From the NCBI GenBank assembly GCA_018240635.1, contig JAFEFJ010000002.1, forward strand, positions 1,251 through 65,250: a stretch of DNA of 64,000 bases, given 5' to 3'. Below, piece after piece: positions 1 to 64,000 of the stretch (within the stretch, counting starts at the first letter, position 1; each line of letters begins with the position of its first letter). The DNA is from Pseudomonadota bacterium (GTDB taxonomy: Bacteria > Pseudomonadota > Alphaproteobacteria > Acetobacterales > Acetobacteraceae). The translations under genes and the position numbers were made by a program. The notes beneath the pieces were generated by a model, which saw nothing but the letters and a program-made list of their open reading frames with translations, had not been told where the DNA came from and ran no database searches.

Positions 1-167
<167 letters not shown>

Positions 168-176
168 TCAGCGTCG

Positions 177-365
177 CTACCGCGTCACAGACGGCGGGAG
201 CGGAGCCATTTGCGAGATGCTCGCATGCGCGCGCGGTCCTTCGAGCCAGTTGAACCGGTCCGTGCTGAGCAGGATGAAGTGGATCAGCAGGGCCAGAACA
301 AACAGGAAGATGAACAGCGCCACGAGAGCACGGCGCGGATCGAAGATCAGCCAGATACGCCACAT
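177..365 (-). CDS. pufA: Light-harvesting 1 (B870/B880) alpha polypeptide
   Basis: 62-aa [46 protein letters not shown]..., with the typical LH1-alpha single TM helix, BChl-ligand His and NWLEG motif. GGAGG SD 6 nt upstream. Follows pufB. Confidence 0.95.
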
Positions 366-376
366 GTCAGCGCCTC

Positions 377-586
377 CTACGCCAGGAACGTTTTGACGTA
401 GGCCACACCGTCAAGCAGCGACGTGTAGCCCTTGGGGCCGGGGAGCCATGGCCGCCATTGCCAAGCCAGGATATGCGCAATGACTGCAACGATGACGAAC
501 GCAATGAAGCTCGTCATGAAGATGCGGTGGAACTCCCGCGCCTCCGCTTCCGTCAACCCCGATGACGAGGTCGTTCTGTCAGACAT
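377..586 (-). CDS. pufB: Light-harvesting 1 beta polypeptide
   Basis: From ATG 586: [50 protein letters not shown]..., the LH1-beta signature (EFH..., AH..W.WRPW). GGAGG sits upstream of this ATG. The track ORF start at 664 is an unlikely 26-aa extension. Confidence 0.95.
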
Positions 587-718
587 CTCTTGAACCTCCA
601 GAGCACTCCGTTCGGTAGCCCCCGCGATCTCTCGCAGAGGTATCGCCGTGGGTTTGGAAGCCACGGCTCGCCCCGCGCGGCACAGCCGGTCGGGAACGAG
701 GGGGGGCGCGAAGGGCGG

Positions 719-2143
719 TCATGCCTGCTCCTCCGCTTGCAATCGGGCTTCGGTCACCTCGGTCGCGCCGGCGGCGCGGGCCGCATGCTCCGCGCTTTCG
801 CGCAGGCGCTTGGCGGCCGAGATGCGAAGCAGGAAAGGTTCCGCGGAAACCTTCTCCTCGAGACGTTCGAGGGCGCGGCGGTCCCACGCGAGCGGCTCGC
901 GCGCCGGCGTGGGGTCGATCTTGTCGAGGTCGGTGCCGAGCGGCAGGATGTGGAACAGCGCGTCGAACAGCGCGTTGCAGTATTCCTGCAGCACGTAGGT
1001 CGCGCCCGCATAGCCCATGAACGGCGTGCCAGTCGCGCGGCGGATCAGCGCGCCGGGGAAGGATGCGGGGATGTAGATCGACCGAGCCCCGCACTCGGCG
1101 GCATACATGCGCTCGTTGTAGGACCCGAACAGAACAAGGGAGTGGCTGGTGCGGATCGCCTCGCGCACCGCGGCGTTGTCGGTCTTCTCGCCCGGCTTGC
1201 GCGCGAAGGCGAAGGCACAGGGAATCCCAAGCTCCTCCTCCAGGAACCGGCGCAGCCCCTTCACGTAGGTCTCGGTCGCCACCACCGCGAACGGCGCGGA
1301 GGCGAAGAAGTCCTGCGTGACGCTGCGCCACAGGTCCCATACCGGCTTTATCGTCGTGTGCTTCTCGCGCGCGATGAACGGCTCGGGATCGAGGCCGGTC
1401 AGCTCGCCCAGGCTGCGCAGGAAGTTCGTCGTCGCGAACACGCCGATCGGCGCCTGCAGATACGGCTTGCCGAGTTCCTCGCACAGCTTGCGGCCGAACT
1501 CGCGGTAGAGGCAGACATTCACGTCCGCCTCGGCCAGGCGTGGGATGTCCTCCACATGCGCGCCCAGCGGGAAGGTCAGATTCACCTCGCAGCCGATGCC
1601 CTCGACCAGGCGCCGGATCTCCGCGAGGTCCGACGGCATGTTGAATGTACCGTAGATCGGCCCGATCAGGTTGACGCGCGGCTTCGCGCCCTCGGGGCGG
1701 GGCTTCGCCTTGCGCGCGCGCTTGGCGCCGAACTCGGTCCACAGCCAGTTGATTGCGCGGTCCGCGCTCTGCCACTGGTCCTCGTCGATCGTGCGCGGGA
1801 TGAAGCGCAGCAGGTTGGAGCCTTCCGGCGTCACGCCGCCGCCGATCATCTCGGCGATGCTGCCCGTCACCACCACCGCCGGCAGATCCGGATCCTGCGT
1901 CGCGGCCGCCCGGCGCAGCGAATCCTCCGTGCCGGTCATCGAAAGCTGGTCTTCGGAAAGTCCCGTGACCACGATCGGCAGCTCGTGCGGCGGCAGCCCA
2001 TCGGTGTAGTGCAGCACCGCCGTCACCGGCAGGTTCTCGCACCCCACGGGCCCGTCGATCACCACGCGCAGGCCGCGCACCGCGGTGAACGCGTAGACAG
2101 CGCCCCAGTAGCCGCCCGCCCGGTCGTGATCGAGAACCAGCAT
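719..2143 (-). CDS. bchZ: Chlorophyllide a reductase subunit Z
   Basis: From ATG 2143: [40 protein letters not shown]..., BchZ/nitrogenase-like. Synteny bchCXYZ-pufBA. Confidence 0.95.
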
Positions 2144-2145
2144 CG

Positions 2146-3633
2146 CTACGTGCCCACCGCTTCGTTGGCCCGCTGCCGCGCTTCGCGCATCTTGCGCATG
2201 CGATCGCGCAGGCCCGGCGGATCGGACGGAACGTCCTTCCATCCGTAACCGGCGGCCTCTCCGGTGCCGACGCCCGAGAAGAAACCCACCATCTGAGAGA
2301 AGCGCTCGCGCCCGCGCGTCTGCGCCGCGACGATGCCGGCAAGCGCCGCGGCTCCCGCCGCGCCGAACAGCGGGCGGGAGGAAACCATGTTGGTGAAATA
2401 CACGGCCGGCGTTCCAGCCTGCTTTGCGGCCTGCACCAGCGGTGTCGTGCCCACCGCGAGATCGGGCCGCACCTCGCGCATCGCCGCGACATCCTGCTCG
2501 AGCGAGGCGCGGTACTGCACATGCGCGCCGTGCGCCGCGAGCCAGGCGCGGTCGACCTCGCTCCATTCGGTGCGCGGGCAGGCCGTGCCGACATAGGGAA
2601 CCTCGGCGCCCGCCTCGATCAGCAGGCGCGCGACCAGCAGCTCCGATCCCTCGTAGCCCGCGACGGTGATGCGGGCATTGATCGGATTGGCCGCCAGCGC
2701 GTTGCGGATCGCGGGAAGGGCGGCAGCCTTCGCGGCGTCGATCCGTTCGGCGGAAACATTCGCGGCGGCGCCGATCGCGGACAGCCACGCGTCGGTACCC
2801 TCCACGCCGACCGGACCCGAGCCGACGACGGGCCTCCCGGCCGCATGGAACTCGCGCACGGATGCTGTGTAGAACGGATGCACCGCCGCCGCGGCGACGC
2901 AGTCGAGCGCGCCGTACAGGTCGCGCCACTCGCGCGCGGGAATCTGCGGCGCGATGCCGAGCCCCATCGGGGCCAGCATCGCGCCGACGCCCATCGGATC
3001 GGCGGGGAACAGCTCGCCGATCAACGCAATGCGACCGTCGTCGCCGGAAAGCGCCCGCGGGCGCGCGACCGGCCCGCGCTCGGCCTCGGTGCGCGCGTAG
3101 CGCAGCATGGCGCCGGCCAGCACATCCTTCGCTTCGGCATGCGTCGGCACGCCGAAGCCGGGCACATCGATGCCGATGATGCGCACCCCGTCGATCTGCT
3201 TCGGCAGCCGGTCGAGCGGCACGCCGGACGCGGTGGGCACGCACAGATTGATGACGACCACCGCATCGTATTTCGCCGGGTCGGCCACTTCCCGGACCGC
3301 CTTGCGGATGTCCTCGAACAGCGCGCCGGTCACCAACGTCTCGGAGTTGAACGGCACGTATCCCACCGTCCGGCGGGCGCCGTAGAAGTGCGATGTGAAG
3401 GTCAGACCGTAAACGCAGCAGGCCGAGCCGCTCAGGATCGTCGCGACGCGCCGCATCCGCAGCCCGACGCGCAGGCTGCCGAAGGCCGGGCACATCGACT
3501 GCGGCTGATCGTGCGGCCCGCGCGGATAGGTGGCGAGCAGGCTTTCCATCTGCTCCGCCTTGCCCGCCGCGGCGGCGGCGGCCAGCAGCGTCTCGCGCCC
3601 GCCGTGACAGCCATGATCGCTGCCGTCCGGCAT
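2146..3633 (-). CDS. bchY: Chlorophyllide a reductase subunit Y
   Basis: From ATG 3633: [12 protein letters not shown]...[44 protein letters not shown]..., BchY-like. Its start overlaps the bchX stop by 1 nt (TGATG). Confidence 0.95.
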
Positions 3634-4574
3634 CACACGCCCTCGTAGACGATTTCGAGCGAGGGCTTCTCGATCGTTGCCGTGGCGCACATGTCCGCGA
3701 TGGTCGCAGGATCGAGCACGACGTCGCGCCCCACCGCCTGGCTCGAGAACAGGTTGAGCAGCTTGTCCTGCGTCAGCGGCGTCGGGCGCAGCGGCGGCGC
3801 GGTCGCGACCTGCATGCCCAGTTCCTCGAACAGGCTCGCCCAACGCCCGCCCGGCTTGCCGATGATTTCGTAGTTGGCGCTCTTGCGGCGGATGTCGTCG
3901 TCGGCAGGGATCGACGCCAGCACCGGGATGCCGGCCGCCGCTGCGAAGGCATGCGCCTCGCCCGTGCCGTCGTCCTTGTTCACCACCAAGCCGGCGACGC
4001 CGACATTCCCGCCCATCTTGCGGAAATACTCGACCGCCGAGCAGACGTTGTTCGCAACGTACAGCGATTGCAGGTCGTTGGAGCCGACCACGATCACCTT
4101 CTGGCACATATCGCGCGCGATCGGCAGGCCGAAGCCGCCACACACCACGTCGCCCAGGAAGTCGAGCAGGACGTAGTCGAAATCCCATTGATGGAAGCCG
4201 AGCTTCTCCAGGAGCTCGAAGCCGTGGATGATGCCGCGGCCGCCGCAGCCGCGCCCCACCTCGGGGCCGCCCAGCTCCATCGCGAAGACGCCGTCGCGCT
4301 TGAAACAAACATCGCCGATGGCGACCGACTCGCCGGCTGCCTTCTTGCGCGAAGACGTCTCGATGATGGTGGGGCAGCTGCGTCCGCCGAACAGCAGCGA
4401 CGTGGTGTCGCTCTTGGGGTCGCAGCCGATCAGCAGCACGCGCTTGCCCTGCTGCGCCATCATGTAGCTGAGGTTCGCAAGCGTGAAGCTCTTGCCGATC
4501 CCTCCCTTGCCGTAGATCGCGATGATCTGCGTCTTGCTCTCGGACGGCGCGACGGGTTCGACAGCGGCGTTCAT
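3633..4574 (-). CDS. bchX: Chlorophyllide a reductase iron protein subunit X
   Basis: MNAAVEP...[42 protein letters not shown]..., NifH/BchL-family P-loop with Cys ligands (CGGFG). ATGA overlap with the bchC stop. Confidence 0.95.
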
Positions 4575-5491
4575 GCGTGGCCCTTCCAATCGAGCACCAT
4601 CTTCAGGCAGGCGGGATCGCCGAAGGCAATGCGGTAGGCTTCTTCCGCCGCTGCGGCCGGACGGCGGTGCGTCACCAGCCCGTCGAGCGACAGCTTCCCT
4701 TCGTCGAGCAGACGCCGGACGAGGGCGAGATCGTCGGGCCGCCATTCGGCGGCGATGCGCAGCCGCGCCTCGCGCATGAAGGCGGGCGCGAATGCGAACG
4801 AGAGGGGCTCGGCGTAGAAACCGGCCAGCACCACCTCGCCGCCGGGGGCGAGGCGGGCGATCAGCGTGTCGAGCAGGCCGGCAGCGCCGCTCGCGTCGTA
4901 GATCGAATAATAGTCGCGCCGCGGATCGGTATCGGGTGCAACCACCGTGTAGCCTTCCGCGCCGTCGTGCCGCAGCGGCGCGTTTTCCCACACGGTCGGC
5001 GGCGGCGCGCCGAGCGCGATGGCGATGCGCGCGATCAGGCGCCCCACCACGCCGTGCCCCACGATCAGATCGGGAAGGCGCGCGCCTTCCAACGAAAGCG
5101 CATGCGCGGCGGTCGCCGCGAGGGCGAGCAGGACGCCGTGCTCGTCGGCCTCGCTGTCACGCAGCTTCACCGTGCGCGCCTCGGCCACCACGAGTCGCGC
5201 CGCAGCACCTCCGAACAGGCCGCGGATGGGCCCGAAGCAGCGCGCGCCGGGGACGAACACCCGCTGGCCGGACTGGGCGATCCGGCCCACCGACTCGTAT
5301 CCCGGCACCAGCGGGTAGCCCATGCCCGGAAACGACGGCATCCGCCCCGTCCAGAACAGGCGCTCGGTTCCGGCGCTGATGCCGCTGCAGGTCACGTCGA
5401 CGACGACCTCGTTTTCCGCCGGCTCACAGAGCTGAACCCTGCTGAACGATAGCTGTTCCGGCGCGTGCATAACCACCGCGGTCGTTTCCAT
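4571..5491 (-). CDS. bchC: 3-hydroxyethyl bacteriochlorophyllide a dehydrogenase
   Basis: From ATG 5491: [21 protein letters not shown]...[40 protein letters not shown]..., Zn-ADH-like BchC. GGGGGAG SD upstream. Heads the bchCXYZ-puf unit. Confidence 0.9.
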
Positions 5492-5506
5492 GGGTACTCC
5501 CCCAGA

Positions 5507-5524
5507 TGTCAACCTATCCTTACT
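5507..5524. promoter_or_regulatory. Degenerate second PpsR half-site partner upstream of bchC
   Basis: TGTCAACCTATCCTTACT has a perfect TGTCAA left arm and a degenerate right arm. It starts exactly 26 bp from the perfect site (18 bp + 8 bp spacer), the paired-palindrome spacing known for bchC promoters. Confidence 0.3.
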
Positions 5525-5532
5525 CATTGGCA

Positions 5533-5550
5533 TGTCAAGACCAATTAACA
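5533..5550. promoter_or_regulatory. PpsR/CrtJ-type operator TGT-N12-ACA upstream of bchC
   Basis: TGTCAAGACCAATTAACA read directly, 42-59 nt upstream of the bchC ATG in the bchC-crtF spacer. A ppsR gene is present in the window. Confidence 0.6.
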
Positions 5551-5581
5551 CGAAGACATGTCGCGACAGGCGCCATCAGTG

Positions 5582-6688
5582 TCATGTGGCAACAATGATG
5601 CTGGTGATGATGGGCGTGCGCGTGCGCAGCGTCCGGACGCGCGAAAACCCTGCTTGTCGCGCCAGCGCCGCGGTTTCATCGGCCGTGCGCGGCGCGCCGC
5701 TGCCCATCGCGAGCAGGTAGAAGCCGAAATACGCATCGCCCATGCGCTCCGCGCCGCGCACGCCCGCCATCGGCTCGGCGATCAGCAACGTGCCCCCTTG
5801 CGGCAGCGCCGCGCGGGCGGTGCGCAGGATCGCCAGCGCCTCTTCCTCGTCGTGGTCGTGCAGGACTCGGATCAGCGTGACGATGTCGGCGTCCTGCGGC
5901 GGCGAGTCGCGGCGCATGTCGCCGCCCGTGACCGATGCTTTCGGCACCACCGAAGCGGCGCGCGCCGCCACCGCCGGCAGGTCGAACAACATCAGTTTCA
6001 ATTGCGGCGCATGTGCCGCGACGGCGGCCAGGAACCGGCCTTCGCCGCCGCCAAGATCCAACAGGCAGCGGTGCCGGGTGAAGTCGTAGGCGGCAAGAAT
6101 CTCTTCCGCGACCATCGGAAGCGAGGCCGCCATCAGCTTGGAATAGGACGCGACCTGATCGTCGCGCAGCGCTGCCGGCGCGGCGCCTGTCGCATAGGGC
6201 CAGAACGACGCCAGCGCGCCCTCCGCCGTTCCGCCGCGCAGCAGCGCCACGGGATCGCCGAGATCGGCATACAGCATCGCGTGATGCGCAATCATCGCCG
6301 TCACACCGTCGTTGCCGATCAGCGCCGCGCCCAGCGCCGTCAGCTTGTAGCGGCCGCCGCGCGCGGATTTGACCAGCCCGAGCGCCGCCGCGCCCCGCAG
6401 CAGCCGCTCCGTCGCAGAAACGGTCAGGCCGAGTCGCGGCGCAAGCGCCGCCGTGCCCTGCGCGCCTTCCGCCAGGATCTCGAACAGCCGCAGCCGCACG
6501 CAGGCCAGCAGGATCTGCGAATAGACAAAGCCCGCGCACAGATCGAACAGAGCGCGCGAATGCCGCCGCGCAATCGGGCGCGTCAGGGGAAAGGCCGTGG
6601 CAAGACGGCGGAACCGTGGGTTGGCGAGCAGCCTGTCGAGCCAGCCGGCCCGCGCCGAGGACAACACCGCCGGCGCGGCAGCTGTCAT
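5582..6688 (-). CDS. crtF: Demethylspheroidene/hydroxyneurosporene O-methyltransferase
   Basis: 368-aa ORF with a C-terminal class I SAM-MTase motif (LLDLGGGEGRFL) and an N-terminal dimerisation-type domain. Synteny crtE-crtF-bchC. Confidence 0.9.
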   Translation of the reverse strand: MTAAAPAVLSSARAGWLDRLLANPRFRRLATAFPLTRPIARRHSRALFDLCAGFVYSQILLACVRLRLFEILAEGAQGTAALAPRLGLTVSATERLLRGAAALGLVKSARGGRYKLTALGAALIGNDGVTAMIAHHAMLYADLGDPVALLRGGTAEGALASFWPYATGAAPAALRDDQVASYSKLMAASLPMVAEEILAAYDFTRHRCLLDLGGGEGRFLAAVAAHAPQLKLMLFDLPAVAARAASVVPKASVTGGDMRRDSPPQDADIVTLIRVLHDHDEEEALAILRTARAALPQGGTLLIAEPMAGVRGAERMGDAYFGFYLLAMGSGAPRTADETAALARQAGFSRVRTLRTRTPIITSIIVAT

Positions 6689-6689
6689 C

Positions 6690-7562
6690 TCACGCAGCGT
6701 GCGCCGGCAGCCGCGCCGGCATCAGGCGGCGCGTTTCGGAGAGGATCACGGAGCGCAACTCCGCGCCGCCGGGGCAATCCGGCACCGCCGCCACCGCGGC
6801 ATCCGCGAGCACTCGTAGCCGCTCCACCGCACCGGCCAGCCCAAGCGCGGCGACCGCGTTCGGCCGTCCCAGCGCGCGGTCCTTGCCGACCGGCTTGCCG
6901 ATTTCCGCCTCGTCGGAAATCGCGTCACGCAGATCGTCCGCGACCTGGTACGCCTCGCCCAGCCGCTCGCCCAGCAGCCGCCACGAATCGACGGAAGCCG
7001 ATCCCGCCGCCGCCGCGCCCGCCAGCGTCGCGCCCGCGAACAGCGATCCCGTCTTCGCTTGGTGATAGCGCGCCAGATCGACCGCCGGCTCGCTTTCCCA
7101 GGCCTGCCCGGCGGCGATCCCGCAGGGCATCCCGACCGACTCGGCCACGATCAGCGTGACCTCGCCAAGCCGGGCCGGCGCGAGCCGCGCGGCGCGCGCC
7201 AGAGTCTGGAAGGCCAGCACGATCAGCGCGTCGCCCGCCAGCACCGCGATATCCTGGCCGAATGTCTTGTGAACCGTCGGCCTGCCGCGGCGCGTCGCCG
7301 CATCGTCGAAGCAGGGCAGGTCGTCATGCACCAACGATGCACAGTGCATCAGTTCGATCGCCACCGCCGCGGCCACCGACAGTTCGGGCGCGTCGTCGCC
7401 GCAGGCGCGCGCTACCGCCAGGCACAGCCGCGGACGGATGCGCGCACCGCGCGGGAACACCGAGTGCCGCATCGCGGCGGCCAGCCGGGGCGGCGCGCCA
7501 GCCGCTCCCGCATCCCCGAGCGCAGTTTCCAAGGCACGCTCGATCCGGCTTACGGCGTCCAT
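6690..7562 (-). CDS. crtE: Geranylgeranyl diphosphate synthase
   Basis: From ATG 7562: MDAVSRIE... Contains both polyprenyl synthase Asp-rich motifs (LVHDDLPCFDD and YQVADDLRD). The track start at 7583 is a TTG. Confidence 0.9.
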   Translation of the reverse strand: MDAVSRIERALETALGDAGAAGAPPRLAAAMRHSVFPRGARIRPRLCLAVARACGDDAPELSVAAAVAIELMHCASLVHDDLPCFDDAATRRGRPTVHKTFGQDIAVLAGDALIVLAFQTLARAARLAPARLGEVTLIVAESVGMPCGIAAGQAWESEPAVDLARYHQAKTGSLFAGATLAGAAAAGSASVDSWRLLGERLGEAYQVADDLRDAISDEAEIGKPVGKDRALGRPNAVAALGLAGAVERLRVLADAAVAAVPDCPGGAELRSVILSETRRLMPARLPAHAA

Positions 7563-7602
7563 CCGGCGTCCTCCGAGTGTCAACTCTTATTGTCACTCAA
7601 AG

Positions 7603-7620
7603 TGTCATGCAGTACTGACA
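7603..7620. promoter_or_regulatory. PpsR/CrtJ-type operator in the divergent crtE/crtD promoter region
   Basis: TGTCATGCAGTACTGACA is a perfect TGT-N12-ACA with TGTCA/TGACA arms, located in the 92-bp crtE-crtD spacer. Confidence 0.6.
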
Positions 7621-7654
7621 TTCAAGTCAATGGGAAACCCGGCGCGATGATCTC

Positions 7655-9178
7655 ATGAGCCCACCCCGCGTCGTGGTGATCGGAGCGGGCATCGGCGGAC
7701 TCGCCGCCGCGTTCCTGCTGTCGGCGCGCGGGCTGCGCGTGACGCTGCTCGATCGCGCCGGCATCGGCGGCAAGATCCGCACCGTCGATGCCGGCGGCGC
7801 CGCCGTGGATAGCGGGCCCACCGTGTTCACCATGCGCTGGGTGTTCGACGAACTCCTCGCCGATGCCGGAATGCGGCTCGACGATGTCCTCACGCTGCGC
7901 CCGCTCGACATCCTCGCGCGCCACGCATGGAGCGCGACGGAGCGGCTCGACTTGTTCGCCGACGAACGCCGCTCCTCCGATGCAATCGGCGCCTTCGCCG
8001 GCGCGCGCGAAGCCGCCGGCTACCGCGCCTTCTGCGATCGCGCGCGGCGCATCTACGGCACGCTCGAAACCGCGTTCATCAAGTCTCCCGCGCCAACGCC
8101 GCTGTCGCTCGCGCGCAAAGCGGGGCTGGGCGGTCTCGTGAATCTGCTCGGCGTGTCGCCCTTCACCTCGCTGTGGCGCGCGCTCAAGGACAATTTCAGC
8201 GACCCTCGGCTGCTGCAGCTGTTCGGCCGCTATTCCACCTATTGCGGCGCATCCCCCTTCGACGCTCCCGCGACGCTGATGCTCATCGCGCATGTCGAAC
8301 AGCGCGGCGTGTGGTCGGTCGAAGGCGGCATGGCAGCACTGCCCGCCACGCTCGCGCGCCTTGCCGAATCGGCCGGCGCGCGGATCCGCACCGAAACAGA
8401 GGTCGACGCGATCGCCATCCGCAACGGCCGCGCCGCCGGTGTCGTGCTTGCGGACGGCGAGCGGATCGAAGCCGATGCGGTGATCTGCAACGCCGATATC
8501 CGCGCGGTGTCCGCGGGCCGGTTCGGCGCGGAGGCAGGCCGCGCCGTTCCCTCCCAGCGCGATGCGGCGCGCTCCCTCTCGGCGGTCACCTGGTCGATGC
8601 GCGCCTCCACGCGCGGTTTTCCGCTGTCGCGGCACAACGTGTTCTTCGCCACCGACTACGCCGCCGAGTTTTCCGATATTTTCGCGCGCAACCGCCTGCC
8701 GGCCGATCCCACCATCTATGTCTGCGCGCAGGACCGCGACGGCGGCGGCTGCGCCCCGCAAAGCGCCGAACGTCTCTTCTGTCTGGTCAATGCGCCGCCA
8801 TGCCCCATCCCAGGGCCGGAGATCGAGCAATGCGAGAGAACGACATTCGCGCGCCTGGAACGTGCGGGGCTGGAGATCGCGGCGCCTCCGCAAGCGGTGC
8901 GGCGAACGACGCCGATGGAGTTCGGAACGATGTTCCCCGAGACGCAGGGGGCGCTCTACGGCCGGGCGCTGCATGGCTGGGCGGAGTCGTTCAAGCGCCC
9001 GGCGAGCCGGACGAATCTGCCGGGCCTGTATCTGGCGGGCGGCAGCGTCCATCCGGGTCCGGGCGTGCCGATGGCGGCGCTGTCGGGCCGGATGGCGGCG
9101 GAGAGCCTGCTGGCCGACCTCGCTTCGACGCGCCGGTTCCACCCGGCGGCTACGCCTGGTGGTACGTCGATGCGCTGA
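7655..9178 (+). CDS. crtD: Hydroxyneurosporene/methoxyneurosporene 3,4-desaturase
   Basis: MSPPRVVVIGAGIGGLAAAFLL... FAD dinucleotide fold. CrtI-family length (507 aa). C-terminal ...GGSVHPGPGVPMAALSG... motif. Followed by crtC. Confidence 0.9.
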   Translation: MSPPRVVVIGAGIGGLAAAFLLSARGLRVTLLDRAGIGGKIRTVDAGGAAVDSGPTVFTMRWVFDELLADAGMRLDDVLTLRPLDILARHAWSATERLDLFADERRSSDAIGAFAGAREAAGYRAFCDRARRIYGTLETAFIKSPAPTPLSLARKAGLGGLVNLLGVSPFTSLWRALKDNFSDPRLLQLFGRYSTYCGASPFDAPATLMLIAHVEQRGVWSVEGGMAALPATLARLAESAGARIRTETEVDAIAIRNGRAAGVVLADGERIEADAVICNADIRAVSAGRFGAEAGRAVPSQRDAARSLSAVTWSMRASTRGFPLSRHNVFFATDYAAEFSDIFARNRLPADPTIYVCAQDRDGGGCAPQSAERLFCLVNAPPCPIPGPEIEQCERTTFARLERAGLEIAAPPQAVRRTTPMEFGTMFPETQGALYGRALHGWAESFKRPASRTNLPGLYLAGGSVHPGPGVPMAALSGRMAAESLLADLASTRRFHPAATPGGTSMR

Positions 9179-10035
9179 GCGACGACGGCGCGCACGCGCT
9201 CACCATCATCGTCTTCATCGGCAGCGTCTTCTCGCCCTACTACGCCTGGGCCCGCCGCCGGCGCGGCGCGGCATCCGTCCCCGCCGAGCGCTACTGCGCG
9301 GTGAACGCCGTTCTCTATGGCCCGCGCGGCAAGCGCTGGGCGATGACTGAGCGCGGCGCGTCCGCCCTTTCGCGCGACGAGGATTTCATTCGCATCGGCG
9401 GGAGCGGCATGTCGTGGGAGGACGGCCGTCTGTCCATCTCGATCGACGAAGTGACCGTGCCGTTCCCCACGCGCCTGCGCGGGCTGATCGTCCTGCATCC
9501 GTCCGCACTAGGCCGGGCGTCCTACGCGCTCGATCCGGCCGGGCGCCATCGCTGGATGCCGCTGGCACCCAGCGCCCGCGCCGAGGTTTCGTTCGACTCG
9601 CCATCGCTGCGCTGGTCCGGGAACGCCTATTTCGATACCAACGCAGGCGCGGCCCCGCTGGAATCGGATTTCCTGCACTGGAGCTGGAGCCGGCAGCAGG
9701 ATTCGGAAGGCACCACGACCGTGCTCTACGACGTCGCGTGCCGCGACGGCACGGCGCGCGGCCTCGCCCTGCGCTACGATCCAAGCGGCGAGGTCAGCCA
9801 CATCGCGCCTCCGCCCTGGCGCACGCTTCGCCGCACGCTGTGGGGCCTCGGCCGCGCCACGCGCGGCGATGGCGGCGTCCGCGTCGAACGCACGCTGGAG
9901 GACACGCCGTTCTACGCCCGCTCGGTCCTCGCGACGGATCGCGGGCCGGCGGTCCACGAGATGCTGTCGCTGAACCGGTTCCGCGCGCCCCTGGTGCAAG
10001 CGATGCTGTCGTTCCGGATGCCGCGCCGGGGCTGA
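9121..10035 (+). CDS. crtC: Acyclic carotenoid 1,2-hydratase (start codon unresolved; coordinates begin at the first conserved residues)
   Basis: Frame-1 translation RFDAPVPPGGYAWWYVDALSDDGAHALTIIVFIGSVFSPYYAWARRR... matches the CrtC N-terminal signature as I recall it. There is no ATG/GTG/TTG in frame between ATG 8830 and this motif; only CTG at 8977 and CTG at 9175. Stop at 10033-10035. Confidence 0.8.
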   Translation, partial: RFDAPVPPGGYAWWYVDALSDDGAHALTIIVFIGSVFSPYYAWARRRRGAASVPAERYCAVNAVLYGPRGKRWAMTERGASALSRDEDFIRIGGSGMSWEDGRLSISIDEVTVPFPTRLRGLIVLHPSALGRASYALDPAGRHRWMPLAPSARAEVSFDSPSLRWSGNAYFDTNAGAAPLESDFLHWSWSRQQDSEGTTTVLYDVACRDGTARGLALRYDPSGEVSHIAPPPWRTLRRTLWGLGRATRGDGGVRVERTLEDTPFYARSVLATDRGPAVHEMLSLNRFRAPLVQAMLSFRMPRRG

Positions 10036-10038
10036 GGC

Positions 10039-10191
10039 TCAGGGTTCCGGCGGCGGCGGGGGCGGCGGCTGCTTCTTCGCGGCGCGGTCCTGATCCCGGT
10101 ACTTGCGCAACGAAAGCAATTCCCACACCGCCCAGCCGAGCACCAAACCCTCGAACAGCAGCCATTCCCAGCGAACCAAGCTGCTCAGCAT
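10039..10191 (-). CDS. Hypothetical 50-aa single-pass membrane protein with poly-proline tail
   Basis: ATG 10191 lies 4 nt after the crtB stop. Sequence: MLSSLVRWEWLLFEGLVLGWAVWELLSLRKYRDQDRAAKKQPPPPPPPEP. It has one hydrophobic helix, a basic stretch and P8. No strong SD. Codon usage is GC3-rich like its neighbours. Confidence 0.4.
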   Translation of the reverse strand: MLSSLVRWEWLLFEGLVLGWAVWELLSLRKYRDQDRAAKKQPPPPPPPEP

Positions 10192-10195
10192 CGGC

Positions 10196-11281
10196 TCAGC
10201 CGGTGCCGACCGGATCGGCGGCCGTCTGCTCGGCGCGCCGCAGCCGCTCCACCAGCGTGCACACCCACAGCAGCTGATGATCCAGCCGTAGCCAGGGGGC
10301 AGGGGCGGGCGGCGGCGTGGGCGGAAGCGACGCGGCGGCTTCCACCAGATACGCGGCCGACGGCGCCGCGGGCGCGGTGTCGGGCTGCCGGCGAGCAAGC
10401 GAACCGCCGACGGCGCGCGCGAGCAGCCCTGCCTTGCGTCGGCCCGTCACCACCGCGCGGCGCGCCACCGGATCGAAATCCGGTCCGGCGGCGATCCGGC
10501 CGATATCGGCATACAGCAGCCGCGCGGCGTGGATCGCCGGTCGGCAATCGGACGGAAGCGCCGCGATGCCGGGAGCCGCGCGCACGTAAAAGGCGCCGGC
10601 CGCCTCGATCAGCCGCCGCACCACCGCCGCGATGGCCGGCGTATAGGCGGGCGCGGCGAGGAAGCGATCGGCATCGACGCCTGCGTCCTCCAGCCACGCC
10701 AGCGGCAGGTAGCAGCGCCCCGCGCGCGCATCCTCGCCGATATCGCGGGCGATGTTGGTCAGCTGCATCGCGATGCCCAGGTCGCAGGCGCGCGCCAGCG
10801 CCGATGCGTCGCGCACGCCCATGATCAGCGTCATCATCGCGCCGACCGATCCGGCGACGCGCGTCGCATACGCCTCCACGTCGGCCAGCGTCGCATAGCG
10901 CCGGCTTTCCGCATCCCACGCGAAGCCTTCCAGCAGCGCCTCGGGCAGGGCAGGGGGGATGGCGAACCGCGCCACCACGTCGGCGAAGGCGCGGTCCGCC
11001 GGGAAGTCCGCCGGCCGGCCCGCATAGATGCGCGCAAGCCGCGCCGAGAGCCGGTCGAGCGCCGCCTTCTTGCTGCCCCTGCCGCCATTATCGGAGCCTT
11101 CGTCGAGCGTGTCGTCGGCCAGGCGGCAGAATGCGTAAAGGCTGATCGACGCGCCGCGCACCCGCTCTGGCAGCAGGCGCGATGCGATGTGGAAGCTGCG
11201 CGAGCCGGTCCGTATCGCCGCCCGGCAGGCGGCCAGATCGGCGGGCGAGGCGAAGCCGCGCTCAGGCCAGTGCGGCAGCAT
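10196..11281 (-). CDS. crtB: Phytoene synthase
   Basis: From ATG 11281: MLPHWPERGFASPADLAACRAAIRTGSRSFHIASRLLP...YAFCRLADDTLD...DIGED..., squalene/phytoene synthase motifs. Overlaps the crtI 3' end by 20 nt. Confidence 0.9.
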   Translation of the reverse strand: MLPHWPERGFASPADLAACRAAIRTGSRSFHIASRLLPERVRGASISLYAFCRLADDTLDEGSDNGGRGSKKAALDRLSARLARIYAGRPADFPADRAFADVVARFAIPPALPEALLEGFAWDAESRRYATLADVEAYATRVAGSVGAMMTLIMGVRDASALARACDLGIAMQLTNIARDIGEDARAGRCYLPLAWLEDAGVDADRFLAAPAYTPAIAAVVRRLIEAAGAFYVRAAPGIAALPSDCRPAIHAARLLYADIGRIAAGPDFDPVARRAVVTGRRKAGLLARAVGGSLARRQPDTAPAAPSAAYLVEAAASLPPTPPPAPAPWLRLDHQLLWVCTLVERLRRAEQTAADPVGTG

Positions 11282-12797
11282 GGGGCACAACCAGGTCGAG
11301 AACCCGCGCCGAGGACAGCACGCCCGGCACCCCCGCGCCCGGATGCGTCCCGGCGCCCACGAAGAACAGCCGCTCGACTTCCTCGCTCCGGTTGTGCGGC
11401 CGGAACCATGCGCTTTGCGTCAGCACCGGCTGCAAGCCGAAGGCGGAGCCGCGATAGGCCAGCAGCCGTTGCTCGAAATCGAGCGGGGTGGTGGTGAACG
11501 ACGTCACGATGCTGTCCTCGAAGCCGGGAAGAACGGTGCGGTCCAGATAGCGCGCGATGCGTTGCCGGTACGGTTCGGCGGCCGTGCGCCAATCGGTGCC
11601 GGAGGCGAGGTTGGGAACGGGCGAAAGCACGTAGAACGTCTCGCAGCCATCGGGCGCGAGCGAGGGATCGGTCGCCGTGGGCCGATGCAGGTACAGGCTG
11701 AAATCCTCGGCCAGCACCTTGCGGTCGAAGATGTCGTCCAGCAGTTCGCGATAGCGCGGACCCAGCAGGATCGTGTGGTGCGCCACATCCGGATAGCGCC
11801 GCTTCGTCCCGAAATACCAGACGAACAGGCCCATCGAATGCCGCGCCCGCTCGATCCGCCGGTCCGTCCAGCGCCGTCGCGCGACCGAGGGCAGCAGCCG
11901 GCTGTAGGTCCAGCTCACATCGGCGTTCGAAACGATGATGTCGGCGGCGATTCGCTCGCCCGATGCCAGCCGCACGCCGGTCGCGCGGCGCCCGTCGGTT
12001 TCGATCTCGGCAACCTCGGCCCCGCAGCGCACCATCCCACCCTGGCCCGCGATCAGGCCGGCCAGTCCGCGCACCAGCGCCCCGGTCCCGCCGATTGCGC
12101 AATGCACCCCCCAGCGCTGCTCCAGATGCGGGATCAGCGTGTAGACGCCGCTGGCGCTGAACGGATTTCCCCCGATCAGCAGCGGATGGAAGCTGAACAC
12201 CGTGCGCAGCCGCGGGTCGCGGATATGCTTCGCGACGATCGCGTGCACGCTGCGGTAGCCGGACAGCCGGATCAGTCCGGGCGCGATCCGCGCCATGTCG
12301 CGCAAGGATGCGAAAGGCACATGCCCCAACTGCTCGAAGCCGATGCGGCATGTCTCGGCGCTCAGGCGCATGAAGCGCTCGAAGCCCTCGACATCGCCGG
12401 GCGACAGCCGCGCCACCTCGGCGCGCATCGCGTCGGGATCGCCGCAGTAGTCGAACGTCTCGCCGTCGTCGAAGCGCAGCCGGTAGAACGGCGTCAGCGG
12501 CCGCAACTCGACATCGTCGGCAAGCCGCCGCCCGCAAAGCGCCCACAATTCTTCCAGAAGGAAAGGCGCGGTGATGATCGTCGGGCCGGCATCGAAGGTG
12601 AAACCGTCGCGCCGGTGCACGAACGCCCGTCCGCCCGGCGCGTCGAGCCGCTCCAGCACGGTGACGCGATAGCCCCGCGCGCCCAGCCGCACGGCGGCGG
12701 CAAGCCCGCCGAAGCCGCTTCCGATGACCACCGCATGGGGCGTGCGCGCCGCATCGACGGCTATCAGCGTCCCCGCAAGTGTCAATCCATCAGGCAT
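11262..12797 (-). CDS. crtI: Phytoene desaturase
   Basis: 511 aa. ...HAVVIGSGFGGLAAAVRLGARGYRVTVLERLDAPGGRA... and C-terminal ...FFVGAGTHPGAGVPGVLSSA..., canonical bacterial CrtI. Confidence 0.95.
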   Translation of the reverse strand: MPDGLTLAGTLIAVDAARTPHAVVIGSGFGGLAAAVRLGARGYRVTVLERLDAPGGRAFVHRRDGFTFDAGPTIITAPFLLEELWALCGRRLADDVELRPLTPFYRLRFDDGETFDYCGDPDAMRAEVARLSPGDVEGFERFMRLSAETCRIGFEQLGHVPFASLRDMARIAPGLIRLSGYRSVHAIVAKHIRDPRLRTVFSFHPLLIGGNPFSASGVYTLIPHLEQRWGVHCAIGGTGALVRGLAGLIAGQGGMVRCGAEVAEIETDGRRATGVRLASGERIAADIIVSNADVSWTYSRLLPSVARRRWTDRRIERARHSMGLFVWYFGTKRRYPDVAHHTILLGPRYRELLDDIFDRKVLAEDFSLYLHRPTATDPSLAPDGCETFYVLSPVPNLASGTDWRTAAEPYRQRIARYLDRTVLPGFEDSIVTSFTTTPLDFEQRLLAYRGSAFGLQPVLTQSAWFRPHNRSEEVERLFFVGAGTHPGAGVPGVLSSARVLDLVVPHAAALA

Positions 12798-13714
12798 CGT
12801 TCGACTGTATCATAGGCTTGACACTCCGCGCCAGAGAGCAAGCCATGCGCGCGCGCGAAATGCACGATTTCGGCGGCGGTCCGCTCGGGCCGTTCCTCGT
12901 GCGCCAGATGCCCGAGGCCCGGCAGCACGACCTCGGACGCGCCCCGCACCAGCCGCAGGACTTCCCGCGCCTCGGCGGGCGGCACCGTGCCATCCTTGTC
13001 GCCTGTCATCAGCAGCATCGGCCCGGCAAGGCGCGGCAAATCCTGCTCCAGCGCCCGCAGGTCCCAGTTCGCCATCATGCCGAGCGCGGCGGCGACATGG
13101 CCCGGCGAACGTGCAAGCCGCGCATACAGCGCGGCGCCCACGGGATCGATTCGCGATCCGGTGCTGTCGAGCAGACGCGCGACCGTTGCCGGATCGCCCG
13201 CGCGCCATGCGAACAGGCGCGCGGCCAGTGAGGTACGCGCGAGCGTGCGGGCCAGCGGCGCGAAAAGCGAGCCCGGCAGGCCGCGCAGCATCAGCAGCGC
13301 GCCGTTGATGCTGACCAGCGCCGCCGGCGTGATGCGCCCATCCAGCGACCCGCGCGCCAGGATCGCCGCGCCCGCCGAGTGCCCGATGCCGAGAACGGGC
13401 GAGACGCCGAGCGCAGCCATCAACTGCGCAAGCAGCCAGCTCATTCCGTCCAGCGACAGCCGCGCCGCCGGCGGCGTGGCGGTGAAGCCGTGGCCGGGAA
13501 GGTCGGGCGCGATCACCGTGAAATGGCGGGCCAGCAGCGGCGCCAGATCGCGCCAGGAATGGGTCGATGCCCCGGTGCCGTGCAGCAGCAGCGCCGCCGG
13601 GCCGGAACCCGAAACCTGCACATGCCAGCGCAGTCCGCCCGCCTGCACGAAGCGGCTCGCCTCGCGGTTCGGCCAGTCCCGTCCGTCGCGCTCCCAGACA
13701 GGCTTGCCGTTCAT
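12782..13714 (-). CDS. bchO: Magnesium chelatase accessory alpha/beta-hydrolase
   Basis: From ATG 13714: MNGKPVWERDGRDWPNREASRFVQAGGLRWHVQVSGSGPAALLLHGTGASTHSWRDL...GHSAG..., alpha/beta hydrolase. Synteny bchI-D-O. ATGA overlap with the bchD stop. Confidence 0.85.
   Translation of the reverse strand: MNGKPVWERDGRDWPNREASRFVQAGGLRWHVQVSGSGPAALLLHGTGASTHSWRDLAPLLARHFTVIAPDLPGHGFTATPPAARLSLDGMSWLLAQLMAALGVSPVLGIGHSAGAAILARGSLDGRITPAALVSINGALLMLRGLPGSLFAPLARTLARTSLAARLFAWRAGDPATVARLLDSTGSRIDPVGAALYARLARSPGHVAAALGMMANWDLRALEQDLPRLAGPMLLMTGDKDGTVPPAEAREVLRLVRGASEVVLPGLGHLAHEERPERTAAEIVHFARAHGLLSGAECQAYDTVERCLMD
12806..12823. promoter_or_regulatory. PpsR/CrtJ-type operator upstream of crtI, embedded in the bchO 3' coding region
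   Basis: TGTATCATAGGCTTGACA is a perfect TGT-N12-ACA, 9-26 nt upstream of the crtI ATG (12797). A TGTCAA half-site begins 26 bp away at 12780. Confidence 0.6.
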
Positions 13715-15426
13715 CGGGCGCGGCCGGCGCTCGCCTCCACGGCGCGCGACAGGGCGGAGGCATCCGCGTAGGGCAGCGCCAGGTAGCGTCCGCCAAGCGC
13801 CTCCGCGATGCGTTGCGCGAAGGCATGCGGCCGTGGCGCGGTGTCGATCAGCAAGGCGTCGATGCCGCCCGCGCGCACCTTGCGGGCCGCCTCCAGCGCG
13901 TCGCGCTCCGCCGCCTCGCGACCCCCCGCGCCGTCCAGCCCGACATTGGCGCGCCCATCCGTCAGCAGCACGATCATCGGCGACCGTCCCTGCCGGCGTG
14001 CCGCCGCCGCAAGGTCGCACGCCGTCCCCACGCCCGATGCGAGCGGCGTGGCGCCGCCGCCGGGCAGGCCCGCAAGCGCGCGGCGTGCGCGCGTCAGCGA
14101 CCGGGTCGGGGCCAGCACCGTTTCGGCGCGGGTGCCGCGGAACGCCACCACCGCGACCTGATCGCGCCGCGCGTAGCAGCGCGCGAGCAGGATCTCGACC
14201 GCGCCCTTCGCTTCCGCCAGCCGGTGCAGCGCCGCCGAGCCGGAGGCATCGACGCAGAAGATCGTCGCCGTCTCGGTGCGGTGCTTTAGGCGGTGGATGC
14301 GGAAATCCTCGCTCCGGATCGCGACCTTCGCGTCGCCGCGACCCTCTGCCGCGCCGTTGCGGATCGCCTGCCAGGGCGCGGCGGCGCGCAGCGTGTCCAC
14401 CACGGCCAGCCGGTTGCCGCCGCGCGGCTGTCCGGCGCGGGTGCCGATCGGCCGGCCGCGTCCCGTGCCCACCTGGGTCGCTCCCGCCCGCCCGCGCGTC
14501 GCGGCCGGCGCGCGCGCGCCGCGCCCCGCCTGCAGGTTGCGCAGCAGATCGGCGGGAAGCGCCGCCACGGCGGCATCCAGGACGATCTCGGACGGCGTGC
14601 CCTCCTGCGCTTCGCTCTCCTGTTCGCTCTCGCCTTCGCCTTCGGGGGGCGGTTCCGGCGGCGGATCGGCAGCGTCGCTTTCCTCCGGCGTAGCGCTCGG
14701 CAGCACCTGGGCGCGCGGGGCCAGCACCAGCCGCGCGGCGGCGGCCGCGTCGGCTTCGTCCGCAACCACCCGCCCCGCCAGCGCCGCCATGCAGCGCGTC
14801 GCCCGCACCGCGAGCAGCGGCGCGCGCAGCGAGGTGATGCCCAGTGCCAGCGCCGCGCCGACCAACGCCTCCGCCAGCGCATCGGGCACCGTCACCGATT
14901 GCGGGCGCACGGACAGGGCAGGCGTCTCCGCTTCGTCGATCTCAACCCCGTCGCAATCCAGATGGAACGCAAGCCGGTCGCGCAGCGCCTCGGGCACGCC
15001 CTCGTCCTCGATGCCCTCGTCCAGAGCCACCACGCCGAACCGGGCGGGCCAGCGCATGCTCACCCCGTCGCGCTCCGCCACGATCTCGCCCGCGTCCAGC
15101 GCCAGGCACAGCCGCGCGGCCAGTCCCGGCTCGATCCGCTCCGCCATCGGGATCAGTATGCAGCCGCCATCGGCATCCGCGAGCAGGCCGCGAGCGACGA
15201 TGCGGCGGCCCGCCGCGAGCGTCGCCGCAAGGTCGATGCCGCCGAGCAGGCGGTCGTCGCCGATATGCGTGGGAAGGCGGCGGTATGGCGCGTCCGGCGC
15301 CATCCGGCCGCGCAGCAGCGCGAGCCACGCATCGCGTGCCCGGCAGGGCGGGCCGCGCAGCACCGCGCCACCCAATCCGGCAGGATCGCAGGCCAACAGC
15401 GCCGCCGCGAGAGCGGCGTCGTTCAT
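13711..15426 (-). CDS. bchD: Magnesium chelatase subunit D
   Basis: From ATG 15426: MNDAALAAALLACDPAGLGG... Acidic Pro/Glu-rich linker (PPEPPPEGEGESEQESE) and a C-terminal vWA/MIDAS-like segment (CVDASGS). ATGA overlap with bchI. Confidence 0.9.
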   Translation of the reverse strand: MNDAALAAALLACDPAGLGGAVLRGPPCRARDAWLALLRGRMAPDAPYRRLPTHIGDDRLLGGIDLAATLAAGRRIVARGLLADADGGCILIPMAERIEPGLAARLCLALDAGEIVAERDGVSMRWPARFGVVALDEGIEDEGVPEALRDRLAFHLDCDGVEIDEAETPALSVRPQSVTVPDALAEALVGAALALGITSLRAPLLAVRATRCMAALAGRVVADEADAAAAARLVLAPRAQVLPSATPEESDAADPPPEPPPEGEGESEQESEAQEGTPSEIVLDAAVAALPADLLRNLQAGRGARAPAATRGRAGATQVGTGRGRPIGTRAGQPRGGNRLAVVDTLRAAAPWQAIRNGAAEGRGDAKVAIRSEDFRIHRLKHRTETATIFCVDASGSAALHRLAEAKGAVEILLARCYARRDQVAVVAFRGTRAETVLAPTRSLTRARRALAGLPGGGATPLASGVGTACDLAAAARRQGRSPMIVLLTDGRANVGLDGAGGREAAERDALEAARKVRAGGIDALLIDTAPRPHAFAQRIAEALGGRYLALPYADASALSRAVEASAGRAR

Positions 15427-16589
15427 CCGTCGAACAGTTCGCTCACTGCGCGTTCCACGCGCGCGCCGGCGAGCGAATCGTCGAGCGGGTTGCGCCGCAG
15501 CCGGTGCCGCAGCGCCGCCGGCGCGATTTCCCGCAGATGGGCAAGCGTCACCTTGTCGCAGCCATCCAGGCTCGCCACCGCCTGCGCCGCGCGCATCAGC
15601 GTCAGTTCGCCCCGCAACCCGTCGGTGCCGAGGGCGATGCAGAGCCGCGCGGCGTGCTCCAGGATTTCGTCCGGCACCGTCACGTCGGCAAGCGCGGCCC
15701 GTGCCGCAACGATGCGCCGCCGCAGCTTCTCCTCGGCCAGACGGCACCCTTCGGCGAACGCCTCGGGATCGCGCTCGAAGGCGGCACGCCTGCGGATCAC
15801 CTCGACGCGCACGGCAAGATCGGTCGGCGTGCGCACCTCGACGCACAGGCCGAAGCGGTCGAGCAACTGCGGCCGGAGTTCGCCCTCCTCGGGGTTGCCG
15901 CTGCCGACCAGCACGAAGCGCGCCGGGTGGCGCACGCTCAGGCCCTCGCGCTCGACGACGTTTTCGCCTGAAACCGCCACGTCGAGCAGGAGATCCACGA
16001 GGTGGTCCTCCAGCAGGTTCACCTCGTCGATGTAGAGAAACCCGCGGTTCGCTCGCGCCAGCAGTCCCGGCTCGAACCGCTTCTCGCCGCGCGCCAGCGC
16101 GCGTTCGAGGTCGAGCGCGCCCACCACCCGGTCTTCGGTCGCACCGAGCGGCAGGTCCACCACCGGCACCGGCGCGCGCTCCGCCCGCAGCGCGCCACGG
16201 CGTTCGCGGCACTCCTCGCACAGGCCGCGCGCGGCATTCGGATCGCAGTTGTAACGGCAGCCCGCGACGACTCGAATGCTCGGCAGCAGCGCCGCGAGCG
16301 CGCGCACCGCCGTCGATTTGCCCGTCCCCCGGTCGCCCAGCACAAGCACGCCGCCGATCCCCGGATCGACGGCGGCGATCAGCAGCGCGCGCCGCATCTC
16401 CTCCTGCGCCACGATCGCCGTGAAGGGATAGACGGGCGCGCGGGTATCGATGGCGCCGTCCGCGCCGGCGACATCCTCAACGACGGTGGGCTTCGCGGCG
16501 GTGGGTTTCACGGCTTGGGGCTTCACGGCGGGGGAGCCGGCACGGCGCCGTGCCGGCGCCGCCTCAGGCAGCTGCGGCACGGCGCCCAT
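15423..16589 (-). CDS. bchI: Magnesium chelatase ATPase subunit I (with about 50-aa N-terminal extension if ATG 16589 is used)
   Basis: ...VYPFTAIVAQEEMRRALLIAAVDPGIGGVLVLGDRGTGKSTAVRALAALLP..., AAA+ Walker A/B (FLYIDEVNLL). ATG 16589 lies 3 nt after the HiPIP stop. In-frame GTGs at 16526 and 16511 are alternative starts. Confidence 0.9.
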   Translation of the reverse strand: MGAVPQLPEAAPARRRAGSPAVKPQAVKPTAAKPTVVEDVAGADGAIDTRAPVYPFTAIVAQEEMRRALLIAAVDPGIGGVLVLGDRGTGKSTAVRALAALLPSIRVVAGCRYNCDPNAARGLCEECRERRGALRAERAPVPVVDLPLGATEDRVVGALDLERALARGEKRFEPGLLARANRGFLYIDEVNLLEDHLVDLLLDVAVSGENVVEREGLSVRHPARFVLVGSGNPEEGELRPQLLDRFGLCVEVRTPTDLAVRVEVIRRRAAFERDPEAFAEGCRLAEEKLRRRIVAARAALADVTVPDEILEHAARLCIALGTDGLRGELTLMRAAQAVASLDGCDKVTLAHLREIAPAALRHRLRRNPLDDSLAGARVERAVSELFDG

Positions 16590-16592
16590 GCG

Positions 16593-16859
16593 TTAGGCCT
16601 TCGGAGCGAAGGCTGCGCACCAGCCGTTCGGGTTGATCTCGCCGGCCACGATCTTGCAGGCGTTCGGCGGCATGAACTGGGCGCAGATCGCACAGTGCTG
16701 GCCGTCCTTGGGCTGTTCTTGATACATGACCAGCTTCTTGTCGATCTTCTGCGCGTCCTGCGCCATGGCCTGATCGGCGATCGCGGCGCCGGCCACGATG
16801 GCAAGCCCGGCCTGCAGCATGCCGCGCCTGGAAGGCTTGGAGACCCTATTCTCACTCAC
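16593..16859 (-). CDS. hip: High-potential iron-sulfur protein (HiPIP) precursor with twin-arginine signal
   Basis: From GTG 16859 (GAAGGGAA SD upstream): VSENRVSKPSRRGMLQAGLAIVAGAAIADQAMA / QDAQKIDKKLVMYQEQPKDGQHCAICAQFMPPNACKIVAGEINPNGWCAAFAPKA. It has an SRR Tat motif, an AxA cleavage site and a four-Cys HiPIP pattern including GWC. Confidence 0.8.
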   Translation of the reverse strand: MSENRVSKPSRRGMLQAGLAIVAGAAIADQAMAQDAQKIDKKLVMYQEQPKDGQHCAICAQFMPPNACKIVAGEINPNGWCAAFAPKA

Positions 16860-16955
16860 TTGCGAATTCCCTTCGTCCGTTTTCTGCTGCCAGCCTTTCC
16901 GTTCCCGCGGCGATCCGAGGGCCGGCACGACCGCCGCGGACTGCCCGATCGCTTC

Positions 16956-18167
16956 TCAGGCGGCCGGGCGGAGACTGAACGCCGACCAAATCTCGGTCAA
17001 TGCGCCCACCAGGTCCGCGATGTCGTCGTCGGTATGCGACGGGTTCGGCGTGATCCGCAGCCGCTCGGTACCGCGCGGAACGGTCGGATAATTGATCGGC
17101 TGCACATAAATGCCGAACTCGTCCATCAGGACATCGCTGATCTGCTTGCAGATCACCGGGTCGCCCACCATCACCGGAACGATGTGACTGGGGTTGCGGT
17201 AGTGCGGCACGCCGACCGCGTCCAGCGCCCGGCGCAGGCGCATCACCCGTTCCTGCTGGCGCGCGCGTTCCACGTTGCTCTGCTTCAGGTGACGCACGCT
17301 CGCCAGCGCGCCGGCCGCGATCGCTGGGGGCAGGGCGGTGGTGAAGATGAAGCCCGAGGAGAAGCTGCGGACGAAGTCGCACAGCGCCGCGGACGCGGCG
17401 ATGTAGCCGCCCATCACGCCGAAGCCCTTCGCCAGCGTGCCCTCGATCACTGTCAGCCGGTGCGCCACGCCGTCGCGCTCGGAAATGCCGCCGCCATGCG
17501 CGCCGTAGAGGCCCACCGCATGGACCTCGTCCAGATAGGTCATCGCGCCATGCGCCTCGGCCACGTCGCACAACTCGGCGATCGGCGCGATGTCCCCGTC
17601 CATCGAGTAGACGCTCTCGAACGCGACAAGCTTCGCGCGCCCCGGCTCGATGTCGCGCAGCTTGCGGTCCAGGTCGGCGGGATCGTTATGGGCGAACACC
17701 CGGCACTCCGCCCGGCTGTGGCGGATGCCCTCGATCATCGAGGCATGGTTCATCGAGTCCGACAGCACCACGCAGCGGGGCAGGCGGGAGGCCAGCGTAC
17801 CCAGGCTCGACCAGTTCGAGACATAGCCCGAGGTGAACAGCAGCGCGTCATCCTTGCCGTGCAGGTCGGCAAGTTCGCGCTCCAGCTCGACATGCGCGTG
17901 GTTCGTGCCCGAAATGTTGCGCGTCCCGCCCGCGCCCGCGCCGCAGCGGTCCAGCGCCTCGTGCATCGCCGCGAGCACCGCCGGGTGCTGGCCCATCCCC
18001 AGATAGTCGTTCGAGCACCACACCTTGATGTTGTGCGCGCCCTGCGGCCGGTGATGCTTCGCGTTCGGGAACGCGCCCGCTGTGCGCTCGATATCGGCGA
18101 ACACGCGATAGCGGCCCTCGCGATGGAGGCCTTGCAGCTGCTCTTCGAAGAAGGCTTCGTAGTTCAT
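16956..18167 (-). CDS. hemA: 5-aminolevulinate synthase
   Basis: 403 aa. [28 protein letters not shown]...[13 protein letters not shown]...SMDGD.., the alpha-oxoamine synthase/ALAS signature. Confidence 0.95.
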
Positions 18168-18970
18168 GCGTGTCCTCCTAGCGTGCGGGCCACGTCGCCC
18201 CGCAAGGGGCGGCGGGCAGTCCAGGACCAGAGCGTCTCGGCGGAAATCGGCAGAAACAGGAACCAGTGCTCGGCGAAGCCGATCGTCGTCATCGCCGCCA
18301 GGAACGTGGCGGAAGCGGTCTCGAACGGCGTCCCGGCCACCGCCGCATTGCGGATCAGCGCGATCCCGGCGACGCCCGCCAGCGCGATCGAGACCGGAAA
18401 CAGCGGATTCATCGGCCGGCGGCGCAGGAAGCTGCGCAGGAACGCCATGTGCGCGGGGACGAACTCCTCGCTCACGTTGCGCACGCCCAGGAACACGTTC
18501 AGCCGGGCGCTTTCATGCATGGTCCACAGCACCAGCATCGTCCACAGCGCGAGCCGGTTGGGGGCGTGCCAGGTCAGCGCGGCGACGATCGCCACGGCGC
18601 CGACGATCGCCAGCTCGTGGTAGAGGCTGACGCCCAGGGCATGGCCGAAATGGCGCAGGCCCGAGCAGCCATGGTGGCAGGCGTGCCGCCGGGGCCCGGT
18701 GACGTAGCCGAGGTAGAAGGTCGCCTCCAGCCAGGCCCAGACCAGCATGGTGCCGATGAAAGCCGTATAGGCGCCCCCCGTCGTGGCCGATCCGGCGCTC
18801 CAGGCGATGCCTCCTAGTCCCGCTGCGGCCAGCGCGGTCGCGCTTGCCATCGCCACGGGGAAGGTCGATTGGCGCCCGCGAGCGGCGCAGAGCACCGCCC
18901 CGGTGCCGAACCACCAGAGGAACATCGCCAGCGTCGCCGGCATCCCGTACTGGACGAGCCCGCTCACCAC
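18164..18970 (-). CDS. puhE: Putative photosynthetic complex assembly protein PuhE
   Basis: 268-aa polytopic membrane protein lying between acsF and hemA, as puhE does in other PGCs. GTG start overlaps the acsF stop. ATGA overlap with hemA. Confidence 0.85.
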
Positions 18971-20019
18971 GCGGGCGCCATCCGGATTTGCTGCGGCAGC
19001 GGCGCGCGGTTGGGGCGCAGCATGAACAGCCGCAGGAACGTCCCCGCCGCGGCGGCTTGCAGCCCCAGGCGGCGCAGCTTTGTCATCACGCCGCCCTTGG
19101 GCAGCGCGCCCATCTTCACCGTGATCCCGCGCAGCCGCTCAAGCCCCGCATGGAAGGCCGGATGGTCGAGGTCCAGCGTGACCGGGAAGACCTGCTTGCT
19201 GATCTCCTGCGTGATGCGGAAGACCTGGAAGTCGTAGTCCGTCGGGTCCACGCCGAGCGCCTCGTGGAACGCCGGCCGGGCGTGGTCGCGCACATACATC
19301 GTCGCGAAGACCGCGAGCAGGAAGAACCGGATCCACAGCTTGTTGACGCCGGTCAGGAGTTCGGGGTTGGCGCGCATGATGAGCGCGAATGCCTCGCCGT
19401 GCCGGAACTCGTCGTTGCACCACTCCCGGAACCACTTGAAGATCGGATGGAAGCGCCGGTCCGGGTGACGCTCCAGCGCGCGATAGATGCTGATGTAGCG
19501 GGCGTAGCCGATCTTCTCCGAAAGATACGTCGCGTAGAAGATGAACTTCGGCTGGAAGTATTTGTACTTTTTCGCCCGCGCCAGGAACCCCAGGTCAACG
19601 CCGACTCCGAACCCCTTGAGGGTATCGTTGATGAAGCCGGCGTGACGCGCCTCGTCCCGGCTCATGTAGGCGAAAAGCTGCTTCATGTCGGGGTTCTTGA
19701 TGCGCTTGCGGATTTCCGCATACAGCACGCAGCCGGAGAATTCGGCGGTCACCGAGCTGATGAGGAATTCCAGGAACTCCTCCCGCAGCTCGGGCGGCAG
19801 GGCATCCAGGTCCACGTCGAACTCGTCGGTACGGACGAAATGGCCCTTGTTCGCGTCGCGCGCGAACTCCTCCATCAGCTCGTCCCACTGTGCCCGGACC
19901 GGGGTCACGTCCAGCCTGTCCATCGCTGCGAAGTCAGTGGTGTAGAACCGCGGCGTCAGCACCGTGTCCTGCCGCGCCATCTCCGTCGCGGCATTTGGCG
20001 TCGGTTTGAAATTTGTCAT
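18964..20019 (-). CDS. acsF: Mg-protoporphyrin IX monomethyl ester oxidative (aerobic) cyclase
   Basis: From ATG 20019: [30 protein letters not shown]...[14 protein letters not shown]...DEARHAGF...EFRHGEAF..., the di-iron ExxH motifs of AcsF. Confidence 0.95.
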
Positions 20020-20309
20020 GGGTGCTGCTCCTTCGCGTCGAATCCCACCTCGTAGAGCTGGGTGAGCTCCAGCAGGCCGCTCCATTCCGCCCAGAGCCGT
20101 TCCGGCCAGCTGGCCCGGATGACCGTGGCCCGGGCTGCAACCGTGATCCTGCCGTCGCGCGGGATTGAGTCCGGTACCCCCTGCACGATCACCGTGTCGC
20201 CGGGCCGGATCTCCACGTCCTCGGGGATGGCATGCGCGTGCAGGCTTTCCGGCGTCTGCTCGATCTCGATCGTGCAGGGAACGTCGATGGTGCGAAGGCG
20301 CCTCATCAT
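20016..20309 (-). CDS. bciE: Conserved 97-aa protein immediately upstream of acsF (candidate cyclase auxiliary subunit BciE)
   Basis: [68 protein letters not shown]... ATGA overlaps with both the puhC stop and the acsF start. The call rests on position only; homology was not verified. Confidence 0.5.
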
Positions 20310-20749
20310 CGTGGCTCTCCCGCGGTCAGCAGTTGCGCGAAGGGTCGCTCGTTGTCGATCCCGAAGGCCTCCAGCTCGGCGTGCCGGCCGGTGACCGGGT
20401 CGGCCAGCGTCAGCCGCCCGTCCGCCCAGCGCGTCAGACGGAACGGCGCGGCGGGTCCCCCGTCGTCGCGCCGGCGCTCGCGTGCGAAGCCGCGCAGCGT
20501 CGCGCGGACGAAGCCGTTCGTGCCAGGGGCGAAGACGGCGATCTTGCGCTTCGTGGAGGCGTCGATCACCGCAACGCCGCCATCCGGCTGGTCCTCGAAC
20601 CGCAGCATGCGCTCGGCCACCGGGCGCGTCTGCGGCACCAGGCGCTCGACCGGCGCGAAGGCCGCGGCCGCGATCGTCAACGCGATCAGCGCTCCCGCGC
20701 CGAACAGCGGGAAGCGGGGGAATGAATCCGCCTGCCGCGCCGCGCTCAT
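20306..20749 (-). CDS. puhC: Photosynthetic complex assembly protein PuhC
   Basis: From ATG 20749: [34 protein letters not shown]... Single N-terminal TM helix plus a periplasmic domain. Synteny puhA-B-C. Confidence 0.8.
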
Positions 20750-21399
20750 GCTGCTGCCACCGCCGTGTCCGGGGCGTCCTCGTGGCCGCGCACGATCCTG
20801 ATCTGCGACAGCGGCGCGGGCTGGTCGGCCTGAAGCGCCAGGGCGCGGCCCAGCACCAGCGCGGCCTGGTCCACGTCGGGCACCGAGCGCAGGGCAGGGC
20901 CCGTCCGCCCGCGCGCGGTGCGCACATGCGGCCAGAACATCAGGTAGCTGACGCGGGCGGTCGGCGACAGGGTCAGCCGGATATCGCCGGCATGCGCGTC
21001 GAAGCGCCGCACATCGGCCTGCTCCACCTGAGCGAAGGGAATGTTGACCGTCTTCGGCAACGCCATCCCGAACCTGAGCACCACGCGGCGGTTGGTGATC
21101 GTGTAGAGCGTCGTGCGGGCGATCAGCCAGGCGAAGCCGCACAGGATCGCCGCCGCCAGAAAGCCGGGGATCGCGATCCACAGCACCGCCTTGGCGGCGG
21201 AGGCGACGGGCTCCGCGGTCATCGCCGCCGAGACGACACGGGCGACTGCGAATACGCCGAACCATAGGCCGACGGCGCCCAGATGCAACGCCGAGCGCAC
21301 TAGGCGCCGCCAGTCCGGGGCGCCCTGCCACAGGATCGTCTCGCCGTGCGGCAGGGCCTCGGGCAGTCCCCGGACCGGCTCGTTGTCGTGCTCTCTCAC
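20746..21399 (-). CDS. puhB: Photosynthetic complex assembly protein PuhB
   Basis: From GTG 21399 (GTGA overlap with the puhA stop): VREHDNEPVRGLPEALPHGETILWQGAPDWRRL... Two TM helices and a bPH-like C-terminal region. Synteny. Confidence 0.8.
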   Translation of the reverse strand: MREHDNEPVRGLPEALPHGETILWQGAPDWRRLVRSALHLGAVGLWFGVFAVARVVSAAMTAEPVASAAKAVLWIAIPGFLAAAILCGFAWLIARTTLYTITNRRVVLRFGMALPKTVNIPFAQVEQADVRRFDAHAGDIRLTLSPTARVSYLMFWPHVRTARGRTGPALRSVPDVDQAALVLGRALALQADQPAPLSQIRIVRGHEDAPDTAVAAA

Positions 21400-22169
21400 A
21401 GCACCGGACCGAGCCGCGCGGGAGTCGCGTACATGTGCCCGCTGGCGAAGTAGGCGGAGATCCGGTCCTCCTCCAGCAGCGTGATCGACTCCGGGTTCTT
21501 GATCGCCGGGGCGTCGGCGAACTGCGCCGCCGTCACCGACTTCACCGAAAGCTGCCTGCGGTCGCCCAGCACCCGCACCAGCGTCATCGGAACCAGCACC
21601 GTGCGCGCCTGGTTCGCGAGCGCGATCTCGACGTAGCGGACCACGACCTCGGAACGATCGATCCACAGATCGGTCACGGTTCCCGCCACCGCCTTGTCGG
21701 CGCCGATCACCGCGAAGCCGCGCGGGTCGGGGTCCTCGGCGGCCAGGAAGTAGCGCGGATCGGCCCGCAGCGGCACGATCATCGGCACGCCCTCGGACGA
21801 CGTCAGCTCCGCATGGTCGGCGCGGTTCGCATAGGCGGCGGGGCCGACGCCGTCGGTCATCGGGTTGCCGGTCGGCTGCAGCGGGGCGCCCGGCCAGGGG
21901 CCGACCGGCACCGCCGCGATCGGGCCCTGCGGCGCCTCGACCCGCGGCGCCATGACGGACGAGCCGTCCGCGAGCAGGAAGGTCTTCGGGCTCGGCATGG
22001 CCGGGAAGCCCTGCACCACCACGCCGCCGCCCCGGTCGGAGTCGAGCGGATAGCCCTCCCGCTTGTCCTCGCGGCGCAGATAGAAGATCAGCCCCGCGAA
22101 GAAGAGCCAGAACGCGTACAGCGTCAGCTGTGCGACGTCGATGTAGCCTGTTATGGCGCCAGCCGGCAT
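21396..22169 (-). CDS. puhA: Photosynthetic reaction centre H subunit
   Basis: From ATG 22169 (GAGGTGA SD): MPAGAITGYIDVAQLTLYAFWLFFAGLIFYLRREDKREGYPL..., canonical RC-H N-terminal TM helix and PRC-barrel C-terminus. Confidence 0.95.
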   Translation of the reverse strand: MPAGAITGYIDVAQLTLYAFWLFFAGLIFYLRREDKREGYPLDSDRGGGVVVQGFPAMPSPKTFLLADGSSVMAPRVEAPQGPIAAVPVGPWPGAPLQPTGNPMTDGVGPAAYANRADHAELTSSEGVPMIVPLRADPRYFLAAEDPDPRGFAVIGADKAVAGTVTDLWIDRSEVVVRYVEIALANQARTVLVPMTLVRVLGDRRQLSVKSVTAAQFADAPAIKNPESITLLEEDRISAYFASGHMYATPARLGPVL

Positions 22170-22173
22170 AGCA

Positions 22174-23595
22174 TCACCTCGGCAGGATGAGAGACGGGGA
22201 AAGCGTGAGGCCGGCGGCCTCGCGCATGCGGATAAGCGGTCCGATCGCAACGAGCGTTGCGAACAGCAGCAGGACTTCGGTCAGATAGACGAAGCCGTAG
22301 CCGGTGGCGGGAACGGCCAGCGCCTCGCCCAGGAAGCCACGCGCCGCCAGCTCGCTCACGCCGTCGTGCAGCAGGCCGCCGAGCGCGATGGCCGCGCCCG
22401 CGGCGAAGGCCTGCGCGGCGCCCCAGGCGCCCAGCACCAACCCGTTCTGCCCGCCGCGTCCGGCATTCATCGATGCGGTCAGCGTGCCCACGGCGAACAG
22501 CGCGCTGCTGAAGCCGATCAGGGCGACGCCGGCGGCGAACAGCAGCGCGGAGTGGAACGGTGCGGCGAAGATTACGGCGACGAAGGCGCCGATGCCGGTC
22601 AGCGCGCCCGCCGCGGCAAGCCGGTACGGGTCGATGCGCCGCCCAAGCGCCTTGGCGCCCGCGACGAAGCCCACGAAGCCGCCGCAGGCCAGCATCGCGG
22701 TCAGCGTCGTCGTCGCGCTCACCGGCAGATGAAGGATCTGGCCACCATACGGCTCCAGGATGATGTCCTGCATGCTGAACGCGACGCTGCCCAGCCCGAC
22801 GGCGACGAGCTGCCGCACCGATCCGCTGGAGGCGACGAAGGCACGCCACGCCGCGCCGAAGCCGGGACGCTCCTCTTCGGAGGTTTGCACCGCGTTGCGC
22901 GGCTCCTGCTTCCACAGCGCGATCGCATTCAGCACCATGGTCGTGAGGGCCGCCGCCTGGATCACCTGGATCAGCCGGATTTCGCTGAACGGGCGCAGCA
23001 GCAGGCCGAAGATCACCGCGCTGACCGCCATGCCCACCAGCAGCATCGTGCACAGGAGCGCAACGACCCGCGGCTGCGCGTGCGGGGGCGCCAAGTCGGT
23101 CGCGAGAGCGAGGCCGATGGTCTGCGTCGTGTGCAGCCCCGCGCCCACCAGCAGGAACGCAAGCGCCGCGCCGACCTGGCCGATGATGATGGGGCCGTGC
23201 GTGTCGCCGGAGAGCACGATCAGCGCGAACGGCATGATCGCGAGCCCGCCGAACTGCAGCAGCGTGCCCATCCAGATGTAGGGAACCCGCCGCCAGCCCA
23301 GCACCGAGCGGTGATGGTCGGAACGGAACCCGACCACGGCGCGGAAGGGCGCGAAAATCAGCGGCAGCGCGACCATCACCGCGACGAGCCAGGCCGGCAC
23401 GCCCAGCTCGACGATCATCACGCGGTTCAGCGTTCCGATCAGCAGCACCACGGCCATGCCGACCGTCACCTGGAACAGCGACAGGCGCAGCAGGCGGGAC
23501 AGGGGCAGTTCCGTCGTCGCGGCATCCGCGAACGGCAGGAAGCGCGTGCCTATCCGCGTCCAGCTCAGCGCAAGCCTGTCGCGCTGTGCTTTCAT
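22174..23595 (-). CDS. lhaA: LH1 assembly protein LhaA (PucC/BCD MFS family)
   Basis: From ATG 23595: MKAQRDRLALSWTRIGTRFLPFADAATTELPLSRLLRLSLFQVTVGMA..., 12-TM PucC-family protein. Its position between bchM and puhA defines lhaA. Confidence 0.85.
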   Translation of the reverse strand: MKAQRDRLALSWTRIGTRFLPFADAATTELPLSRLLRLSLFQVTVGMAVVLLIGTLNRVMIVELGVPAWLVAVMVALPLIFAPFRAVVGFRSDHHRSVLGWRRVPYIWMGTLLQFGGLAIMPFALIVLSGDTHGPIIIGQVGAALAFLLVGAGLHTTQTIGLALATDLAPPHAQPRVVALLCTMLLVGMAVSAVIFGLLLRPFSEIRLIQVIQAAALTTMVLNAIALWKQEPRNAVQTSEEERPGFGAAWRAFVASSGSVRQLVAVGLGSVAFSMQDIILEPYGGQILHLPVSATTTLTAMLACGGFVGFVAGAKALGRRIDPYRLAAAGALTGIGAFVAVIFAAPFHSALLFAAGVALIGFSSALFAVGTLTASMNAGRGGQNGLVLGAWGAAQAFAAGAAIALGGLLHDGVSELAARGFLGEALAVPATGYGFVYLTEVLLLFATLVAIGPLIRMREAAGLTLSPSLILPR

Positions 23596-24271
23596 CCGCG
23601 TACCAGCTCGAACGCCTGGGAGATGTAGAAGCCGTTCGCGATGCGATGGCTGCGGCCCGGCGCCCAGCCGTCCATCGCCAGCAGGCGCGGCATGCGCTCG
23701 GCCCGGATCGGCTCGATCGCCGGCGCCCGGTCGGATCGCGGGAACAGCCGCCCGGCCATGTGCATCATCGCCAGCAGCGTCGTGCGCGGCGCGAAGGTCA
23801 TCAGGATCGAGGCGCGCGTCCGCGCCGCGAGCATTCCCACCACGCGCGCCATGTCGGGCTCGCGGTAGTGGATCAGCGAATCCATCGCCACGATGTGGTC
23901 GAATTCGCCAAGGCCGCTGTCCAGCATGTCGCCCGATAGGAACGTCACGCCCGGCTCGCCCGCCGCGCGTTCGCGCGCGAGTTCCACCAATGTCGGCGAC
24001 AGGTCGATGGCCACGACCTCCGCGCCGCGCCGCGCCGCGGCCACCGCAAGTGCGCCGGTGCCGCAGCCGGCATCCAGGATGCGCCGTCCGGTCAGGTCGG
24101 CCGGCAGCCAGTCCAGCAGCGTCGCGCGCATCCCGTCCCGCCCCGCACGGACGGTCGCGCGGATGCGCCCGAGCGGCGCGTCCGAGGTCAGGCGCGCCCA
24201 AGCCGACAGCGCCGTGCGGTCGAAATAGGTTTCAAGCTGCCCGCGGCGCTCGATGTAGGTCAGCGTCGGCA

Positions 24272-24272
<1 letters not shown>
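23592..24272 (-). CDS. bchM: Mg-protoporphyrin IX methyltransferase
   Basis: MPTLTYIERRGQLETYFDRTALSAWARLTSDAPLGRIRATVRAGRD...ILDAGCGTGALAV..., BchM/ChlM signature. The ATG overlaps the bchL stop by 1 nt. Confidence 0.95.
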
Positions 24273-28696
<4,424 letters not shown>

Positions 28697-28722
<26 letters not shown>

Positions 28723-30217
28723 CGTACAGCGTCTCGATGGTGATTTGCGCCACGCCGCGATCGGCGGCGAAACGTTCGGTGTTCCTGCGCGCTTTGCCGC
28801 GAACGAAGAAGGGAATGCGCGCCAGTTCCTGCTCCGCTTCCGGCGACCAGCTCTGCCCGGCGTTTGCTGGCAAAACCACTGGCGGCGCGTCCGCGTGCGC
28901 GGCGCCCAGATGCGACGGGGCCGCGCCCTCGTGGAACTCGAAGTCGCCGCGGAACATGGAGAGAAGGTGCTCCTCCAGCCCCATCATCAGCGGGTGGATC
29001 CAGGTGTCGAAGAGCACGTTGGCGCCCTCGAACCCCATCTGCGGCGAATAGCGGGCAGGGAAGTCCTGCACATGCATTGGCGCGGAGATCACCGCGCAGG
29101 GCACGCCGAGTCGCTTGGCGACATGCCGCTCCATCTGCGTGCCCAGCACGAGGTCGGGATGCGCTTCCGCGATCGCGGCTTCCACCGCCAGGTAGTCGTC
29201 GGTGATCAGCGGCTCCACGCCATGCTCCGCGGCGGCGGCGCGCAGTTCGCGGGCGAATTCGCGGCTGTAGGTGCCAAGCCCGGCGATATCGAAGCCCAGC
29301 TCCTCGCGCGCGATGCGCGCTGCGGCGATGGCATGGGTCGCGTCGCCGAAGATGAAGACGCGCTTGCCTGTCAGATACGTCGAGTCGACCGACCGCGAAT
29401 ACCAGGGCAGCCGAGCCGCTTGGCCGTTCAGCACCGGCGCCGGATCGACGCCGGCGAGTGCCGCCACCTCGGCCACGAAGTCGCGGGTCGCGCCGATGCC
29501 CAGGGGCGCGGTCTTGGTCGCGGGCTGGCCGAATGTGCGCGTCAGCCAAGTCGCCGCGGTTCCCGCGATCTCGGGATACAGGACGACGTTGAAATCGGCC
29601 TCGCCGATGCGGGCGAGATCGGCGGGGCTCGCACCCAGCGGGGCCACGACGCCGATATCGATGCCCAGGCGCTCGATCAGGCGCCTGATCTCCACGACAT
29701 CGTCGCGGTGATGAAAGCCGAGAGCCGTGGGGCCGAGAATGTTGCAGACAGGGCGGCCACCCTTCTCTCGCGTTCGCGGCTGCGCGAGCGCACGCACCAA
29801 GCGATAGAAGGTCTCCGCCGCGCCCCAGTTCTCCTTGCGCTGATAGGACGGAAGCTCCAGCGGAACCACCGGCACCGGCAGGTCGAGCGCGCGGGCAAGG
29901 CCGCCGGGGTCGTCCTGCAGCAGTTCCGCGGTGCAGGACGCGCCGACCAGGATAGCCTGCGGGTCGAACCGCTCGTAGGCCTGCCGCAGCGCGTTCTGGA
30001 ACAGGCCTGCAGTGTCGCCGCCGAGATCGCGCGCCTGGAACGTCGTGTAGGTGACCGGCGGGCGGCGATCGCGCCGCTCGATCATGGTGAACAGCAGATC
30101 CGCGTAGGTGTCGCCCTGCGGGGCGTGCAGCACGTAGTGCACGCCAATCATCGCGGTGGCGATGCGCATCGCGCCGACATGCGGTGGCCCCTCGTAGGTC
30201 CACATCGCGAGCTGCAC
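28697..30217 (-). CDS. bchB: Light-independent protochlorophyllide reductase subunit B
   Basis: GTG start: (M)[47 protein letters not shown]..., BchB signature. The 3' end overlaps the bchH start by 26 nt. Confidence 0.95.
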
Positions 30218-30218
30218 G

Positions 30219-32068
<1,850 letters not shown>

Positions 32069-32240
32069 TGCTTGACAAGACCGTTGTTGGCTTGTCCGCT
32101 AGCCGAAGCCGGGACGCCGTTTTCGTGAAGTTCTCGGCCAAGAAACTGGCCTGCCGGCGCGAGCCAATCGTCTGGTGGTAGTCCACCTTGCCCTCCCCGT
32201 GCACGATGTCCGCATGTGAAGGCTAGAGCGGCCTCCTCCA

Positions 32241-32280
32241 GACTGTCAAGCGATCGCGACGTAAATCGAAATTGACAGTC
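32241..32280. promoter_or_regulatory. Long-spaced inverted repeat GACTGTCAA-N22-TTGACAGTC upstream of ppaA
   Basis: 9-bp perfect arms at 32241-32249 and 32272-32280 carry PpsR-like TGTCA/TGACA half-sites, with an internal GCGATCGC palindrome. It sits 43 nt upstream of the ppaA ATG. Confidence 0.35.
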
Positions 32281-32322
32281 GCTTCCGGCGGATCGAAGCT
32301 GTGGTGGAAGAGGAAACGGTTG

Positions 32323-33195
32323 ATGCGCGCTGACAGAGACAAGGCATTGGCAGGACTTCCGGACGATATCGCGGCCTCGGTTATCGCCGGGGCCCTTCCG
32401 GGCGGCTGGGATGGGAAGCTAGAGGCGGCGGAACGCGACCACGCGGTCGCGGAGCTCTCGGCGACGCTTCATCTGGACGTTCTGCGCCGCTTGACCCACC
32501 TGCCGGTGCCGGCGGATGCCGTTGTGCCTACGGCGGATCAGGTCGACTCCCTCGCGCGCCTCACCCTCGGCCAGGACGACGCGGCCTGCCAGCGCTATGT
32601 AGAGGCGTTGCGGCTGAACGGCGTCGGGATCGATGCCGTCTATCTTCAGCTCATTACGCCCGCCGCCCGTCTCCTGGGACAGATGTGGGCCGACGATCTT
32701 TGCACCTTCATCGACGTCACGATCGGCATCGCGCGGCTGCAGCAGATCGTGCGCACGCTCGGGCCGGCGTTCCTCGGCGATGGCGGCCGGGCTGCGCACG
32801 ACCGGCGCGCCGTGCTGATGTCCGTCCCCGGCGAGCAGCATACCTTCGGCCTGCTGATGGCGGCAGAATTCCTGCGCCGCGCCGGGTGGGTTCTGGATTG
32901 CGCGACCCCCGCGAATAACGCCGGCGCCGCGACGATCGTCCGCAGCGGGTGGTTCTGCTTCGTCGGATTCTCGCTCAGCACCGAAGGGCGCATCGGCGCG
33001 CTGTCGGCCTGCATCAGGGGCATCCGGAAGTCCTCGATGAACCGGAAGATCGGCGTTCTCGTGGGCGGTAACGTTTTTCTCGAACATCCGGACCTCGTCC
33101 GCCGAGTCGGCGCGGATGCGATGGCCGAAGATGGGCTACGTGCTGTTGTTGCGGCGCAGCATTTTCTGCAACTGGGAGCAGACGCTCGGGTCTGA
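32323..33195 (+). CDS. ppaA: Cobalamin-binding photosynthesis regulator PpaA/AerR (PpsR antirepressor family)
   Basis: From ATG 32323 (GGAAGAGGAAA SD): MRADRDKALAGL... C-terminal B12-binding-domain motifs (VPGEQHTFGLLMAAEFLRRAGW ... VGFSLS ... VLVGGN). Immediately upstream of ppsR. Confidence 0.85.
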   Translation: MRADRDKALAGLPDDIAASVIAGALPGGWDGKLEAAERDHAVAELSATLHLDVLRRLTHLPVPADAVVPTADQVDSLARLTLGQDDAACQRYVEALRLNGVGIDAVYLQLITPAARLLGQMWADDLCTFIDVTIGIARLQQIVRTLGPAFLGDGGRAAHDRRAVLMSVPGEQHTFGLLMAAEFLRRAGWVLDCATPANNAGAATIVRSGWFCFVGFSLSTEGRIGALSACIRGIRKSSMNRKIGVLVGGNVFLEHPDLVRRVGADAMAEDGLRAVVAAQHFLQLGADARV

Positions 33196-33203
33196 TACCT
33201 CTC

Positions 33204-34640
33204 ATGGAGGCGCTGGGTCGTTTGAAGCCGTTCAGAGCCCCGCAGAACTCGATCGGCGAACTCGATCCCGAGATCGTCGCCCTTCTGCTCATGTCCGCCG
33301 CCGATATCGCGCTGATCCTGGACGATGCCGGGAAGATCCGGGACATCGCGATCCGCAGCGAGAGCCTGGCGGATGCGCTTGCGGGCTACGAAGCCTGGGT
33401 CGGGAAGGAGTGGGCGTCGATCGTCGCGCCCGACAGCACGGGGAAGGTGGCGCGCCTGCTGCGGGAAGCCGGCCCGCGGCGCGGCCCGGGCTGGCGGCAT
33501 ATCAACCACCTCACGGCGGCGGGCGTTTCCATCCCGGTTCTCTACACGGCCGTTCCGATCCCCTCGCGTGGCCATGTCGTGGCGTTCGGGCGCGACCTGC
33601 GGGTCCAATGGGAACTGCAGCAGCGCCTGCTTGCCGCGCAACATTCGCTTGAACGCGATTATTCGCGCCTGCGGCTGCTCGAAACCCGATTCCGCATGCT
33701 GTTCGAGCTGTCGGGCGAAGCGGTCATCATCCTTGATGGCCAGACCCAGCGCGTCGCCGAGGCCAACGCCGCCGCGCGCGGTCTGCTGGCGCGCGACACC
33801 AAGCGACTCGCCGGCCGCCCGGTCGCGGAGCTGTTCGCCGAGGAAAGCATGCAGACGCTCAGCCAGCTTCTGGCCAGCGTCGCGGCGACCGGGCGCGCCG
33901 ACGATCTGCGCGCCAAGCTCGCCCACGACCGGCGGGAAGTGGTGATCGCGGCGTCGAGCCTGCGCCAGGACGGCAGCCCGCTGTTCCTGCTCCGCCTGCT
34001 GGAGCCGCATGCGCCCGGAGTCGAGGGCCTGCCGAAGCTGAAGGCGAAGCTCCTGAAGATCGTCGAAAGCGCGCCGGATGCGGTCGTCGTCACCGGCTCG
34101 GACGGACAGATTCTCACCGCCAATGCTGCGTTCCTCGATCTCGTCCACATGCCGAGCGAGCAGCAGGTGCATGGCGAATCGCTCGACCGCTGGCTCGGCC
34201 GGCCGGGAGTGGATCTCGGCGTCATGCTGGCGGGGCTGCGCGAACATGGCTTCGTGCGCATGTTCGCGACCAGGATCTGCGACGAATACGGCGTCGGCGC
34301 CGATGTCGAGATTTCGGCCGTCGCGGCGATGAACGGCAGCGGACCGTGCTACGGCTTCCTGATCCGGTCCATCGGCCAGCGTCCCAACGCGGCCTCTCCC
34401 GTCACCGGGGCCCTGCCGCGGGCGGTGGAGCAGCTCACGGAACTGGTCGGCCGGCGGTCGCTGAAGGATCTCGTCCGCGAATCGACCGATCTGATCGAGC
34501 GGCTGTGCATCGAGACCGCGCTCGAGATCACGGGCGACAACAGGGCGTCGGCCGCCGAGATGCTCGGGCTGTCGCGCCAGAGCCTTTACACCAAGCTGCG
34601 CCGGTACGGGCTCGGCGACACCGCGGTCGAGGCGACATGA
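33204..34640 (+). CDS. ppsR: Transcriptional repressor of photosynthesis genes PpsR/CrtJ
   Basis: 478 aa with PAS-type repeats and a C-terminal Fis-type HTH (DNRASAAEMLGLSRQSLYTKLRRYGL). Synteny ppaA-ppsR-bchG. Confidence 0.9.
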   Translation: MEALGRLKPFRAPQNSIGELDPEIVALLLMSAADIALILDDAGKIRDIAIRSESLADALAGYEAWVGKEWASIVAPDSTGKVARLLREAGPRRGPGWRHINHLTAAGVSIPVLYTAVPIPSRGHVVAFGRDLRVQWELQQRLLAAQHSLERDYSRLRLLETRFRMLFELSGEAVIILDGQTQRVAEANAAARGLLARDTKRLAGRPVAELFAEESMQTLSQLLASVAATGRADDLRAKLAHDRREVVIAASSLRQDGSPLFLLRLLEPHAPGVEGLPKLKAKLLKIVESAPDAVVVTGSDGQILTANAAFLDLVHMPSEQQVHGESLDRWLGRPGVDLGVMLAGLREHGFVRMFATRICDEYGVGADVEISAVAAMNGSGPCYGFLIRSIGQRPNAASPVTGALPRAVEQLTELVGRRSLKDLVRESTDLIERLCIETALEITGDNRASAAEMLGLSRQSLYTKLRRYGLGDTAVEAT

Positions 34641-35548
34641 GCGCGACGCGTAGCGAAGCGGCGGTGCGGGCGCGCGGCGTCGCCGCCTATGTCGAACTTC
34701 TCAAGCCGATTACGTGGTTCGCCCCCATGTGGGCCTTCGGATGCGGTGTGGTGTCGGGGGGCGGCGCTTCGCCCTCGGGATGGCTCGGGGTCGCGGCGGG
34801 AATCGCGCTTGCCGGTCCGCTGGTGTGCGGCACCAGCCAGGCCGCCAACGACTGGTTCGACCGCCACGTTGATGCGATCAACGAGCCCGACCGGCCGATT
34901 CCCTCCGGCAGGGTTCCCGGCCGCGGCGGGCTGTATCTGGCGATTGGCTGGACCCTGTTGTCCGCGCTGGTCGCGGCGGCGCTCGGGCCGTTCGTGCTTG
35001 CGGCCTCGGTCATCGGGCTGGCGCTCGCCTGGGCCTACAGCGCGCCGCCCGTCCGGCTGAAGATGAACGGCTGGTGGGGCAACTCCGCCGTCGCCGTCTG
35101 CTACGAGGGGTTGCCGTGGGTGACCGGGGCGGCGGTGGTGCAGGGCTCCCTTCCGTCCGCGCACGTCTTCGCGATCGCCGCGCTCTACAGCATCGGCGCA
35201 CATGGCATCATGACGCTGAACGACTTCAAGTCCGTCCTGGGCGACAGCAGCCAGGGCATCCGGACGCTGCCGGTGCAGCTTGGCGTCGTTCGCGCCGGGC
35301 ATGTCGCCTGCCTGTTCATGTCCATCCCGCAGGTCGTCGTCGTCGCCTTGCTCTTCGCCTGGGGACGCCCGGTGCATGCCGCCGCGGTCGCGGCTTTGCT
35401 CGCCGCGCAGGTCCTGCTGATGGCGCGCCTCCTGAAAAGCCCGCGGGAACGCGCGCCCTGGTACAACGCTACGGGCACCACCCTCTACGTCGCCGGCATG
35501 ATGATAAGCGCCTTCGCGCTGGCGGCATCCTCCATTCACGCTGGATGA
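34637..35548 (+). CDS. bchG: Bacteriochlorophyll a synthase
   Basis: From ATG 34637 (ATGA overlap with the ppsR stop): MSATRSEAAVRARGVAAYVELLKPITWFAPMWAF...NDWFDRHVDAINEPDRPIPSGR..., UbiA prenyltransferase motif. Confidence 0.95.
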   Translation: MSATRSEAAVRARGVAAYVELLKPITWFAPMWAFGCGVVSGGGASPSGWLGVAAGIALAGPLVCGTSQAANDWFDRHVDAINEPDRPIPSGRVPGRGGLYLAIGWTLLSALVAAALGPFVLAASVIGLALAWAYSAPPVRLKMNGWWGNSAVAVCYEGLPWVTGAAVVQGSLPSAHVFAIAALYSIGAHGIMTLNDFKSVLGDSSQGIRTLPVQLGVVRAGHVACLFMSIPQVVVVALLFAWGRPVHAAAVAALLAAQVLLMARLLKSPRERAPWYNATGTTLYVAGMMISAFALAASSIHAG

Positions 35549-36720
35549 CGCACATGACCGAGACGTACGACGCGATCGTGGTGGGGGGCGGCCCGGCGGG
35601 CGCAACCGCCGCGACGGATCTGGCCGCGCGCGGACGCAGCGTGATGCTGCTTGACCGCGCCGGCCGCATCAAACCGTGCGGCGGCGCGATTCCGCCGCGG
35701 CTCATCAACGACTATGCAATTCCCGACGATCTGCTCGTCGCGCACGTCACCGCCGCCCGCATGGTCGCGCCGTCCGCGCGCTGGGTCGATATGCCGATCG
35801 AAGGCGGCTACGTCGGAATGGTCGACCGCGAGGTGTTCGACGAATGGCTGCGCGTGCGCGCGGCCGGGCGCGGCGCGCTCCGCCGCGTCGGGACGTTCGA
35901 CCGCATCGAGCGCGATCCGGATGGCACGTCGGTGGTGGTGTTCCGCGATGGGCGCGGGGAAGGGCGCGCGCGGGCGCGCTGCATCGTGGGCGCCGACGGC
36001 GCGCGTTCGAACGTGGCGCGGCAAAGCGTGCCGGGAGCGGCGCGCATGCGCTACGTCTTCGCCTACCACGAAATCGTGCGCAGCCCCGGATGGCTCGACG
36101 GCGAGCGCTGCGACGTCGTCTATCAGGGCGACCTGTCGCCCGACTTTTATGCCTGGATCTTCCCGCACGGCGAGACCACCAGCATCGGCACCGGCAGCGC
36201 GCGGAAGGGGTTTTCCCTGCGCGGCGCGGTGGGCGCGCTGCGCGATGCGGCTGGCTTCGGTGACGTGGAAACCGTCCGGCGCGAGGGCGCGCCGATCCCG
36301 ATGCAGCCGCTCCGCCGCTGGGACAACGGGCGCGATGTCGTCCTCGCCGGCGACGCCGCGGGCACCGTCGCCCCTGCCTCGGGCGAGGGGATCTACTACG
36401 CCATGGCGAGCGGCTCGCTTGCGGCCGACGCGGCCGAGGAATTCCTGCGCACCGGCGATTCGCGCGCGCTGAAGACCGCCCGCCGACGCTTCATGAAGGC
36501 GCACGGGCGCGTGTTCTGGATTCTCGGCATGATGCAGCACTACTGGTACGCCAGCGACAAGCGGCGGGAACGCTTTGTGCGCATCTGCGAGGATCCCGAC
36601 GTGCAGCACCTGACGTGGCAGGCCTACATGAACAAGCGCCTGATGCGCGCCCGCCCGGTCGCCCATGCGCGCATCTTCTTCAAGGATCTCGCGCATCTAG
36701 TGGGTCTCGCCTCCGCCTGA
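35545..36720 (+). CDS. bchP: Geranylgeranyl diphosphate/bacteriochlorophyll reductase
   Basis: MTHMTETYDAIVVGGGPAGATAATDLAARGRSVMLLDRAGRIKPCGGAIP..., BchP/ChlP signature. ATGA overlap with the bchG stop. Confidence 0.95.
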   Translation: MTHMTETYDAIVVGGGPAGATAATDLAARGRSVMLLDRAGRIKPCGGAIPPRLINDYAIPDDLLVAHVTAARMVAPSARWVDMPIEGGYVGMVDREVFDEWLRVRAAGRGALRRVGTFDRIERDPDGTSVVVFRDGRGEGRARARCIVGADGARSNVARQSVPGAARMRYVFAYHEIVRSPGWLDGERCDVVYQGDLSPDFYAWIFPHGETTSIGTGSARKGFSLRGAVGALRDAAGFGDVETVRREGAPIPMQPLRRWDNGRDVVLAGDAAGTVAPASGEGIYYAMASGSLAADAAEEFLRTGDSRALKTARRRFMKAHGRVFWILGMMQHYWYASDKRRERFVRICEDPDVQHLTWQAYMNKRLMRARPVAHARIFFKDLAHLVGLASA

Positions 36721-36768
36721 TGAAATCCGGCCTCCGCCTCCTATCTCCATCGAAGCAAGGAGGCGTGC

Positions 36769-37257
36769 GTGCTCATTCCCATCGTCGTCGCGATCGTCGC
36801 CGTCACCGTGGTCGCGGTTGCCGGCGCGCTGCTTACCCGCATCGACGGCTGGTATAGGGCGCTCCGCAAGCCAACCTGGCAGCCGCCGGACTGGCTGTTC
36901 GGTCCCGTCTGGACCGCCATCTTCGCGATGGTCGCCGCATCCGGCGTGCTGGCTTGGCGCGCCACGGAAGACGGCGGTCCCCGTGGCTGGATCCTCGGCC
37001 TGTTCGCGCTCAACGGCGTGCTCAACATGGCCTGGAGCGGCCTGTTCTTCACGCTGCGCCGGCCCGATTGGGCGCTGGCGGAGGTGGTTCCGCTCTGGCT
37101 TTCCATCGTGGCGCTGATCGTCGCGATCGCGCCGGTTTCGTCCGTGGGCGCATGGCTGCTCGTGCCCTATCTGCTCTGGGTGGCATTCGCCGCCTTTCTC
37201 AACCTTACCGTCGTCCGCCTGAACGGAACGGCGGCGCAGGGCGTGTCCGCCCGCTGA
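36769..37257 (+). CDS. tspO: Tryptophan-rich sensory protein TspO (CrtK)
   Basis: GTG start 5 nt after AAGGAGG. 162 aa, five TM helices. ...WYRALRKPTWQPPDWLFGPVWTAIF...LNMAWSGLFF...LLWVAFAAFLN..., TspO/MBR family. Confidence 0.9.
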   Translation: MLIPIVVAIVAVTVVAVAGALLTRIDGWYRALRKPTWQPPDWLFGPVWTAIFAMVAASGVLAWRATEDGGPRGWILGLFALNGVLNMAWSGLFFTLRRPDWALAEVVPLWLSIVALIVAIAPVSSVGAWLLVPYLLWVAFAAFLNLTVVRLNGTAAQGVSAR

Positions 37258-37380
37258 GGTGCCGGCTCGGCCCGCAGTTCTCCTGATTGCCGCGGCGATC
37301 GTTGCGGCCAGTGTCCTTGGTTTCGGGGCAGGGCACGGGCGTGTTGCCGCCTATCGCCGACCCATGCCAGAAACTCTGAT

Positions 37381-39201
37381 ATGAACCTAACCGCCCCCCA
37401 GCTCTGCCCCTGCGGCAGCGGCCTGCGCGCGATACGTTGCTGCAGCCAGCCGCAGGGCGCCCGCGCGCCGGCCGAGGCGACCCGCCACCTGATCCCGCTC
37501 GTCGAGCGGGCGCTGGCCGCGCATCGCCAGGGAGCGACTGAAACCGCCGAGCGGCTCTGCCTCGATGTGCTCGAACTCGCGCCGGACCGGATCGGGGCGC
37601 TGTCGGTGCTGTACGAGATCCGCAAGGCCCAGGGCAACCAGACCGCGGCCGAGGCGTTGCTGCGGCGTCTGGTCGGCCTCGATCCGAACAACCTGCTCGT
37701 TACGAACGAACTCGCGCTGATCCTGCTCGGCAAGGGCAGCATCGCGGAAGCGGAAGTCCACGCCCGCAACGCCGTACGCATCGCGCCTGAGAACCCGCAG
37801 GCCCACAACCTGATGGGCATGATCCTGACGGAGGCGAACCGGCCGCAAATCGGCGAATACCACTACCGCCGCGTCCTGGAACTCAGCGGCACGCGCGATC
37901 CGATAGTGCTCGCCAACCTCGCTTGGAACCTGAAGAACCAGGGTCGCATGGACGAGGCCCGCGCTCTCTACAAGGAGTCGGTGGCGGTCGCCCCGGACGT
38001 CCTGCAAACCCAGATCGGCTTCACGCGGCTCGAGGAAGCGGACCGGGATTTCCCCGCCGCGCTCCGCATCCTCGACGATGCGGACACGCGGTTTCCGGGC
38101 AATGTCGGTTTGCGCCTTGCCCGCGCCGCCGTTCTCGGGCGCATGCAGCGCTACAACGAAGCTGTCGCGCTCATCGACGGCGCGGCCACCGACAACGTCG
38201 CGCTCGGCCCGAACGAGCTGCTGGAGAAGGGACGCCTGCTCGACAAGATGGGCCGCTACGACGCGGCCTGGGCGGCCTACGCCGAAGGCAAGTCCCTTGC
38301 CCGGCAGCTCACCGGCCATGCCTATCTGGACGAGGCGGCGCGCAACCTGCTCGACCGGCTGCGCGGCTTCTTCATCGAGGGAAGGCTGCGCACGCTCCCA
38401 CGCGCAACCGTCCGCACCGACGTGCCACAGCCCATTTTCATCCTCGGCTTTCCGCGCTCTGGCACCACGCTCGTCGAGCAGACCCTCTCCGCCCATCCGC
38501 GCATCGCGGCGGGCGACGAGCTGCCGCTGATCCACGAGATCACCGCGATCATGCCGCGCATGCTCGCCTCTCCGCTCGAATATCCGGAAGCCCTGGCCGA
38601 GCTATGGATGGGCGACCAGCGGGAAGGGCTCGACAACCTGCGCGACTACTACCTGCAGAAGGTGCGGCAGCTCGGCGTGCTGCGGCGCGGCGCGACGCGC
38701 TTCACCGACAAGATGCCGCTGAACGAGACGCATATCGGCCTGATCGGGCTGCTGTTTCCCGAAGCGCCGATGATCCATGTGCTGCGCCATCCGCTCGACA
38801 TCATGGTCTCGGCGTTCTCGAACGCGTTCACGCACGGCTTCAACTGCGCGGCCGACCTTCATACGGCGGCGACGCATTATGTGCGGGTGATGGACCTGGT
38901 GCAGCATTATCGCGGCGAGATGGCGCTGCGCTACCTGCCGGTCCGCTACGAGGACATCGTCGCCGGCCAGGAAGCCAGCGTCCGTGCCATCCTGGATTTC
39001 GTCGGCGAGGCGTTCGATCCCGCTTGCCTGGCGTTCCACGAAAACCGCCGCTACGCCCGCACCGCGAGCTACGCGCAGGTCACCGAGCCGCTGTACGACC
39101 GCTCGGTCGACCGGTGGCGGCATTACCGCGCGCATCTCGAACCGGTCATCCCGATCCTCGCGCCGGTGATCGAACGCCTCGGCTACCGGCTCGACCCGTG
39201 A
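37381..39201 (+). CDS. SEC-C motif / TPR-repeat / sulfotransferase fusion protein
   Basis: 606 aa. N-terminal CPCGSGLRAIRCC (SEC-C metal-binding motif), then TPR-like repeats from about residue 40 to 330. The C-terminus has a PAPS-binding-type sulfotransferase motif (FILGFPRSGTTLVEQTL). Confidence 0.8.
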   Translation: MNLTAPQLCPCGSGLRAIRCCSQPQGARAPAEATRHLIPLVERALAAHRQGATETAERLCLDVLELAPDRIGALSVLYEIRKAQGNQTAAEALLRRLVGLDPNNLLVTNELALILLGKGSIAEAEVHARNAVRIAPENPQAHNLMGMILTEANRPQIGEYHYRRVLELSGTRDPIVLANLAWNLKNQGRMDEARALYKESVAVAPDVLQTQIGFTRLEEADRDFPAALRILDDADTRFPGNVGLRLARAAVLGRMQRYNEAVALIDGAATDNVALGPNELLEKGRLLDKMGRYDAAWAAYAEGKSLARQLTGHAYLDEAARNLLDRLRGFFIEGRLRTLPRATVRTDVPQPIFILGFPRSGTTLVEQTLSAHPRIAAGDELPLIHEITAIMPRMLASPLEYPEALAELWMGDQREGLDNLRDYYLQKVRQLGVLRRGATRFTDKMPLNETHIGLIGLLFPEAPMIHVLRHPLDIMVSAFSNAFTHGFNCAADLHTAATHYVRVMDLVQHYRGEMALRYLPVRYEDIVAGQEASVRAILDFVGEAFDPACLAFHENRRYARTASYAQVTEPLYDRSVDRWRHYRAHLEPVIPILAPVIERLGYRLDP

Positions 39202-39247
39202 CCGCACCCGATGGCGTCCCGTGCGGGGCCTGCCCGCGCCGGGCCTG

Positions 39248-40690
39248 ATGGAAACGCCGCCGTCAAATCCCAACGCGACGGTCTCCGCCGTGCAGGGCGG
39301 AATCGCACCGCCGATGGTGCCCATCCCGCTCGACGCCGCGCTTGCCATCGCGCGCGAACTGGAGAGTACCGGCCGCTTCGACGAGGCTTGGTCGATGCTG
39401 CAATTCATCCTCGCTGCGGCGCCGCAACAGGGCGAGGCCCTGCACCTCGCGGGGGTCGTCGCGTTCCGCCGCGGCGAGGGGGAGGCGGCGCTCCGGCTGA
39501 TGGAGCAGTCGCTGCAATACGGCATCGACCTGTCGCTCTATTGGCGGAACATCGCCGAACTCTATCGCGTGCTCGGCCGCCTCGACGACGCGATCGGAGC
39601 GGCGCGAAGGGCAACCAGGCTTGCGCCCGCCGATCCGCTCTGCCTGCAGAACCAAGCCATCATCCACTACCATCGGCTGGAGTTGGGCGAGGCGCTGGAT
39701 TGCAGCGCGCGCGCGCTTGCCATCGCCCCGGCGCTGCCCGGCGCGCATTTCGCCCGTGCGGAGGCGCTGCTGCTGCGCGGCGACTGGGCCGAGGGGTGGG
39801 AGGAATACGAGTGGCGCTTCCGCATCGGCGGCGCCGCGCCCCTGATGCCGCCGACCGATCGCCCGCAGTGGCAGGGCCGGCAAATCGCCGATGCGACGCT
39901 GCTTCTGGTCGCCGATCAGGGCTTCGGCGACGTCATCCAGTTCGGCCGGTATATCCCCTGGGCACGCCAGCGGTGCGCGCGTCTTGCCATCGCGTGCAGC
40001 GGCGAGATGCTGCCCGTCCTGCGCCGCCTCGCGCCGGATGCGGTCCTGTTCACGCGGTGGGACGACTGCCCTCCCTATGCCGCGTTCGCGGCGCTTTCGG
40101 GTCTGCCGCGCCTTGCGGGCACGCGACCGGAGAATGTGCCGGCCGACATCCCCTATCTTCGGCCCGATCCCGAGCGCGTCGCCCGCTGGACCGCCCGGCT
40201 CGACGGGCTCGTGCCGCGCGGGCTGCGCCGGATCGGGGTGATCTGGGCCGGGCGTCCGGCGCACAACAACGACCGCAACCGCAGCCTGCATCTTCCCGAT
40301 CTCGCTCCGCTCGGCGAGGTGCCGGGCATCGCATTGATCGCCTTGCAGAAAGGCGCCCGCACAGGCCAGGCCGGCGGATGGTTCGCGCGTGCGCCGCTCA
40401 TCAACGTCGGGGCCGAGATCGCGGACTACGAGGACACGATGGCGATCCTCGCGGTCCTTCAGGAGTTGGTTACGGTCGATACCTCCGTCGCCCATCTGGC
40501 GGGCGCGATGGGCCGCCCGGTGCGCGTCATGCTGCCGTTCGCGCCGGATTGGCGCTGGCTTCTCGGCCGCGCCGACACGCCCTGGTACCCGACGATGCGC
40601 CTGTACCGGCAGCAAGCGCCGCACCGATGGGCGCCGGTCATTGCCGGGATCGCGGGCGACTTGGCGGGGGCGTCTCCGCCCGCCGCCTGA
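39248..40690 (+). CDS. TPR-repeat protein fused to a GT9 (heptosyltransferase)-like glycosyltransferase domain
   Basis: N-terminal TPR repeats. The C-terminal half (...LLLVADQGFGDVIQFGRYIPW...VTVDTSVAHLAGAMGRPVRVMLPFAPDWRW...) matches the GT9-like fold seen in TPR-glycosyltransferases. ATG 39248 or GTG 39221 could be the start. Confidence 0.7.
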   Translation: METPPSNPNATVSAVQGGIAPPMVPIPLDAALAIARELESTGRFDEAWSMLQFILAAAPQQGEALHLAGVVAFRRGEGEAALRLMEQSLQYGIDLSLYWRNIAELYRVLGRLDDAIGAARRATRLAPADPLCLQNQAIIHYHRLELGEALDCSARALAIAPALPGAHFARAEALLLRGDWAEGWEEYEWRFRIGGAAPLMPPTDRPQWQGRQIADATLLLVADQGFGDVIQFGRYIPWARQRCARLAIACSGEMLPVLRRLAPDAVLFTRWDDCPPYAAFAALSGLPRLAGTRPENVPADIPYLRPDPERVARWTARLDGLVPRGLRRIGVIWAGRPAHNNDRNRSLHLPDLAPLGEVPGIALIALQKGARTGQAGGWFARAPLINVGAEIADYEDTMAILAVLQELVTVDTSVAHLAGAMGRPVRVMLPFAPDWRWLLGRADTPWYPTMRLYRQQAPHRWAPVIAGIAGDLAGASPPAA

Positions 40691-40721
40691 TCGCCGCCCC
40701 GACGGCGTCCGCAGCCTTGGG

Positions 40722-43700
40722 TCAGGCCGCGATGTGGCTGTGCAGCACCGCCAGCGGATCGGCCAGCGACTGGTCGGTCGAAGCGCCCGCGTAGTTCTGC
40801 GTCGTTCCCGTCGCGCCGCCGCTGCTGCCGACGGTCAGCGGCACGAGATCCTGCAACGCGACGGTCCCGGCCGGGGCCGCCTGGAACAGGATGTCGGTGC
40901 CGCCCTGGCCATCGCTCTGCAACCCGAAATTCTGGGTCGTGTAGCTGCCCTGGAATTGCAGCGTGCCGAGCGTCGCGCCTCCGGCTCCCTTCAGCGTCAG
41001 CGTGTGGTTCAGGAACGACAGCGAGGCGATGTTCAGGTTCCGCATGTCGATGACGTCGCCGGAAGCGAAGCCCGTGAAGGTGCTGGTCACCGCCGAGGTG
41101 GTGTTGACGACGAGCGTCTCGGAACCGCCCGTCGCGAAATTCACCTGCGAAACCGTCAGGCCCTTCTGCGTGACCACCGTGGAGCTGTTCGCGATGCTCA
41201 GGACGCCCGTGCCCGACACGTCGCTGGCAAGCGTCAGCGTGCCGCCCTGGCCGATGATCTTGCCGTTATCGACGATGCCGGCCGTTCCGCCGCCGCCGAT
41301 CTGGCCGCGCCCCGCCACCGTGAAGCCCTGCGCGACCGTGATCGCGCCAGCGGCCGCGGCAGCGGCGGCGGCATTGCCGCCGACGACGACCTTCCCGTTG
41401 GCGGATGCCGCCAGCGTCCCGCCGCCCATCGTCACGCCCGCGAGCTGAACGACGCCGGCCCCCGCCGTCTGCAGGATGCCGCCGCTTCGGATCGTGACCT
41501 GCCCGGCATCCGACAAGGACCCGCTCACGGCGAGCGTTCCGCTGTCCATGAGGCTCGTCCCCGCGCCCAGCGTGTTGCTGCCGGCCATGCGCCAGCTCGC
41601 GCCGGAGGCAACGCCGATGCTGGTGAAGCCGACATACTGGCTGCCCAGGCCCGCGATCGTGCCCGCCGACGCTGCCGATGCCAGGGTCAGCGAGTCGTTG
41701 CTTCCGTTGCCCTGCACCACGCCGTTGAACACCGCGCCGGGGGTCACGATCAGCGTGGCCGCGTTCGCCCCGAACAGCACCGCCTGGCCCGCCGATCCGG
41801 CCGAGCCGTAGGTGCTGCCGCCGCCTGCGCCGCCGGCGATCGTGCCGGAATTGGTCAGCGTCCCGCCGTTCAGATAGACGCCCACGCCGCCTGCGCCGCC
41901 GGCCGTGTAGAGCCCCGCGCCACCCGTGCCGCCCGTGATGCTGCCGGTGTTGGTCGCCGACCCGCCGGCCGCCAGGGAAAGGCCGGTGCCGCCGGCGCCG
42001 CCGGTATAGGCGCCGTTGCCCCCGGATCCGCCCGTCACCGTGCCGCTGTTGGTGGCGCTGCCGCCGACGGCCAGCAGGATGCCGATGCCGCCGGCCACGC
42101 TGTCGAAGCTGTAGCCGCCCGCACCACCCGTGACGCCGCCGCTGTTGACGACCGATCCGCCTGCCGACAGCACGATGCCAGCACCGCCGATGCCTGCCAG
42201 CGCCCCTTCGGCCCCCGCGCCGCCGGTGATGGCGCCCTGGTTCGTCAGCGTGCCGCCGCCATCGACCGCAAAGCCGATGCCGCCTGCGCCGGCGACGAAG
42301 CCGCCGCCGCCGATGCCGCCGGTGATCGTTCCATCGCTGGTGCTGCTGCCGCCGGTCAGAACGGCGCCGTCTCCGCCGGTCCCGCCAAGGCCGTACAGCC
42401 CGGCATAGTCGCCGGCGCCGCCGCTGATCGCGCCGAAGGCGGTCACCGTCGCGCCCGCCTCGATGATCAGGCCGGCTCCGCCGGCGCCGCCGATGTAGTA
42501 GCCGATGCCGCCGTCGCCGCCATGCACCGCGCCGGTGTTGGCGAATGTGCCGCCCGCCGCGACGTCGACGCCCGCACCGCCGGTGCCGCCGTTGAAGCCC
42601 TGTCCGCCCATGCCGCCGGTCACGATGCCGGGGCTCGTCAGCAAGCCCGCGCTGCCGACGACCGCGCCCGCGCCGCCGGTGCCGCCGATGGCGCCCGATC
42701 CTCCGGCGCCCCCGTTGATGGCGCCGTAGCTGGTCGCGCTGCTGCCGGCCAGGGAAAGGCCCGTGCCGCCGGTGCCGCCATACAGGCTGCTCCCGCCGGT
42801 GCCGCCTGCGATCAGGCCGTAATTGCCGATGGTCGCGCCGCTCGTGCCGGAAACGCCGGCGCCCCCCGCGCCGCCCGTCCCGTAGGTCCCGGCAAGGCCG
42901 CCGCCGCCGCCCGATATGGTCGCATAGTTGCCGACGGTCCCGCCCGCCGCGACCGCAATCCCGGCGCCGCCGGCACCGCCCGCCTCGTAAGAGTTGCCGC
43001 CGAGCCCCCCGGTGGTCTGGCCCGCGTTGTAGACGCCGCCGCCCGCCGTCAGCGCGACGCCCGTCCCGCCGGTGCCGCCGCTCGCGTAGCCATAGGCACC
43101 GCTGCCGCCGCCGATGGCGCCGTCGTTGGTCACGTAGGCGCCGTAGGTGCCGGCCTGCACGCCAGCGGCGGTCCCGGTGATCGTCCCCGTCGCCGTGTTC
43201 GACAGATAGCCGCCGCCGTTCAGCGTAACGCCGACGCCCGCGGTCCCGTTCGCGCGGATCAGGCCTGCGTTCATGATCGATCCGGAATCCTGGAGCGACA
43301 CGCCCGCCGCGACGCCGTTGATCGAACCGCTGTCGATATTCGTCAGCGTCGCCTGCGCATACGAGTTGACGGCAATGCCCTGCGGACCGTTCGCGACGAT
43401 GCTTCCGGCGTTCGAGACCGTGGCCACGCCGTCGTAAAGGTAAACGCCGAACTTGGTGCCGCCGATCACGCCGGTGCTGCCGTTCACCAGCGTGCCGCCG
43501 GCGTGCATCTCTAGGCCGATGCCGATGCTGCCGGGGCTCAGGATCTTGCCGAAATTAACAACCGTACCGGCAGCTGAGAAATAGACGCCGTATCCGGAAC
43601 CAGCGATCGTCCCCGTGGAGGCGTTGGAGACGTAGCCGCCGCTGATCATTTCGACGCCGAGGGCCGTCGTCACGCCAGGGCTCGTCGGGCCGGTGCCGCC

Positions 43701-44738
43701 GATGTAGCCGGCATTGATCACCGTTCCGGCGCCGTAGAGAGAACGGGCCCCCGCATACGATGCTGCGATCCGCCCCGTCGCTGCGTTGTTGATCACGCCG
43801 CCCAAATGCAGATCGACGCCGAAGCTCTTCGTCCCGGTCGCGGTAATCTGGCCGCCGTTGAGGATGGTGGCGACTCCGCCGTCGCTCACGACGCCATACG
43901 ACACGCCGCGGATCGAGCCGCGGGCGGCGTTCGAGACATAGCCGCCGGACAACAGGCCGATGCCGGCGCCGGCCGTGCCCGTTCCGGTGATCAGGCCGCC
44001 GTTGATGATCGTGCCCGATCCGGCTTCCACCGACACGCCGTAATAGGTGCCTGCGATCGTGCCGGTGGACTGATTGGTGACGGAGCCGCCACCATTCAAC
44101 GTCACGCCGTTCGCGAAGGTGCCGGTTCCGGTGGCGGCGATCGTGCCGGCGTTGACGACTGTTCCGCCGCCATAGATCCCAACGCCCGCATACAGGGCGG
44201 TGATCGACGCGCTCGCGGCGTTGGTTACCGTCCCGCCTTCGAACAGCGCGACGCCCACGCCCAACTTCGCGGTGGCGGAGATGCTGCCCTGGTTGACCAC
44301 CTTTCCGGCGACATCGTACAGAAATACTCCGCCCGCGCCGCCCGTGATGGCCGCCCCGGCCGCGTTGGTGACCGATCCGCCCCCAAACATCCCCACGCCG
44401 ATCGCGGTCTTGCCGCTTCCGGTGATCTTCCCGCGGTTGACGAGCAGGCCGTAGCCGTAGATGCCGACGCCCTTGTAGGTGCCGACGATCGAACCCGCCG
44501 CATTATTGGTGATCGTGCCTGAATTGCCCGCGCCGAACAGGGCGATGCCAATGCCTGTTGCCCCGGTTCCGCCGATGTTCCCGGAGTTGCTGATCGACCA
44601 CCCGCTGCTGTAGCCGACGATGGCGAATCCGACATTGGAGATCTTCACGCCGTTTTTGACGACGATTGGATTGAAGTAGGGATAGCTGCCGGAGTCGAGG
44701 TTGATGCCGATAGTCGTGCTGGCGGTTATTGTTGTCAT
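40722..44738 (-). CDS. 1338-aa Gly/Thr/Ser/Ala-rich repeat protein (predicted beta-helical; export route unknown)
   Basis: Uninterrupted 4017-nt ORF, with GGAG 8 nt upstream of ATG 44738. No N-terminal signal peptide (MTTITASTTIGINLDSG...). About 48-aa GGxVxN...GxIxG...GV units in the N-terminal part, then GGxGGxG-rich units, then a C-terminal part lacking an autotransporter barrel. Confidence 0.85.
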   Translation of the reverse strand: MTTITASTTIGINLDSGSYPYFNPIVVKNGVKISNVGFAIVGYSSGWSISNSGNIGGTGATGIGIALFGAGNSGTITNNAAGSIVGTYKGVGIYGYGLLVNRGKITGSGKTAIGVGMFGGGSVTNAAGAAITGGAGGVFLYDVAGKVVNQGSISATAKLGVGVALFEGGTVTNAASASITALYAGVGIYGGGTVVNAGTIAATGTGTFANGVTLNGGGSVTNQSTGTIAGTYYGVSVEAGSGTIINGGLITGTGTAGAGIGLLSGGYVSNAARGSIRGVSYGVVSDGGVATILNGGQITATGTKSFGVDLHLGGVINNAATGRIAASYAGARSLYGAGTVINAGYIGGTGPTSPGVTTALGVEMISGGYVSNASTGTIAGSGYGVYFSAAGTVVNFGKILSPGSIGIGLEMHAGGTLVNGSTGVIGGTKFGVYLYDGVATVSNAGSIVANGPQGIAVNSYAQATLTNIDSGSINGVAAGVSLQDSGSIMNAGLIRANGTAGVGVTLNGGGYLSNTATGTITGTAAGVQAGTYGAYVTNDGAIGGGSGAYGYASGGTGGTGVALTAGGGVYNAGQTTGGLGGNSYEAGGAGGAGIAVAAGGTVGNYATISGGGGGLAGTYGTGGAGGAGVSGTSGATIGNYGLIAGGTGGSSLYGGTGGTGLSLAGSSATSYGAINGGAGGSGAIGGTGGAGAVVGSAGLLTSPGIVTGGMGGQGFNGGTGGAGVDVAAGGTFANTGAVHGGDGGIGYYIGGAGGAGLIIEAGATVTAFGAISGGAGDYAGLYGLGGTGGDGAVLTGGSSTSDGTITGGIGGGGFVAGAGGIGFAVDGGGTLTNQGAITGGAGAEGALAGIGGAGIVLSAGGSVVNSGGVTGGAGGYSFDSVAGGIGILLAVGGSATNSGTVTGGSGGNGAYTGGAGGTGLSLAAGGSATNTGSITGGTGGAGLYTAGGAGGVGVYLNGGTLTNSGTIAGGAGGGSTYGSAGSAGQAVLFGANAATLIVTPGAVFNGVVQGNGSNDSLTLASAASAGTIAGLGSQYVGFTSIGVASGASWRMAGSNTLGAGTSLMDSGTLAVSGSLSDAGQVTIRSGGILQTAGAGVVQLAGVTMGGGTLAASANGKVVVGGNAAAAAAAAGAITVAQGFTVAGRGQIGGGGTAGIVDNGKIIGQGGTLTLASDVSGTGVLSIANSSTVVTQKGLTVSQVNFATGGSETLVVNTTSAVTSTFTGFASGDVIDMRNLNIASLSFLNHTLTLKGAGGATLGTLQFQGSYTTQNFGLQSDGQGGTDILFQAAPAGTVALQDLVPLTVGSSGGATGTTQNYAGASTDQSLADPLAVLHSHIAA
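41790..43125 (-). repeat. Gly-rich (GGxGGxG, PGRS-like) degenerate tandem coding repeats, about 32-aa unit
   Basis: Residues about 538-983 repeat GG-x-[VT]-x-N-x-G-x-I-x-GG-x-GG-x5-GG-x-GG-x-G. The DNA is dominated by GCC/GCCG runs on the plus strand. Confidence 0.6.
43126..44531 (-). repeat. Degenerate tandem coding repeats, about 48-aa unit (GGxVxN-x3-GxIxG-x3-GV...GxVxNxGxI...)
   Basis: Read from the translated protein, residues about 70-537. At least nine consecutive units begin GGSVTN, GGTVTN, GGSVTN, GGYVSN, GGVINN, GGYVSN, GGTLVN, ATLTN, GGYLSN. Confidence 0.6.
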
Positions 44739-45024
44739 GCGACGCTCCGGAACGACCTAAAATATAGGAGGGGTTAAAAGCCGACCGGCGACCCCCTCTG
44801 CCGCGGAACGCCTATGGCACGATTGGGATCGAGCGTCTAGGTGATCTCGAAACTGAGACTGTTGCCGATGCGATCACGAAATGCGGAAATCCGCTCGGCC
44901 AAGCATGACGGGACGGCGGCAACCCGCGGGACTCTCGGAACGCTCCCCGCTCGCCTATGATGGCTCCGACATGCGGGCGCATTCAGACCCGCGAAGCCTT
45001 CTCGCGGGCACGGGGATTTGGTCG

Positions 45025-46035
45025 ATGCACCGTCTGTTGCATGAGGAGCACGCGGCCGACGCGGTGGCCGTCTCCACCGGGCGGCTGCCCGCCGCCGATG
45101 CCGTCGCAGCGCTGGTCCGTGAGGGACACGAACGATATCGGGGCGTGCGCGACGGCGCTGTGGCCGACTACATCCCCGCCTTGGCGGCGGCCGATCCGGC
45201 GTGGTTCGGCGTGGCGCTCTGCGGCGTCGATGGCGGGTTGTTCGCGGCCGGCGATGCGGACCGGGTGTTCTCGATCCAGTCGATCTCCAAGCCGTTCGTG
45301 TTCGCGCTCGTCTGCCAGGCTCTCGGCGGCGGGCGCGCACGCGACAGCATCGGGGTCAACGCGACCGGCCTTCCGTTCAACTCCGTAATGGCGATCGAAC
45401 TGAACGCGCGCCGTACGATGAACCCGATGGTCAACGCCGGCGCGATCGCCACCACCAGCCTGATTCCCGGCGCGAACGAGGACGAACGGTGGGATTTCCT
45501 GTGCGACGGCCTCTCGCGCTTCGCGGGCCGGACGCTGGCGATGGACCAGGGCGTCTATGAGTCGGAGGCTGCGAGCAATCAGCGCAACCGTGGCATCGCG
45601 CGCCTGCTGCACGGCTATGGCCGCATGTATTCCGATCCCGACGAGGCGACCGATCTCTACACGCGGCAATGTGCGCTGATGGTCAGCGCACGGGATCTCG
45701 CCGTCATGGGCGCCACGCTTGCCGATGGCGGGGTCAACCCCGTCACCGGCCTTCGCGTGCTCTATCCGGATCGCTGCAGGCGTATCCTGGCGGTGATGGC
45801 GACGGCCGGGCTTTATGAGCAGTCGGGCGACTGGCTCTACGAAGTGGGGCTGCCCGGCAAGAGCGGTGTGTCCGGCGGCCTGGTCACGATCGCGCCCGGC
45901 AAATGCGGCCTGGGCACTTTCGCCCCGCCTCTCGACGATGCGGGCAACAGCGTGCGCGGGCAGCTCGTCACACAGTTTCTTTCGGAACGGCTTGGCCTGA
46001 ATATCTTCGCGTCGAAGCCCGAAGATACGGGTTGA
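45025..46035 (+). CDS. glsA: Glutaminase A
   Basis: ...DYIPALAAADPAWFGVALCGVDGGLFAAGDADRVFSIQSISKPFVFAL...MNPMVNAGAI...GLPGKSGVSGG..., beta-lactamase-fold glutaminase motifs. The start could also be 44971 or 44881. Confidence 0.85.
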   Translation: MHRLLHEEHAADAVAVSTGRLPAADAVAALVREGHERYRGVRDGAVADYIPALAAADPAWFGVALCGVDGGLFAAGDADRVFSIQSISKPFVFALVCQALGGGRARDSIGVNATGLPFNSVMAIELNARRTMNPMVNAGAIATTSLIPGANEDERWDFLCDGLSRFAGRTLAMDQGVYESEAASNQRNRGIARLLHGYGRMYSDPDEATDLYTRQCALMVSARDLAVMGATLADGGVNPVTGLRVLYPDRCRRILAVMATAGLYEQSGDWLYEVGLPGKSGVSGGLVTIAPGKCGLGTFAPPLDDAGNSVRGQLVTQFLSERLGLNIFASKPEDTG

Positions 46036-46061
46036 CGATCCGCGCAGGGCAGGGAAGCCCC

Positions 46062-47045
46062 ATGACCTCCAGAATTCCGCGTCTGCTCGTGCTGTCGTTG
46101 GGCGGAACCATCACGATGGTCCCACAAGCCTCGGGCGGCATCGTTCCGGTGCTCGGCGCCGCCGACCTGATCGCATCGATCCCGGCGCTCGCCGGGCTCG
46201 CCGAAATCGAAACGGAATCGCCCGCTCGCGTGCCCAGCGCATCGCTCGACCCCGCCACGATGGCGGGCGTCGCGATCCGCATTCATGCCGCGTTCGCTGC
46301 CGGTTTCGATGGCGCGGTCGTGATTCAAGGCACCGACACGATCGAGGAATCCGCCTTCCTGCTCGACCTTCTGGTGAACGGCGATCGCCCGGTCGTCGTC
46401 ACGGGCGCGATGCGGGGCGCGGAAGCGGCGGGCGCCGACGGGCCGGCCAATCTGTTCGCAGCGGTGCGCGTCGCCGCTAGCGAGGAGGCCTGCGGCCTCG
46501 GCGCACTGGTCGTCCTCAACGACGAGATCCACGCCGCACGCCTCGTCCAGAAAGGGCACACCGCGCTGCCCTCCGCGTTCCGCTCGCCGCTTGCCGGGCC
46601 GGTGGGCGCGGTCGTCGAGGGACGCCCGCGGATCTGGGCGCGCCCGCCGCGGATGCCGCGTTTCCCTGCCGCGCTTGGCGCGCCGCCGCCCGTGGCTCTC
46701 ATCCGCTGGGCGATGGGCGAGGACGGGCGGCTTCTCGGTGCCCTCGCGGGCCTTGGCTATGCCGGGGCCGTGATCGAGGGCATGGGCGCGGGGCATGTCC
46801 CCGCGGCGGCAGTGGACGCGGTGGCCGCACTGGCGCGGCAGATGCCGGTTGTTCTCGCGTCCCGCTGCGATACCGGCCCGGTCTTCACCCGCACCTACGG
46901 TTATGCGGGCGGCGAGATCGACCTGATCCGACGGGGCGCGGTGCCGGGCGGAATGCTGTCGGGACCGAAGGCGCGGCTGCTGCTGGGATTGGCACTGCGG
47001 GAATCCGGCGCGAACATCGCGGACTGCTTCGCGCCGTACTCGTAG
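46062..47045 (+). CDS. L-asparaginase (type I/plant-bacterial family)
   Basis: MTSRIPRLLVLSLGGTITM... and VVIQGTDTIEESAF... asparaginase active-site motifs. 26 nt downstream of glsA. Confidence 0.85.
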   Translation: MTSRIPRLLVLSLGGTITMVPQASGGIVPVLGAADLIASIPALAGLAEIETESPARVPSASLDPATMAGVAIRIHAAFAAGFDGAVVIQGTDTIEESAFLLDLLVNGDRPVVVTGAMRGAEAAGADGPANLFAAVRVAASEEACGLGALVVLNDEIHAARLVQKGHTALPSAFRSPLAGPVGAVVEGRPRIWARPPRMPRFPAALGAPPPVALIRWAMGEDGRLLGALAGLGYAGAVIEGMGAGHVPAAAVDAVAALARQMPVVLASRCDTGPVFTRTYGYAGGEIDLIRRGAVPGGMLSGPKARLLLGLALRESGANIADCFAPYS

Positions 47046-47076
47046 GCTGCGGCGGCGCTCGGGGGGGAGGAGAGAC

Positions 47077-47904
47077 ATGACCTACAACACGATCACGGTC
47101 GATCGGGTCACGCCGCATCTTGGCGCCATGATCTCGGGCGTGGACATCACCGGCCCCCTGAGCAACAGCCAGGTCGAGGAGCTGCACAAGGCGCTCGCGG
47201 ATCACCTCGTGCTGTTCTTCCGCGACCAGCGCTTCACGCCGGACAGCCAGAAGCGGTTCGGGCGCCTGTTCGGCGAGCTTCACACCCATCCGAACACGCC
47301 CGGTATCCCGGGCCATCCGGAAGTCATGCCGATCCATGCCGACGCCAATTCCAAGCGCGTCGCGGGCGAGTGGTGGCATTCAGATGTGTCGTGCGATCCG
47401 GAGCCGCCGCTCGGCAGCATCCTCTACCTGCACACGGTCCCGCCCTGCGGCGGCGACACGCTGTTCGCGAGCATGTATGCCGCGTACGACGCGCTGTCGC
47501 CGCGCATGAAGGCGTATCTCGACGGCCTCACCGCCTTCCACTCCGGCGAGCGCCTGTACCGGCGCACCAACCGCCTGCTCAACATCGACGACACCGGGCG
47601 CGTCTTTCCCAGCGCCGTCCATCCCGTTGTGCGGACGCATCCCGTCACCGGGCGCAAGGCGCTGTTCGTCAACCGCACCTTCACCTACCGGATCAATGAG
47701 CTGCCCGACGACGAATCCGATGGCGTCCTGAGCTTTCTCTACGACCATGCCGAGAAGCCGGACTTTCAGGTCCGCTTCCGATGGGAACCACATTCGGTCG
47801 CGTTCTGGGACAATCGCTCGGCGCAGCACCTCGCAATCTGGGACTACTTCCCCCAGGTCCGGTCCGGCATGCGCGTCACGATCAAGGGCGACGCGCCGTA
47901 TTGA
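47077..47904 (+). CDS. tauD: Taurine/alpha-ketoglutarate dioxygenase (TauD/TfdA family)
   Basis: 275 aa with an HxD motif (WHSDVS), ...PPLGSILYLHTVPPCGGDTLFASM... and ...WDNRSAQH..., typical TauD. Confidence 0.85.
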   Translation: MTYNTITVDRVTPHLGAMISGVDITGPLSNSQVEELHKALADHLVLFFRDQRFTPDSQKRFGRLFGELHTHPNTPGIPGHPEVMPIHADANSKRVAGEWWHSDVSCDPEPPLGSILYLHTVPPCGGDTLFASMYAAYDALSPRMKAYLDGLTAFHSGERLYRRTNRLLNIDDTGRVFPSAVHPVVRTHPVTGRKALFVNRTFTYRINELPDDESDGVLSFLYDHAEKPDFQVRFRWEPHSVAFWDNRSAQHLAIWDYFPQVRSGMRVTIKGDAPY

Positions 47905-47916
47905 CGGAAGCGGCCC

Positions 47917-50900
47917 TTATTCCATCGCCATCAGGCTCGCATTGCCGCCCGCCGCGGCGGTGTTGATGGAGGTCGAGACCTCGTCCAGCAGCCATTCCAG
48001 GCGATAGGACCCGTCGGCATCCGCGACATGCACGGGGACGACGCCCCCGGGAAGCGCCGCGATCCGCTGCATTGCGTCCAGGATGCGCTCCTGCGCGCCC
48101 TCGATCAGCGCGGCGGCGAACGGACCATCGTTCGTCCACGCATCGCTCAATCGGACGCGGCTTTCCAGCGCCATGGGTGGATCGCGCAGCCATGACCATG
48201 CGCCGCTTGCGCCGTCGATCACCGCCTCGTTTCCTGTCGCCAGCACGGCCGCGAGCTGCCGGAACAGGCCTTGCGCCGTACTCGGCAGCAGGAGAACCCG
48301 ACCGCGCGGCCTCAGCGCGTACCGGTTGAGTTCGCCCACGGGCCCTCTCAGTTCCTGCACGAGACCCAGCGGCGAGCGGTCAGCGGTTTCGCGTGCCTCG
48401 GCGGCGGACGCGGTCTCGCCGCGCGCCGCCAGCCAGCCTGCGAATGCCGCCGCGGCCGCCTCGCATCCGCCCGTTGCCGCGGCCAGCGGCGGCGGTTGCT
48501 GCATCAGCCGGCCGAGATACAGCGGTCCGCCCGCTTTCGGTCCCGTCCCGGACAGTCCCCGGCCGCCGAAAGGCTGCACGCCGACCACGGCGCCGATCAC
48601 GTTGCGGTTGACGTAGAGATTGCCCGCCTCCATTGCGCCGGTGATCCGCTCGATGGTTTCATCCAGCCGCGTGTGCAGGCCGAAGGTCAGTCCGTAGCCG
48701 GTGGCGTTGATCTCGGCGATCAGGCGGTCGAGGGCGCTCCGGCGATAGCGCAGCACATGCAGCACCGGGCCGAACACTTCGCGCGTCACATCGCCGATGC
48801 GCCCGATCTCGATGATCGTTGGCGGCACGAAGGTTCCGTGGGCGACGCCTTCCTGGCGGCCCAGGCCTTCGACCGCGAAGCCCGCGCGCGCCATCGCCTC
48901 GATATGCGCCTCGATCGACCGCTGCGCCTCGGCACTGATCACCGGACCGACATCCACCGAAATCCGGTCCGGCCGCCCGACGCGCAACTCCCGCGCAGCA
49001 CCCTTGAGCATCGCCAGCACGCGGTCGGCGACATCGTCCTGAAGGCAGAGGATGCGCAATGCCGAGCATCTCTGGCCCGCGCTGTCGAAGGCGGACGCGA
49101 TTACGTCCGCGACGACCTGCTCGGCCAGAGCGGAGGAATCCACGATCATCGCATTCAGGCCGCCGGTTTCCGCGATGAACGGAATTGGTCGCCCCCTTGG
49201 CGAAAGCCGGGTCGCGAGACGCCGCTGGATCGATTTCGCCACCTCGGTCGAGCCGGTGAACATTACCCCGGCGATCTCGGGGGCAGCGGTCAGCGCGGCG
49301 CCAATCGCGCCGTCACCGGGCAGAAGCTGCAGCGCCGTCCGCGGCACGCCGGCGTCGTGCAGCAGGCGCACCGCCTCTGCCGCGATCAGCGGCGTTTCCT
49401 CGGCGGGCTTCGCCAGGACGGCATTGCCCGCGGCTAGGGCGGCCGCGACCTGTCCGGTGAAGATTGCGAGCGGAAAATTCCAGGGCGAGACGCAGGCCAC
49501 GGGCCCGAGCGGCGCAGCCTCGGCGCCGTCCAGCATGGTTCGGGCGCGCTCCGCATAGTAACGAAGAAAATCAATGGCCTCTCGCACTTCCGAGATCGCA
49601 TTCGGCGCGGACTTGCCCGCTTCCCGGACGATCAGCCCCATCAGCAGCGGCATCCGCTCCTGCATGGCATCGCCCGCGGCTTGCAGCATCGCAGCCCGCT
49701 CCGAGGTGGGCACCGCCGCCCAGGCCGCTTGCGCGGCGGCGGCGGTCGCGCACGCATCCGCAACCGATCGCGGCGCGATCTCGGTCACTTCTCCGACGAT
49801 GTCGCGATGATCCGCCGGGTTCCTGACGGGCCGCGCACCGCATCCGCCCGAGGCATCCGGTGGTGCAGCGCGCCAGGCGATCGCCGTCGATCGCTGCAGC
49901 GCATCGGCAAGCGCGCCCAGCGCCGCTTCGTCCGAGAGGTCGAGTCCCGCAGAGTTCCGTCGACCGCCATAGATGTCGGCGGGCAGCGGGATGCTCGGAT
50001 GCGGCGTGCCGGGAACCGGGACCGCCGCCGCCACGGCTGCAGGGTCCGCCGTCAGGTCGGCGATGGAAAGCCGCGGGTCCGAGACGCGATTGACGAAGGA
50101 GGAGTTGGCGCCGTTCTCCAGCAGGCGACGCACCAGATACGCCAGCAGCGTCTCGTGCGTGCCGACCGGCGCGTAGATCCGGCAGGGACGATCGAGGCGG
50201 TCCGCGCCGACAACTTCCTCGTAGAGCGGCTCGCCCATGCCGTGCAGGCATTGAAACTCGAAATCGCCAGGCCGGAACTGCGATCCGGCGAGGTGATACA
50301 CGGTCGCCAGCGTCTGTGCGTTGTGGGTGGCAAACTGCGGGAACACGGCGTCGCGCGCATCGAGCAGCTTGCGCGCGCAGGCTATGAACGACACGTCGGT
50401 GTGCACCTTCCTGGTGAACACCGGATAGTCGGCCAGACCGTCGATCTGCGCGCGCTTGATCTCTGCGTCCCAGTAGGCGCCCTTCACCAGCCGGATCATC
50501 AGCCGGTGGCCAGAGCGGCGCGCGAGGTCGATCAGGAAGTCGAGCACATAGGGGCAGCGTTTGCCGTACGCCTGCACCACGAACCCGAGCCCGTCCCACC
50601 CGCCCAGTTCCGGATCGGCGCAGAGCCGTTCCAGGAGGTCGAGCGACAGCCCCAGACGGTCGGCTTCCTCGGCGTCGATGTTCACGCCGATGTCGTATCG
50701 CTTCGCGAGCGCGCAGAGCGCCGCGACGCGGGGAAGCAACTCGCGCAGCACCCTGTCGCCCTGGCTTCTCGAATAGCGCGGATGCAAGGCGGACAGCTTG
50801 ATGGAGATGCCGGGTCCGTCGGACACGCCGCGCCCGCCGGAGGCGGCGCCGATGGCGTGGATGGCCACTTCGTAGTCGGCAAAATAGCGCGCGGCATCGT

Positions 50901-51579
50901 CCGCCGTCATCGCCGCCTCGCCCAGCATGTCGTATGAGTACCGGAATCCTCGTGCCTCCTGCCGGCGGGCGCGGCGCAGCGCTTCCTCGATCGTCTCGCC
51001 GATCACGAACTGCTCGCCCATCATCCGCATGGCCAGATCCATGCCGCGGCGGATCACCGGCTCGCCGCAGCGGGCGATCAGGCGGGTCAGGGCAGCGCCC
51101 AGGCCGGTTTCGTTGACCGATCCGGTCAGCTTCCCGGTCATCACCAATCCCCAGGTCGTCGCATTGACGAACACCGACCGCCCGCCGCCGATATGCGCCT
51201 GCCAGTTGCCCTGCGCGACCTTGTCGCGGATCAGCGCGCCGCGCGTCGGCAGGTCCGGGATGCGCAGCAACGCCTCTGCCAGGCACATCAGCGCGACGCC
51301 CTCCTGGCTCGACAGCGAGTACTCGTGAATCAGTCCCTCCACCCCGCCGCCGCTTCGCTTGCTCCTCAAGGCGCCGACCAGCCGTGCCGCGGTGCGCTCG
51401 ATCGCGCCCGCCATGTCGGATTCCGCGGTGGCCGCCGCCAGCAGCGGCGGCAGGCATGCTTGCTCGGGCCGGCGGTAGGCGGCGGTGATCGCGCCGCGGA
51501 AGGCGCTCGGCTGCCCCAACAGCGGCGCGAACGCCGCGAACATTGGGGCATCGGCTGCACCGTGGGGGATATGGGCCAT
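47917..51579 (-). CDS. putA: Bifunctional proline dehydrogenase / L-glutamate gamma-semialdehyde dehydrogenase
   Basis: 1220 aa. PRODH barrel region (...SYDMLGEAA...), ALDH domain (...FTGSTEVAK... and ...GQRCSALR...) and a C-terminal extension. No obvious N-terminal ribbon-helix-helix. Confidence 0.95.
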   Translation of the reverse strand: MAHIPHGAADAPMFAAFAPLLGQPSAFRGAITAAYRRPEQACLPPLLAAATAESDMAGAIERTAARLVGALRSKRSGGGVEGLIHEYSLSSQEGVALMCLAEALLRIPDLPTRGALIRDKVAQGNWQAHIGGGRSVFVNATTWGLVMTGKLTGSVNETGLGAALTRLIARCGEPVIRRGMDLAMRMMGEQFVIGETIEEALRRARRQEARGFRYSYDMLGEAAMTADDAARYFADYEVAIHAIGAASGGRGVSDGPGISIKLSALHPRYSRSQGDRVLRELLPRVAALCALAKRYDIGVNIDAEEADRLGLSLDLLERLCADPELGGWDGLGFVVQAYGKRCPYVLDFLIDLARRSGHRLMIRLVKGAYWDAEIKRAQIDGLADYPVFTRKVHTDVSFIACARKLLDARDAVFPQFATHNAQTLATVYHLAGSQFRPGDFEFQCLHGMGEPLYEEVVGADRLDRPCRIYAPVGTHETLLAYLVRRLLENGANSSFVNRVSDPRLSIADLTADPAAVAAAVPVPGTPHPSIPLPADIYGGRRNSAGLDLSDEAALGALADALQRSTAIAWRAAPPDASGGCGARPVRNPADHRDIVGEVTEIAPRSVADACATAAAAQAAWAAVPTSERAAMLQAAGDAMQERMPLLMGLIVREAGKSAPNAISEVREAIDFLRYYAERARTMLDGAEAAPLGPVACVSPWNFPLAIFTGQVAAALAAGNAVLAKPAEETPLIAAEAVRLLHDAGVPRTALQLLPGDGAIGAALTAAPEIAGVMFTGSTEVAKSIQRRLATRLSPRGRPIPFIAETGGLNAMIVDSSALAEQVVADVIASAFDSAGQRCSALRILCLQDDVADRVLAMLKGAARELRVGRPDRISVDVGPVISAEAQRSIEAHIEAMARAGFAVEGLGRQEGVAHGTFVPPTIIEIGRIGDVTREVFGPVLHVLRYRRSALDRLIAEINATGYGLTFGLHTRLDETIERITGAMEAGNLYVNRNVIGAVVGVQPFGGRGLSGTGPKAGGPLYLGRLMQQPPPLAAATGGCEAAAAAFAGWLAARGETASAAEARETADRSPLGLVQELRGPVGELNRYALRPRGRVLLLPSTAQGLFRQLAAVLATGNEAVIDGASGAWSWLRDPPMALESRVRLSDAWTNDGPFAAALIEGAQERILDAMQRIAALPGGVVPVHVADADGSYRLEWLLDEVSTSINTAAAGGNASLMAME

Positions 51580-51792
51580 TCATTGCCTCCGCATGCGGGC
51601 CGGACCGATTAGATCATCGCGATCATAGGCGGCTGATGCGCGACATTTGAGCATTCCGATGCTGCGCGCCCGGGGCCTGCCGTTCCCGGGTCACCTTGAC
51701 GGCCTTCATGCCATCGCTCAGAGATTTGCCGCCGAGAGATCTGACGGCAAAACGGTGTGGCAACGCGTCCGTTGTGGGACAGGGAAGAAATC

Positions 51793-53055
51793 ATGACCAA
51801 GACCGATCAACGCATCACGCTGCGGCGCCGGCCCCTCCTCGCGGGCGCAGCCGCCGCGTTGGCGACCCCCTTCGTCGCGCGCGCTCAGGGCACCGCCAAA
51901 TCCGGCACCGTCAAGGTGGGCATGCCCACCATCCTGTCCGGCGCCATCGCGCTGCTCGGCACCTCGCAGCGCAACGCGGCGGAGATGGAGATCGAGCGCA
52001 TCAATGCCGCCGGCGGCCTCGCGGGGCGAAAGATCGAGCTGGTCGTCCGCGATTCGAAGGGCCAGCCGCAGGAAGCCGCGCGTGTCGTCCGCGAGCTGGT
52101 GAACACCGACGGCTGCGAGATCATCATGGACGCCGAAGCCTCCTCGGCGGCCTTCGCCGTGCAGGAAGTCATCCGCGACCTCGGCGTCCTGTGCATCCAC
52201 ACGTCCAGCGAGACCTCCTCGCTGACGGCAGACCCCAAGCTGCGCGTCGCGACCGCCTTCCGCTGCGCGCGCCAGGGCGTGCATGACAGCATCGTCGGCG
52301 GCTCCTACGCGGCCAAGGTTGCCGATGCAAAGAAGTGGACGAAGTGGGCGACGTGCTCGCCGGACTACGCCTACGGCCACGATACCACCACGCAGTTCCT
52401 CGATTTCTTCAAGCACTTCAAGCCGGACGTGGAGATCATCACGCAGGCCTGGCCGAAGCTCGGCGCGCCCGACTTTACGGAAGTCATCACTAAGCTGATC
52501 CAGGCCAAGCCGCAGGCGCTGTTCAGCCTGCTCTACGCGGGCGATCTCTCGGCGTTCATCAACCAGGCGAACGTCTATGCCCTGTTCTCGAACATGGCGA
52601 TGTTCGACCCGAACATGGGCGACTATCCCGTGCTGACGGCGGTGAAGTCGCTGCCCGCAGGCATCTACTCGGGCACGCGCTACCTGGAGAACTTCCCGGA
52701 CCTGCCCGCCAACGCGGCCTGGGGCGAGGCGTACCGCAAGCGCTTCAACCAGTTCCCCACCAACTGGTCCTGGCAGAACTCCACCGCCTGGATGCTCGCC
52801 GAGGCCGCCGCCAAGAAGGCGGGCAGCCTGGATGCGAAGAAGATGTCGGAGGCACTGACCGGCCTGACGATCGACTGCCCCTTCGGCGTCGGCGGCAAGG
52901 TGACGATGCGCGACGACCACACGCTCGTGAACTACGCTGTCGGCTGGGGCCGCACCACGCCGAAGATGCCCTACGTTATCGACATCGAAGCGGGCGACTG
53001 GAAGCAGCTCTACGAGCTCGAGGCCGCCTGGAAGAAGCAGATGAACTACACCTGA
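51793..53055 (+). CDS. ABC transporter periplasmic substrate-binding protein (Leu/Ile/Val-binding-like family)
   Basis: From ATG 51793 (AGGGAAG SD): MTKTDQRITLRRRPLLAGAAAALATPFVARAQG signal, then ...VKVGMPTILSGAIALLG...INAAGGLAGRKIELVVRDSKG... Confidence 0.85.
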   Translation: MTKTDQRITLRRRPLLAGAAAALATPFVARAQGTAKSGTVKVGMPTILSGAIALLGTSQRNAAEMEIERINAAGGLAGRKIELVVRDSKGQPQEAARVVRELVNTDGCEIIMDAEASSAAFAVQEVIRDLGVLCIHTSSETSSLTADPKLRVATAFRCARQGVHDSIVGGSYAAKVADAKKWTKWATCSPDYAYGHDTTTQFLDFFKHFKPDVEIITQAWPKLGAPDFTEVITKLIQAKPQALFSLLYAGDLSAFINQANVYALFSNMAMFDPNMGDYPVLTAVKSLPAGIYSGTRYLENFPDLPANAAWGEAYRKRFNQFPTNWSWQNSTAWMLAEAAAKKAGSLDAKKMSEALTGLTIDCPFGVGGKVTMRDDHTLVNYAVGWGRTTPKMPYVIDIEAGDWKQLYELEAAWKKQMNYT

Positions 53056-53067
53056 TCGGGCGTCTCC

Positions 53068-53970
53068 GTGGACCTCGACGCGCTCGGCCGATGCGTGAGC
53101 ACGGCGTCCTGTCTGGTCACGCAGACGACCAGCGGGCTGATCGCCGGGCTTCTGCTGTTCCTGGTGGCGGCGGGGCTGACGCTGATCTTCGGCGTCCTGA
53201 AGGTGGTGAACTTCGCCCACGGCACGTTCTACATGCTGGGCGGATACATCGCCTTCACCACGCTGCAGGTCACCGAAAGCTATACGCTCGCGGTGCTTGC
53301 CGGCGGTGCCGCGATGGCGGTTTTCGGCATCTTCTTCGAGCGCGCGCTGATCGCGCGCGTGTATGGCCAGGACGTGCTGATGCAGCTTCTGGTCTGCTAC
53401 GCCGTCGTTCTGATCTTCGATGACCTGGTTAAGATGGTGTGGGGGGCGGACTTCCTCGCGATGGGGATGCCGCCCGCTTTCCAGGTGCCTCCGCTGTTCA
53501 TCGCCGGCGGCATCGTGCCGCCCTTCTACGCGGTGCTCATCGGCATCGCGCTCGTCATCGCGATCGCGCTCGCCGCCTCGCTGTCCGGCACACGCGCTGG
53601 CAAGACAGTACTCGCCGCCGCTCAGAATCCCACCATGGTCTCCGCTCTCGGCGTGAACACCGACCGGCTGTTCGCCGTGGTGTTCGCGATCGGCGCGGCG
53701 CTCGCTGGGCTCGGCGGCGCGCTCGCGGCGCCGGTGCGCTCGCTCACGCCGGGGATGGGATTTTCCGTCCTGATCGACAGCTTCATCGTCACCGTCATCG
53801 GCGGCATGGGTTCGATCGCGGGCGCGTTGCTAGCGTCCGTCGGCGTCGGGCTGATCCGCGGCTTCGGCACGATAGGCTTTCCCACCTTTACCGACGGCCT
53901 GATCTACGTCGCGATGATCATCGTGTTGCTGCTGCGTCCCACCGGCCTGTTCGGGCGCGAGGTGGTTTGA
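53068..53970 (+). CDS. livH: Branched-chain amino acid ABC transporter permease
   Basis: 300 aa, GTG start. ...GLIAGLLLFLVAAGLTLIFGVLKVVNFAHGTFYMLGGY..., LivH family. Confidence 0.85.
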   Translation: MDLDALGRCVSTASCLVTQTTSGLIAGLLLFLVAAGLTLIFGVLKVVNFAHGTFYMLGGYIAFTTLQVTESYTLAVLAGGAAMAVFGIFFERALIARVYGQDVLMQLLVCYAVVLIFDDLVKMVWGADFLAMGMPPAFQVPPLFIAGGIVPPFYAVLIGIALVIAIALAASLSGTRAGKTVLAAAQNPTMVSALGVNTDRLFAVVFAIGAALAGLGGALAAPVRSLTPGMGFSVLIDSFIVTVIGGMGSIAGALLASVGVGLIRGFGTIGFPTFTDGLIYVAMIIVLLLRPTGLFGREVV

Positions 53971-53971
53971 A

Positions 53972-54949
53972 ATGACGTCCGGCACAGCCATGCGCGACAT
54001 TGCGGTCGCGGCGGCGGCGCTCGCCATTCTGATCGCCGTGCCCTTCCTGGTCCACAGCCCTGCCTTCCTGGACTACATCATCCGCATCGCGGCGATGTCG
54101 CTCTTCGCGACGTCGCTCAACCTCCTGGTCGGCGGCACCGGGCTCGTGTCGTTCGGCCACGGCATGTTCTATGGCCTGGGCGCCTATGCCTTCGCCCTGC
54201 TGATGCAACGCACACAAATCTCGCTCGCGGCAGCGGCAGGTTGTTCGCTTGTGATAAGCGCCCTCGTGGGACTCGCGGTGGGCGCCGTGTGCATCCGGCT
54301 GCGGGCGATCTACTTCGCCTTCGTGACGCTTGCGATGCAGATGCTGTTCTACAGCATCATCATCACCTGGCAGAGCCTGACGGGCGGCGATCAGGGCCTG
54401 CAAGGCGGTATTCCCCGCCGCGTGCTGTTCGGCTTCGACCTGAACAGCCAGTTCCACCTCTACACCGTCAGCGCCGTCGTGATGGTCGTGGGCCTCCTGC
54501 TCCTGCGCCACGTCTCCGCAAGCCCGCTGGGCGCGACGCTGCGGATGATCCGCGACAACGAGCCGCGCACCGCCTTCCTGGGCGTGACCGTCTGGCGCGC
54601 CAAGCTGACCGCCTTTGTCATCGCGGGTGTATTCGCCTCGCTCGGCGGCATCCTCGCCGCCCTGTTCGTCTCCGGCGCCTATCCCGAACTCGCCAATTGG
54701 CCGATCTCCGGGCAGGCGATCTTCGCGGTGATGCTGGGAGGCGTCTCGACCTTCCTCGGCCCGCTGGCAGGCGCGGCGATCCTGCTTGCCCTGGGCGACG
54801 CGGTGACACGCTTCACCGAGTATAACGGCATGGTGCTGGGGCTCGTGATCCTGTTCGTCACGCTCGGCCTGCGCCGCGGCGTGCTGGACGTCTTGACCGA
54901 GGCGCTGCGGCGCAGGCGGACCGGACCGGCGGCGGGAGCGGCCGAATGA
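53972..54949 (+). CDS. livM: Branched-chain amino acid ABC transporter permease
   Basis: 325 aa. ...LFATSLNLLVGGTGLVSFGHGMFYGLGAY..., LivM family. Confidence 0.85.
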   Translation: MTSGTAMRDIAVAAAALAILIAVPFLVHSPAFLDYIIRIAAMSLFATSLNLLVGGTGLVSFGHGMFYGLGAYAFALLMQRTQISLAAAAGCSLVISALVGLAVGAVCIRLRAIYFAFVTLAMQMLFYSIIITWQSLTGGDQGLQGGIPRRVLFGFDLNSQFHLYTVSAVVMVVGLLLLRHVSASPLGATLRMIRDNEPRTAFLGVTVWRAKLTAFVIAGVFASLGGILAALFVSGAYPELANWPISGQAIFAVMLGGVSTFLGPLAGAAILLALGDAVTRFTEYNGMVLGLVILFVTLGLRRGVLDVLTEALRRRRTGPAAGAAE

Positions 54950-55698
54950 GCCTGAAGGTTGAGAACCTGACCAAGCGCTTCGGCGGCCTCGCCGCCATCA
55001 GCGACGTGACGCTCGATTTTCCGACGGGTTCGCTCACCGCGGTCATCGGGCCCAACGGCGCGGGCAAGAGCACGTTCTTCAATCTGATCTCAGGCGCCAT
55101 CCGCCCGGACTCGGGGCGCGTGCTGCTCGACGGCGAGGATGTCACCGCCCATTCGCGCGGCGACATCGTCCGCCGCGGCATCGGACGTGCGTTTCAGGTT
55201 GCGAGCATCTTTCCCACGATGACCGTCGCCGAGAACCTGATGGTCGCGGTCGCCGCGCATCGCGGGCAGTGGGCGGGCCTCGGCCGCCGTTTCCCGCCGC
55301 CGGGCGCACGCGTCCGCGCGATGGAGGTCGCCGACCTCGTGGGCCTCGCGCATGTCGCGGACACGCTGTCGGCGCATCTGTCGCACGGCGATCAGAAGCT
55401 GCTGGACATCGCCCTGGCGCTGGCACTGGAACCGAAGGTGCTGCTGCTCGACGAGCCAACGGCAGGAATGGGCCCCGAAGAGCGCTGGCAGATGATCGAG
55501 CGCGTGCAGCGCCTGTGGGAACGCCAGAACCTTACGCTGGTGTTCATCGAGCACGACATGGATATCGTCTTCCGCGTCGCGCAGACGATCCGCGTGCTGT
55601 GCTACGGCCGCGTGCTCGCCGAAGGCGACGCGGCGGCGATCCGCTCCAATCAGGCCGTCATCGACGCCTATCTGGGCACCGAGGAACATGCGGCATGA
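54946..55698 (+). CDS. livG: Branched-chain amino acid ABC transporter ATP-binding protein
   Basis: Walker A GPNGAGKST, signature LSHGDQKLL, Walker B LLLDEP. ATGA overlap with livM. Confidence 0.9.
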   Translation: MSLKVENLTKRFGGLAAISDVTLDFPTGSLTAVIGPNGAGKSTFFNLISGAIRPDSGRVLLDGEDVTAHSRGDIVRRGIGRAFQVASIFPTMTVAENLMVAVAAHRGQWAGLGRRFPPPGARVRAMEVADLVGLAHVADTLSAHLSHGDQKLLDIALALALEPKVLLLDEPTAGMGPEERWQMIERVQRLWERQNLTLVFIEHDMDIVFRVAQTIRVLCYGRVLAEGDAAAIRSNQAVIDAYLGTEEHAA

Positions 55699-56405
55699 GC
55701 GCCGTGCTGGAAGTCTCGGGGCTGGAGGTCTTCTACGGCGCAAGCCAGATCCTGTTCGGCATAGACCTCAAGATCGAGCAGGGCCAGACGATGGCGCTGC
55801 TCGGCCGCAACGGCGCCGGCAAGAGCACGACGATGAAGGCGATCGCCGGCGTCGTCGCGCCGCGCGCCGGTCGCATCGCCTTCGGCGGCAAGCAGATGGC
55901 CGGCATGAAGCCTTATGCCGTCGCGCGCCTCGGCCTCGCCTACGTGCCGGAGGATCGCCAGGTTTTTCCCGAACATACCGTGCGCGACAACCTGCTGATT
56001 GCCGCGAAGAAGGGCCCGCAGGGCCAGGACGAGTGGACGGTCTCGCGCATCTGGCAGGTGCTGCCGCTGCTGGAACGCCTGCGCGACCGGCCCGCCGGCC
56101 GCCTGTCGGGCGGCGAGCAGCAGGCTCTCGTGATTGGCCGCGCGCTGATGGGCAACCCGACCATGCTGCTGCTCGACGAGCCCAGCGAGGGTCTCGCGCC
56201 GATCGTCGTTTCCTCGATCGGCGATCTCCTGCGCGCGCTGCGCGCGCAGGGTGCCACGGTGCTGATCGCCGAGCAGAACATGCATTTCTGTCTCGGCGTC
56301 GCGTCGGATGCGGTCGTGATCGACAAGGGAAAGATCGTCTACCGCGACAACATCGCGGGCCTGCGCGAAAACGCCGAGGTGCGCAGCCAGTATCTCGCGA
56401 TGTAA
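55695..56405 (+). CDS. livF: Branched-chain amino acid ABC transporter ATP-binding protein
   Basis: From ATG 55695 (ATGA overlap): MSAVLEVSGLEVFYG...GRNGAGKSTTM...LSGGEQQAL...LLLDEPSEGLAP. Confidence 0.9.
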   Translation: MSAVLEVSGLEVFYGASQILFGIDLKIEQGQTMALLGRNGAGKSTTMKAIAGVVAPRAGRIAFGGKQMAGMKPYAVARLGLAYVPEDRQVFPEHTVRDNLLIAAKKGPQGQDEWTVSRIWQVLPLLERLRDRPAGRLSGGEQQALVIGRALMGNPTMLLLDEPSEGLAPIVVSSIGDLLRALRAQGATVLIAEQNMHFCLGVASDAVVIDKGKIVYRDNIAGLRENAEVRSQYLAM

Positions 56406-56417
56406 CGCGGGACCGGC

Positions 56418-57236
56418 CTACGCGCTCCGCCCCGGCCCGTCGCGCCAATCGAGCGCGGCCTTCAAACCTTGCTCGCGGCGGATGCGGTCGAACTCGGCGC
56501 GCTTCGGGCCGCCGGAGCCTTCGATGAAGATGTCCGCCTCCAGCGCCTGCGCCAATCCGGCGCGCAGGCCCATCGCCTCGTAGCAGCGGTTCAGCGCGCG
56601 CTTGGATAGCTGCACCGCCGTCGGATCGGCCGCCGCCATGCTCTCGGCGATCGCCAGCGCCTTGGCGAATTCCTCGCCCGCGGGCACCACGTGGTTGACG
56701 AGACCGAGCGCGAGCGCGCGCTCCGCGCTCAGATGATCGTCGCCAGTCAGCAGGACTTCCTTCGCCGCCTTGGCGCCCGCGACGAAGGGCAGCAGCATCG
56801 CCACCGCGCCCGATCCGAACTTCACCTCCGGCGCGCCAAGCCGCGTGCCGGCGGCGGCAACCGTGACGTCGCATGCGAGCGACAATTCGAACGCGCCACC
56901 CAGGCAGTAGCCGTGCACGGCGGCGACGACGGGCTTGGGGCATTCCCAAACCGACATGATGAAGGCGAAGTCGTCCTCCAGCACGCGACGCCATTTGTCG
57001 AGCGGCCGCGCGCCGGTGTCCTCGCCCGCCTTCAAATCGAAGCCAGCGGAAAACGCCCGGCCCACGCCGCGCAGCACGATCGCAAGCACGCGGTCGTCCT
57101 GCCCGAGTTCGGCCACCACGCGCGTCGTCGCGGCGACCAGGGGGCCGTCGAAGGCGTTCAGCACGCGCGGGCGGTTGAACGTCAGAACGGCGACGCGTCC
57201 GCGTCGCTCGATCAGCAGGGACTCGGTTCCGGTCAC
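56418..57236 (-). CDS. Enoyl-CoA hydratase/isomerase family protein
   Basis: 272 aa. ...VAVLTFNRPRVLNAFD...LRGVGRAFSAGFDLK...AAVHGYCLGGAFELSLACD..., crotonase fold. Confidence 0.85.
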   Translation of the reverse strand: MTGTESLLIERRGRVAVLTFNRPRVLNAFDGPLVAATTRVVAELGQDDRVLAIVLRGVGRAFSAGFDLKAGEDTGARPLDKWRRVLEDDFAFIMSVWECPKPVVAAVHGYCLGGAFELSLACDVTVAAAGTRLGAPEVKFGSGAVAMLLPFVAGAKAAKEVLLTGDDHLSAERALALGLVNHVVPAGEEFAKALAIAESMAAADPTAVQLSKRALNRCYEAMGLRAGLAQALEADIFIEGSGGPKRAEFDRIRREQGLKAALDWRDGPGRSA

Positions 57237-57294
57237 GGCGCTTCGTCATGAAACCATTGAAAATCGCGCGGCGGCGACGCGGTTCGGCCAGGCC

Positions 57295-57969
57295 TCAATA
57301 GCTCGGCGGCGTGATCGCCCAGATCACCTCCGCCTCCTCCGGGCCGGGGTTGCGGTAGCAGTGCGGCAGGGTGCTCAGGAAACCGAAGCTGTCGCCGGCT
57401 TCCAGCAGGACCGCGCGGCCATCCACCCATAATTCCAGCCGTCCCCTTATCACCACGCCCACTTCCTCCCCGGCGTGGGTGTAGGGCTCGTGCCCCGAGG
57501 AGGCCCCGGGAGGAAAGCGGCAGGAAAGCAGTTCCAGCGCGCCCGAGAGCGTCGGGCTCAGCAGCTCGTCCACCAGTCCCGACGAGTAATCCACGCGCCG
57601 CCGGCGCGCGCGCCGCACCACCAGATCGCGCTCGGCCTCCGGCACGTCCTGCGCCTGGAAGAACCAGCTGATCGTCACGCCCAGCGCGCGCGAGACGGCA
57701 TGCAGGGACTTGATCGACGGCGTCGCAAGGTCGCGCTCAAGCTGGCTGAGATAGCCGATCGAAAGCCCGCTTGCTGCGGCAAGATCGCTCAGCGTCATGC
57801 CGCGCGCCTTGCGCAGCCCGCGTATCTCGGCGCCGATCAGCCGCGGCTGATCGTTGGCCGCGCTTTCGGGCGCTGGCTCGGGTGGCGATGGATCGGCGGA
57901 AACTGCACTACGAAGCGCGCGCGGCATGGCACCTTGGAGGGCTGGGGGAACCCCGGCTCTTTTTCGCAT
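57295..57969 (-). CDS. XRE-family HTH plus cupin transcriptional regulator (PuuR-like architecture)
   Basis: From ATG 57969. HTH_3 segment IGAEIRGLRKARGMTLSDLAAASGLSIGYLSQLERD and a C-terminal cupin (HAGEEVGVVIRGRLELWVDG). Divergent from the oxidoreductase gene. Confidence 0.8.
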   Translation of the reverse strand: MRKRAGVPPALQGAMPRALRSAVSADPSPPEPAPESAANDQPRLIGAEIRGLRKARGMTLSDLAAASGLSIGYLSQLERDLATPSIKSLHAVSRALGVTISWFFQAQDVPEAERDLVVRRARRRRVDYSSGLVDELLSPTLSGALELLSCRFPPGASSGHEPYTHAGEEVGVVIRGRLELWVDGRAVLLEAGDSFGFLSTLPHCYRNPGPEEAEVIWAITPPSY

Positions 57970-58007
57970 TGACAAAGAAACATGCCATAAATTTTACTTC
58001 ATGCGAA
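57963..58007. promoter_or_regulatory. AT-rich divergent promoter region with inverted repeat TTCGCAT-N31-ATGCGAA
   Basis: The 56-bp spacer between the regulator ATG (57969) and the oxidoreductase ATG (58026) is the most AT-rich patch nearby. It contains TTGACA (57969-57974) and 7-bp inverted arms at 57963-57969 and 58001-58007. Confidence 0.3.
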
Positions 58008-58025
58008 GACACCCAAGGACGCGCC

Positions 58026-59609
58026 ATGGCCGAACGCTACGATGCGATCATCATCGGCGGTGGGCATAACGGCCTGACATGCGGCGCCTATCTTGCCCGG
58101 GCGGGCCTGCGAACCCCGGTCCTGGAACGCCGCCATGTCGTCGGCATCGCGGCGGTTACCGAGGAAATCTTCCCGGGGTTCAAATTCTCGGTTTTCAGCT
58201 ATCTCATGAGCCTGCTGCATCCGAAGGTGATCGCAGAGCTCGAGCTGGCGAAGTACGGGTATCAGGTGTTGCCGGCTACCGACATGTTCGGTCCGCTCCC
58301 CGGCAAGGACTACATCGTCTTCGCCGACGACGTCGCGAAGACGCAAGCGAGCTTCGGGCGCTTCTCGCACAAGGATGCCGCGATCTATCCCGAGTTCGAC
58401 CGCTACCTGATGGACTCGGTGAAGATCATGCGGAAGCTCCTGCTGGAGACGCCGCCCGATCCGTCTTGCCGCGATTGGCGGTCGTTCAAGGAAACGGCGC
58501 GGTTGCTGTGGAAATACCGCAAGGTCGGCGGAAAGCTCTTCCGGCTTGTGGACCTGTTCACCATGAGCGCCGACGACTATCTGTCGGAGTGGTTCGAGCG
58601 GACCGAAATCAAGGCCGTCCTGGCCTATTACTGCGGGATCGGCAATTTGGTGGGGCCGAAAAGCCCCGGCTCGGCCTATGTCGTCATGCACCACGTCATG
58701 GGCGAGCACGCCGGTGCGGGCGGCTTGGGTTTCGTTCGTGGTGGGATGGGGGCGATCACCCAGGCCATCTCGCGCTCCGGACAGGAAAAGGGCCTCTCGA
58801 TCCGCACCGAGGCGGAAGTGATCGCGATCGACACCTCCGCCGGCCGGGCCACCGGGGTCACGCTGGCGGACGGTACGCGCTACGATGCTCCGATCGTCGC
58901 CAGCAACGTGTCGGCGAAGCTGACCTTCCTCAGGTTTCTCGACAAGTCGGTGCTGCCGTCCGACTTCGTGCGCGATATCGAGACCTACCGGACGTTTTCG
59001 GGCGCCTTCAAGATCAACATCGCCTGCGAGGCGCTGCCGAACTACACGGCCTTCGATCCCGCCGCCTGCGGCTTCGCCTATCCCACCTACACCCATATCG
59101 GCCCTACGATCGAATATCTCGAACGTGCCTACGACGATGCGAAATACGGCGACATCTCGCGCCGTCCGTTCGTCACGCCCGTCACGCCGAGCTTCGTCGA
59201 TGACAGCGTCGCACCACCGGGCAAGCATGTCGTCCACCTCTTCGGCGGCCATGCGCCCTACACGCTCAGGGAAGGGGACTGGGCGACCCGGAAGGACGAA
59301 CTGGTCCGCAACACGCTCGCCGTCGTCGATGAATTCGCGCCGGGGTTCTCGGACGGCATCATCGGGATGCAGGTGCTGGCGCCGCCCGATATCGAGACGC
59401 TTATCGGCTCGCCGCACGGCCACATCTTCCACGGCGAACTGCAGATCGACCAGCTTTTCTGGTCCCGCCCCGCGCCGCACTGGGCCGACTACCGCACGCC
59501 GATCAAGGGTCTGTATCAGTGCGGATCGTCCGCGCACCCCGGCGGAGGCGTGGGCGCCGTCGCGGGGCACAATGCCGCCCGCGAAATCCTGCGGGACCGC
59601 CGGACGTGA
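58026..59609 (+). CDS. Phytoene-desaturase-family FAD/NAD(P)-dependent oxidoreductase (not a PGC carotenoid gene)
   Basis: MAERYDAIIIGGGHNGLTCGAYLARAGLRTPVLERRHVVG... Rossmann motif. 527 aa. C-terminal ...CGSSAHPGGGVGAVAGHNAA.., CrtI/amine-oxidase superfamily. Confidence 0.8.
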   Translation: MAERYDAIIIGGGHNGLTCGAYLARAGLRTPVLERRHVVGIAAVTEEIFPGFKFSVFSYLMSLLHPKVIAELELAKYGYQVLPATDMFGPLPGKDYIVFADDVAKTQASFGRFSHKDAAIYPEFDRYLMDSVKIMRKLLLETPPDPSCRDWRSFKETARLLWKYRKVGGKLFRLVDLFTMSADDYLSEWFERTEIKAVLAYYCGIGNLVGPKSPGSAYVVMHHVMGEHAGAGGLGFVRGGMGAITQAISRSGQEKGLSIRTEAEVIAIDTSAGRATGVTLADGTRYDAPIVASNVSAKLTFLRFLDKSVLPSDFVRDIETYRTFSGAFKINIACEALPNYTAFDPAACGFAYPTYTHIGPTIEYLERAYDDAKYGDISRRPFVTPVTPSFVDDSVAPPGKHVVHLFGGHAPYTLREGDWATRKDELVRNTLAVVDEFAPGFSDGIIGMQVLAPPDIETLIGSPHGHIFHGELQIDQLFWSRPAPHWADYRTPIKGLYQCGSSAHPGGGVGAVAGHNAAREILRDRRT

Positions 59610-60459
59610 CGCAGGCGCGGCGCGCGCGGGCGCTCCGTCATGCCGGCACGGCGCTGCTGCTCGCGCCGGCCCTCGCGATCCTGACGGTAGGCTTCGTCGT
59701 GCCGCTGCTGCGCCTCGCGTTCCTGAGCTTCGATTCGCCTGCCGGCCGCTTCGCTGCATACCGCGAACTCATCACGGTGGACGTCTACCGCTTCGTGCTG
59801 GCGAACACGGTCGAACTCGCGCTCGTGGTTTCGGCCGCCAGCCTGCTGATCGGATTCGTCCTCGCGCTGGCATTGTCGCGGCTGCAGGGCGGATGGCGCG
59901 CGACCGTTTTCGCGTGCGTCGTGCTGCCGCTTTGGATCAGCGTGCTGGTGCGCACCTTCTCCTGGATGCTCATCCTGGAAAGGAACGGCCCGCTGAACCG
60001 CATGGTGATGGCGCTCGGCCTCTCCGATCATCCCCTGCCGCTGCTGTTCGCCTTTCCGGGCGTCGCGACGCGATGGTCCATGTGCTGCTGCCCTACGCGG
60101 CCTTGCCGATCTACGCGGCGCTTGTGCGGATCGATCCCGCATTGCTGCGCGCAAGCGACGGGCTCGGAGCGTCGCGCCTGACGACGTTCCGCCGCGTGCT
60201 GCTGCCCCTGGCCGGGCGGGGCATCGCCACTGCGGGGATCTTCACCTTCCTCCAACCGCTCGGCTTCTTCGTCACGCCGATGCTGCTTGGCGGACCCGGC
60301 ACCACCACCATCCCGATGCTTATCGATACCTTCGTCAACGAACGGCTCGACTGGCCGCTTGCGGCCGCGACGGCGATGGCATTGCTCGCGATGGCGCTGG
60401 CGGTGATGTGGCTCGCACGACGCTTCGCGCCTGCCGCGGCCCTGGCGGACGTCGCGTGA
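59606..60459 (+). pseudogene. Pot-type (spermidine/putrescine-like) ABC transporter permease, reading frame broken near 60068
   Basis: GTG 59606 (GTGA overlap with the upstream stop). The N-terminal part is in frame 2 (...WISVLVRTFSWMLILERNGPLNRMVMALGLSDHPLPLLFAFPGVA). The continuation is in frame 1 (AMVHVLLPYAALPIYAALVRIDPALLRASDGLGAS...). Neither ORF alone is a complete permease. Confidence 0.7.
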
Positions 60460-61203
60460 AGCCCGCTGGCGCCGGCCTCAAACTCCTTGCCGGCGCCCTT
60501 GTCGTGCTGACCGTGCTTCCCGTACTGGCGGTGGTTCCGATCGCCTTCAGCCGGCAGAGCTTCGTGCGGCTGCCGCCCGCCTCGTGGTCGCTGCGCTGGT
60601 GCCGGGCCTTCTTCGCCGATCCGACATGGCTCGCCGCCCTGCTCACCAGCATGCAGGTTGCCGCGCTTGCCTGCGTGCTGTCGGTTGCCGCGGCTGCCCG
60701 ACAGGCTCCGCGGGATCGCGGAGAAGCTGTTCCTCGGCCCGCTGGTGGCGCCGGTCATCGTGCTCGCCGTCGGGCTGTACGCCATCGCCCGGTCGGCTGG
60801 GCTCGTGGGCAGCGTGTCCGGCCTCGTGCTGGCGCACACGATGCTGGCGCTTCCCTATGTCGTGCTGAACGTGGGCGTGTCGGTCGCCGCACAGGACTGG
60901 CGTATTGCCCTTGCCGCCAGCGGCCTCGGCGCCGGCCCGCTGCGTGTCCTCCGGACAGTGACCCTTCCCGCGATCTTGCCGGGCATTCTCAGCGGCGGGG
61001 TCTTCGCTTTCGTCACGTCCTTCGACGAGGTCGTGCTCGCCGTGTTTCTCGCCGGCCCCAGCGTCAAGACGTTGCCGGTCCGCATCTGGGAGGAAGTGCG
61101 CGTCGAATACACGCCCGTCGTGGCCGTGGCCGCGACGTTCATGCTGGCCTTCGGCTTGGCCGGTTCCGCGCTCGCGCGCGTCGCGCTGCGGCGGCCCGCG
61201 TGA
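60456..61203 (+). pseudogene. Pot-type ABC transporter permease, reading frame broken near 60693
   Basis: GTG 60456 (GTGA overlap). Frame 0 gives VKPAGAGLKLLAGALVVLTVLPVLAVVPIAFSRQSF...LTSMQVAALACVLSVAAAA. Frame 1 then gives ...RLRGIAEKLFLGPLVAPVIVLAVGLY...ALPYVVLNVGVS... Confidence 0.7.
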
Positions 61204-61228
61204 CGGCGCAACGGAACGGCGGCGCACG

Positions 61229-62278
61229 ATGACGGCCGTGGCCATGCACGGCCTGTGCAAGCGGTTCGGCGCGGTCGAAGTGCTCGCACCGCTCGACCTC
61301 GAAATCCGTCAGGGCGAGTTCATCAGCCTGCTCGGCCCGTCGGGGTCGGGCAAGACGACGCTTCTGAACATCTGCGCCGGGTATCTGGAACCCACCGCCG
61401 GAAAGCTGATCGTCGGCGGCCGCGACATCACCGCGCTGCCGCGGCGCGGGCGCAATATCGGCATGGTGTTCCAGAGCTACGCTCTATTTCCGCACCTCGA
61501 CGTCTTTGAAAACGTCGCCTACGGGCTGCGGGTTCGCCGCATGACCTCTCGGGAGATCGCACAGCGCGTGCCGGAAGTCCTGCGGACGGTGCGCATGGAC
61601 GGGTTCGAACGGCGCGCGATCCATAGCCTGTCCGGCGGACAGCAGCAGCGCGTGGCGCTGGCCCGTGCCATGGTCATCGAGCCCGATATCCTGCTGATGG
61701 ACGAGCCTCTTGGCGCGCTCGATCGGCAGTTGCGCAAGGATGTGCAGGTCGAAATCCGCCGCATGCACCTCGCCCATCCGCGCACCACGCTCTACGTCAC
61801 GCATGACCAGGAGGAAGCGCTGGTGATGTCCGACCGGATCGCGGTGATGCGTGCTGGGCGGGTCGTGCAGATGGGAAGCGCCGCCGATCTCTACGAACGC
61901 CCGGCCGACGGGTTCGTGGCCCGCTTCATCGGGGAATCGAACCTGCTCGCCGGTACGGTGGAGAAGCTCTCCGGCGGCCAGGCCGCGCTGGCCGTTCCGG
62001 GTCTCCGCTTGCGCGTCGTCGGCCACGCCGGGGTTGGATTGGAGGTCGGCGCCAGGGCTTCGGCTCTGTTGCGTCCGGAGCATGTGCGGCCGAAGCCCGG
62101 CGGCCTAGCCGCGCGGGTCGCGGAACGCATCTTCCTCGGCGAGATCGTTGCCCTCCGGTTGCTGCTGCCCGGCGGAGTGTCGCTCTGGTCGCGCTTGTTC
62201 GGCGCGGACGTTCCGTACTCCGACGAAATCGAAATCGGCTGGGACGACGCCCGCGTGTCGATCCTCGCCGAGACATGA
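61229..62278 (+). CDS. Pot-type ABC transporter ATP-binding protein
   Basis: 349 aa. Walker A GPSGSGKTT, signature LSGGQQQRVALARA, Walker B LLMDEPLGALD. C-terminal TOBE-like region. Confidence 0.9.
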   Translation: MTAVAMHGLCKRFGAVEVLAPLDLEIRQGEFISLLGPSGSGKTTLLNICAGYLEPTAGKLIVGGRDITALPRRGRNIGMVFQSYALFPHLDVFENVAYGLRVRRMTSREIAQRVPEVLRTVRMDGFERRAIHSLSGGQQQRVALARAMVIEPDILLMDEPLGALDRQLRKDVQVEIRRMHLAHPRTTLYVTHDQEEALVMSDRIAVMRAGRVVQMGSAADLYERPADGFVARFIGESNLLAGTVEKLSGGQAALAVPGLRLRVVGHAGVGLEVGARASALLRPEHVRPKPGGLAARVAERIFLGEIVALRLLLPGGVSLWSRLFGADVPYSDEIEIGWDDARVSILAET

Positions 62279-62329
62279 CGGCTGACGCGATGAAAACGCC
62301 AAAGGAGAAAACAAACATGCCGACGCGAC

Positions 62330-63352
62330 GTGCTTGCCGGTTCGACCGCTGCGGCGCTGGCCGCCTTCACGGCGCGTGCACGGGCCGCGACCACGCTGAC
62401 ATTCTGCTCGTGGGGCGGAGCGCTGAGCGATCTTGAGAAGAGCGCTCTGGTCGATCCCTTCGCCAAGCAGAAGGGGTTCGATGTCGTCGGCGTGTCGCCG
62501 ACGAACTACGCGAAGCTGAAGGCGATGGTAGAGAGCGGAAAGCCAGAATGGGATCTGGTCGACACGGGCGGCCGCTTCATCTGGCAGGGCGCCGATCTGC
62601 TTGAAACGCTCGACATGTCGCTGATCCCGAATGCCAAGGCATTGGATCCCGGCTGGATGGCGACGAAAGGCATCTTCTCCTCCACCGGCGCGACGGTCAT
62701 TGCTTGGAACACCAAGGCCTTCCCGGAAGGAAAGGCGCCGCAGTCCTGGAAGGACTTCTGGGATGTGAAGAACTTCCCGGGCCCGCGCGGGCTCTACAAG
62801 CCGTTCTACTACAACTACGAGGCGGCGCTTCTGGCCGCCGGCGTCGTGCACAAGGACATCTACCCCATCACCGACGCGAAAGCGAAGATGGCGATGGGCA
62901 AGATCGCCGAGCTTAAGCCCCACGTGAAGGTGTCGTGGAGCGCGGGCGCACAGCCGCCGCAATTTCTGTCCAGCGGCGAACTGGCGATGTCCTCAGCCTG
63001 GTCGGGCCGCGTACTGGCGATGATGAAGGAAAGCGCGCCCGCCGCGATGACCTATGCCGACGGCATCGCCTGGGGCAATGCATGGGTCGTTCCGAAGGGA
63101 ACACCGAACGCAAGGCTCGCGATGGAGGCGATCAACTACGCGCTGTCTCCGGAAGCGCAGGAGCGGCTGCTGGATTTCGGCACCTACGGACCGGTCCTGG
63201 GCGCGGCGGCGGCGAAGGGAACGCCCGAGCAGCGCGAGCTGCTCGTCACCGCGCCCGAGAACACCAGCCGGATGCTGATCCTGAACGAGGAGCAGGCGGC
63301 GCTGTACTCCGCCAAGTACGAAAACGACTGGCAGCGGATGCAGCTGGGCTGA
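62330..63352 (+). CDS. Pot-type ABC transporter periplasmic substrate-binding protein (5' end probably frame-disrupted; SD-linked ATG at 62317 is out of frame)
   Basis: Long ORF from GTG 62330: VLAGSTAAALAAFTARARAATTLTFCSWGGALSD..., PotD/PotF-like. AAAGGAGAAA at 62301-62310 serves ATG 62317 (MPTR...), which is offset by one base from the long ORF. Confidence 0.8.
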   Translation: MLAGSTAAALAAFTARARAATTLTFCSWGGALSDLEKSALVDPFAKQKGFDVVGVSPTNYAKLKAMVESGKPEWDLVDTGGRFIWQGADLLETLDMSLIPNAKALDPGWMATKGIFSSTGATVIAWNTKAFPEGKAPQSWKDFWDVKNFPGPRGLYKPFYYNYEAALLAAGVVHKDIYPITDAKAKMAMGKIAELKPHVKVSWSAGAQPPQFLSSGELAMSSAWSGRVLAMMKESAPAAMTYADGIAWGNAWVVPKGTPNARLAMEAINYALSPEAQERLLDFGTYGPVLGAAAAKGTPEQRELLVTAPENTSRMLILNEEQAALYSAKYENDWQRMQLG

Positions 63353-64000
63353 TGGCGGCAATGTCGATGAAGGCGGGGGCGGGCGGAGCCGGGGCGATCG
63401 GCGCCGACCGCCTCGCGCCGCTCCTGGCGCCGCGCAGCATCGCCTTCGTCGGCGCGAGCCTGCGTCCCAACACGCCCGGCAACGACATGATGCGCATGAT
63501 CCGCGCCGGCGGATACGAAGGCACGGTGTTCGGTGTCGATCCCAACGCGCGGGAGGTGGAAGGCTATCCCTGCGTGCCGGCCCTGGCCGACCTGCTTGCC
63601 GCGCCCGATCTCGCCGTGCTTTCGGTGCGCAACGACCGGCTGGAAGCGGCGCTGCGCGAAGCCGTGGCGGCGGGCGCGCGCGCAGCGGTGATATTCGGCT
63701 CCGCGCTGCTCGACGACGACACCGACCCGCCGCTCGCGCGACGTCTCGCCGCCATCGCCGCCGAGTCGGAAATGCCGATCTGCGGGCCGAACTGCATGGG
63801 ATTCTACAACGACCTCGACCGGATCTGGGTGTGCGGATTCCCGAGCCCGCGCACGCCGGTGCCGGGATCGATCGCCTTCATCGCCCACTCGGGCAGCGTG
63901 TTCGGCGCGCTTGCGCACAACGATCCGCGGCTGCGCTTCGCCTTCGCCGTCTCCCCCGGCGGCGAGGCGACCGCGACCGTAGCCGACTACATCGCCTACG
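63352..64000 (+). CDS. NDP-forming acyl-CoA synthetase / CoA-binding domain protein, N-terminal part (runs off window)
   Basis: ATG 63352 overlaps the upstream TGA by 1 nt. MAAMSMKAGAGGAGAIGADRLAPLLAPRSIAFVGASLRPNTPGNDMMRMIRAGGYEGTVFGVDPNAREVEGYPCVPALADL..., a succinyl-CoA-synthetase-like CoA-binding fold. The frame stays open to the window end. Confidence 0.7.
   Translation, partial: MAAMSMKAGAGGAGAIGADRLAPLLAPRSIAFVGASLRPNTPGNDMMRMIRAGGYEGTVFGVDPNAREVEGYPCVPALADLLAAPDLAVLSVRNDRLEAALREAVAAGARAAVIFGSALLDDDTDPPLARRLAAIAAESEMPICGPNCMGFYNDLDRIWVCGFPSPRTPVPGSIAFIAHSGSVFGALAHNDPRLRFAFAVSPGGEATATVADYIAY

Follow-up and report, generated by a model that had tools for sequence, protein, structure and literature searches.

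A conserved pair of TPR-fused sulfotransferase and GT9-like glycosyltransferase genes in Acetobacteraceae, probably an uncharacterised system decorating Gly-rich repeat proteins

The 64,000-nucleotide stretch of DNA analysed here, hereafter the window, carries two consecutive genes in which a TPR array is fused to a transferase domain, and a convergent gene encoding a Gly-rich repeat protein of 1338 aa (Table 1). Both transferase ORFs lie on the + strand where the sequence-only reading had placed them, and their description as consecutive TPR-fused transferases, one a sulfotransferase and the other GT9-like, was borne out by Pfam and fold evidence and by the conservation of the pair as a cassette. 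The longest gene 2 ORF begins with a GTG at 39221 (489 aa); since homologues are about 468 aa long, the ATG at 39248, giving 480 aa, is the likely start, and with this start the 46-nt gap reported between the two genes was recovered. The 31 nt between the end of gene 2 (40690) and the end of the convergent stop codon (40722) were likewise confirmed. GC3 values of 0.85-0.88 in all three frames, in a window of 69% GC, support gene 1, gene 2 and the 1338-aa ORF as real genes. No signal peptide or membrane segment was evident by eye in the gene 1 or gene 2 proteins, and both products are predicted to be cytoplasmic.

Table 1. Features of the TPR-transferase cassette and of the adjoining repeat-protein gene (window coordinates).
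Feature	Position	Strand	Basis
Gene 1, SEC-C-like motif + TPR array + sulfotransferase domain, 606 aa	37381..39201	+	ORF and translation, Pfam
SEC-C-like metal-binding motif CPCGSGLRAIRCC, gene 1 residues 9-21	37405..37443	+	Sub-threshold Pfam match, invariance
Gene 1 TPR array, about residues 38-340	37492..38400	+	Pfam TPR_2, TPR_19, TPR_1, TPR_8, TPR_14
Sulfotransferase domain, protein-tyrosine sulfotransferase (TPST)-like	38428..39201	+	Sequence matches to TPST2/TPST1, catalytic residues
Gene 1 motifs: 5'-PSB GFPRSGTTL 356-364; E380; K444; 3'-PB R469...S477			
Gene 2, TPR array + GT9-like GT-B domain, 480 aa	39248..40690	+	ORF, Pfam, homologue alignment, AF2
Gene 2 TPR array, helices at residues 28-192 of the 480-aa form	39329..39823	+	Pfam TPR, AF2 secondary structure
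GT9-like GT-B domain: GFGD (D228), VDTSVAHL (D411, T412, S413, H416)	39833..40690	+	Fold search, motifs
1338-aa Gly-rich repeat protein, convergent, candidate substrate	40722..44738	-	Translation, composition, repeat periods
48-aa repeats of the 1338-aa protein	43119-44738	-	Repeat periods
32/33-aa GGxGG repeats of the 1338-aa protein	41784-43118	-	Repeat periods
Non-repeat C-terminal domain of the 1338-aa protein	40722-41783	-	Translation

The PAPS-type sulfotransferase call for gene 1, made initially from the motif FPRSGTTL (located at residues 357-364), was confirmed by Pfam analysis. Residues 351-547 match Sulfotransfer_3 (PF13469) with E=2.8e-35 and 123 bits, above the family cut-off of 27, and contain both the 5'-PSB and the 3'-PB motifs, placing the domain within this family. 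Among solved proteins, human TPST2 and TPST1 are the nearest in sequence, matching the full domain with E=1.7e-11; other matches on the PF13469 side were CurM ST and, weakly and at the PAPS loop, NoeE. Gene 1 residues R359, E380 and K444 align in phmmer with TPST2 Arg78, Glu99 and Lys158, which are catalytic (PMC10951654). These three residues, together with GFPRSGTTL and R469...S477, are invariant in 29 gene 1 homologues, and homologues share 63-90% identity. The TPR array is very highly conserved in the alignment of homologues. At the N-terminus, where the signature CxCxSGx(n)C[CH] was sought, C9, C11, G12-S13-G14, C20 and C21 of the candidate SEC-C-like motif are invariant in the 29 homologues, and the Pfam match to SEC-C (PF02810) reaches 15.2 bits for a cut-off of 20.4 (E=0.02).

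The GT9-like label given to gene 2 was supported by motifs and fold and missed the Pfam GT9 threshold: the match to PF01075 (Glyco_transf_9) spans 30 residues (model positions 176-205) and scores 16.1-17.0 bits, below the cut-off of 22, so that the assignment rests on fold and motifs. Foldseek analyses of the catalytic-domain model (pLDDT 86) revealed GT9 enzymes as the closest solved folds, with WaaC (2h1h, E=7e-7, TMq 0.55), WaaF (1psw), TibC (4rap, E=1.8e-6) and a Veillonella GT9 protein (3tov) as top matches, at E-values of 7e-7 to 4e-6 and modest TMq values (0.50-0.59). In hhalign, 29 columns were aligned with WaaC, the gene 2 DTS..H falling on WaaC D261-T262-G263..H266 and D411 on D261; D228 of GFGD, which in the model follows the first strand, was left unpaired with WaaC D13, and on direct reading both translations have a Gly-Asp motif following their first strand. 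In WaaC, the functionally important Asp residues are D13, which follows strand 1, and D261 of the DTG motif. The nucleotide-sugar motif DT[GS]xxHL is common to gene 2 and WaaC/WaaF, and the key residues of GFGDVIQF and VDTSVAHLAG are invariant in 32 gene 2 homologues, whose alignment has a mean column identity of 72%. Assignment to GT41 (Glyco_transf_41, PF13844) was rejected: Pfam gave no match, and the domain-only Foldseek search ranked GT9 enzymes first, its top 50 matches containing none of the GT41 type. Sequence matches of the TPR part in the PDB were consensus TPR proteins and the OGT TPR region, and the AF2 model of the whole protein (pLDDT 84) has SPINDLY and OGT, themselves TPR+GT-B enzymes, as its nearest folds (E about 4e-12, with low TM-scores of 0.3-0.38), a resemblance that, in the model, is architectural. 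TPR-linked GT9-like domains constitute a very large uncharacterised family, with >40,000 clusters at 50% identity.

Genes 1 and 2 are one tight, conserved two-gene cassette. Of the 80 species-level loci sampled (mostly Acetobacteraceae, the species being related and the gene calls crude), about 74 have a gene 1 homologue directly upstream of a gene 2 homologue and in the same orientation, and the stop and start codons of the two genes often overlap in relatives. While the cassette is carried by about 75 related species, its flanks beyond the two genes vary, and no conserved partner gene was found to recur in them. Recurrent LPS/EPS or flagellin neighbours in other genomes had been named beforehand as an observation that would count against the proposed modification module; in about 80 loci, no LPS, EPS, capsule, lipid A or flagellin genes recur near the cassette, and flagellar or Pse/Leg genes are absent from about 85 cassette contexts. 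A literature search found no publication describing the TPR sulfotransferase/glycosyltransferase cassette.

The 1338-aa protein had been described as Ser/Thr-rich, and Ser+Thr indeed account for 19.7% of its residues, yet Gly is foremost at 27%. No match was found in Pfam, NCBIfam or PDB; acidic residues are scarce (D+E 2.6%) and Cys is entirely absent. Its C-terminal domain shares homology with the pre-Hint region of Hint_2 proteins that adjoin the cassette in relatives (E about 1e-16), and only the repeats and this pre-Hint domain are common to the two. The 1338-aa protein was rejected as a Hint_2 protein itself, having no Pfam match and, without Cys, no N-terminal nucleophilic Cys; it is a Hint-less member of a Gly-rich repeat family in which most members carry Hint_2 (intein-like). 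Three of four homologues of the C-terminal domain that were looked up sit far from any cassette.

In its exact form, the three-gene synteny suggested by the sequence-only reading was seen only on two contigs of the closest relative, and what extends further is adjacency at the family level. A repeat-family member occupies 11/139 of the slots available next to the cassette and 5/619 of those farther away (odds ratio 10.6, Fisher p=1e-5), and with a Hint_2 HMM, 11 of the 82 loci have a gene <1 kb from the cassette and only 2 genes lie farther out (binomial p=1.1e-8), both statistics being drawn from phylogenetically non-independent species with crude gene calls. These neighbours are convergent, co-directional downstream, upstream or divergent, and are scattered over the glycosyltransferase tree. 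Hint_2 is present in 7/9 cassette-adjoining proteins, and in the window's own clade, each of the six members has a repeat-family neighbour beside the cassette. An additional metagenomic case of a cassette-adjoining family member was also encountered. The proposed link to the 1338-aa protein thus gained family-level statistical support, but the cassette has a repeat-protein neighbour in about 15% of species loci and none in about 85%, so it is not dedicated to the 1338-aa gene, and its association with this protein is statistical and of family level only. Counting against the link, besides the far-off homologues of the C-terminal domain, the cassette enzymes, including their TPR arrays, are unusually conserved (53-90% identical), whereas the proposed clients are divergent (30-40%).

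On this evidence, the earlier idea of a module that modifies the neighbouring repeat protein is partly supported. The cassette is probably an uncharacterised system with the predicted function of decorating Gly-rich repeat proteins and, more specifically, it quite possibly has the putative activity of glycosylating and sulfating the Gly-rich repeat/Hint_2 family in the cytoplasm. We infer a protein acceptor, and with it the modified residues, the donor sugar and the reaction order, as follows. Genes 1 and 2 would be a two-enzyme cytoplasmic post-translational modification cassette, in which each enzyme would dock on the client through its own TPR array before the client is exported. The gene 2 GT-B domain would transfer a sugar from a nucleotide sugar, which could be ADP-heptose as with WaaC and TibC, to Ser or Thr of the client, and the TPST-like domain of gene 1 would use PAPS to sulfate either a tyrosine or the sugar just attached. 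Clients would be Gly/Ser/Thr-rich proteins with beta-helix-type repeats, mostly with Hint_2, the 1338-aa protein being one of them; in the about 85% of loci with no repeat neighbour, they would be encoded elsewhere. It is rather unlikely that a TPR-guided GT9-like O-glycosyltransferase and a TPST-like sulfotransferase jointly decorate secreted Gly-rich beta-helical/Hint_2 proteins with sulfated glycans or sulfotyrosine; in such a dual modification, the SEC-C-like metal motif might tether the sulfotransferase to an export route through SecB or the ribosome.

Several known systems share parts of this design. TibC/AAH are likewise cytoplasmic GT9-related GT-B enzymes, and they O-glycosylate Ser in an exported protein whose gene adjoins theirs, within its passenger domain of beta-helical repeats; TibC heptosylates the beta-helical passenger of an autotransporter. 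They have no TPR array, unlike gene 2, and the candidate 1338-aa client, in contrast to their substrates, has no autotransporter domains in Pfam; a repeat protein adjoins the cassette in about 15% of relatives, as stated above. TibC/AAH reportedly use an iron-binding Cys motif and assemble into dodecamers; direct reading of the gene 2 catalytic domain revealed no CxxC-type cluster, and by this feature gene 2 does not qualify as a BAHT-type (TibC/AAH) enzyme. We know of no sulfotransferase partner of TibC/AAH. OGT/SPINDLY (GT41), the best whole-protein fold matches of gene 2, join a TPR superhelix to a GT-B domain acting on protein Ser/Thr, but their catalytic domain is GT41 while that of gene 2, taken alone, matches GT9. 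Caulobacter FlmG has the same design as gene 2, with an N-terminal TPR domain that binds flagellin and a C-terminal GT-B domain that adds the sugar in the cytoplasm prior to export (PMC7591256; bioRxiv 10.1101/2022.03.25.485807). The parallel with FlmG drawn from the window holds for the TPR + GT-B architecture and not for the surroundings: FlmG acts on flagellins with pseudaminic/legionaminic acid in a flagellar/nonulosonic-acid gene context, whereas flagellin/nonulosonic-acid genes are absent from the about 85 contexts of this cassette. Gene 2 was rejected as FlmG-type by context, and FlmG is its analogue in architecture only.

On the sulfotransferase side, human TPST1/2, which align with gene 1 over the full-length domain (E about 2e-11), are Golgi-lumenal type II membrane proteins, whereas the gene 1 product is predicted to be cytoplasmic. 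Xanthomonas RaxST is a stand-alone enzyme encoded beside its peptide substrate RaxX (PMC6637879). TPST1/2 and RaxST have neither a TPR array, nor a SEC-C-like motif, nor a glycosyltransferase partner, while the cassette has all three. The tyrosines of the 1338-aa candidate client occupy repeat-core-like positions in an acid-poor protein, unlike classical tyrosine-sulfation sites and the acidic contexts of known TPST substrates.

A client encoded elsewhere is a somewhat unlikely alternative to modification of the repeat family. The cassette would then act on another conserved cytoplasmic or exported protein, in the manner of OGT/SPY-type regulatory glycosylation or of EarP-type modification of a housekeeping protein, and the Hint_2/Gly-rich adjacency would come from common regulation or a spot prone to recombination instead of linking enzyme to substrate. 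This would agree with the retention of the cassette by about 75 species among otherwise unrelated neighbours, with the 72-75% mean column identity of both enzymes and their TPR arrays, which fits an invariant partner, and with the whole gene 2 fold being nearest SPY and OGT. The invariant SEC-C-like motif could also indicate a partner in a ribosome, SecB or SecA context, SecA having a C-terminal zinc motif. However, the positional enrichment of Hint_2/Gly-rich genes, in several orientations and lineages, would be left unexplained, and no candidate partner gene recurs in the flanks.

Non-protein acceptors appear distinctly improbable. Gene 2 would here glycosylate LPS core, a lipid or a polysaccharide and gene 1 would sulfate that glycan, as modelled on sulfated rhizobial LPS and Nod factors, with the TPRs assembling an envelope complex. 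Most of the GT9 enzymes characterised so far are LPS heptosyltransferases, WaaC/WaaF being the top fold matches of gene 2, and PF13469 includes carbohydrate and small-molecule sulfotransferases, such as CurM ST, along with the weak NoeE match. The occurrence, in one relative, of a cysN/APS-kinase gene 8 kb upstream of the cassette would also suit this scheme. Yet WaaC/WaaF, which lack a TPR array and belong to LPS core operons, work at the membrane on Kdo2-lipid A, while gene 2 falls short of the Pfam GT9 cut-off and lies outside any LPS gene context; LPS, EPS, capsule and lipid A genes do not recur in about 80 loci. Each enzyme has a long TPR array and no membrane segment, the sulfotransferase domain is closest to TPSTs along its entire length and aligns with their catalytic triad, and the repeat-protein association would stay unexplained. 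It is more improbable still that one or both domains are inactive and the pair a TPR scaffold or chaperone for repeat-protein folding or secretion with no covalent modification, as might be suggested by the sub-threshold GT9 match, the 29 hhalign columns to WaaC and the lack of linkage between donor-sugar pathway genes and gene 2, since the invariance of GFGD and DTS..H in gene 2 and of PRSGTT, E380, K444 and R469..S477 in gene 1 points to purifying selection on the active sites.

In bacteria, protein sulfation has hardly been described, Xanthomonas RaxST-RaxX being the sole example known to us, and few TPR-guided protein glycosyltransferases, such as FlmG and OGT-like enzymes, are characterised. 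Here, a TPST-type sulfotransferase and a GT9-like glycosyltransferase, each with a TPR docking array, are co-inherited across a bacterial family and statistically tied to a class of repeat/intein-like proteins of obscure biology. If the link to the repeat proteins holds true, the cassette would give a first function to one branch of the TPR-linked GT9-like family and a testable enzyme-substrate hypothesis for the cassette and the repeat proteins, and would imply that surface or secreted proteins of Acetobacteraceae bear sulfated modifications; the dual modification outlined above would make it the first bacterial protein sulfation system beyond RaxST-RaxX. The sequencing runs found for the cassette are of metagenomic DNA only, and cultured carriers available for experiments include Acidisphaera sp. 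S103 and Limobrevibacterium gyesilva RN2-1.

The window has a GC content of ca. 69%, and its real genes were picked out by their high-GC3 frames. The left half and the centre are occupied by a photosynthesis gene cluster comprising crtF/E/D-I/B-like genes, bchI, an ALA-synthase-like gene, acsF, puhA and lhaA/pucC, together with bchL, bchH, bchB, bchN, bchF, a B12-binding ppaA/aerR-like gene, ppsR, bchG/bchP-type genes (bchG being assigned from synteny with L003, a contig of the closest relative) and tspO. From this gene content, the organism is a phototroph that belongs to the Acetobacteraceae or is related to them. The cluster is followed by the two genes under study (see table below), hereafter gene 1, a TPR-fused sulfotransferase gene, and gene 2, a TPR-fused GT9-like glycosyltransferase gene, and by the gene of a 1338-aa Gly-rich repeat protein (the giant protein). 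Since gene 2 homologues measure ca. 468 aa, the ATG at 39248 is its likely start; with this start the 46-nt gap reported between the two genes was reproduced, and the 31-nt spacing between gene 2 and the giant gene was exact. As listed, the glutaminase and asparaginase ORFs overlap by ca. 130 nt, and the asparaginase gene probably starts later than its first in-frame start codon. A promoter and terminator scan gave no signal exceeding shuffled expectation, and the matching sequencing runs were all metagenomic DNA with partial matches, no RNA run being among them.

Coordinates of the main features of the window
Feature	Position	Strand	Context
Photosynthesis gene cluster	4571-37257		tspO at its end, ending at 37257
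Gene 1	37381-39201	+	directly right of the photosynthesis gene cluster
Gene 2	39221/39248-40690	+	after gene 1
Giant protein ORF	40722-44738	-	convergent with gene 2
Glutaminase ORF	44881-46035		beyond the giant protein
Asparaginase ORF	45903-47045		beyond the giant protein
TauD, PutA, branched-chain amino-acid ABC transporter			beyond the giant protein

The gene 1 product combines matches to many TPR families (roughly residues 40-250) with a Pfam Sulfotransfer_3 domain (residues 351-547, E = 2.8e-35), and the FPRSGTTL motif quoted in the sequence-only reading is present in its translation. The N-terminal CPCGSGLRAIRCC is sub-threshold for SEC-C, with 15.2 bits against a Pfam cut-off of 20.4; all four Cys and the GSG of this SEC-C-like motif are invariant in 29 homologues. 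By sequence, the solved proteins nearest to the sulfotransferase domain are human TPST2 and TPST1 (E ca. 2e-11, over essentially the whole domain). With alignment positions counted from the PRSG arginine, R359, E380 and K444 align with Arg78, Glu99 and Lys158, the catalytic residues of TPST2 (PMC10951654), and these three residues are invariant in the homologue alignment, together with the 3'-phosphate motif R469...S477.

For gene 2, the "GT9-like" label is correct in terms of fold and motif and fails as formal Pfam GT9 membership: in addition to TPR matches, the protein has a sub-threshold GT9 match of 16-17 bits vs 22. Both of the motifs quoted for this domain were found, with key residues invariant in 32 homologues. 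Outside the TPR region, searches for a solved sequence relative gave none. The nearest structures to an AlphaFold model of the whole protein (pLDDT 84) are the TPR+GT-B protein glycosyltransferases SPINDLY and OGT, with bacterial OGT-like proteins among them, at low TM-scores; in this model the resemblance reflects overall architecture, and GT41 membership was rejected. Modelled alone (pLDDT 86), the catalytic domain is best matched by GT9 enzymes (E 7e-7 to 4e-6, TMq 0.50-0.59), namely WaaC, WaaF, the autotransporter heptosyltransferase TibC and a Veillonella GT9 protein. When its profile was compared with that of E. coli K-12 WaaC, only 29 columns aligned; these placed VDTSVAHL on VDTGLSHL and D411 on D261. 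The public gene call on this contig (P0001) is 396 aa long, 81% of the ORF (39221-40690); its start was probably called too far downstream, since it falls well inside the TPR region conserved by homologues. No signal peptide or membrane segment was seen by eye in either enzyme, so that both should act in the cytoplasm. A comparison of their TPR arrays for a shared origin or docking site detected generic TPR similarity only (E = 0.01).

Genes 1 and 2 form a conserved cassette. Each product has thousands of database homologues, the best of them (65-85% identical) in Acetobacteraceae metagenome-assembled genomes (MAGs), and contigs of identical length turn up in both sets of matches. Gene 2 was used to recover 80 species-representative loci (glycosyltransferase 53-71% identical), mostly from Acetobacteraceae and including Rhodopila MAGs and the cultured carriers Acidisphaera sp. 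S103 and Limobrevibacterium gyesilva RN2-1. In ca. 74 of these loci, the gene immediately upstream, in the same orientation, is a gene 1 homologue (61-83% identical); of the remainder, two loci are truncated by contig ends, three have a more divergent glycosyltransferase without a sulfotransferase and one shows a divergent arrangement. In several gene-called contigs, the stop of the first cassette gene overlaps the start of the second. Flanking genes otherwise vary widely, and the sole recurrent neighbour families (TPP enzymes, family III CoA-transferase, molybdopterin dehydrogenases, SDR, GluRS and GH77) belong to unrelated metabolism. No recurrent LPS, EPS, capsule or flagellar genes were found in the flanks of the examined loci; co-occurrence with LPS/EPS or flagellin genes had been named in the sequence-only reading as evidence that would count against it. 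The photosynthesis cluster was rejected as functional context, the position at its right edge after tspO being lineage-specific (the window, L003 and, among other relatives, possibly L073 only). Also rejected as a partner was the "cluster 8" protein (ca. 450-550 aa, no Pfam match), encoded directly downstream on the same strand in seven loci of a Rhodopila-like clade (L035, L039, L042, L047, L048, L063 and L064), which on visual inspection resembles an ATP-dependent DNA ligase and appears unconnected with the cassette.

The giant protein contains 27% Gly, 19.7% Ser+Thr, 3.4% Tyr and 2.6% Asp+Glu, with no Cys, and consists of 48-aa repeats (residues 1-540), 32/33-aa GGxGG repeats (540-985) and a C-terminal domain free of repeats. 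No match to it came from Pfam, NCBIfam or PDB sequence searches. Neighbour clustering identified a loose family of related Gly/Ser/Thr-rich repeat proteins at 13 of 79 loci, and seven of the nine cassette-adjacent members possess an intein-like Hint_2 domain (PF13403) near the C-terminus (Hint_2 repeat-protein neighbours at L017, L030, L033, L035, L037, L039 and L050). The adjacent Hint_2 domains all begin with a canonical nucleophilic Cys (e.g. PCFLRGT, PCYCPGT) and are followed by tails of 67-193 aa of two or three conserved types, which suggests autoprocessing that may release or re-attach the Gly-rich part. A polymorphic-toxin reading of these neighbours was set aside, their post-Hint tails being conserved in type and not hypervariable tips. 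The C-terminal 350 residues of the giant protein are homologous to the pre-Hint domain (the region just before Hint_2) of these neighbours (E ca. 1e-16), and the giant protein stops where the Hint domain would begin; it is thus a family member without a Hint domain. A search with this C-terminal domain retrieved 36 matches, mostly short hypothetical proteins, the window's own protein not being among them. Reverse look-up of four such homologues placed one beside a cassette and three not near one, an outcome that depends on the copy number of the family per genome and is uninformative here.

The placement of repeat/Hint_2 genes beside the cassette is strongly non-random. Family members fill 11 of 139 cassette-adjacent slots vs 5 of 619 farther slots (odds ratio 10.6, Fisher p = 1e-5), and an HMM search of six-frame translations of 82 loci, in which ca. 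87% of the searched sequence lies farther than 1 kb from the cassette, located a Hint_2 gene within 1 kb in 11 loci and two farther away (binomial p = 1.1e-8), both being statistics in which species are not independent and ORF calls are crude. The genes concerned may be convergent downstream, co-directional downstream, directly upstream or divergent, and repeat-family neighbours occur at no fewer than seven places on the glycosyltransferase tree, with all six members of the window's clade having one. In the metagenomic contig L093, a giant-C-terminal-like protein and then a Hint_2 protein converge on the glycosyltransferase and sulfotransferase genes. The proposed three-gene link is supported as family-level adjacency and not as exact synteny: among the loci examined, the order tspO, sulfotransferase, glycosyltransferase, convergent giant gene and glutaminase is confined to the closest relative, represented by L003 (glycosyltransferase 84-85% identical, sulfotransferase 90%, giant protein of 1659 aa) and L004, a fragment that retains the end of the sulfotransferase gene, the glycosyltransferase gene and the convergent giant ORF.

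About 85% of the loci have no repeat/Hint_2 neighbour. Many cassettes have no repeat protein in their context, and both TPR arrays are very highly conserved; these facts would fit a true client that is a different conserved protein encoded elsewhere, a rather unlikely reading that leaves the adjacency statistics unexplained. An envelope glycan or lipid as acceptor would be in line with the canonical roles of GT9 enzymes, yet is improbable given the lack of envelope-gene context near the cassette, the TPR arrays on both enzymes and the TPST-like active site of gene 1. A scaffold pair, with catalysis lost in one domain or in both, is very unlikely, the active-site motifs being invariant.

We tentatively favour, with a little less than even confidence, the view that the cassette is a cytoplasmic two-enzyme modification system for Gly-rich repeat/Hint_2 clients. 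Each enzyme would dock by its own TPR array on such a client before export. Gene 2, through its GT9-like domain, would glycosylate client Ser/Thr, by analogy with TibC/AAH, which act on beta-helical autotransporter passengers, and with the TPR-guided protein glycosylation by FlmG, OGT and SPY; in FlmG, the TPR domain binds flagellin and the GT-B domain transfers the sugar (PMC7591256). The TPST-like domain of gene 1 would transfer sulfate from PAPS, with tyrosine or the newly added glycan as acceptor, and glycan sulfation appears no less likely than classical tyrosine sulfation because the giant protein has no acidic tyrosine contexts. The observation made in the sequence-only reading was confirmed, and its interpretation is supported in part. 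The analysis establishes what the domains are, that the cassette is conserved and that it is statistically associated with the repeat family; enzyme activity, and with it the acceptor protein, the sites of modification, the sugar donor and the reaction order, is what we infer.

Literature searches on TPR/sulfotransferase/glycosyltransferase/heptosyltransferase/SEC-C combinations yielded no description of the pair or of either protein type, and the database labels of both proteins are generic only. TPR-guided protein glycosyltransferases and protein-tyrosine sulfotransferases are already known kinds; what is new is a conserved cassette that joins both enzyme types, each bearing a TPR array and the sulfotransferase also a SEC-C-like motif, and that is statistically associated with intein-like repeat proteins.

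Several minor observations were made in the course of these comparisons. The GT9-like domain family comprises 41,848 clusters (50% identity) at E <= 1e-3 and 20,724 at 1e-30; many of its proteins (P0277-P0426) are 1000-3140 aa long with 2-6 tandem domain copies, and we know of no function for these multi-copy giants. In L002 (1-1377), and in no other examined context, a gene fusing cysN and APS kinase, expected to supply PAPS, is located ca. 8 kb upstream of the cassette. Some MAG records (L035, L048 and L033) carry an Acetobacteraceae-type cassette under the label Bifidobacterium, Nitrosovibrio or Bradyrhizobium, likely through mis-binning or mislabelling. Finally, the sulfotransferase gene was called as two or three fragments in several long-contig MAG assemblies (L002, L005, L007 and L008) and is intact in near-identical contigs; the split calls are probably frameshift sequencing errors, not pseudogenes.

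Follow-up and report, generated by a model that had tools for sequence, protein, structure and literature searches.

The 4-kb gene studied here encodes a beta-helical rod that, with modest confidence, we read as a surface protein exported by a type I secretion system (T1SS), possibly modified by the products of a neighboring two-gene cassette, and serving as an adhesin or as a matrix/surface-coat protein. The window, i.e., the whole stretch of DNA analyzed, comprised 64,000 nt of contig JAFEFJ010000002.1 (GCA_018240635.1; positions 1,251 to 65,250 of the forward strand) from a member of the Acetobacteraceae.

Gene model and composition

As originally predicted, a single ORF of 1338 aa occupies positions 40722 to 44738. 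It lies on the minus strand and is intact, with a GC3 of 0.88 and the synonymous codon use of the neighboring genes. The start codon is supported by a GGAG motif 6 nt upstream and by relatives that are homologous from residue 1, and a stop codon sits 6 codons upstream of it. The 5' leader is a candidate promoter/RBS region, with no match to the sigma-70 consensus across 44739..44800. The claimed richness in Gly, Thr, Ser, and Ala was borne out (G, 27.1%; A, 13.7%; T, 11.0%; S, 8.7%; together 60%), and the 122-kDa product (pI 4.9) contains no Cys, 35 Asp plus Glu, and 24 Lys plus Arg residues. The parts of the gene are as follows, in window positions:

40722..44738, minus strand: whole ORF of the target gene, 1338 aa, signal-less beta-helix protein; stop codon at 40722-40724
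44739..44800, minus strand: 5' leader, GGAG Shine-Dalgarno 6 nt before the ATG plus an AT-rich patch, ttttaacccctcctatatttta, in a ~70% GC genome
44604..44738, minus strand: N-terminal cap, residues 1-45, MTTITASTTIGINL...NPIVV..., kept from residue 1 in relatives
43104..44603, minus strand: repeat regime 1, residues 46-545, beta-helix of 24-aa turns with a 48-aa super-period
41790..43103, minus strand: repeat regime 2, residues 546-983, 32-33-aa units, regime-1 turn core plus GGxGG loop
41169..41789, minus strand: C1, residues 984-1190, non-periodic beta-helix segment, holds the A8 run, conserved in the family
40869..41168, minus strand: C2, residues 1191-1290, alpha-crystallin/CS-like beta-sandwich cap, SGF..GD.IDL ... 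SDGxGGTDI.F
40725..40868, minus strand: C-terminal tail, residues 1291-1338, predicted disordered, acidic, without K/R, ends ...LADPLAVLHSHIAA

Repeat regimes and predicted fold

BLOSUM autocorrelation against 200 shuffles revealed that the three proposed repeat regimes are real, their units reading as described: residues 60-537 have a period of 48 aa (z = 9.4) with a sub-period of 24 aa (z = 5.0), residues 538-985 have a period of 32/33 aa (z = 7.0/5.3), and residues 986-1338 gave no dominant period. The regime 2 unit consists of a 24-aa core, G-V-x-L-x-x-G-G-x-V-x-N-x-G-x-I-x-G, plus a Gly-rich loop of ~9 aa, while the reported A8 run is present at residues 1122-1129. Tandem repeats in the DNA were short and low-scoring only; the repeats are therefore of old origin, have diverged in their amino acid sequence, and represent neither a recent expansion nor an assembly artifact.

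The AlphaFold2 models agree with the parallel beta-helix that had been proposed. Residues 1-545 formed a confident beta-helix (pLDDT > 90), and residues 984-1338 were modeled with a pLDDT of 87 and a pTM of 0.81, with residues 984-1290 as a beta-helix plus beta-sandwich and the 48-aa tail disordered; the model of regime 2 was periodic but of low confidence. Structure searches returned the Ag43, Fap2, and pertactin passengers as the nearest solved folds, adhesin passengers scoring 0.9 to 0.97, and TibA also appeared among the matches. Taken as a whole, the protein would form a rod composed of the N-terminal cap, ~45 right-handed beta-helix turns in three regimes, the beta-sandwich cap, and the 48-residue acidic tail, and this rod, predicted to be extracellular or on the cell surface, is most likely an adhesin or a matrix/surface-coat protein.

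The fold matches also included PL6 alginate lyases, polygalacturonases, and tailspike depolymerases, which, together with a weak GH49 match below threshold (E = 0.014), are consistent with a secreted beta-helical enzyme (polysaccharide lyase or glycanase) instead of an adhesin; T1SS-secreted beta-helix glycanases exist in rhizobia (PlyA/PlyB). We regard this as quite unlikely, however, considering that the enzyme matches had probabilities of 0.02 to 0.23 versus 0.9 to 0.97 for adhesin passengers, that catalytic families were all below threshold in the protein and six relatives, and that regular, very Gly-rich turns and the large paralogue arrays in which family members occur are more typical of structural or adhesive rods.

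Family membership and Hint-bearing relatives

The protein is not an isolated oddity: homology searches recovered 1004 matches, and the C2 terminal module was found in 7,940 clusters at 50% identity. The protein is thus a member of a very large, uncharacterized, signal-peptide-less, and Cys-poor family, which spans Acetobacteraceae, Rhodospirillales, and Stellaceae; the protein itself matched no curated family. A signal-peptide-like N terminus occurred in 0 of 123 complete C2-bearing representatives, and 55 of 139 representatives were Cys-free. In some relatives, which again lack signal peptides, the fusion partner is a phosphoesterase domain, DUF4347, or FG-GAP.

In most family members a Hint_2 domain directly follows the sandwich module, and the present protein is an exception, ending 48 residues past C2. 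The B-type bacterial intein-like (Hint_2) proteins of alphaproteobacteria (Amitai et al. 2003, via review PMC7765530) are its true homologues, at 30 to 45% identity, and have the N-terminal cap, the regime-1 repeats, and the C1+C2 unit in common with it, whereas a family HMM at maximum sensitivity found neither the Hint domain nor the ~180-aa post-Hint tail in the protein. It is a Hint-less family member. Its C-terminal architecture is common to many Hint-less relatives; its -AA terminus resembles Hint-type tails and was seen in it alone among the Hint-less members examined.

Export signals and link to type I secretion

The absences noted earlier were confirmed. There is no Sec or Tat signal, the first 27 residues lacking K/R and any hydrophobic h-region, and the N-terminal cap (residues 1-45) is not a signal peptide; neither an autotransporter barrel nor a TPS domain was found; and the strict GGxGxDxUx motif is absent, a single relaxed match at residue 1277 (GQGGTDILF) being the one GGxGxD-like string of this non-RTX protein. 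Moreover, no secretion genes, T1SS included, were detected among the 20 gene-like window ORFs scanned with Pfam.

The export route had been left unassigned, but the gene contexts of the family point to an HlyB/HlyD-type T1SS. The relative P0099 lies directly downstream, on the same strand, of an ABC exporter (723 aa) and an HlyD-family membrane fusion protein (MFP). Strong homologues of this ABC adjoin the cassette described below in loci L132, L145, L156, and L158, accompanied by MFPs in three of them (control loci, 0/80). The operon order in L156 is sulfotransferase, ABC, MFP, and TPR gene, and the ABC encoded there is homologous to HlyB over its full length (E = 6e-248); in its C39-like domain, Pro replaces the non-catalytic Tyr of HlyB. 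Counted from the beta-helix side, T1SS ABC plus MFP occurred within 10 kb in 1 of 11 relatives' loci. Judging from these contexts and the sequence itself, the protein is probably exported by a hemolysin-type T1SS, most likely of the HlyB/HlyD/TolC type and encoded elsewhere in the genome, which would recognize the unfolded C terminus. The tail (residues 1291-1338) is the candidate signal; the tail motif DP[LFW], shared with relatives, was only weakly enriched (5/74 observed versus 1.6 expected).

A type V passenger, autotransporter or two-partner, with its translocator encoded elsewhere would fit three observations: the best structural neighbors were Ag43, Fap2, pertactin, Hap, and EtpA; relatives contain Pfam domains of passenger type, AIDA and BigA_3rd; and some relatives are annotated at source as autotransporter adhesins. 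A Sec signal, however, is obligatory for type V secretion, and the absence of one in the protein, with a stop codon so close upstream of its start, largely refutes this very improbable reading; 123/123 complete representatives likewise lack a signal, the barrel and TPS domain are missing, and BamA/TpsB-like neighbors were absent from 11 relatives' loci and the scanned window genes.

The lack of a recognizable signal of any validated class and of secretion genes among those scanned could also mean that the protein is not exported and serves as a beta-helical scaffold inside the cell, or that it is what remains of a Hint-bearing ancestor and is no longer competent for export, with the Hint-type-like -AA end marking a deletion derivative. 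Against this stand the reading frame intact over 4 kb at high GC3, the same C-terminal architecture in many Hint-less relatives, 0 Cys in 1338 residues, and a family linked to HlyB/HlyD genes and fused to extracellular-type domains, and we give it only a small chance compared with T1SS export.

TPR cassette adjoining the gene

The gene is genetically tied to two neighboring genes, encoding a TPST-like enzyme and a possible glycosyltransferase:

37381..39201, plus strand: TPR + Sulfotransfer_3 protein, 606 aa, first cassette gene; catalytic domain closest to protein-tyrosine sulfotransferases
39221..40690, plus strand: TPR + conserved C-terminal domain protein, 489 aa, second cassette gene; weakly GT9-like

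The second cassette gene and the target are convergent, their stop codons 31 nt apart, and thus are not co-transcribed here. These two TPR genes are the neighbors that matter; the photosynthesis cluster emphasized in the original prediction does adjoin the gene, but that adjacency looks incidental. About 20 named Acetobacteraceae/Roseomonas-group loci showed no synteny.

Co-occurrence with TPR-sulfotransferase and TPR-glycosyltransferase genes, proposed earlier as a check, was found. Linkage was counted in 80 metagenome loci and 80 control loci, the latter from another collection with a different taxon mix: verified family members adjoined the cassette in 13/80 loci (12/62 with at least 1 kb of flank) versus 0/80 controls (Fisher p = 7e-4 on the first count, 11/80 versus 0/80), mostly as immediate neighbors, same-strand on either side or divergent. 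The sulfotransferase lay immediately upstream of the TPR gene in 56/80 metagenome loci. From the beta-helix side, the cassette was present in 2 of 12 contexts, namely, the window itself and the T1SS-bearing locus of P0099, which holds a full-length TPR homologue at 51.5% identity.

The best matches of the sulfotransferase domain were TPST2/TPST1 (E = 2e-11), and the alignment included the PRSGTT PAPS motif. A protein substrate is not proven by such similarity; acidic neighbors flank few of the Tyr residues of the target. The second protein matched GT9 weakly (Pfam E = 0.0036, below threshold; PDB profile E = 0.77). The cassette enzymes may modify the target before export: the conserved cassette, apparently dedicated to this family, would most plausibly use its TPR domains to bind the unfolded protein and, while this is still in the cytoplasm, sulfate and possibly glycosylate it.

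Alternatively, the cassette may modify a glycan (LPS core, O-antigen, or capsule) on which a T1SS-exported surface-layer/coat protein docks via its N-terminal cap. Caulobacter RsaA is a T1SS substrate whose N terminus is anchored on LPS, and GT9 is a family of LPS heptosyltransferases. The second cassette protein matched only WaaC and Glyco_transf_9 in structure or sequence, Kdo transferase and DUF374 (LPS genes) recur beside the cassette in 4-5/80 loci, the cap is kept from residue 1 across the family, and a Cys-free, acidic, small-residue-rich composition fits S-layer-type proteins. We nevertheless consider glycan docking rather unlikely: the sulfotransferase domain is nearest to protein-tyrosine rather than carbohydrate sulfotransferases, TPR domains, modules that typically bind proteins, are present in both cassette products, and the LPS genes are rarer cassette neighbors (4-5 loci, possibly reflecting lineage synteny) than family members (13).

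Comparison with known systems

The likeness to mycobacterial PE_PGRS and collagen-like Gly arrays suggested originally is compositional only: residues 546-983 are Gly-rich with GGxGG strings, but these strings form loops within a regular V-x-N-x-G-x-I beta-helix turn, and there is no PE domain or Gly-X-Y triplet period.

Residues 984-1290 had their best PDB matches in the Candida Awp1/Awp3b beta-helix/alpha-crystallin adhesin domains (E = 4e-4, prob 0.98) and, as in the Awp1/Hyr-Iff-like A-domain, consist of a beta-helix with an alpha-crystallin-like sandwich as its cap. Global TM-scores are low (0.25 to 0.37), however, the module is C-terminal here and N-terminal in the fungal adhesins, and the protein lacks a disulfide and a GPI anchor. 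PF11765 (Hyphal_reg_CWP) matched two relatives at about threshold and did not match the protein itself. Of Awp1-like sequences, 93% are reported to be bacterial and unstudied (PMC8746771).

Like HlyA-type and non-RTX T1SS substrates, the protein has no N-terminal signal and is acidic and Cys-free, with its C-terminal ~50 residues disordered, and its relatives lie beside a full-length HlyB homologue (degenerate C39-like domain) and an HlyD-family MFP. It differs in having one degenerate GGxGxDxUx copy instead of a tandem array, in a signal that is a candidate, and in exporter genes not being found among the scanned window genes.

In Xanthomonas, the tyrosine sulfotransferase RaxST accompanies the RaxA/RaxB T1SS, RaxX is a 60-aa peptide whose double-glycine leader is cleaved by RaxB, and the complete raxX-raxSTAB cluster was found only in that genus according to the raxST paper (PMC6637879, PMC4646787). 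Here too, T1SS ABC and MFP genes cluster with a TPST-like gene, and in L156 the genes are interleaved, which implies cytoplasmic sulfation followed by T1SS export. In contrast, the cassette-linked exporter is HlyB-type without the catalytic Cys, the candidate substrates are 700-2200-aa beta-helix proteins, and the sulfotransferase carries fused TPR repeats and has a second TPR protein as its partner.

Ag43, AIDA-I, and TibA share with the protein a long right-handed beta-helix rod with short Gly/Thr/Ser/Asn-rich turns and, through the heptosyltransferases AAH and TibC, a putative GT9-like modifying enzyme adjoining the gene. The protein nonetheless lacks their Sec signal and C-terminal barrel, the GT9 similarity of its neighbor is weak, and its candidate modifying enzymes carry TPR domains. 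The closest analogies for the proposed modification by the cassette are raxST-raxAB and TibC/TibA.

Coding sequence and repeat architecture

The 1338-aa protein is encoded on the minus strand by a single unbroken open reading frame (ORF) of 1338 codons (40722-44738), which is native coding sequence, with a GC content of 0.88 at third codon positions, compared with 0.61 and 0.62 at first and second positions, and with the same preferences among synonymous Gly, Ala, Thr, and Val codons as the neighboring housekeeping genes. A GGAG motif 6 nt upstream supports the start codon, as do relatives whose alignments begin at their own first residue, and a stop codon lies 6 codons 5' of the ATG. Further long ORFs overlap the gene in other frames and on the opposite strand:

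40389-43514 (+), overlapping long ORF
40963-41448 (+), overlapping long ORF
44225-44635 (-), overlapping long ORF

These ORFs, one of which has a third-position GC content of 0.91, were rejected as genes and regarded as high-GC artefacts of GGC/GCC-rich coding in a region of 72% GC. The giant protein has a mass of 122 kDa and a pI of 4.9, with 27.1% Gly, 13.7% Ala, 11.0% Thr, 8.7% Ser, no Cys, 35 acidic residues, and 24 basic residues.

Substitution-matrix autocorrelation, scored against 200 shuffles, revealed a 48-residue period with a 24-residue sub-period over residues 60 to 537 (z 9.4 for the former) and a 32/33-residue period over residues 538 to 985 (z 7.0/5.3), with no dominant period found after residue 985. 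The three repeat regimes of the original prediction were thereby recovered, together with the A8 run and the single RTX-like string (residue 1277) that it had pointed out. The unit of regime 2 (residues 546 to 983) consists of the turn core of regime 1 (residues 46 to 545), G-V-x-L-x-x-G-G-x-V-x-N-x-G-x-I-x-G, plus an added GGxGG-rich loop. At the DNA level, Tandem Repeats Finder gave only short, low-scoring repeats, so the protein repeats are old.

Predicted fold

In the AF2 model of residues 1 to 985, residues 1 to 545 reached a pLDDT of >90 with three short strands per 24-residue turn, and regime 2, for which the alignment offered hardly any coverage and confidence was therefore low, was periodic. 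Residues 984 to 1338, modeled from a 19-sequence alignment (pLDDT 87, pTM 0.81), formed a beta-helix to approximately residue 1190 (C1, 984-1190), then a beta-sandwich of ~100 residues (C2, 1191-1290), and a 48-residue tail (1291-1338) with a pLDDT of <50. A beta-helix rises ~4.8 Å per turn, and roughly 45 turns would make a rod of about 20 to 25 nm. According to Foldseek, the nearest folds to the N-terminal rod were passengers of the type V adhesins Ag43 and Fap2 (prob 0.97), then pertactin, Hap, and EtpA, with far lower scores for lyases and tailspikes. The parallel beta-helix anticipated from the raw sequence is thus what the models and fold matches returned. A phage tailspike was also considered and rejected, given the absence of phage genes nearby and the low fold probabilities.

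The C-terminal unit came closest to the A-domains of Candida glabrata Awp1/Awp3b/Awp14 (E 4e-4, prob 0.98, with a TM-score of only 0.25 to 0.37), and separately matched alpha-crystallin/CS domains, weakly, over ~70 columns. The Awp1-type fungal module is a right-handed beta-helix capped by an alpha-crystallin domain, and 93% of its sequence relatives are bacterial (Reithofer et al., PMC8746771). The corresponding Pfam model, Hyphal_reg_CWP (PF11765), had no match in the giant protein at E<=1, and reached threshold in two of its relatives, P0163 (E 6.7e-7, 28.9 bits, cut-off 28) and P0025.

A large family with an optional Hint domain

Full-length searching retrieved 1004 proteins at E<=1e-5, none more than ~50% identical to the giant protein, from Acidiphilium, Acidibrevibacterium, other Acetobacteraceae, Rhodospirillales, and Stellaceae. 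Judged by homology in the N-terminal cap, the regime 1 repeats, and C1+C2, it belongs, as a new member without Hint, to a large, uncharacterized family, the Hint_2 (B-type BIL) beta-helix proteins. Pfam, NCBIfam, and PDB sequence searches with the protein and six relatives returned no family match, a profile of the C-terminal alignment run against PDB gave nothing but an insignificant match to an ice-binding protein, and a GTDB genome scan with the protein found no close orthologue. Looking up the exact protein sequence, also with two alternative starts, likewise gave no entry. Moreover, we found neither a curated NCBIfam model nor a paper covering the family, including in the literature on Hint domains, exoproteomes, and Acetobacteraceae adhesins.

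Among 128 retrieved relatives, 76 carry Hint_2 followed by a conserved tail of ~180 aa. A family-specific HMM run on the giant protein with --max and without filters detected neither element, and across the six-frame translation of the window the family HMM gave no significant Hint_2 match, its best score (E 0.26) falling in an unrelated ORF. According to a review (PMC7765530), Amitai et al. 2003 described BIL/Hint domains in variable bacterial proteins. A polymorphic-toxin reading of the Hint-bearing relatives was rejected, the post-Hint tail being a conserved domain and not a variable toxin. Residues 984 to 1290 (C1+C2) behave as a conserved unit, which forms the C-terminal end of Hint-less relatives and directly precedes Hint in the others; Hint starts within -2 to +6 residues of the C2 end in 31/35 Hint-bearing representatives. 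This layout of cargo, Hint, and accessory region (the ~180-aa domain) is like that of Hedgehog, an analogy that predicts autocleavage exactly at the C2 boundary in Hint-bearing relatives, possibly with transfer of the new C-terminus to a nucleophile.

C2 alone is widespread, with 7,940 cluster representatives recovered by exhaustive HMMER searching (of which 2,380 scored E<=1e-10), often with multiple copies, in proteins of up to 7,319 aa with AIDA, Big_13, DUF4214, and Hint_2 as co-occurring domains. On some relatives, a precomputed match to PF27417 ('BigA_3rd', an autotransporter-passenger domain) was present. A C-terminal -AA occurs in 35/76 Hint-bearing relatives (~2.4% expected) and in 0/52 Hint-less relatives. 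The giant protein, itself Hint-less, ends in ...HSHIAA (40725-40740), and its -HIAA resembles the end of the relative P0076 (-HVHIAA); this resemblance may be coincidental, may mark a C-terminal signal that the proteins have in common, or may be left over from a Hint-bearing ancestral gene reduced by deletion.

Family genes often form tandem paralogue arrays (loci L001, L002, L088, L138, L161, and L170), for instance with members of 2526 and 1253 aa, two of 969 aa each, or five copies around a single copy of the two-gene cassette described below (L138). One array comprises three adjoining unannotated ORFs of 680, 854, and 675 aa, of which only the 854-aa ORF was confirmed as a member. Such arrays suggest that the genes duplicate rapidly and locally, as those of adhesins or variable surface proteins do.

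Absence of canonical export signals

The original prediction had seen no Sec/Tat signal, no autotransporter barrel, and no secretion genes in the window, and all three absences held. Residues 1 to 27 contain no Lys or Arg and no hydrophobic h-region, and a 12-stranded barrel (PF03797) was found neither by Pfam nor in the AF2 C-terminal model, where the beta-helix and sandwich give way to the disordered tail. HlyB-like ABC and HlyD-like MFP genes, components of a type I secretion system (T1SS), were not detected among the 20 gene-like ORFs of the window scanned with Pfam. Compared with type Va autotransporters, the protein has the beta-helical passenger and lacks the cleavable N-terminal Sec signal. 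The RTX motif GGxGxDxUx had no strict and one relaxed match in the protein, and HemolysinCabind was not found.

Across the family, a crude test found a signal-peptide-like N-terminus in 0/123 complete representatives; Cys is absent from 55/139 representatives. Relatives without signal peptides are fused to a phosphoesterase domain, DUF4347, or FG-GAP. In one of them, P0119, a phosphoesterase domain (phospholipase C / acid phosphatase family) begins at residue ~27 and is fused to beta-helix repeats, which supports the idea of a scaffold with which cargo leaves the cell independently of an N-terminal signal.

Genomic surroundings

The neighboring proteins match exactly those of a 'Proteobacteria bacterium' MAG (accessions MBS0558533-546). 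The adjacent glutaminase is 75 to 80% identical to enzymes of Roseomonas, Neoroseomonas, Roseicella, and Roseococcus, and thus the MAG is placed in the Acetobacteraceae of the Roseomonas group. The gene of the giant protein sits between the end of a photosynthesis gene cluster spanning 15423-37257, consistent with a phototrophic Roseomonas-group member, and glutaminase/TauD/PutA:

15423-16589, Mg-chelatase ChlI-type subunit
22174-24201, PucC
25162-28722, 1186-aa ORF
28697-30217, BchB
30219-31487, second nitrogenase-type subunit, probably BchN
33204-34640, PAS-HTH_8 regulator, PpsR-like
36769-37257, TspO
44881-46035, longest glutaminase ORF, 384 aa

Homologues of the glutaminase align only from residue ~46-49 on, and these alignments place its true start probably near 45020, so that the two divergent genes would be separated by ~280 nt of intergenic DNA, in which the promoter of the giant gene would also lie. 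Among 80 glutaminase-anchored loci, ~20 of them in named Acetobacteraceae/Roseomonas-group genera, none carried homologues of the giant protein, either TPR gene, TspO, TauD, or PutA; the adjacency to photosynthesis genes is therefore without detectable conservation, and a syntenic link of the giant gene to glutaminase or to the photosynthesis cluster was rejected.

A two-gene cassette beside the beta-helix gene

Two genes, 19 nt apart and in the same direction, converge on the giant gene, with 31 nt between the stop codons, and are not co-transcribed with it in the window because of this convergent arrangement:

37381-39201 (+), TPR protein with a Sulfotransfer_3 domain (E 2.8e-35), 1.5 kb from the giant gene
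39221-40690 (+), TPR protein of 489 aa with a highly conserved C-terminal domain and a weak GT9 match

The catalytic domain of the first protein is closest to human tyrosylprotein sulfotransferases (TPST2/TPST1 as best PDB matches; TPST2 E 2e-11 across the domain), and its PRSGTT PAPS loop aligned with that of TPST, a sequence likeness that is no proof of a protein substrate. In the second, Glyco_transf_9 scored E 0.0036 and 17 bits, under the cut-off of 22, and the family profile recovered from PDB only the nucleotide-sugar motif of WaaC (E 0.77), leaving a weak, putative GT9 assignment.

To follow this cassette in other genomes, 80 metagenome loci anchored on its second gene (48 to 71% identity) were analyzed by local six-frame searches. 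A full-length sulfotransferase homologue lay directly upstream on the same strand in 56/80 loci, most of the others ending before the upstream sequence, compared with 0/80 controls. The cassette appears to be an undescribed two-gene operon in its own right, and it is common in peat and soil metagenomes. Beta-helix family members, verified by SEG- and composition-corrected BLAST to the giant protein or by the C2 HMM, adjoin it in 13/80 loci, and in 12 of the 62 with at least 1 kb of flank. A first pass had given 11/80 cassette loci versus 0/80 controls (Fisher p = 7e-4 on those counts), the control loci holding twice as much DNA and being drawn from a different collection. These members are mostly the immediate next gene, on the same strand upstream or downstream or divergent, and include both Hint-bearing and Hint-less proteins; L138 alone has five copies. 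Two loci (L092, L141) were dropped as cluster members, their similarity to the giant protein not being verifiable, and in L109 a Hint-bearing ORF converges on the cassette as in the window, with direct similarity to the giant protein not found.

Linkage to HlyB-type secretion genes

The cassette is also linked to T1SS genes in other genomes. Strong homologues of T1SS ABC exporters occur in four cassette loci (L132, L145, L156, L158) and HlyD-family MFPs in three, compared with MFPs in 0/80 control loci. In L156, the sulfotransferase, ABC, MFP, and TPR genes follow one another on one strand, and the ABC protein is homologous to E. coli HlyB over its full length (E 6e-248, residues 49-743 versus 8-705). 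The C39-like N-terminal domain of the L156 protein has Pro at the position of HlyB's non-catalytic Tyr and lacks a catalytic Cys; DPG/ETG stands at the site that such a Cys would occupy. A bacteriocin/RaxB-type exporter was rejected, the linked ABC being HlyB-like. Exporters of the HlyB class handle large substrates with C-terminal signals.

P0099, a Hint-less Stellaceae relative of 2219 aa, covers 87% of the giant protein. An ABC (723 aa) and MFP (467 aa) pair lies directly upstream of it, and its locus also contains two paralogues of the window's TPR gene, one 51.5% identical over its full length (E 2e-173). A 92-aa ORF without a Pfam match (L089:9674-9952), between the MFP gene and P0099, may encode a chaperone or another small accessory component of this system. 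P0099 ends in ...LADPFHFWTIQN and the giant protein in ...LADPLAVLHSHIAA. The tail of the latter (residues 1291 to 1338) is predicted to be disordered and acidic and is without Lys or Arg. The DP[LFW] motif common to both tails is weakly enriched (5/74 observed versus 1.6 expected), and His/Trp/Phe at family tail ends are more clearly so (17.8% versus 5.4% overall).

The loci of ten other relatives hold neither a T1SS ABC/MFP pair nor the cassette, and carry tandem paralogues instead. In one of these ten, L170, a gene for a TolC-family OEP precedes a tandem pair of Hint-domain family genes (760 and 1959 aa) by 9 kb (L170:1-949, 7662-9944). In another, the Hint-bearing relative P0007 is followed, after 171 nt, by a Sulfatase-family gene of 776 aa (L171:15970-18300).

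Proposed pathway and its significance

We infer a pathway in which the giant protein would be bound and modified by the cassette proteins, would then leave the cell through a T1SS encoded elsewhere than in the window, by means of its disordered acidic tail, and would serve outside as an adhesin or surface rod. In its specific form, namely that the cassette is a dedicated system for the cytoplasmic O-sulfation, and perhaps glycosylation, of giant beta-helix proteins ahead of their HlyB/HlyD-type export, with the giant protein as one substrate, the proposal is tentative, and we consider it rather unlikely to be correct in full. In the main alternative reading, the cassette could instead modify a glycan to which the rod binds, in the style of the RsaA S-layer, as the Kdo-transferase and DUF374 genes near some cassette loci suggest. 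Recurrent cassette neighbors comprise a Kdo transferase (Glycos_transf_N, 4 loci), DUF374 (5 loci), a CHASE2-adenylate/guanylate cyclase (5 loci), and an Extensin-like_C protein (4 loci), in L093, L099, L122-L125, and others among L090-L169; they may reflect lineage synteny or an envelope/LPS connection.

Giant signal-less beta-helix proteins are among the commonest 'hypothetical' genes of Acetobacteraceae and related soil/peat alphaproteobacteria, with no characterized member. Their domain grammar can now be written as a cap, a beta-helix, a beta-helix/alpha-crystallin-like module, and an optional Hint, and the family gains a testable export route (an HlyB-type T1SS) and a conserved pair of candidate modifying enzymes. 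In addition, the link to the Awp1/Hyr-Iff module ties a clinically relevant yeast adhesin fold to a large, unstudied bacterial reservoir. To our knowledge, a single bacterial system for protein tyrosine sulfation, in Xanthomonas, has been recognized so far. If true, the cassette-based modification proposed here would represent a second bacterial protein-sulfation pathway after RaxST, far more widespread and directed at structural surface proteins, not a signalling peptide. With a TPST-like enzyme genetically linked in many genomes to T1SS genes and to surface rods, the existence of sulfated bacterial adhesins would become directly testable.

Comparison with known systems

What is genuinely interesting is that a TPST-like sulfotransferase, a TPR protein, HlyB/HlyD, and a beta-helix protein recur as a conserved module, for which we found no description in the literature. 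In the TibC/TibA and AAH/AIDA-I systems, beta-helix adhesins are glycosylated by an adjacent GT9-type enzyme; the gene of the 489-aa protein adjoins the giant gene, and the likeness of its product to GT9 is below the cut-off. RaxX-raxSTAB resembles the module in placing a PAPS-motif sulfotransferase related to tyrosylprotein sulfotransferases beside its substrate, for which the giant protein is the candidate here. The two differ in that the rax module combines a peptidase-containing ABC with a double-glycine-leader peptide, whereas the linked ABC is HlyB-like and the giant protein has no GG leader. raxST-raxAB is thus an analogue for sulfation coupled to a T1SS (PMC6637879), with tyrosine O-sulfation of the giant protein only putative. 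The module is best classed as related to T1SS adhesins and to raxSTAB-like sulfation-secretion systems.
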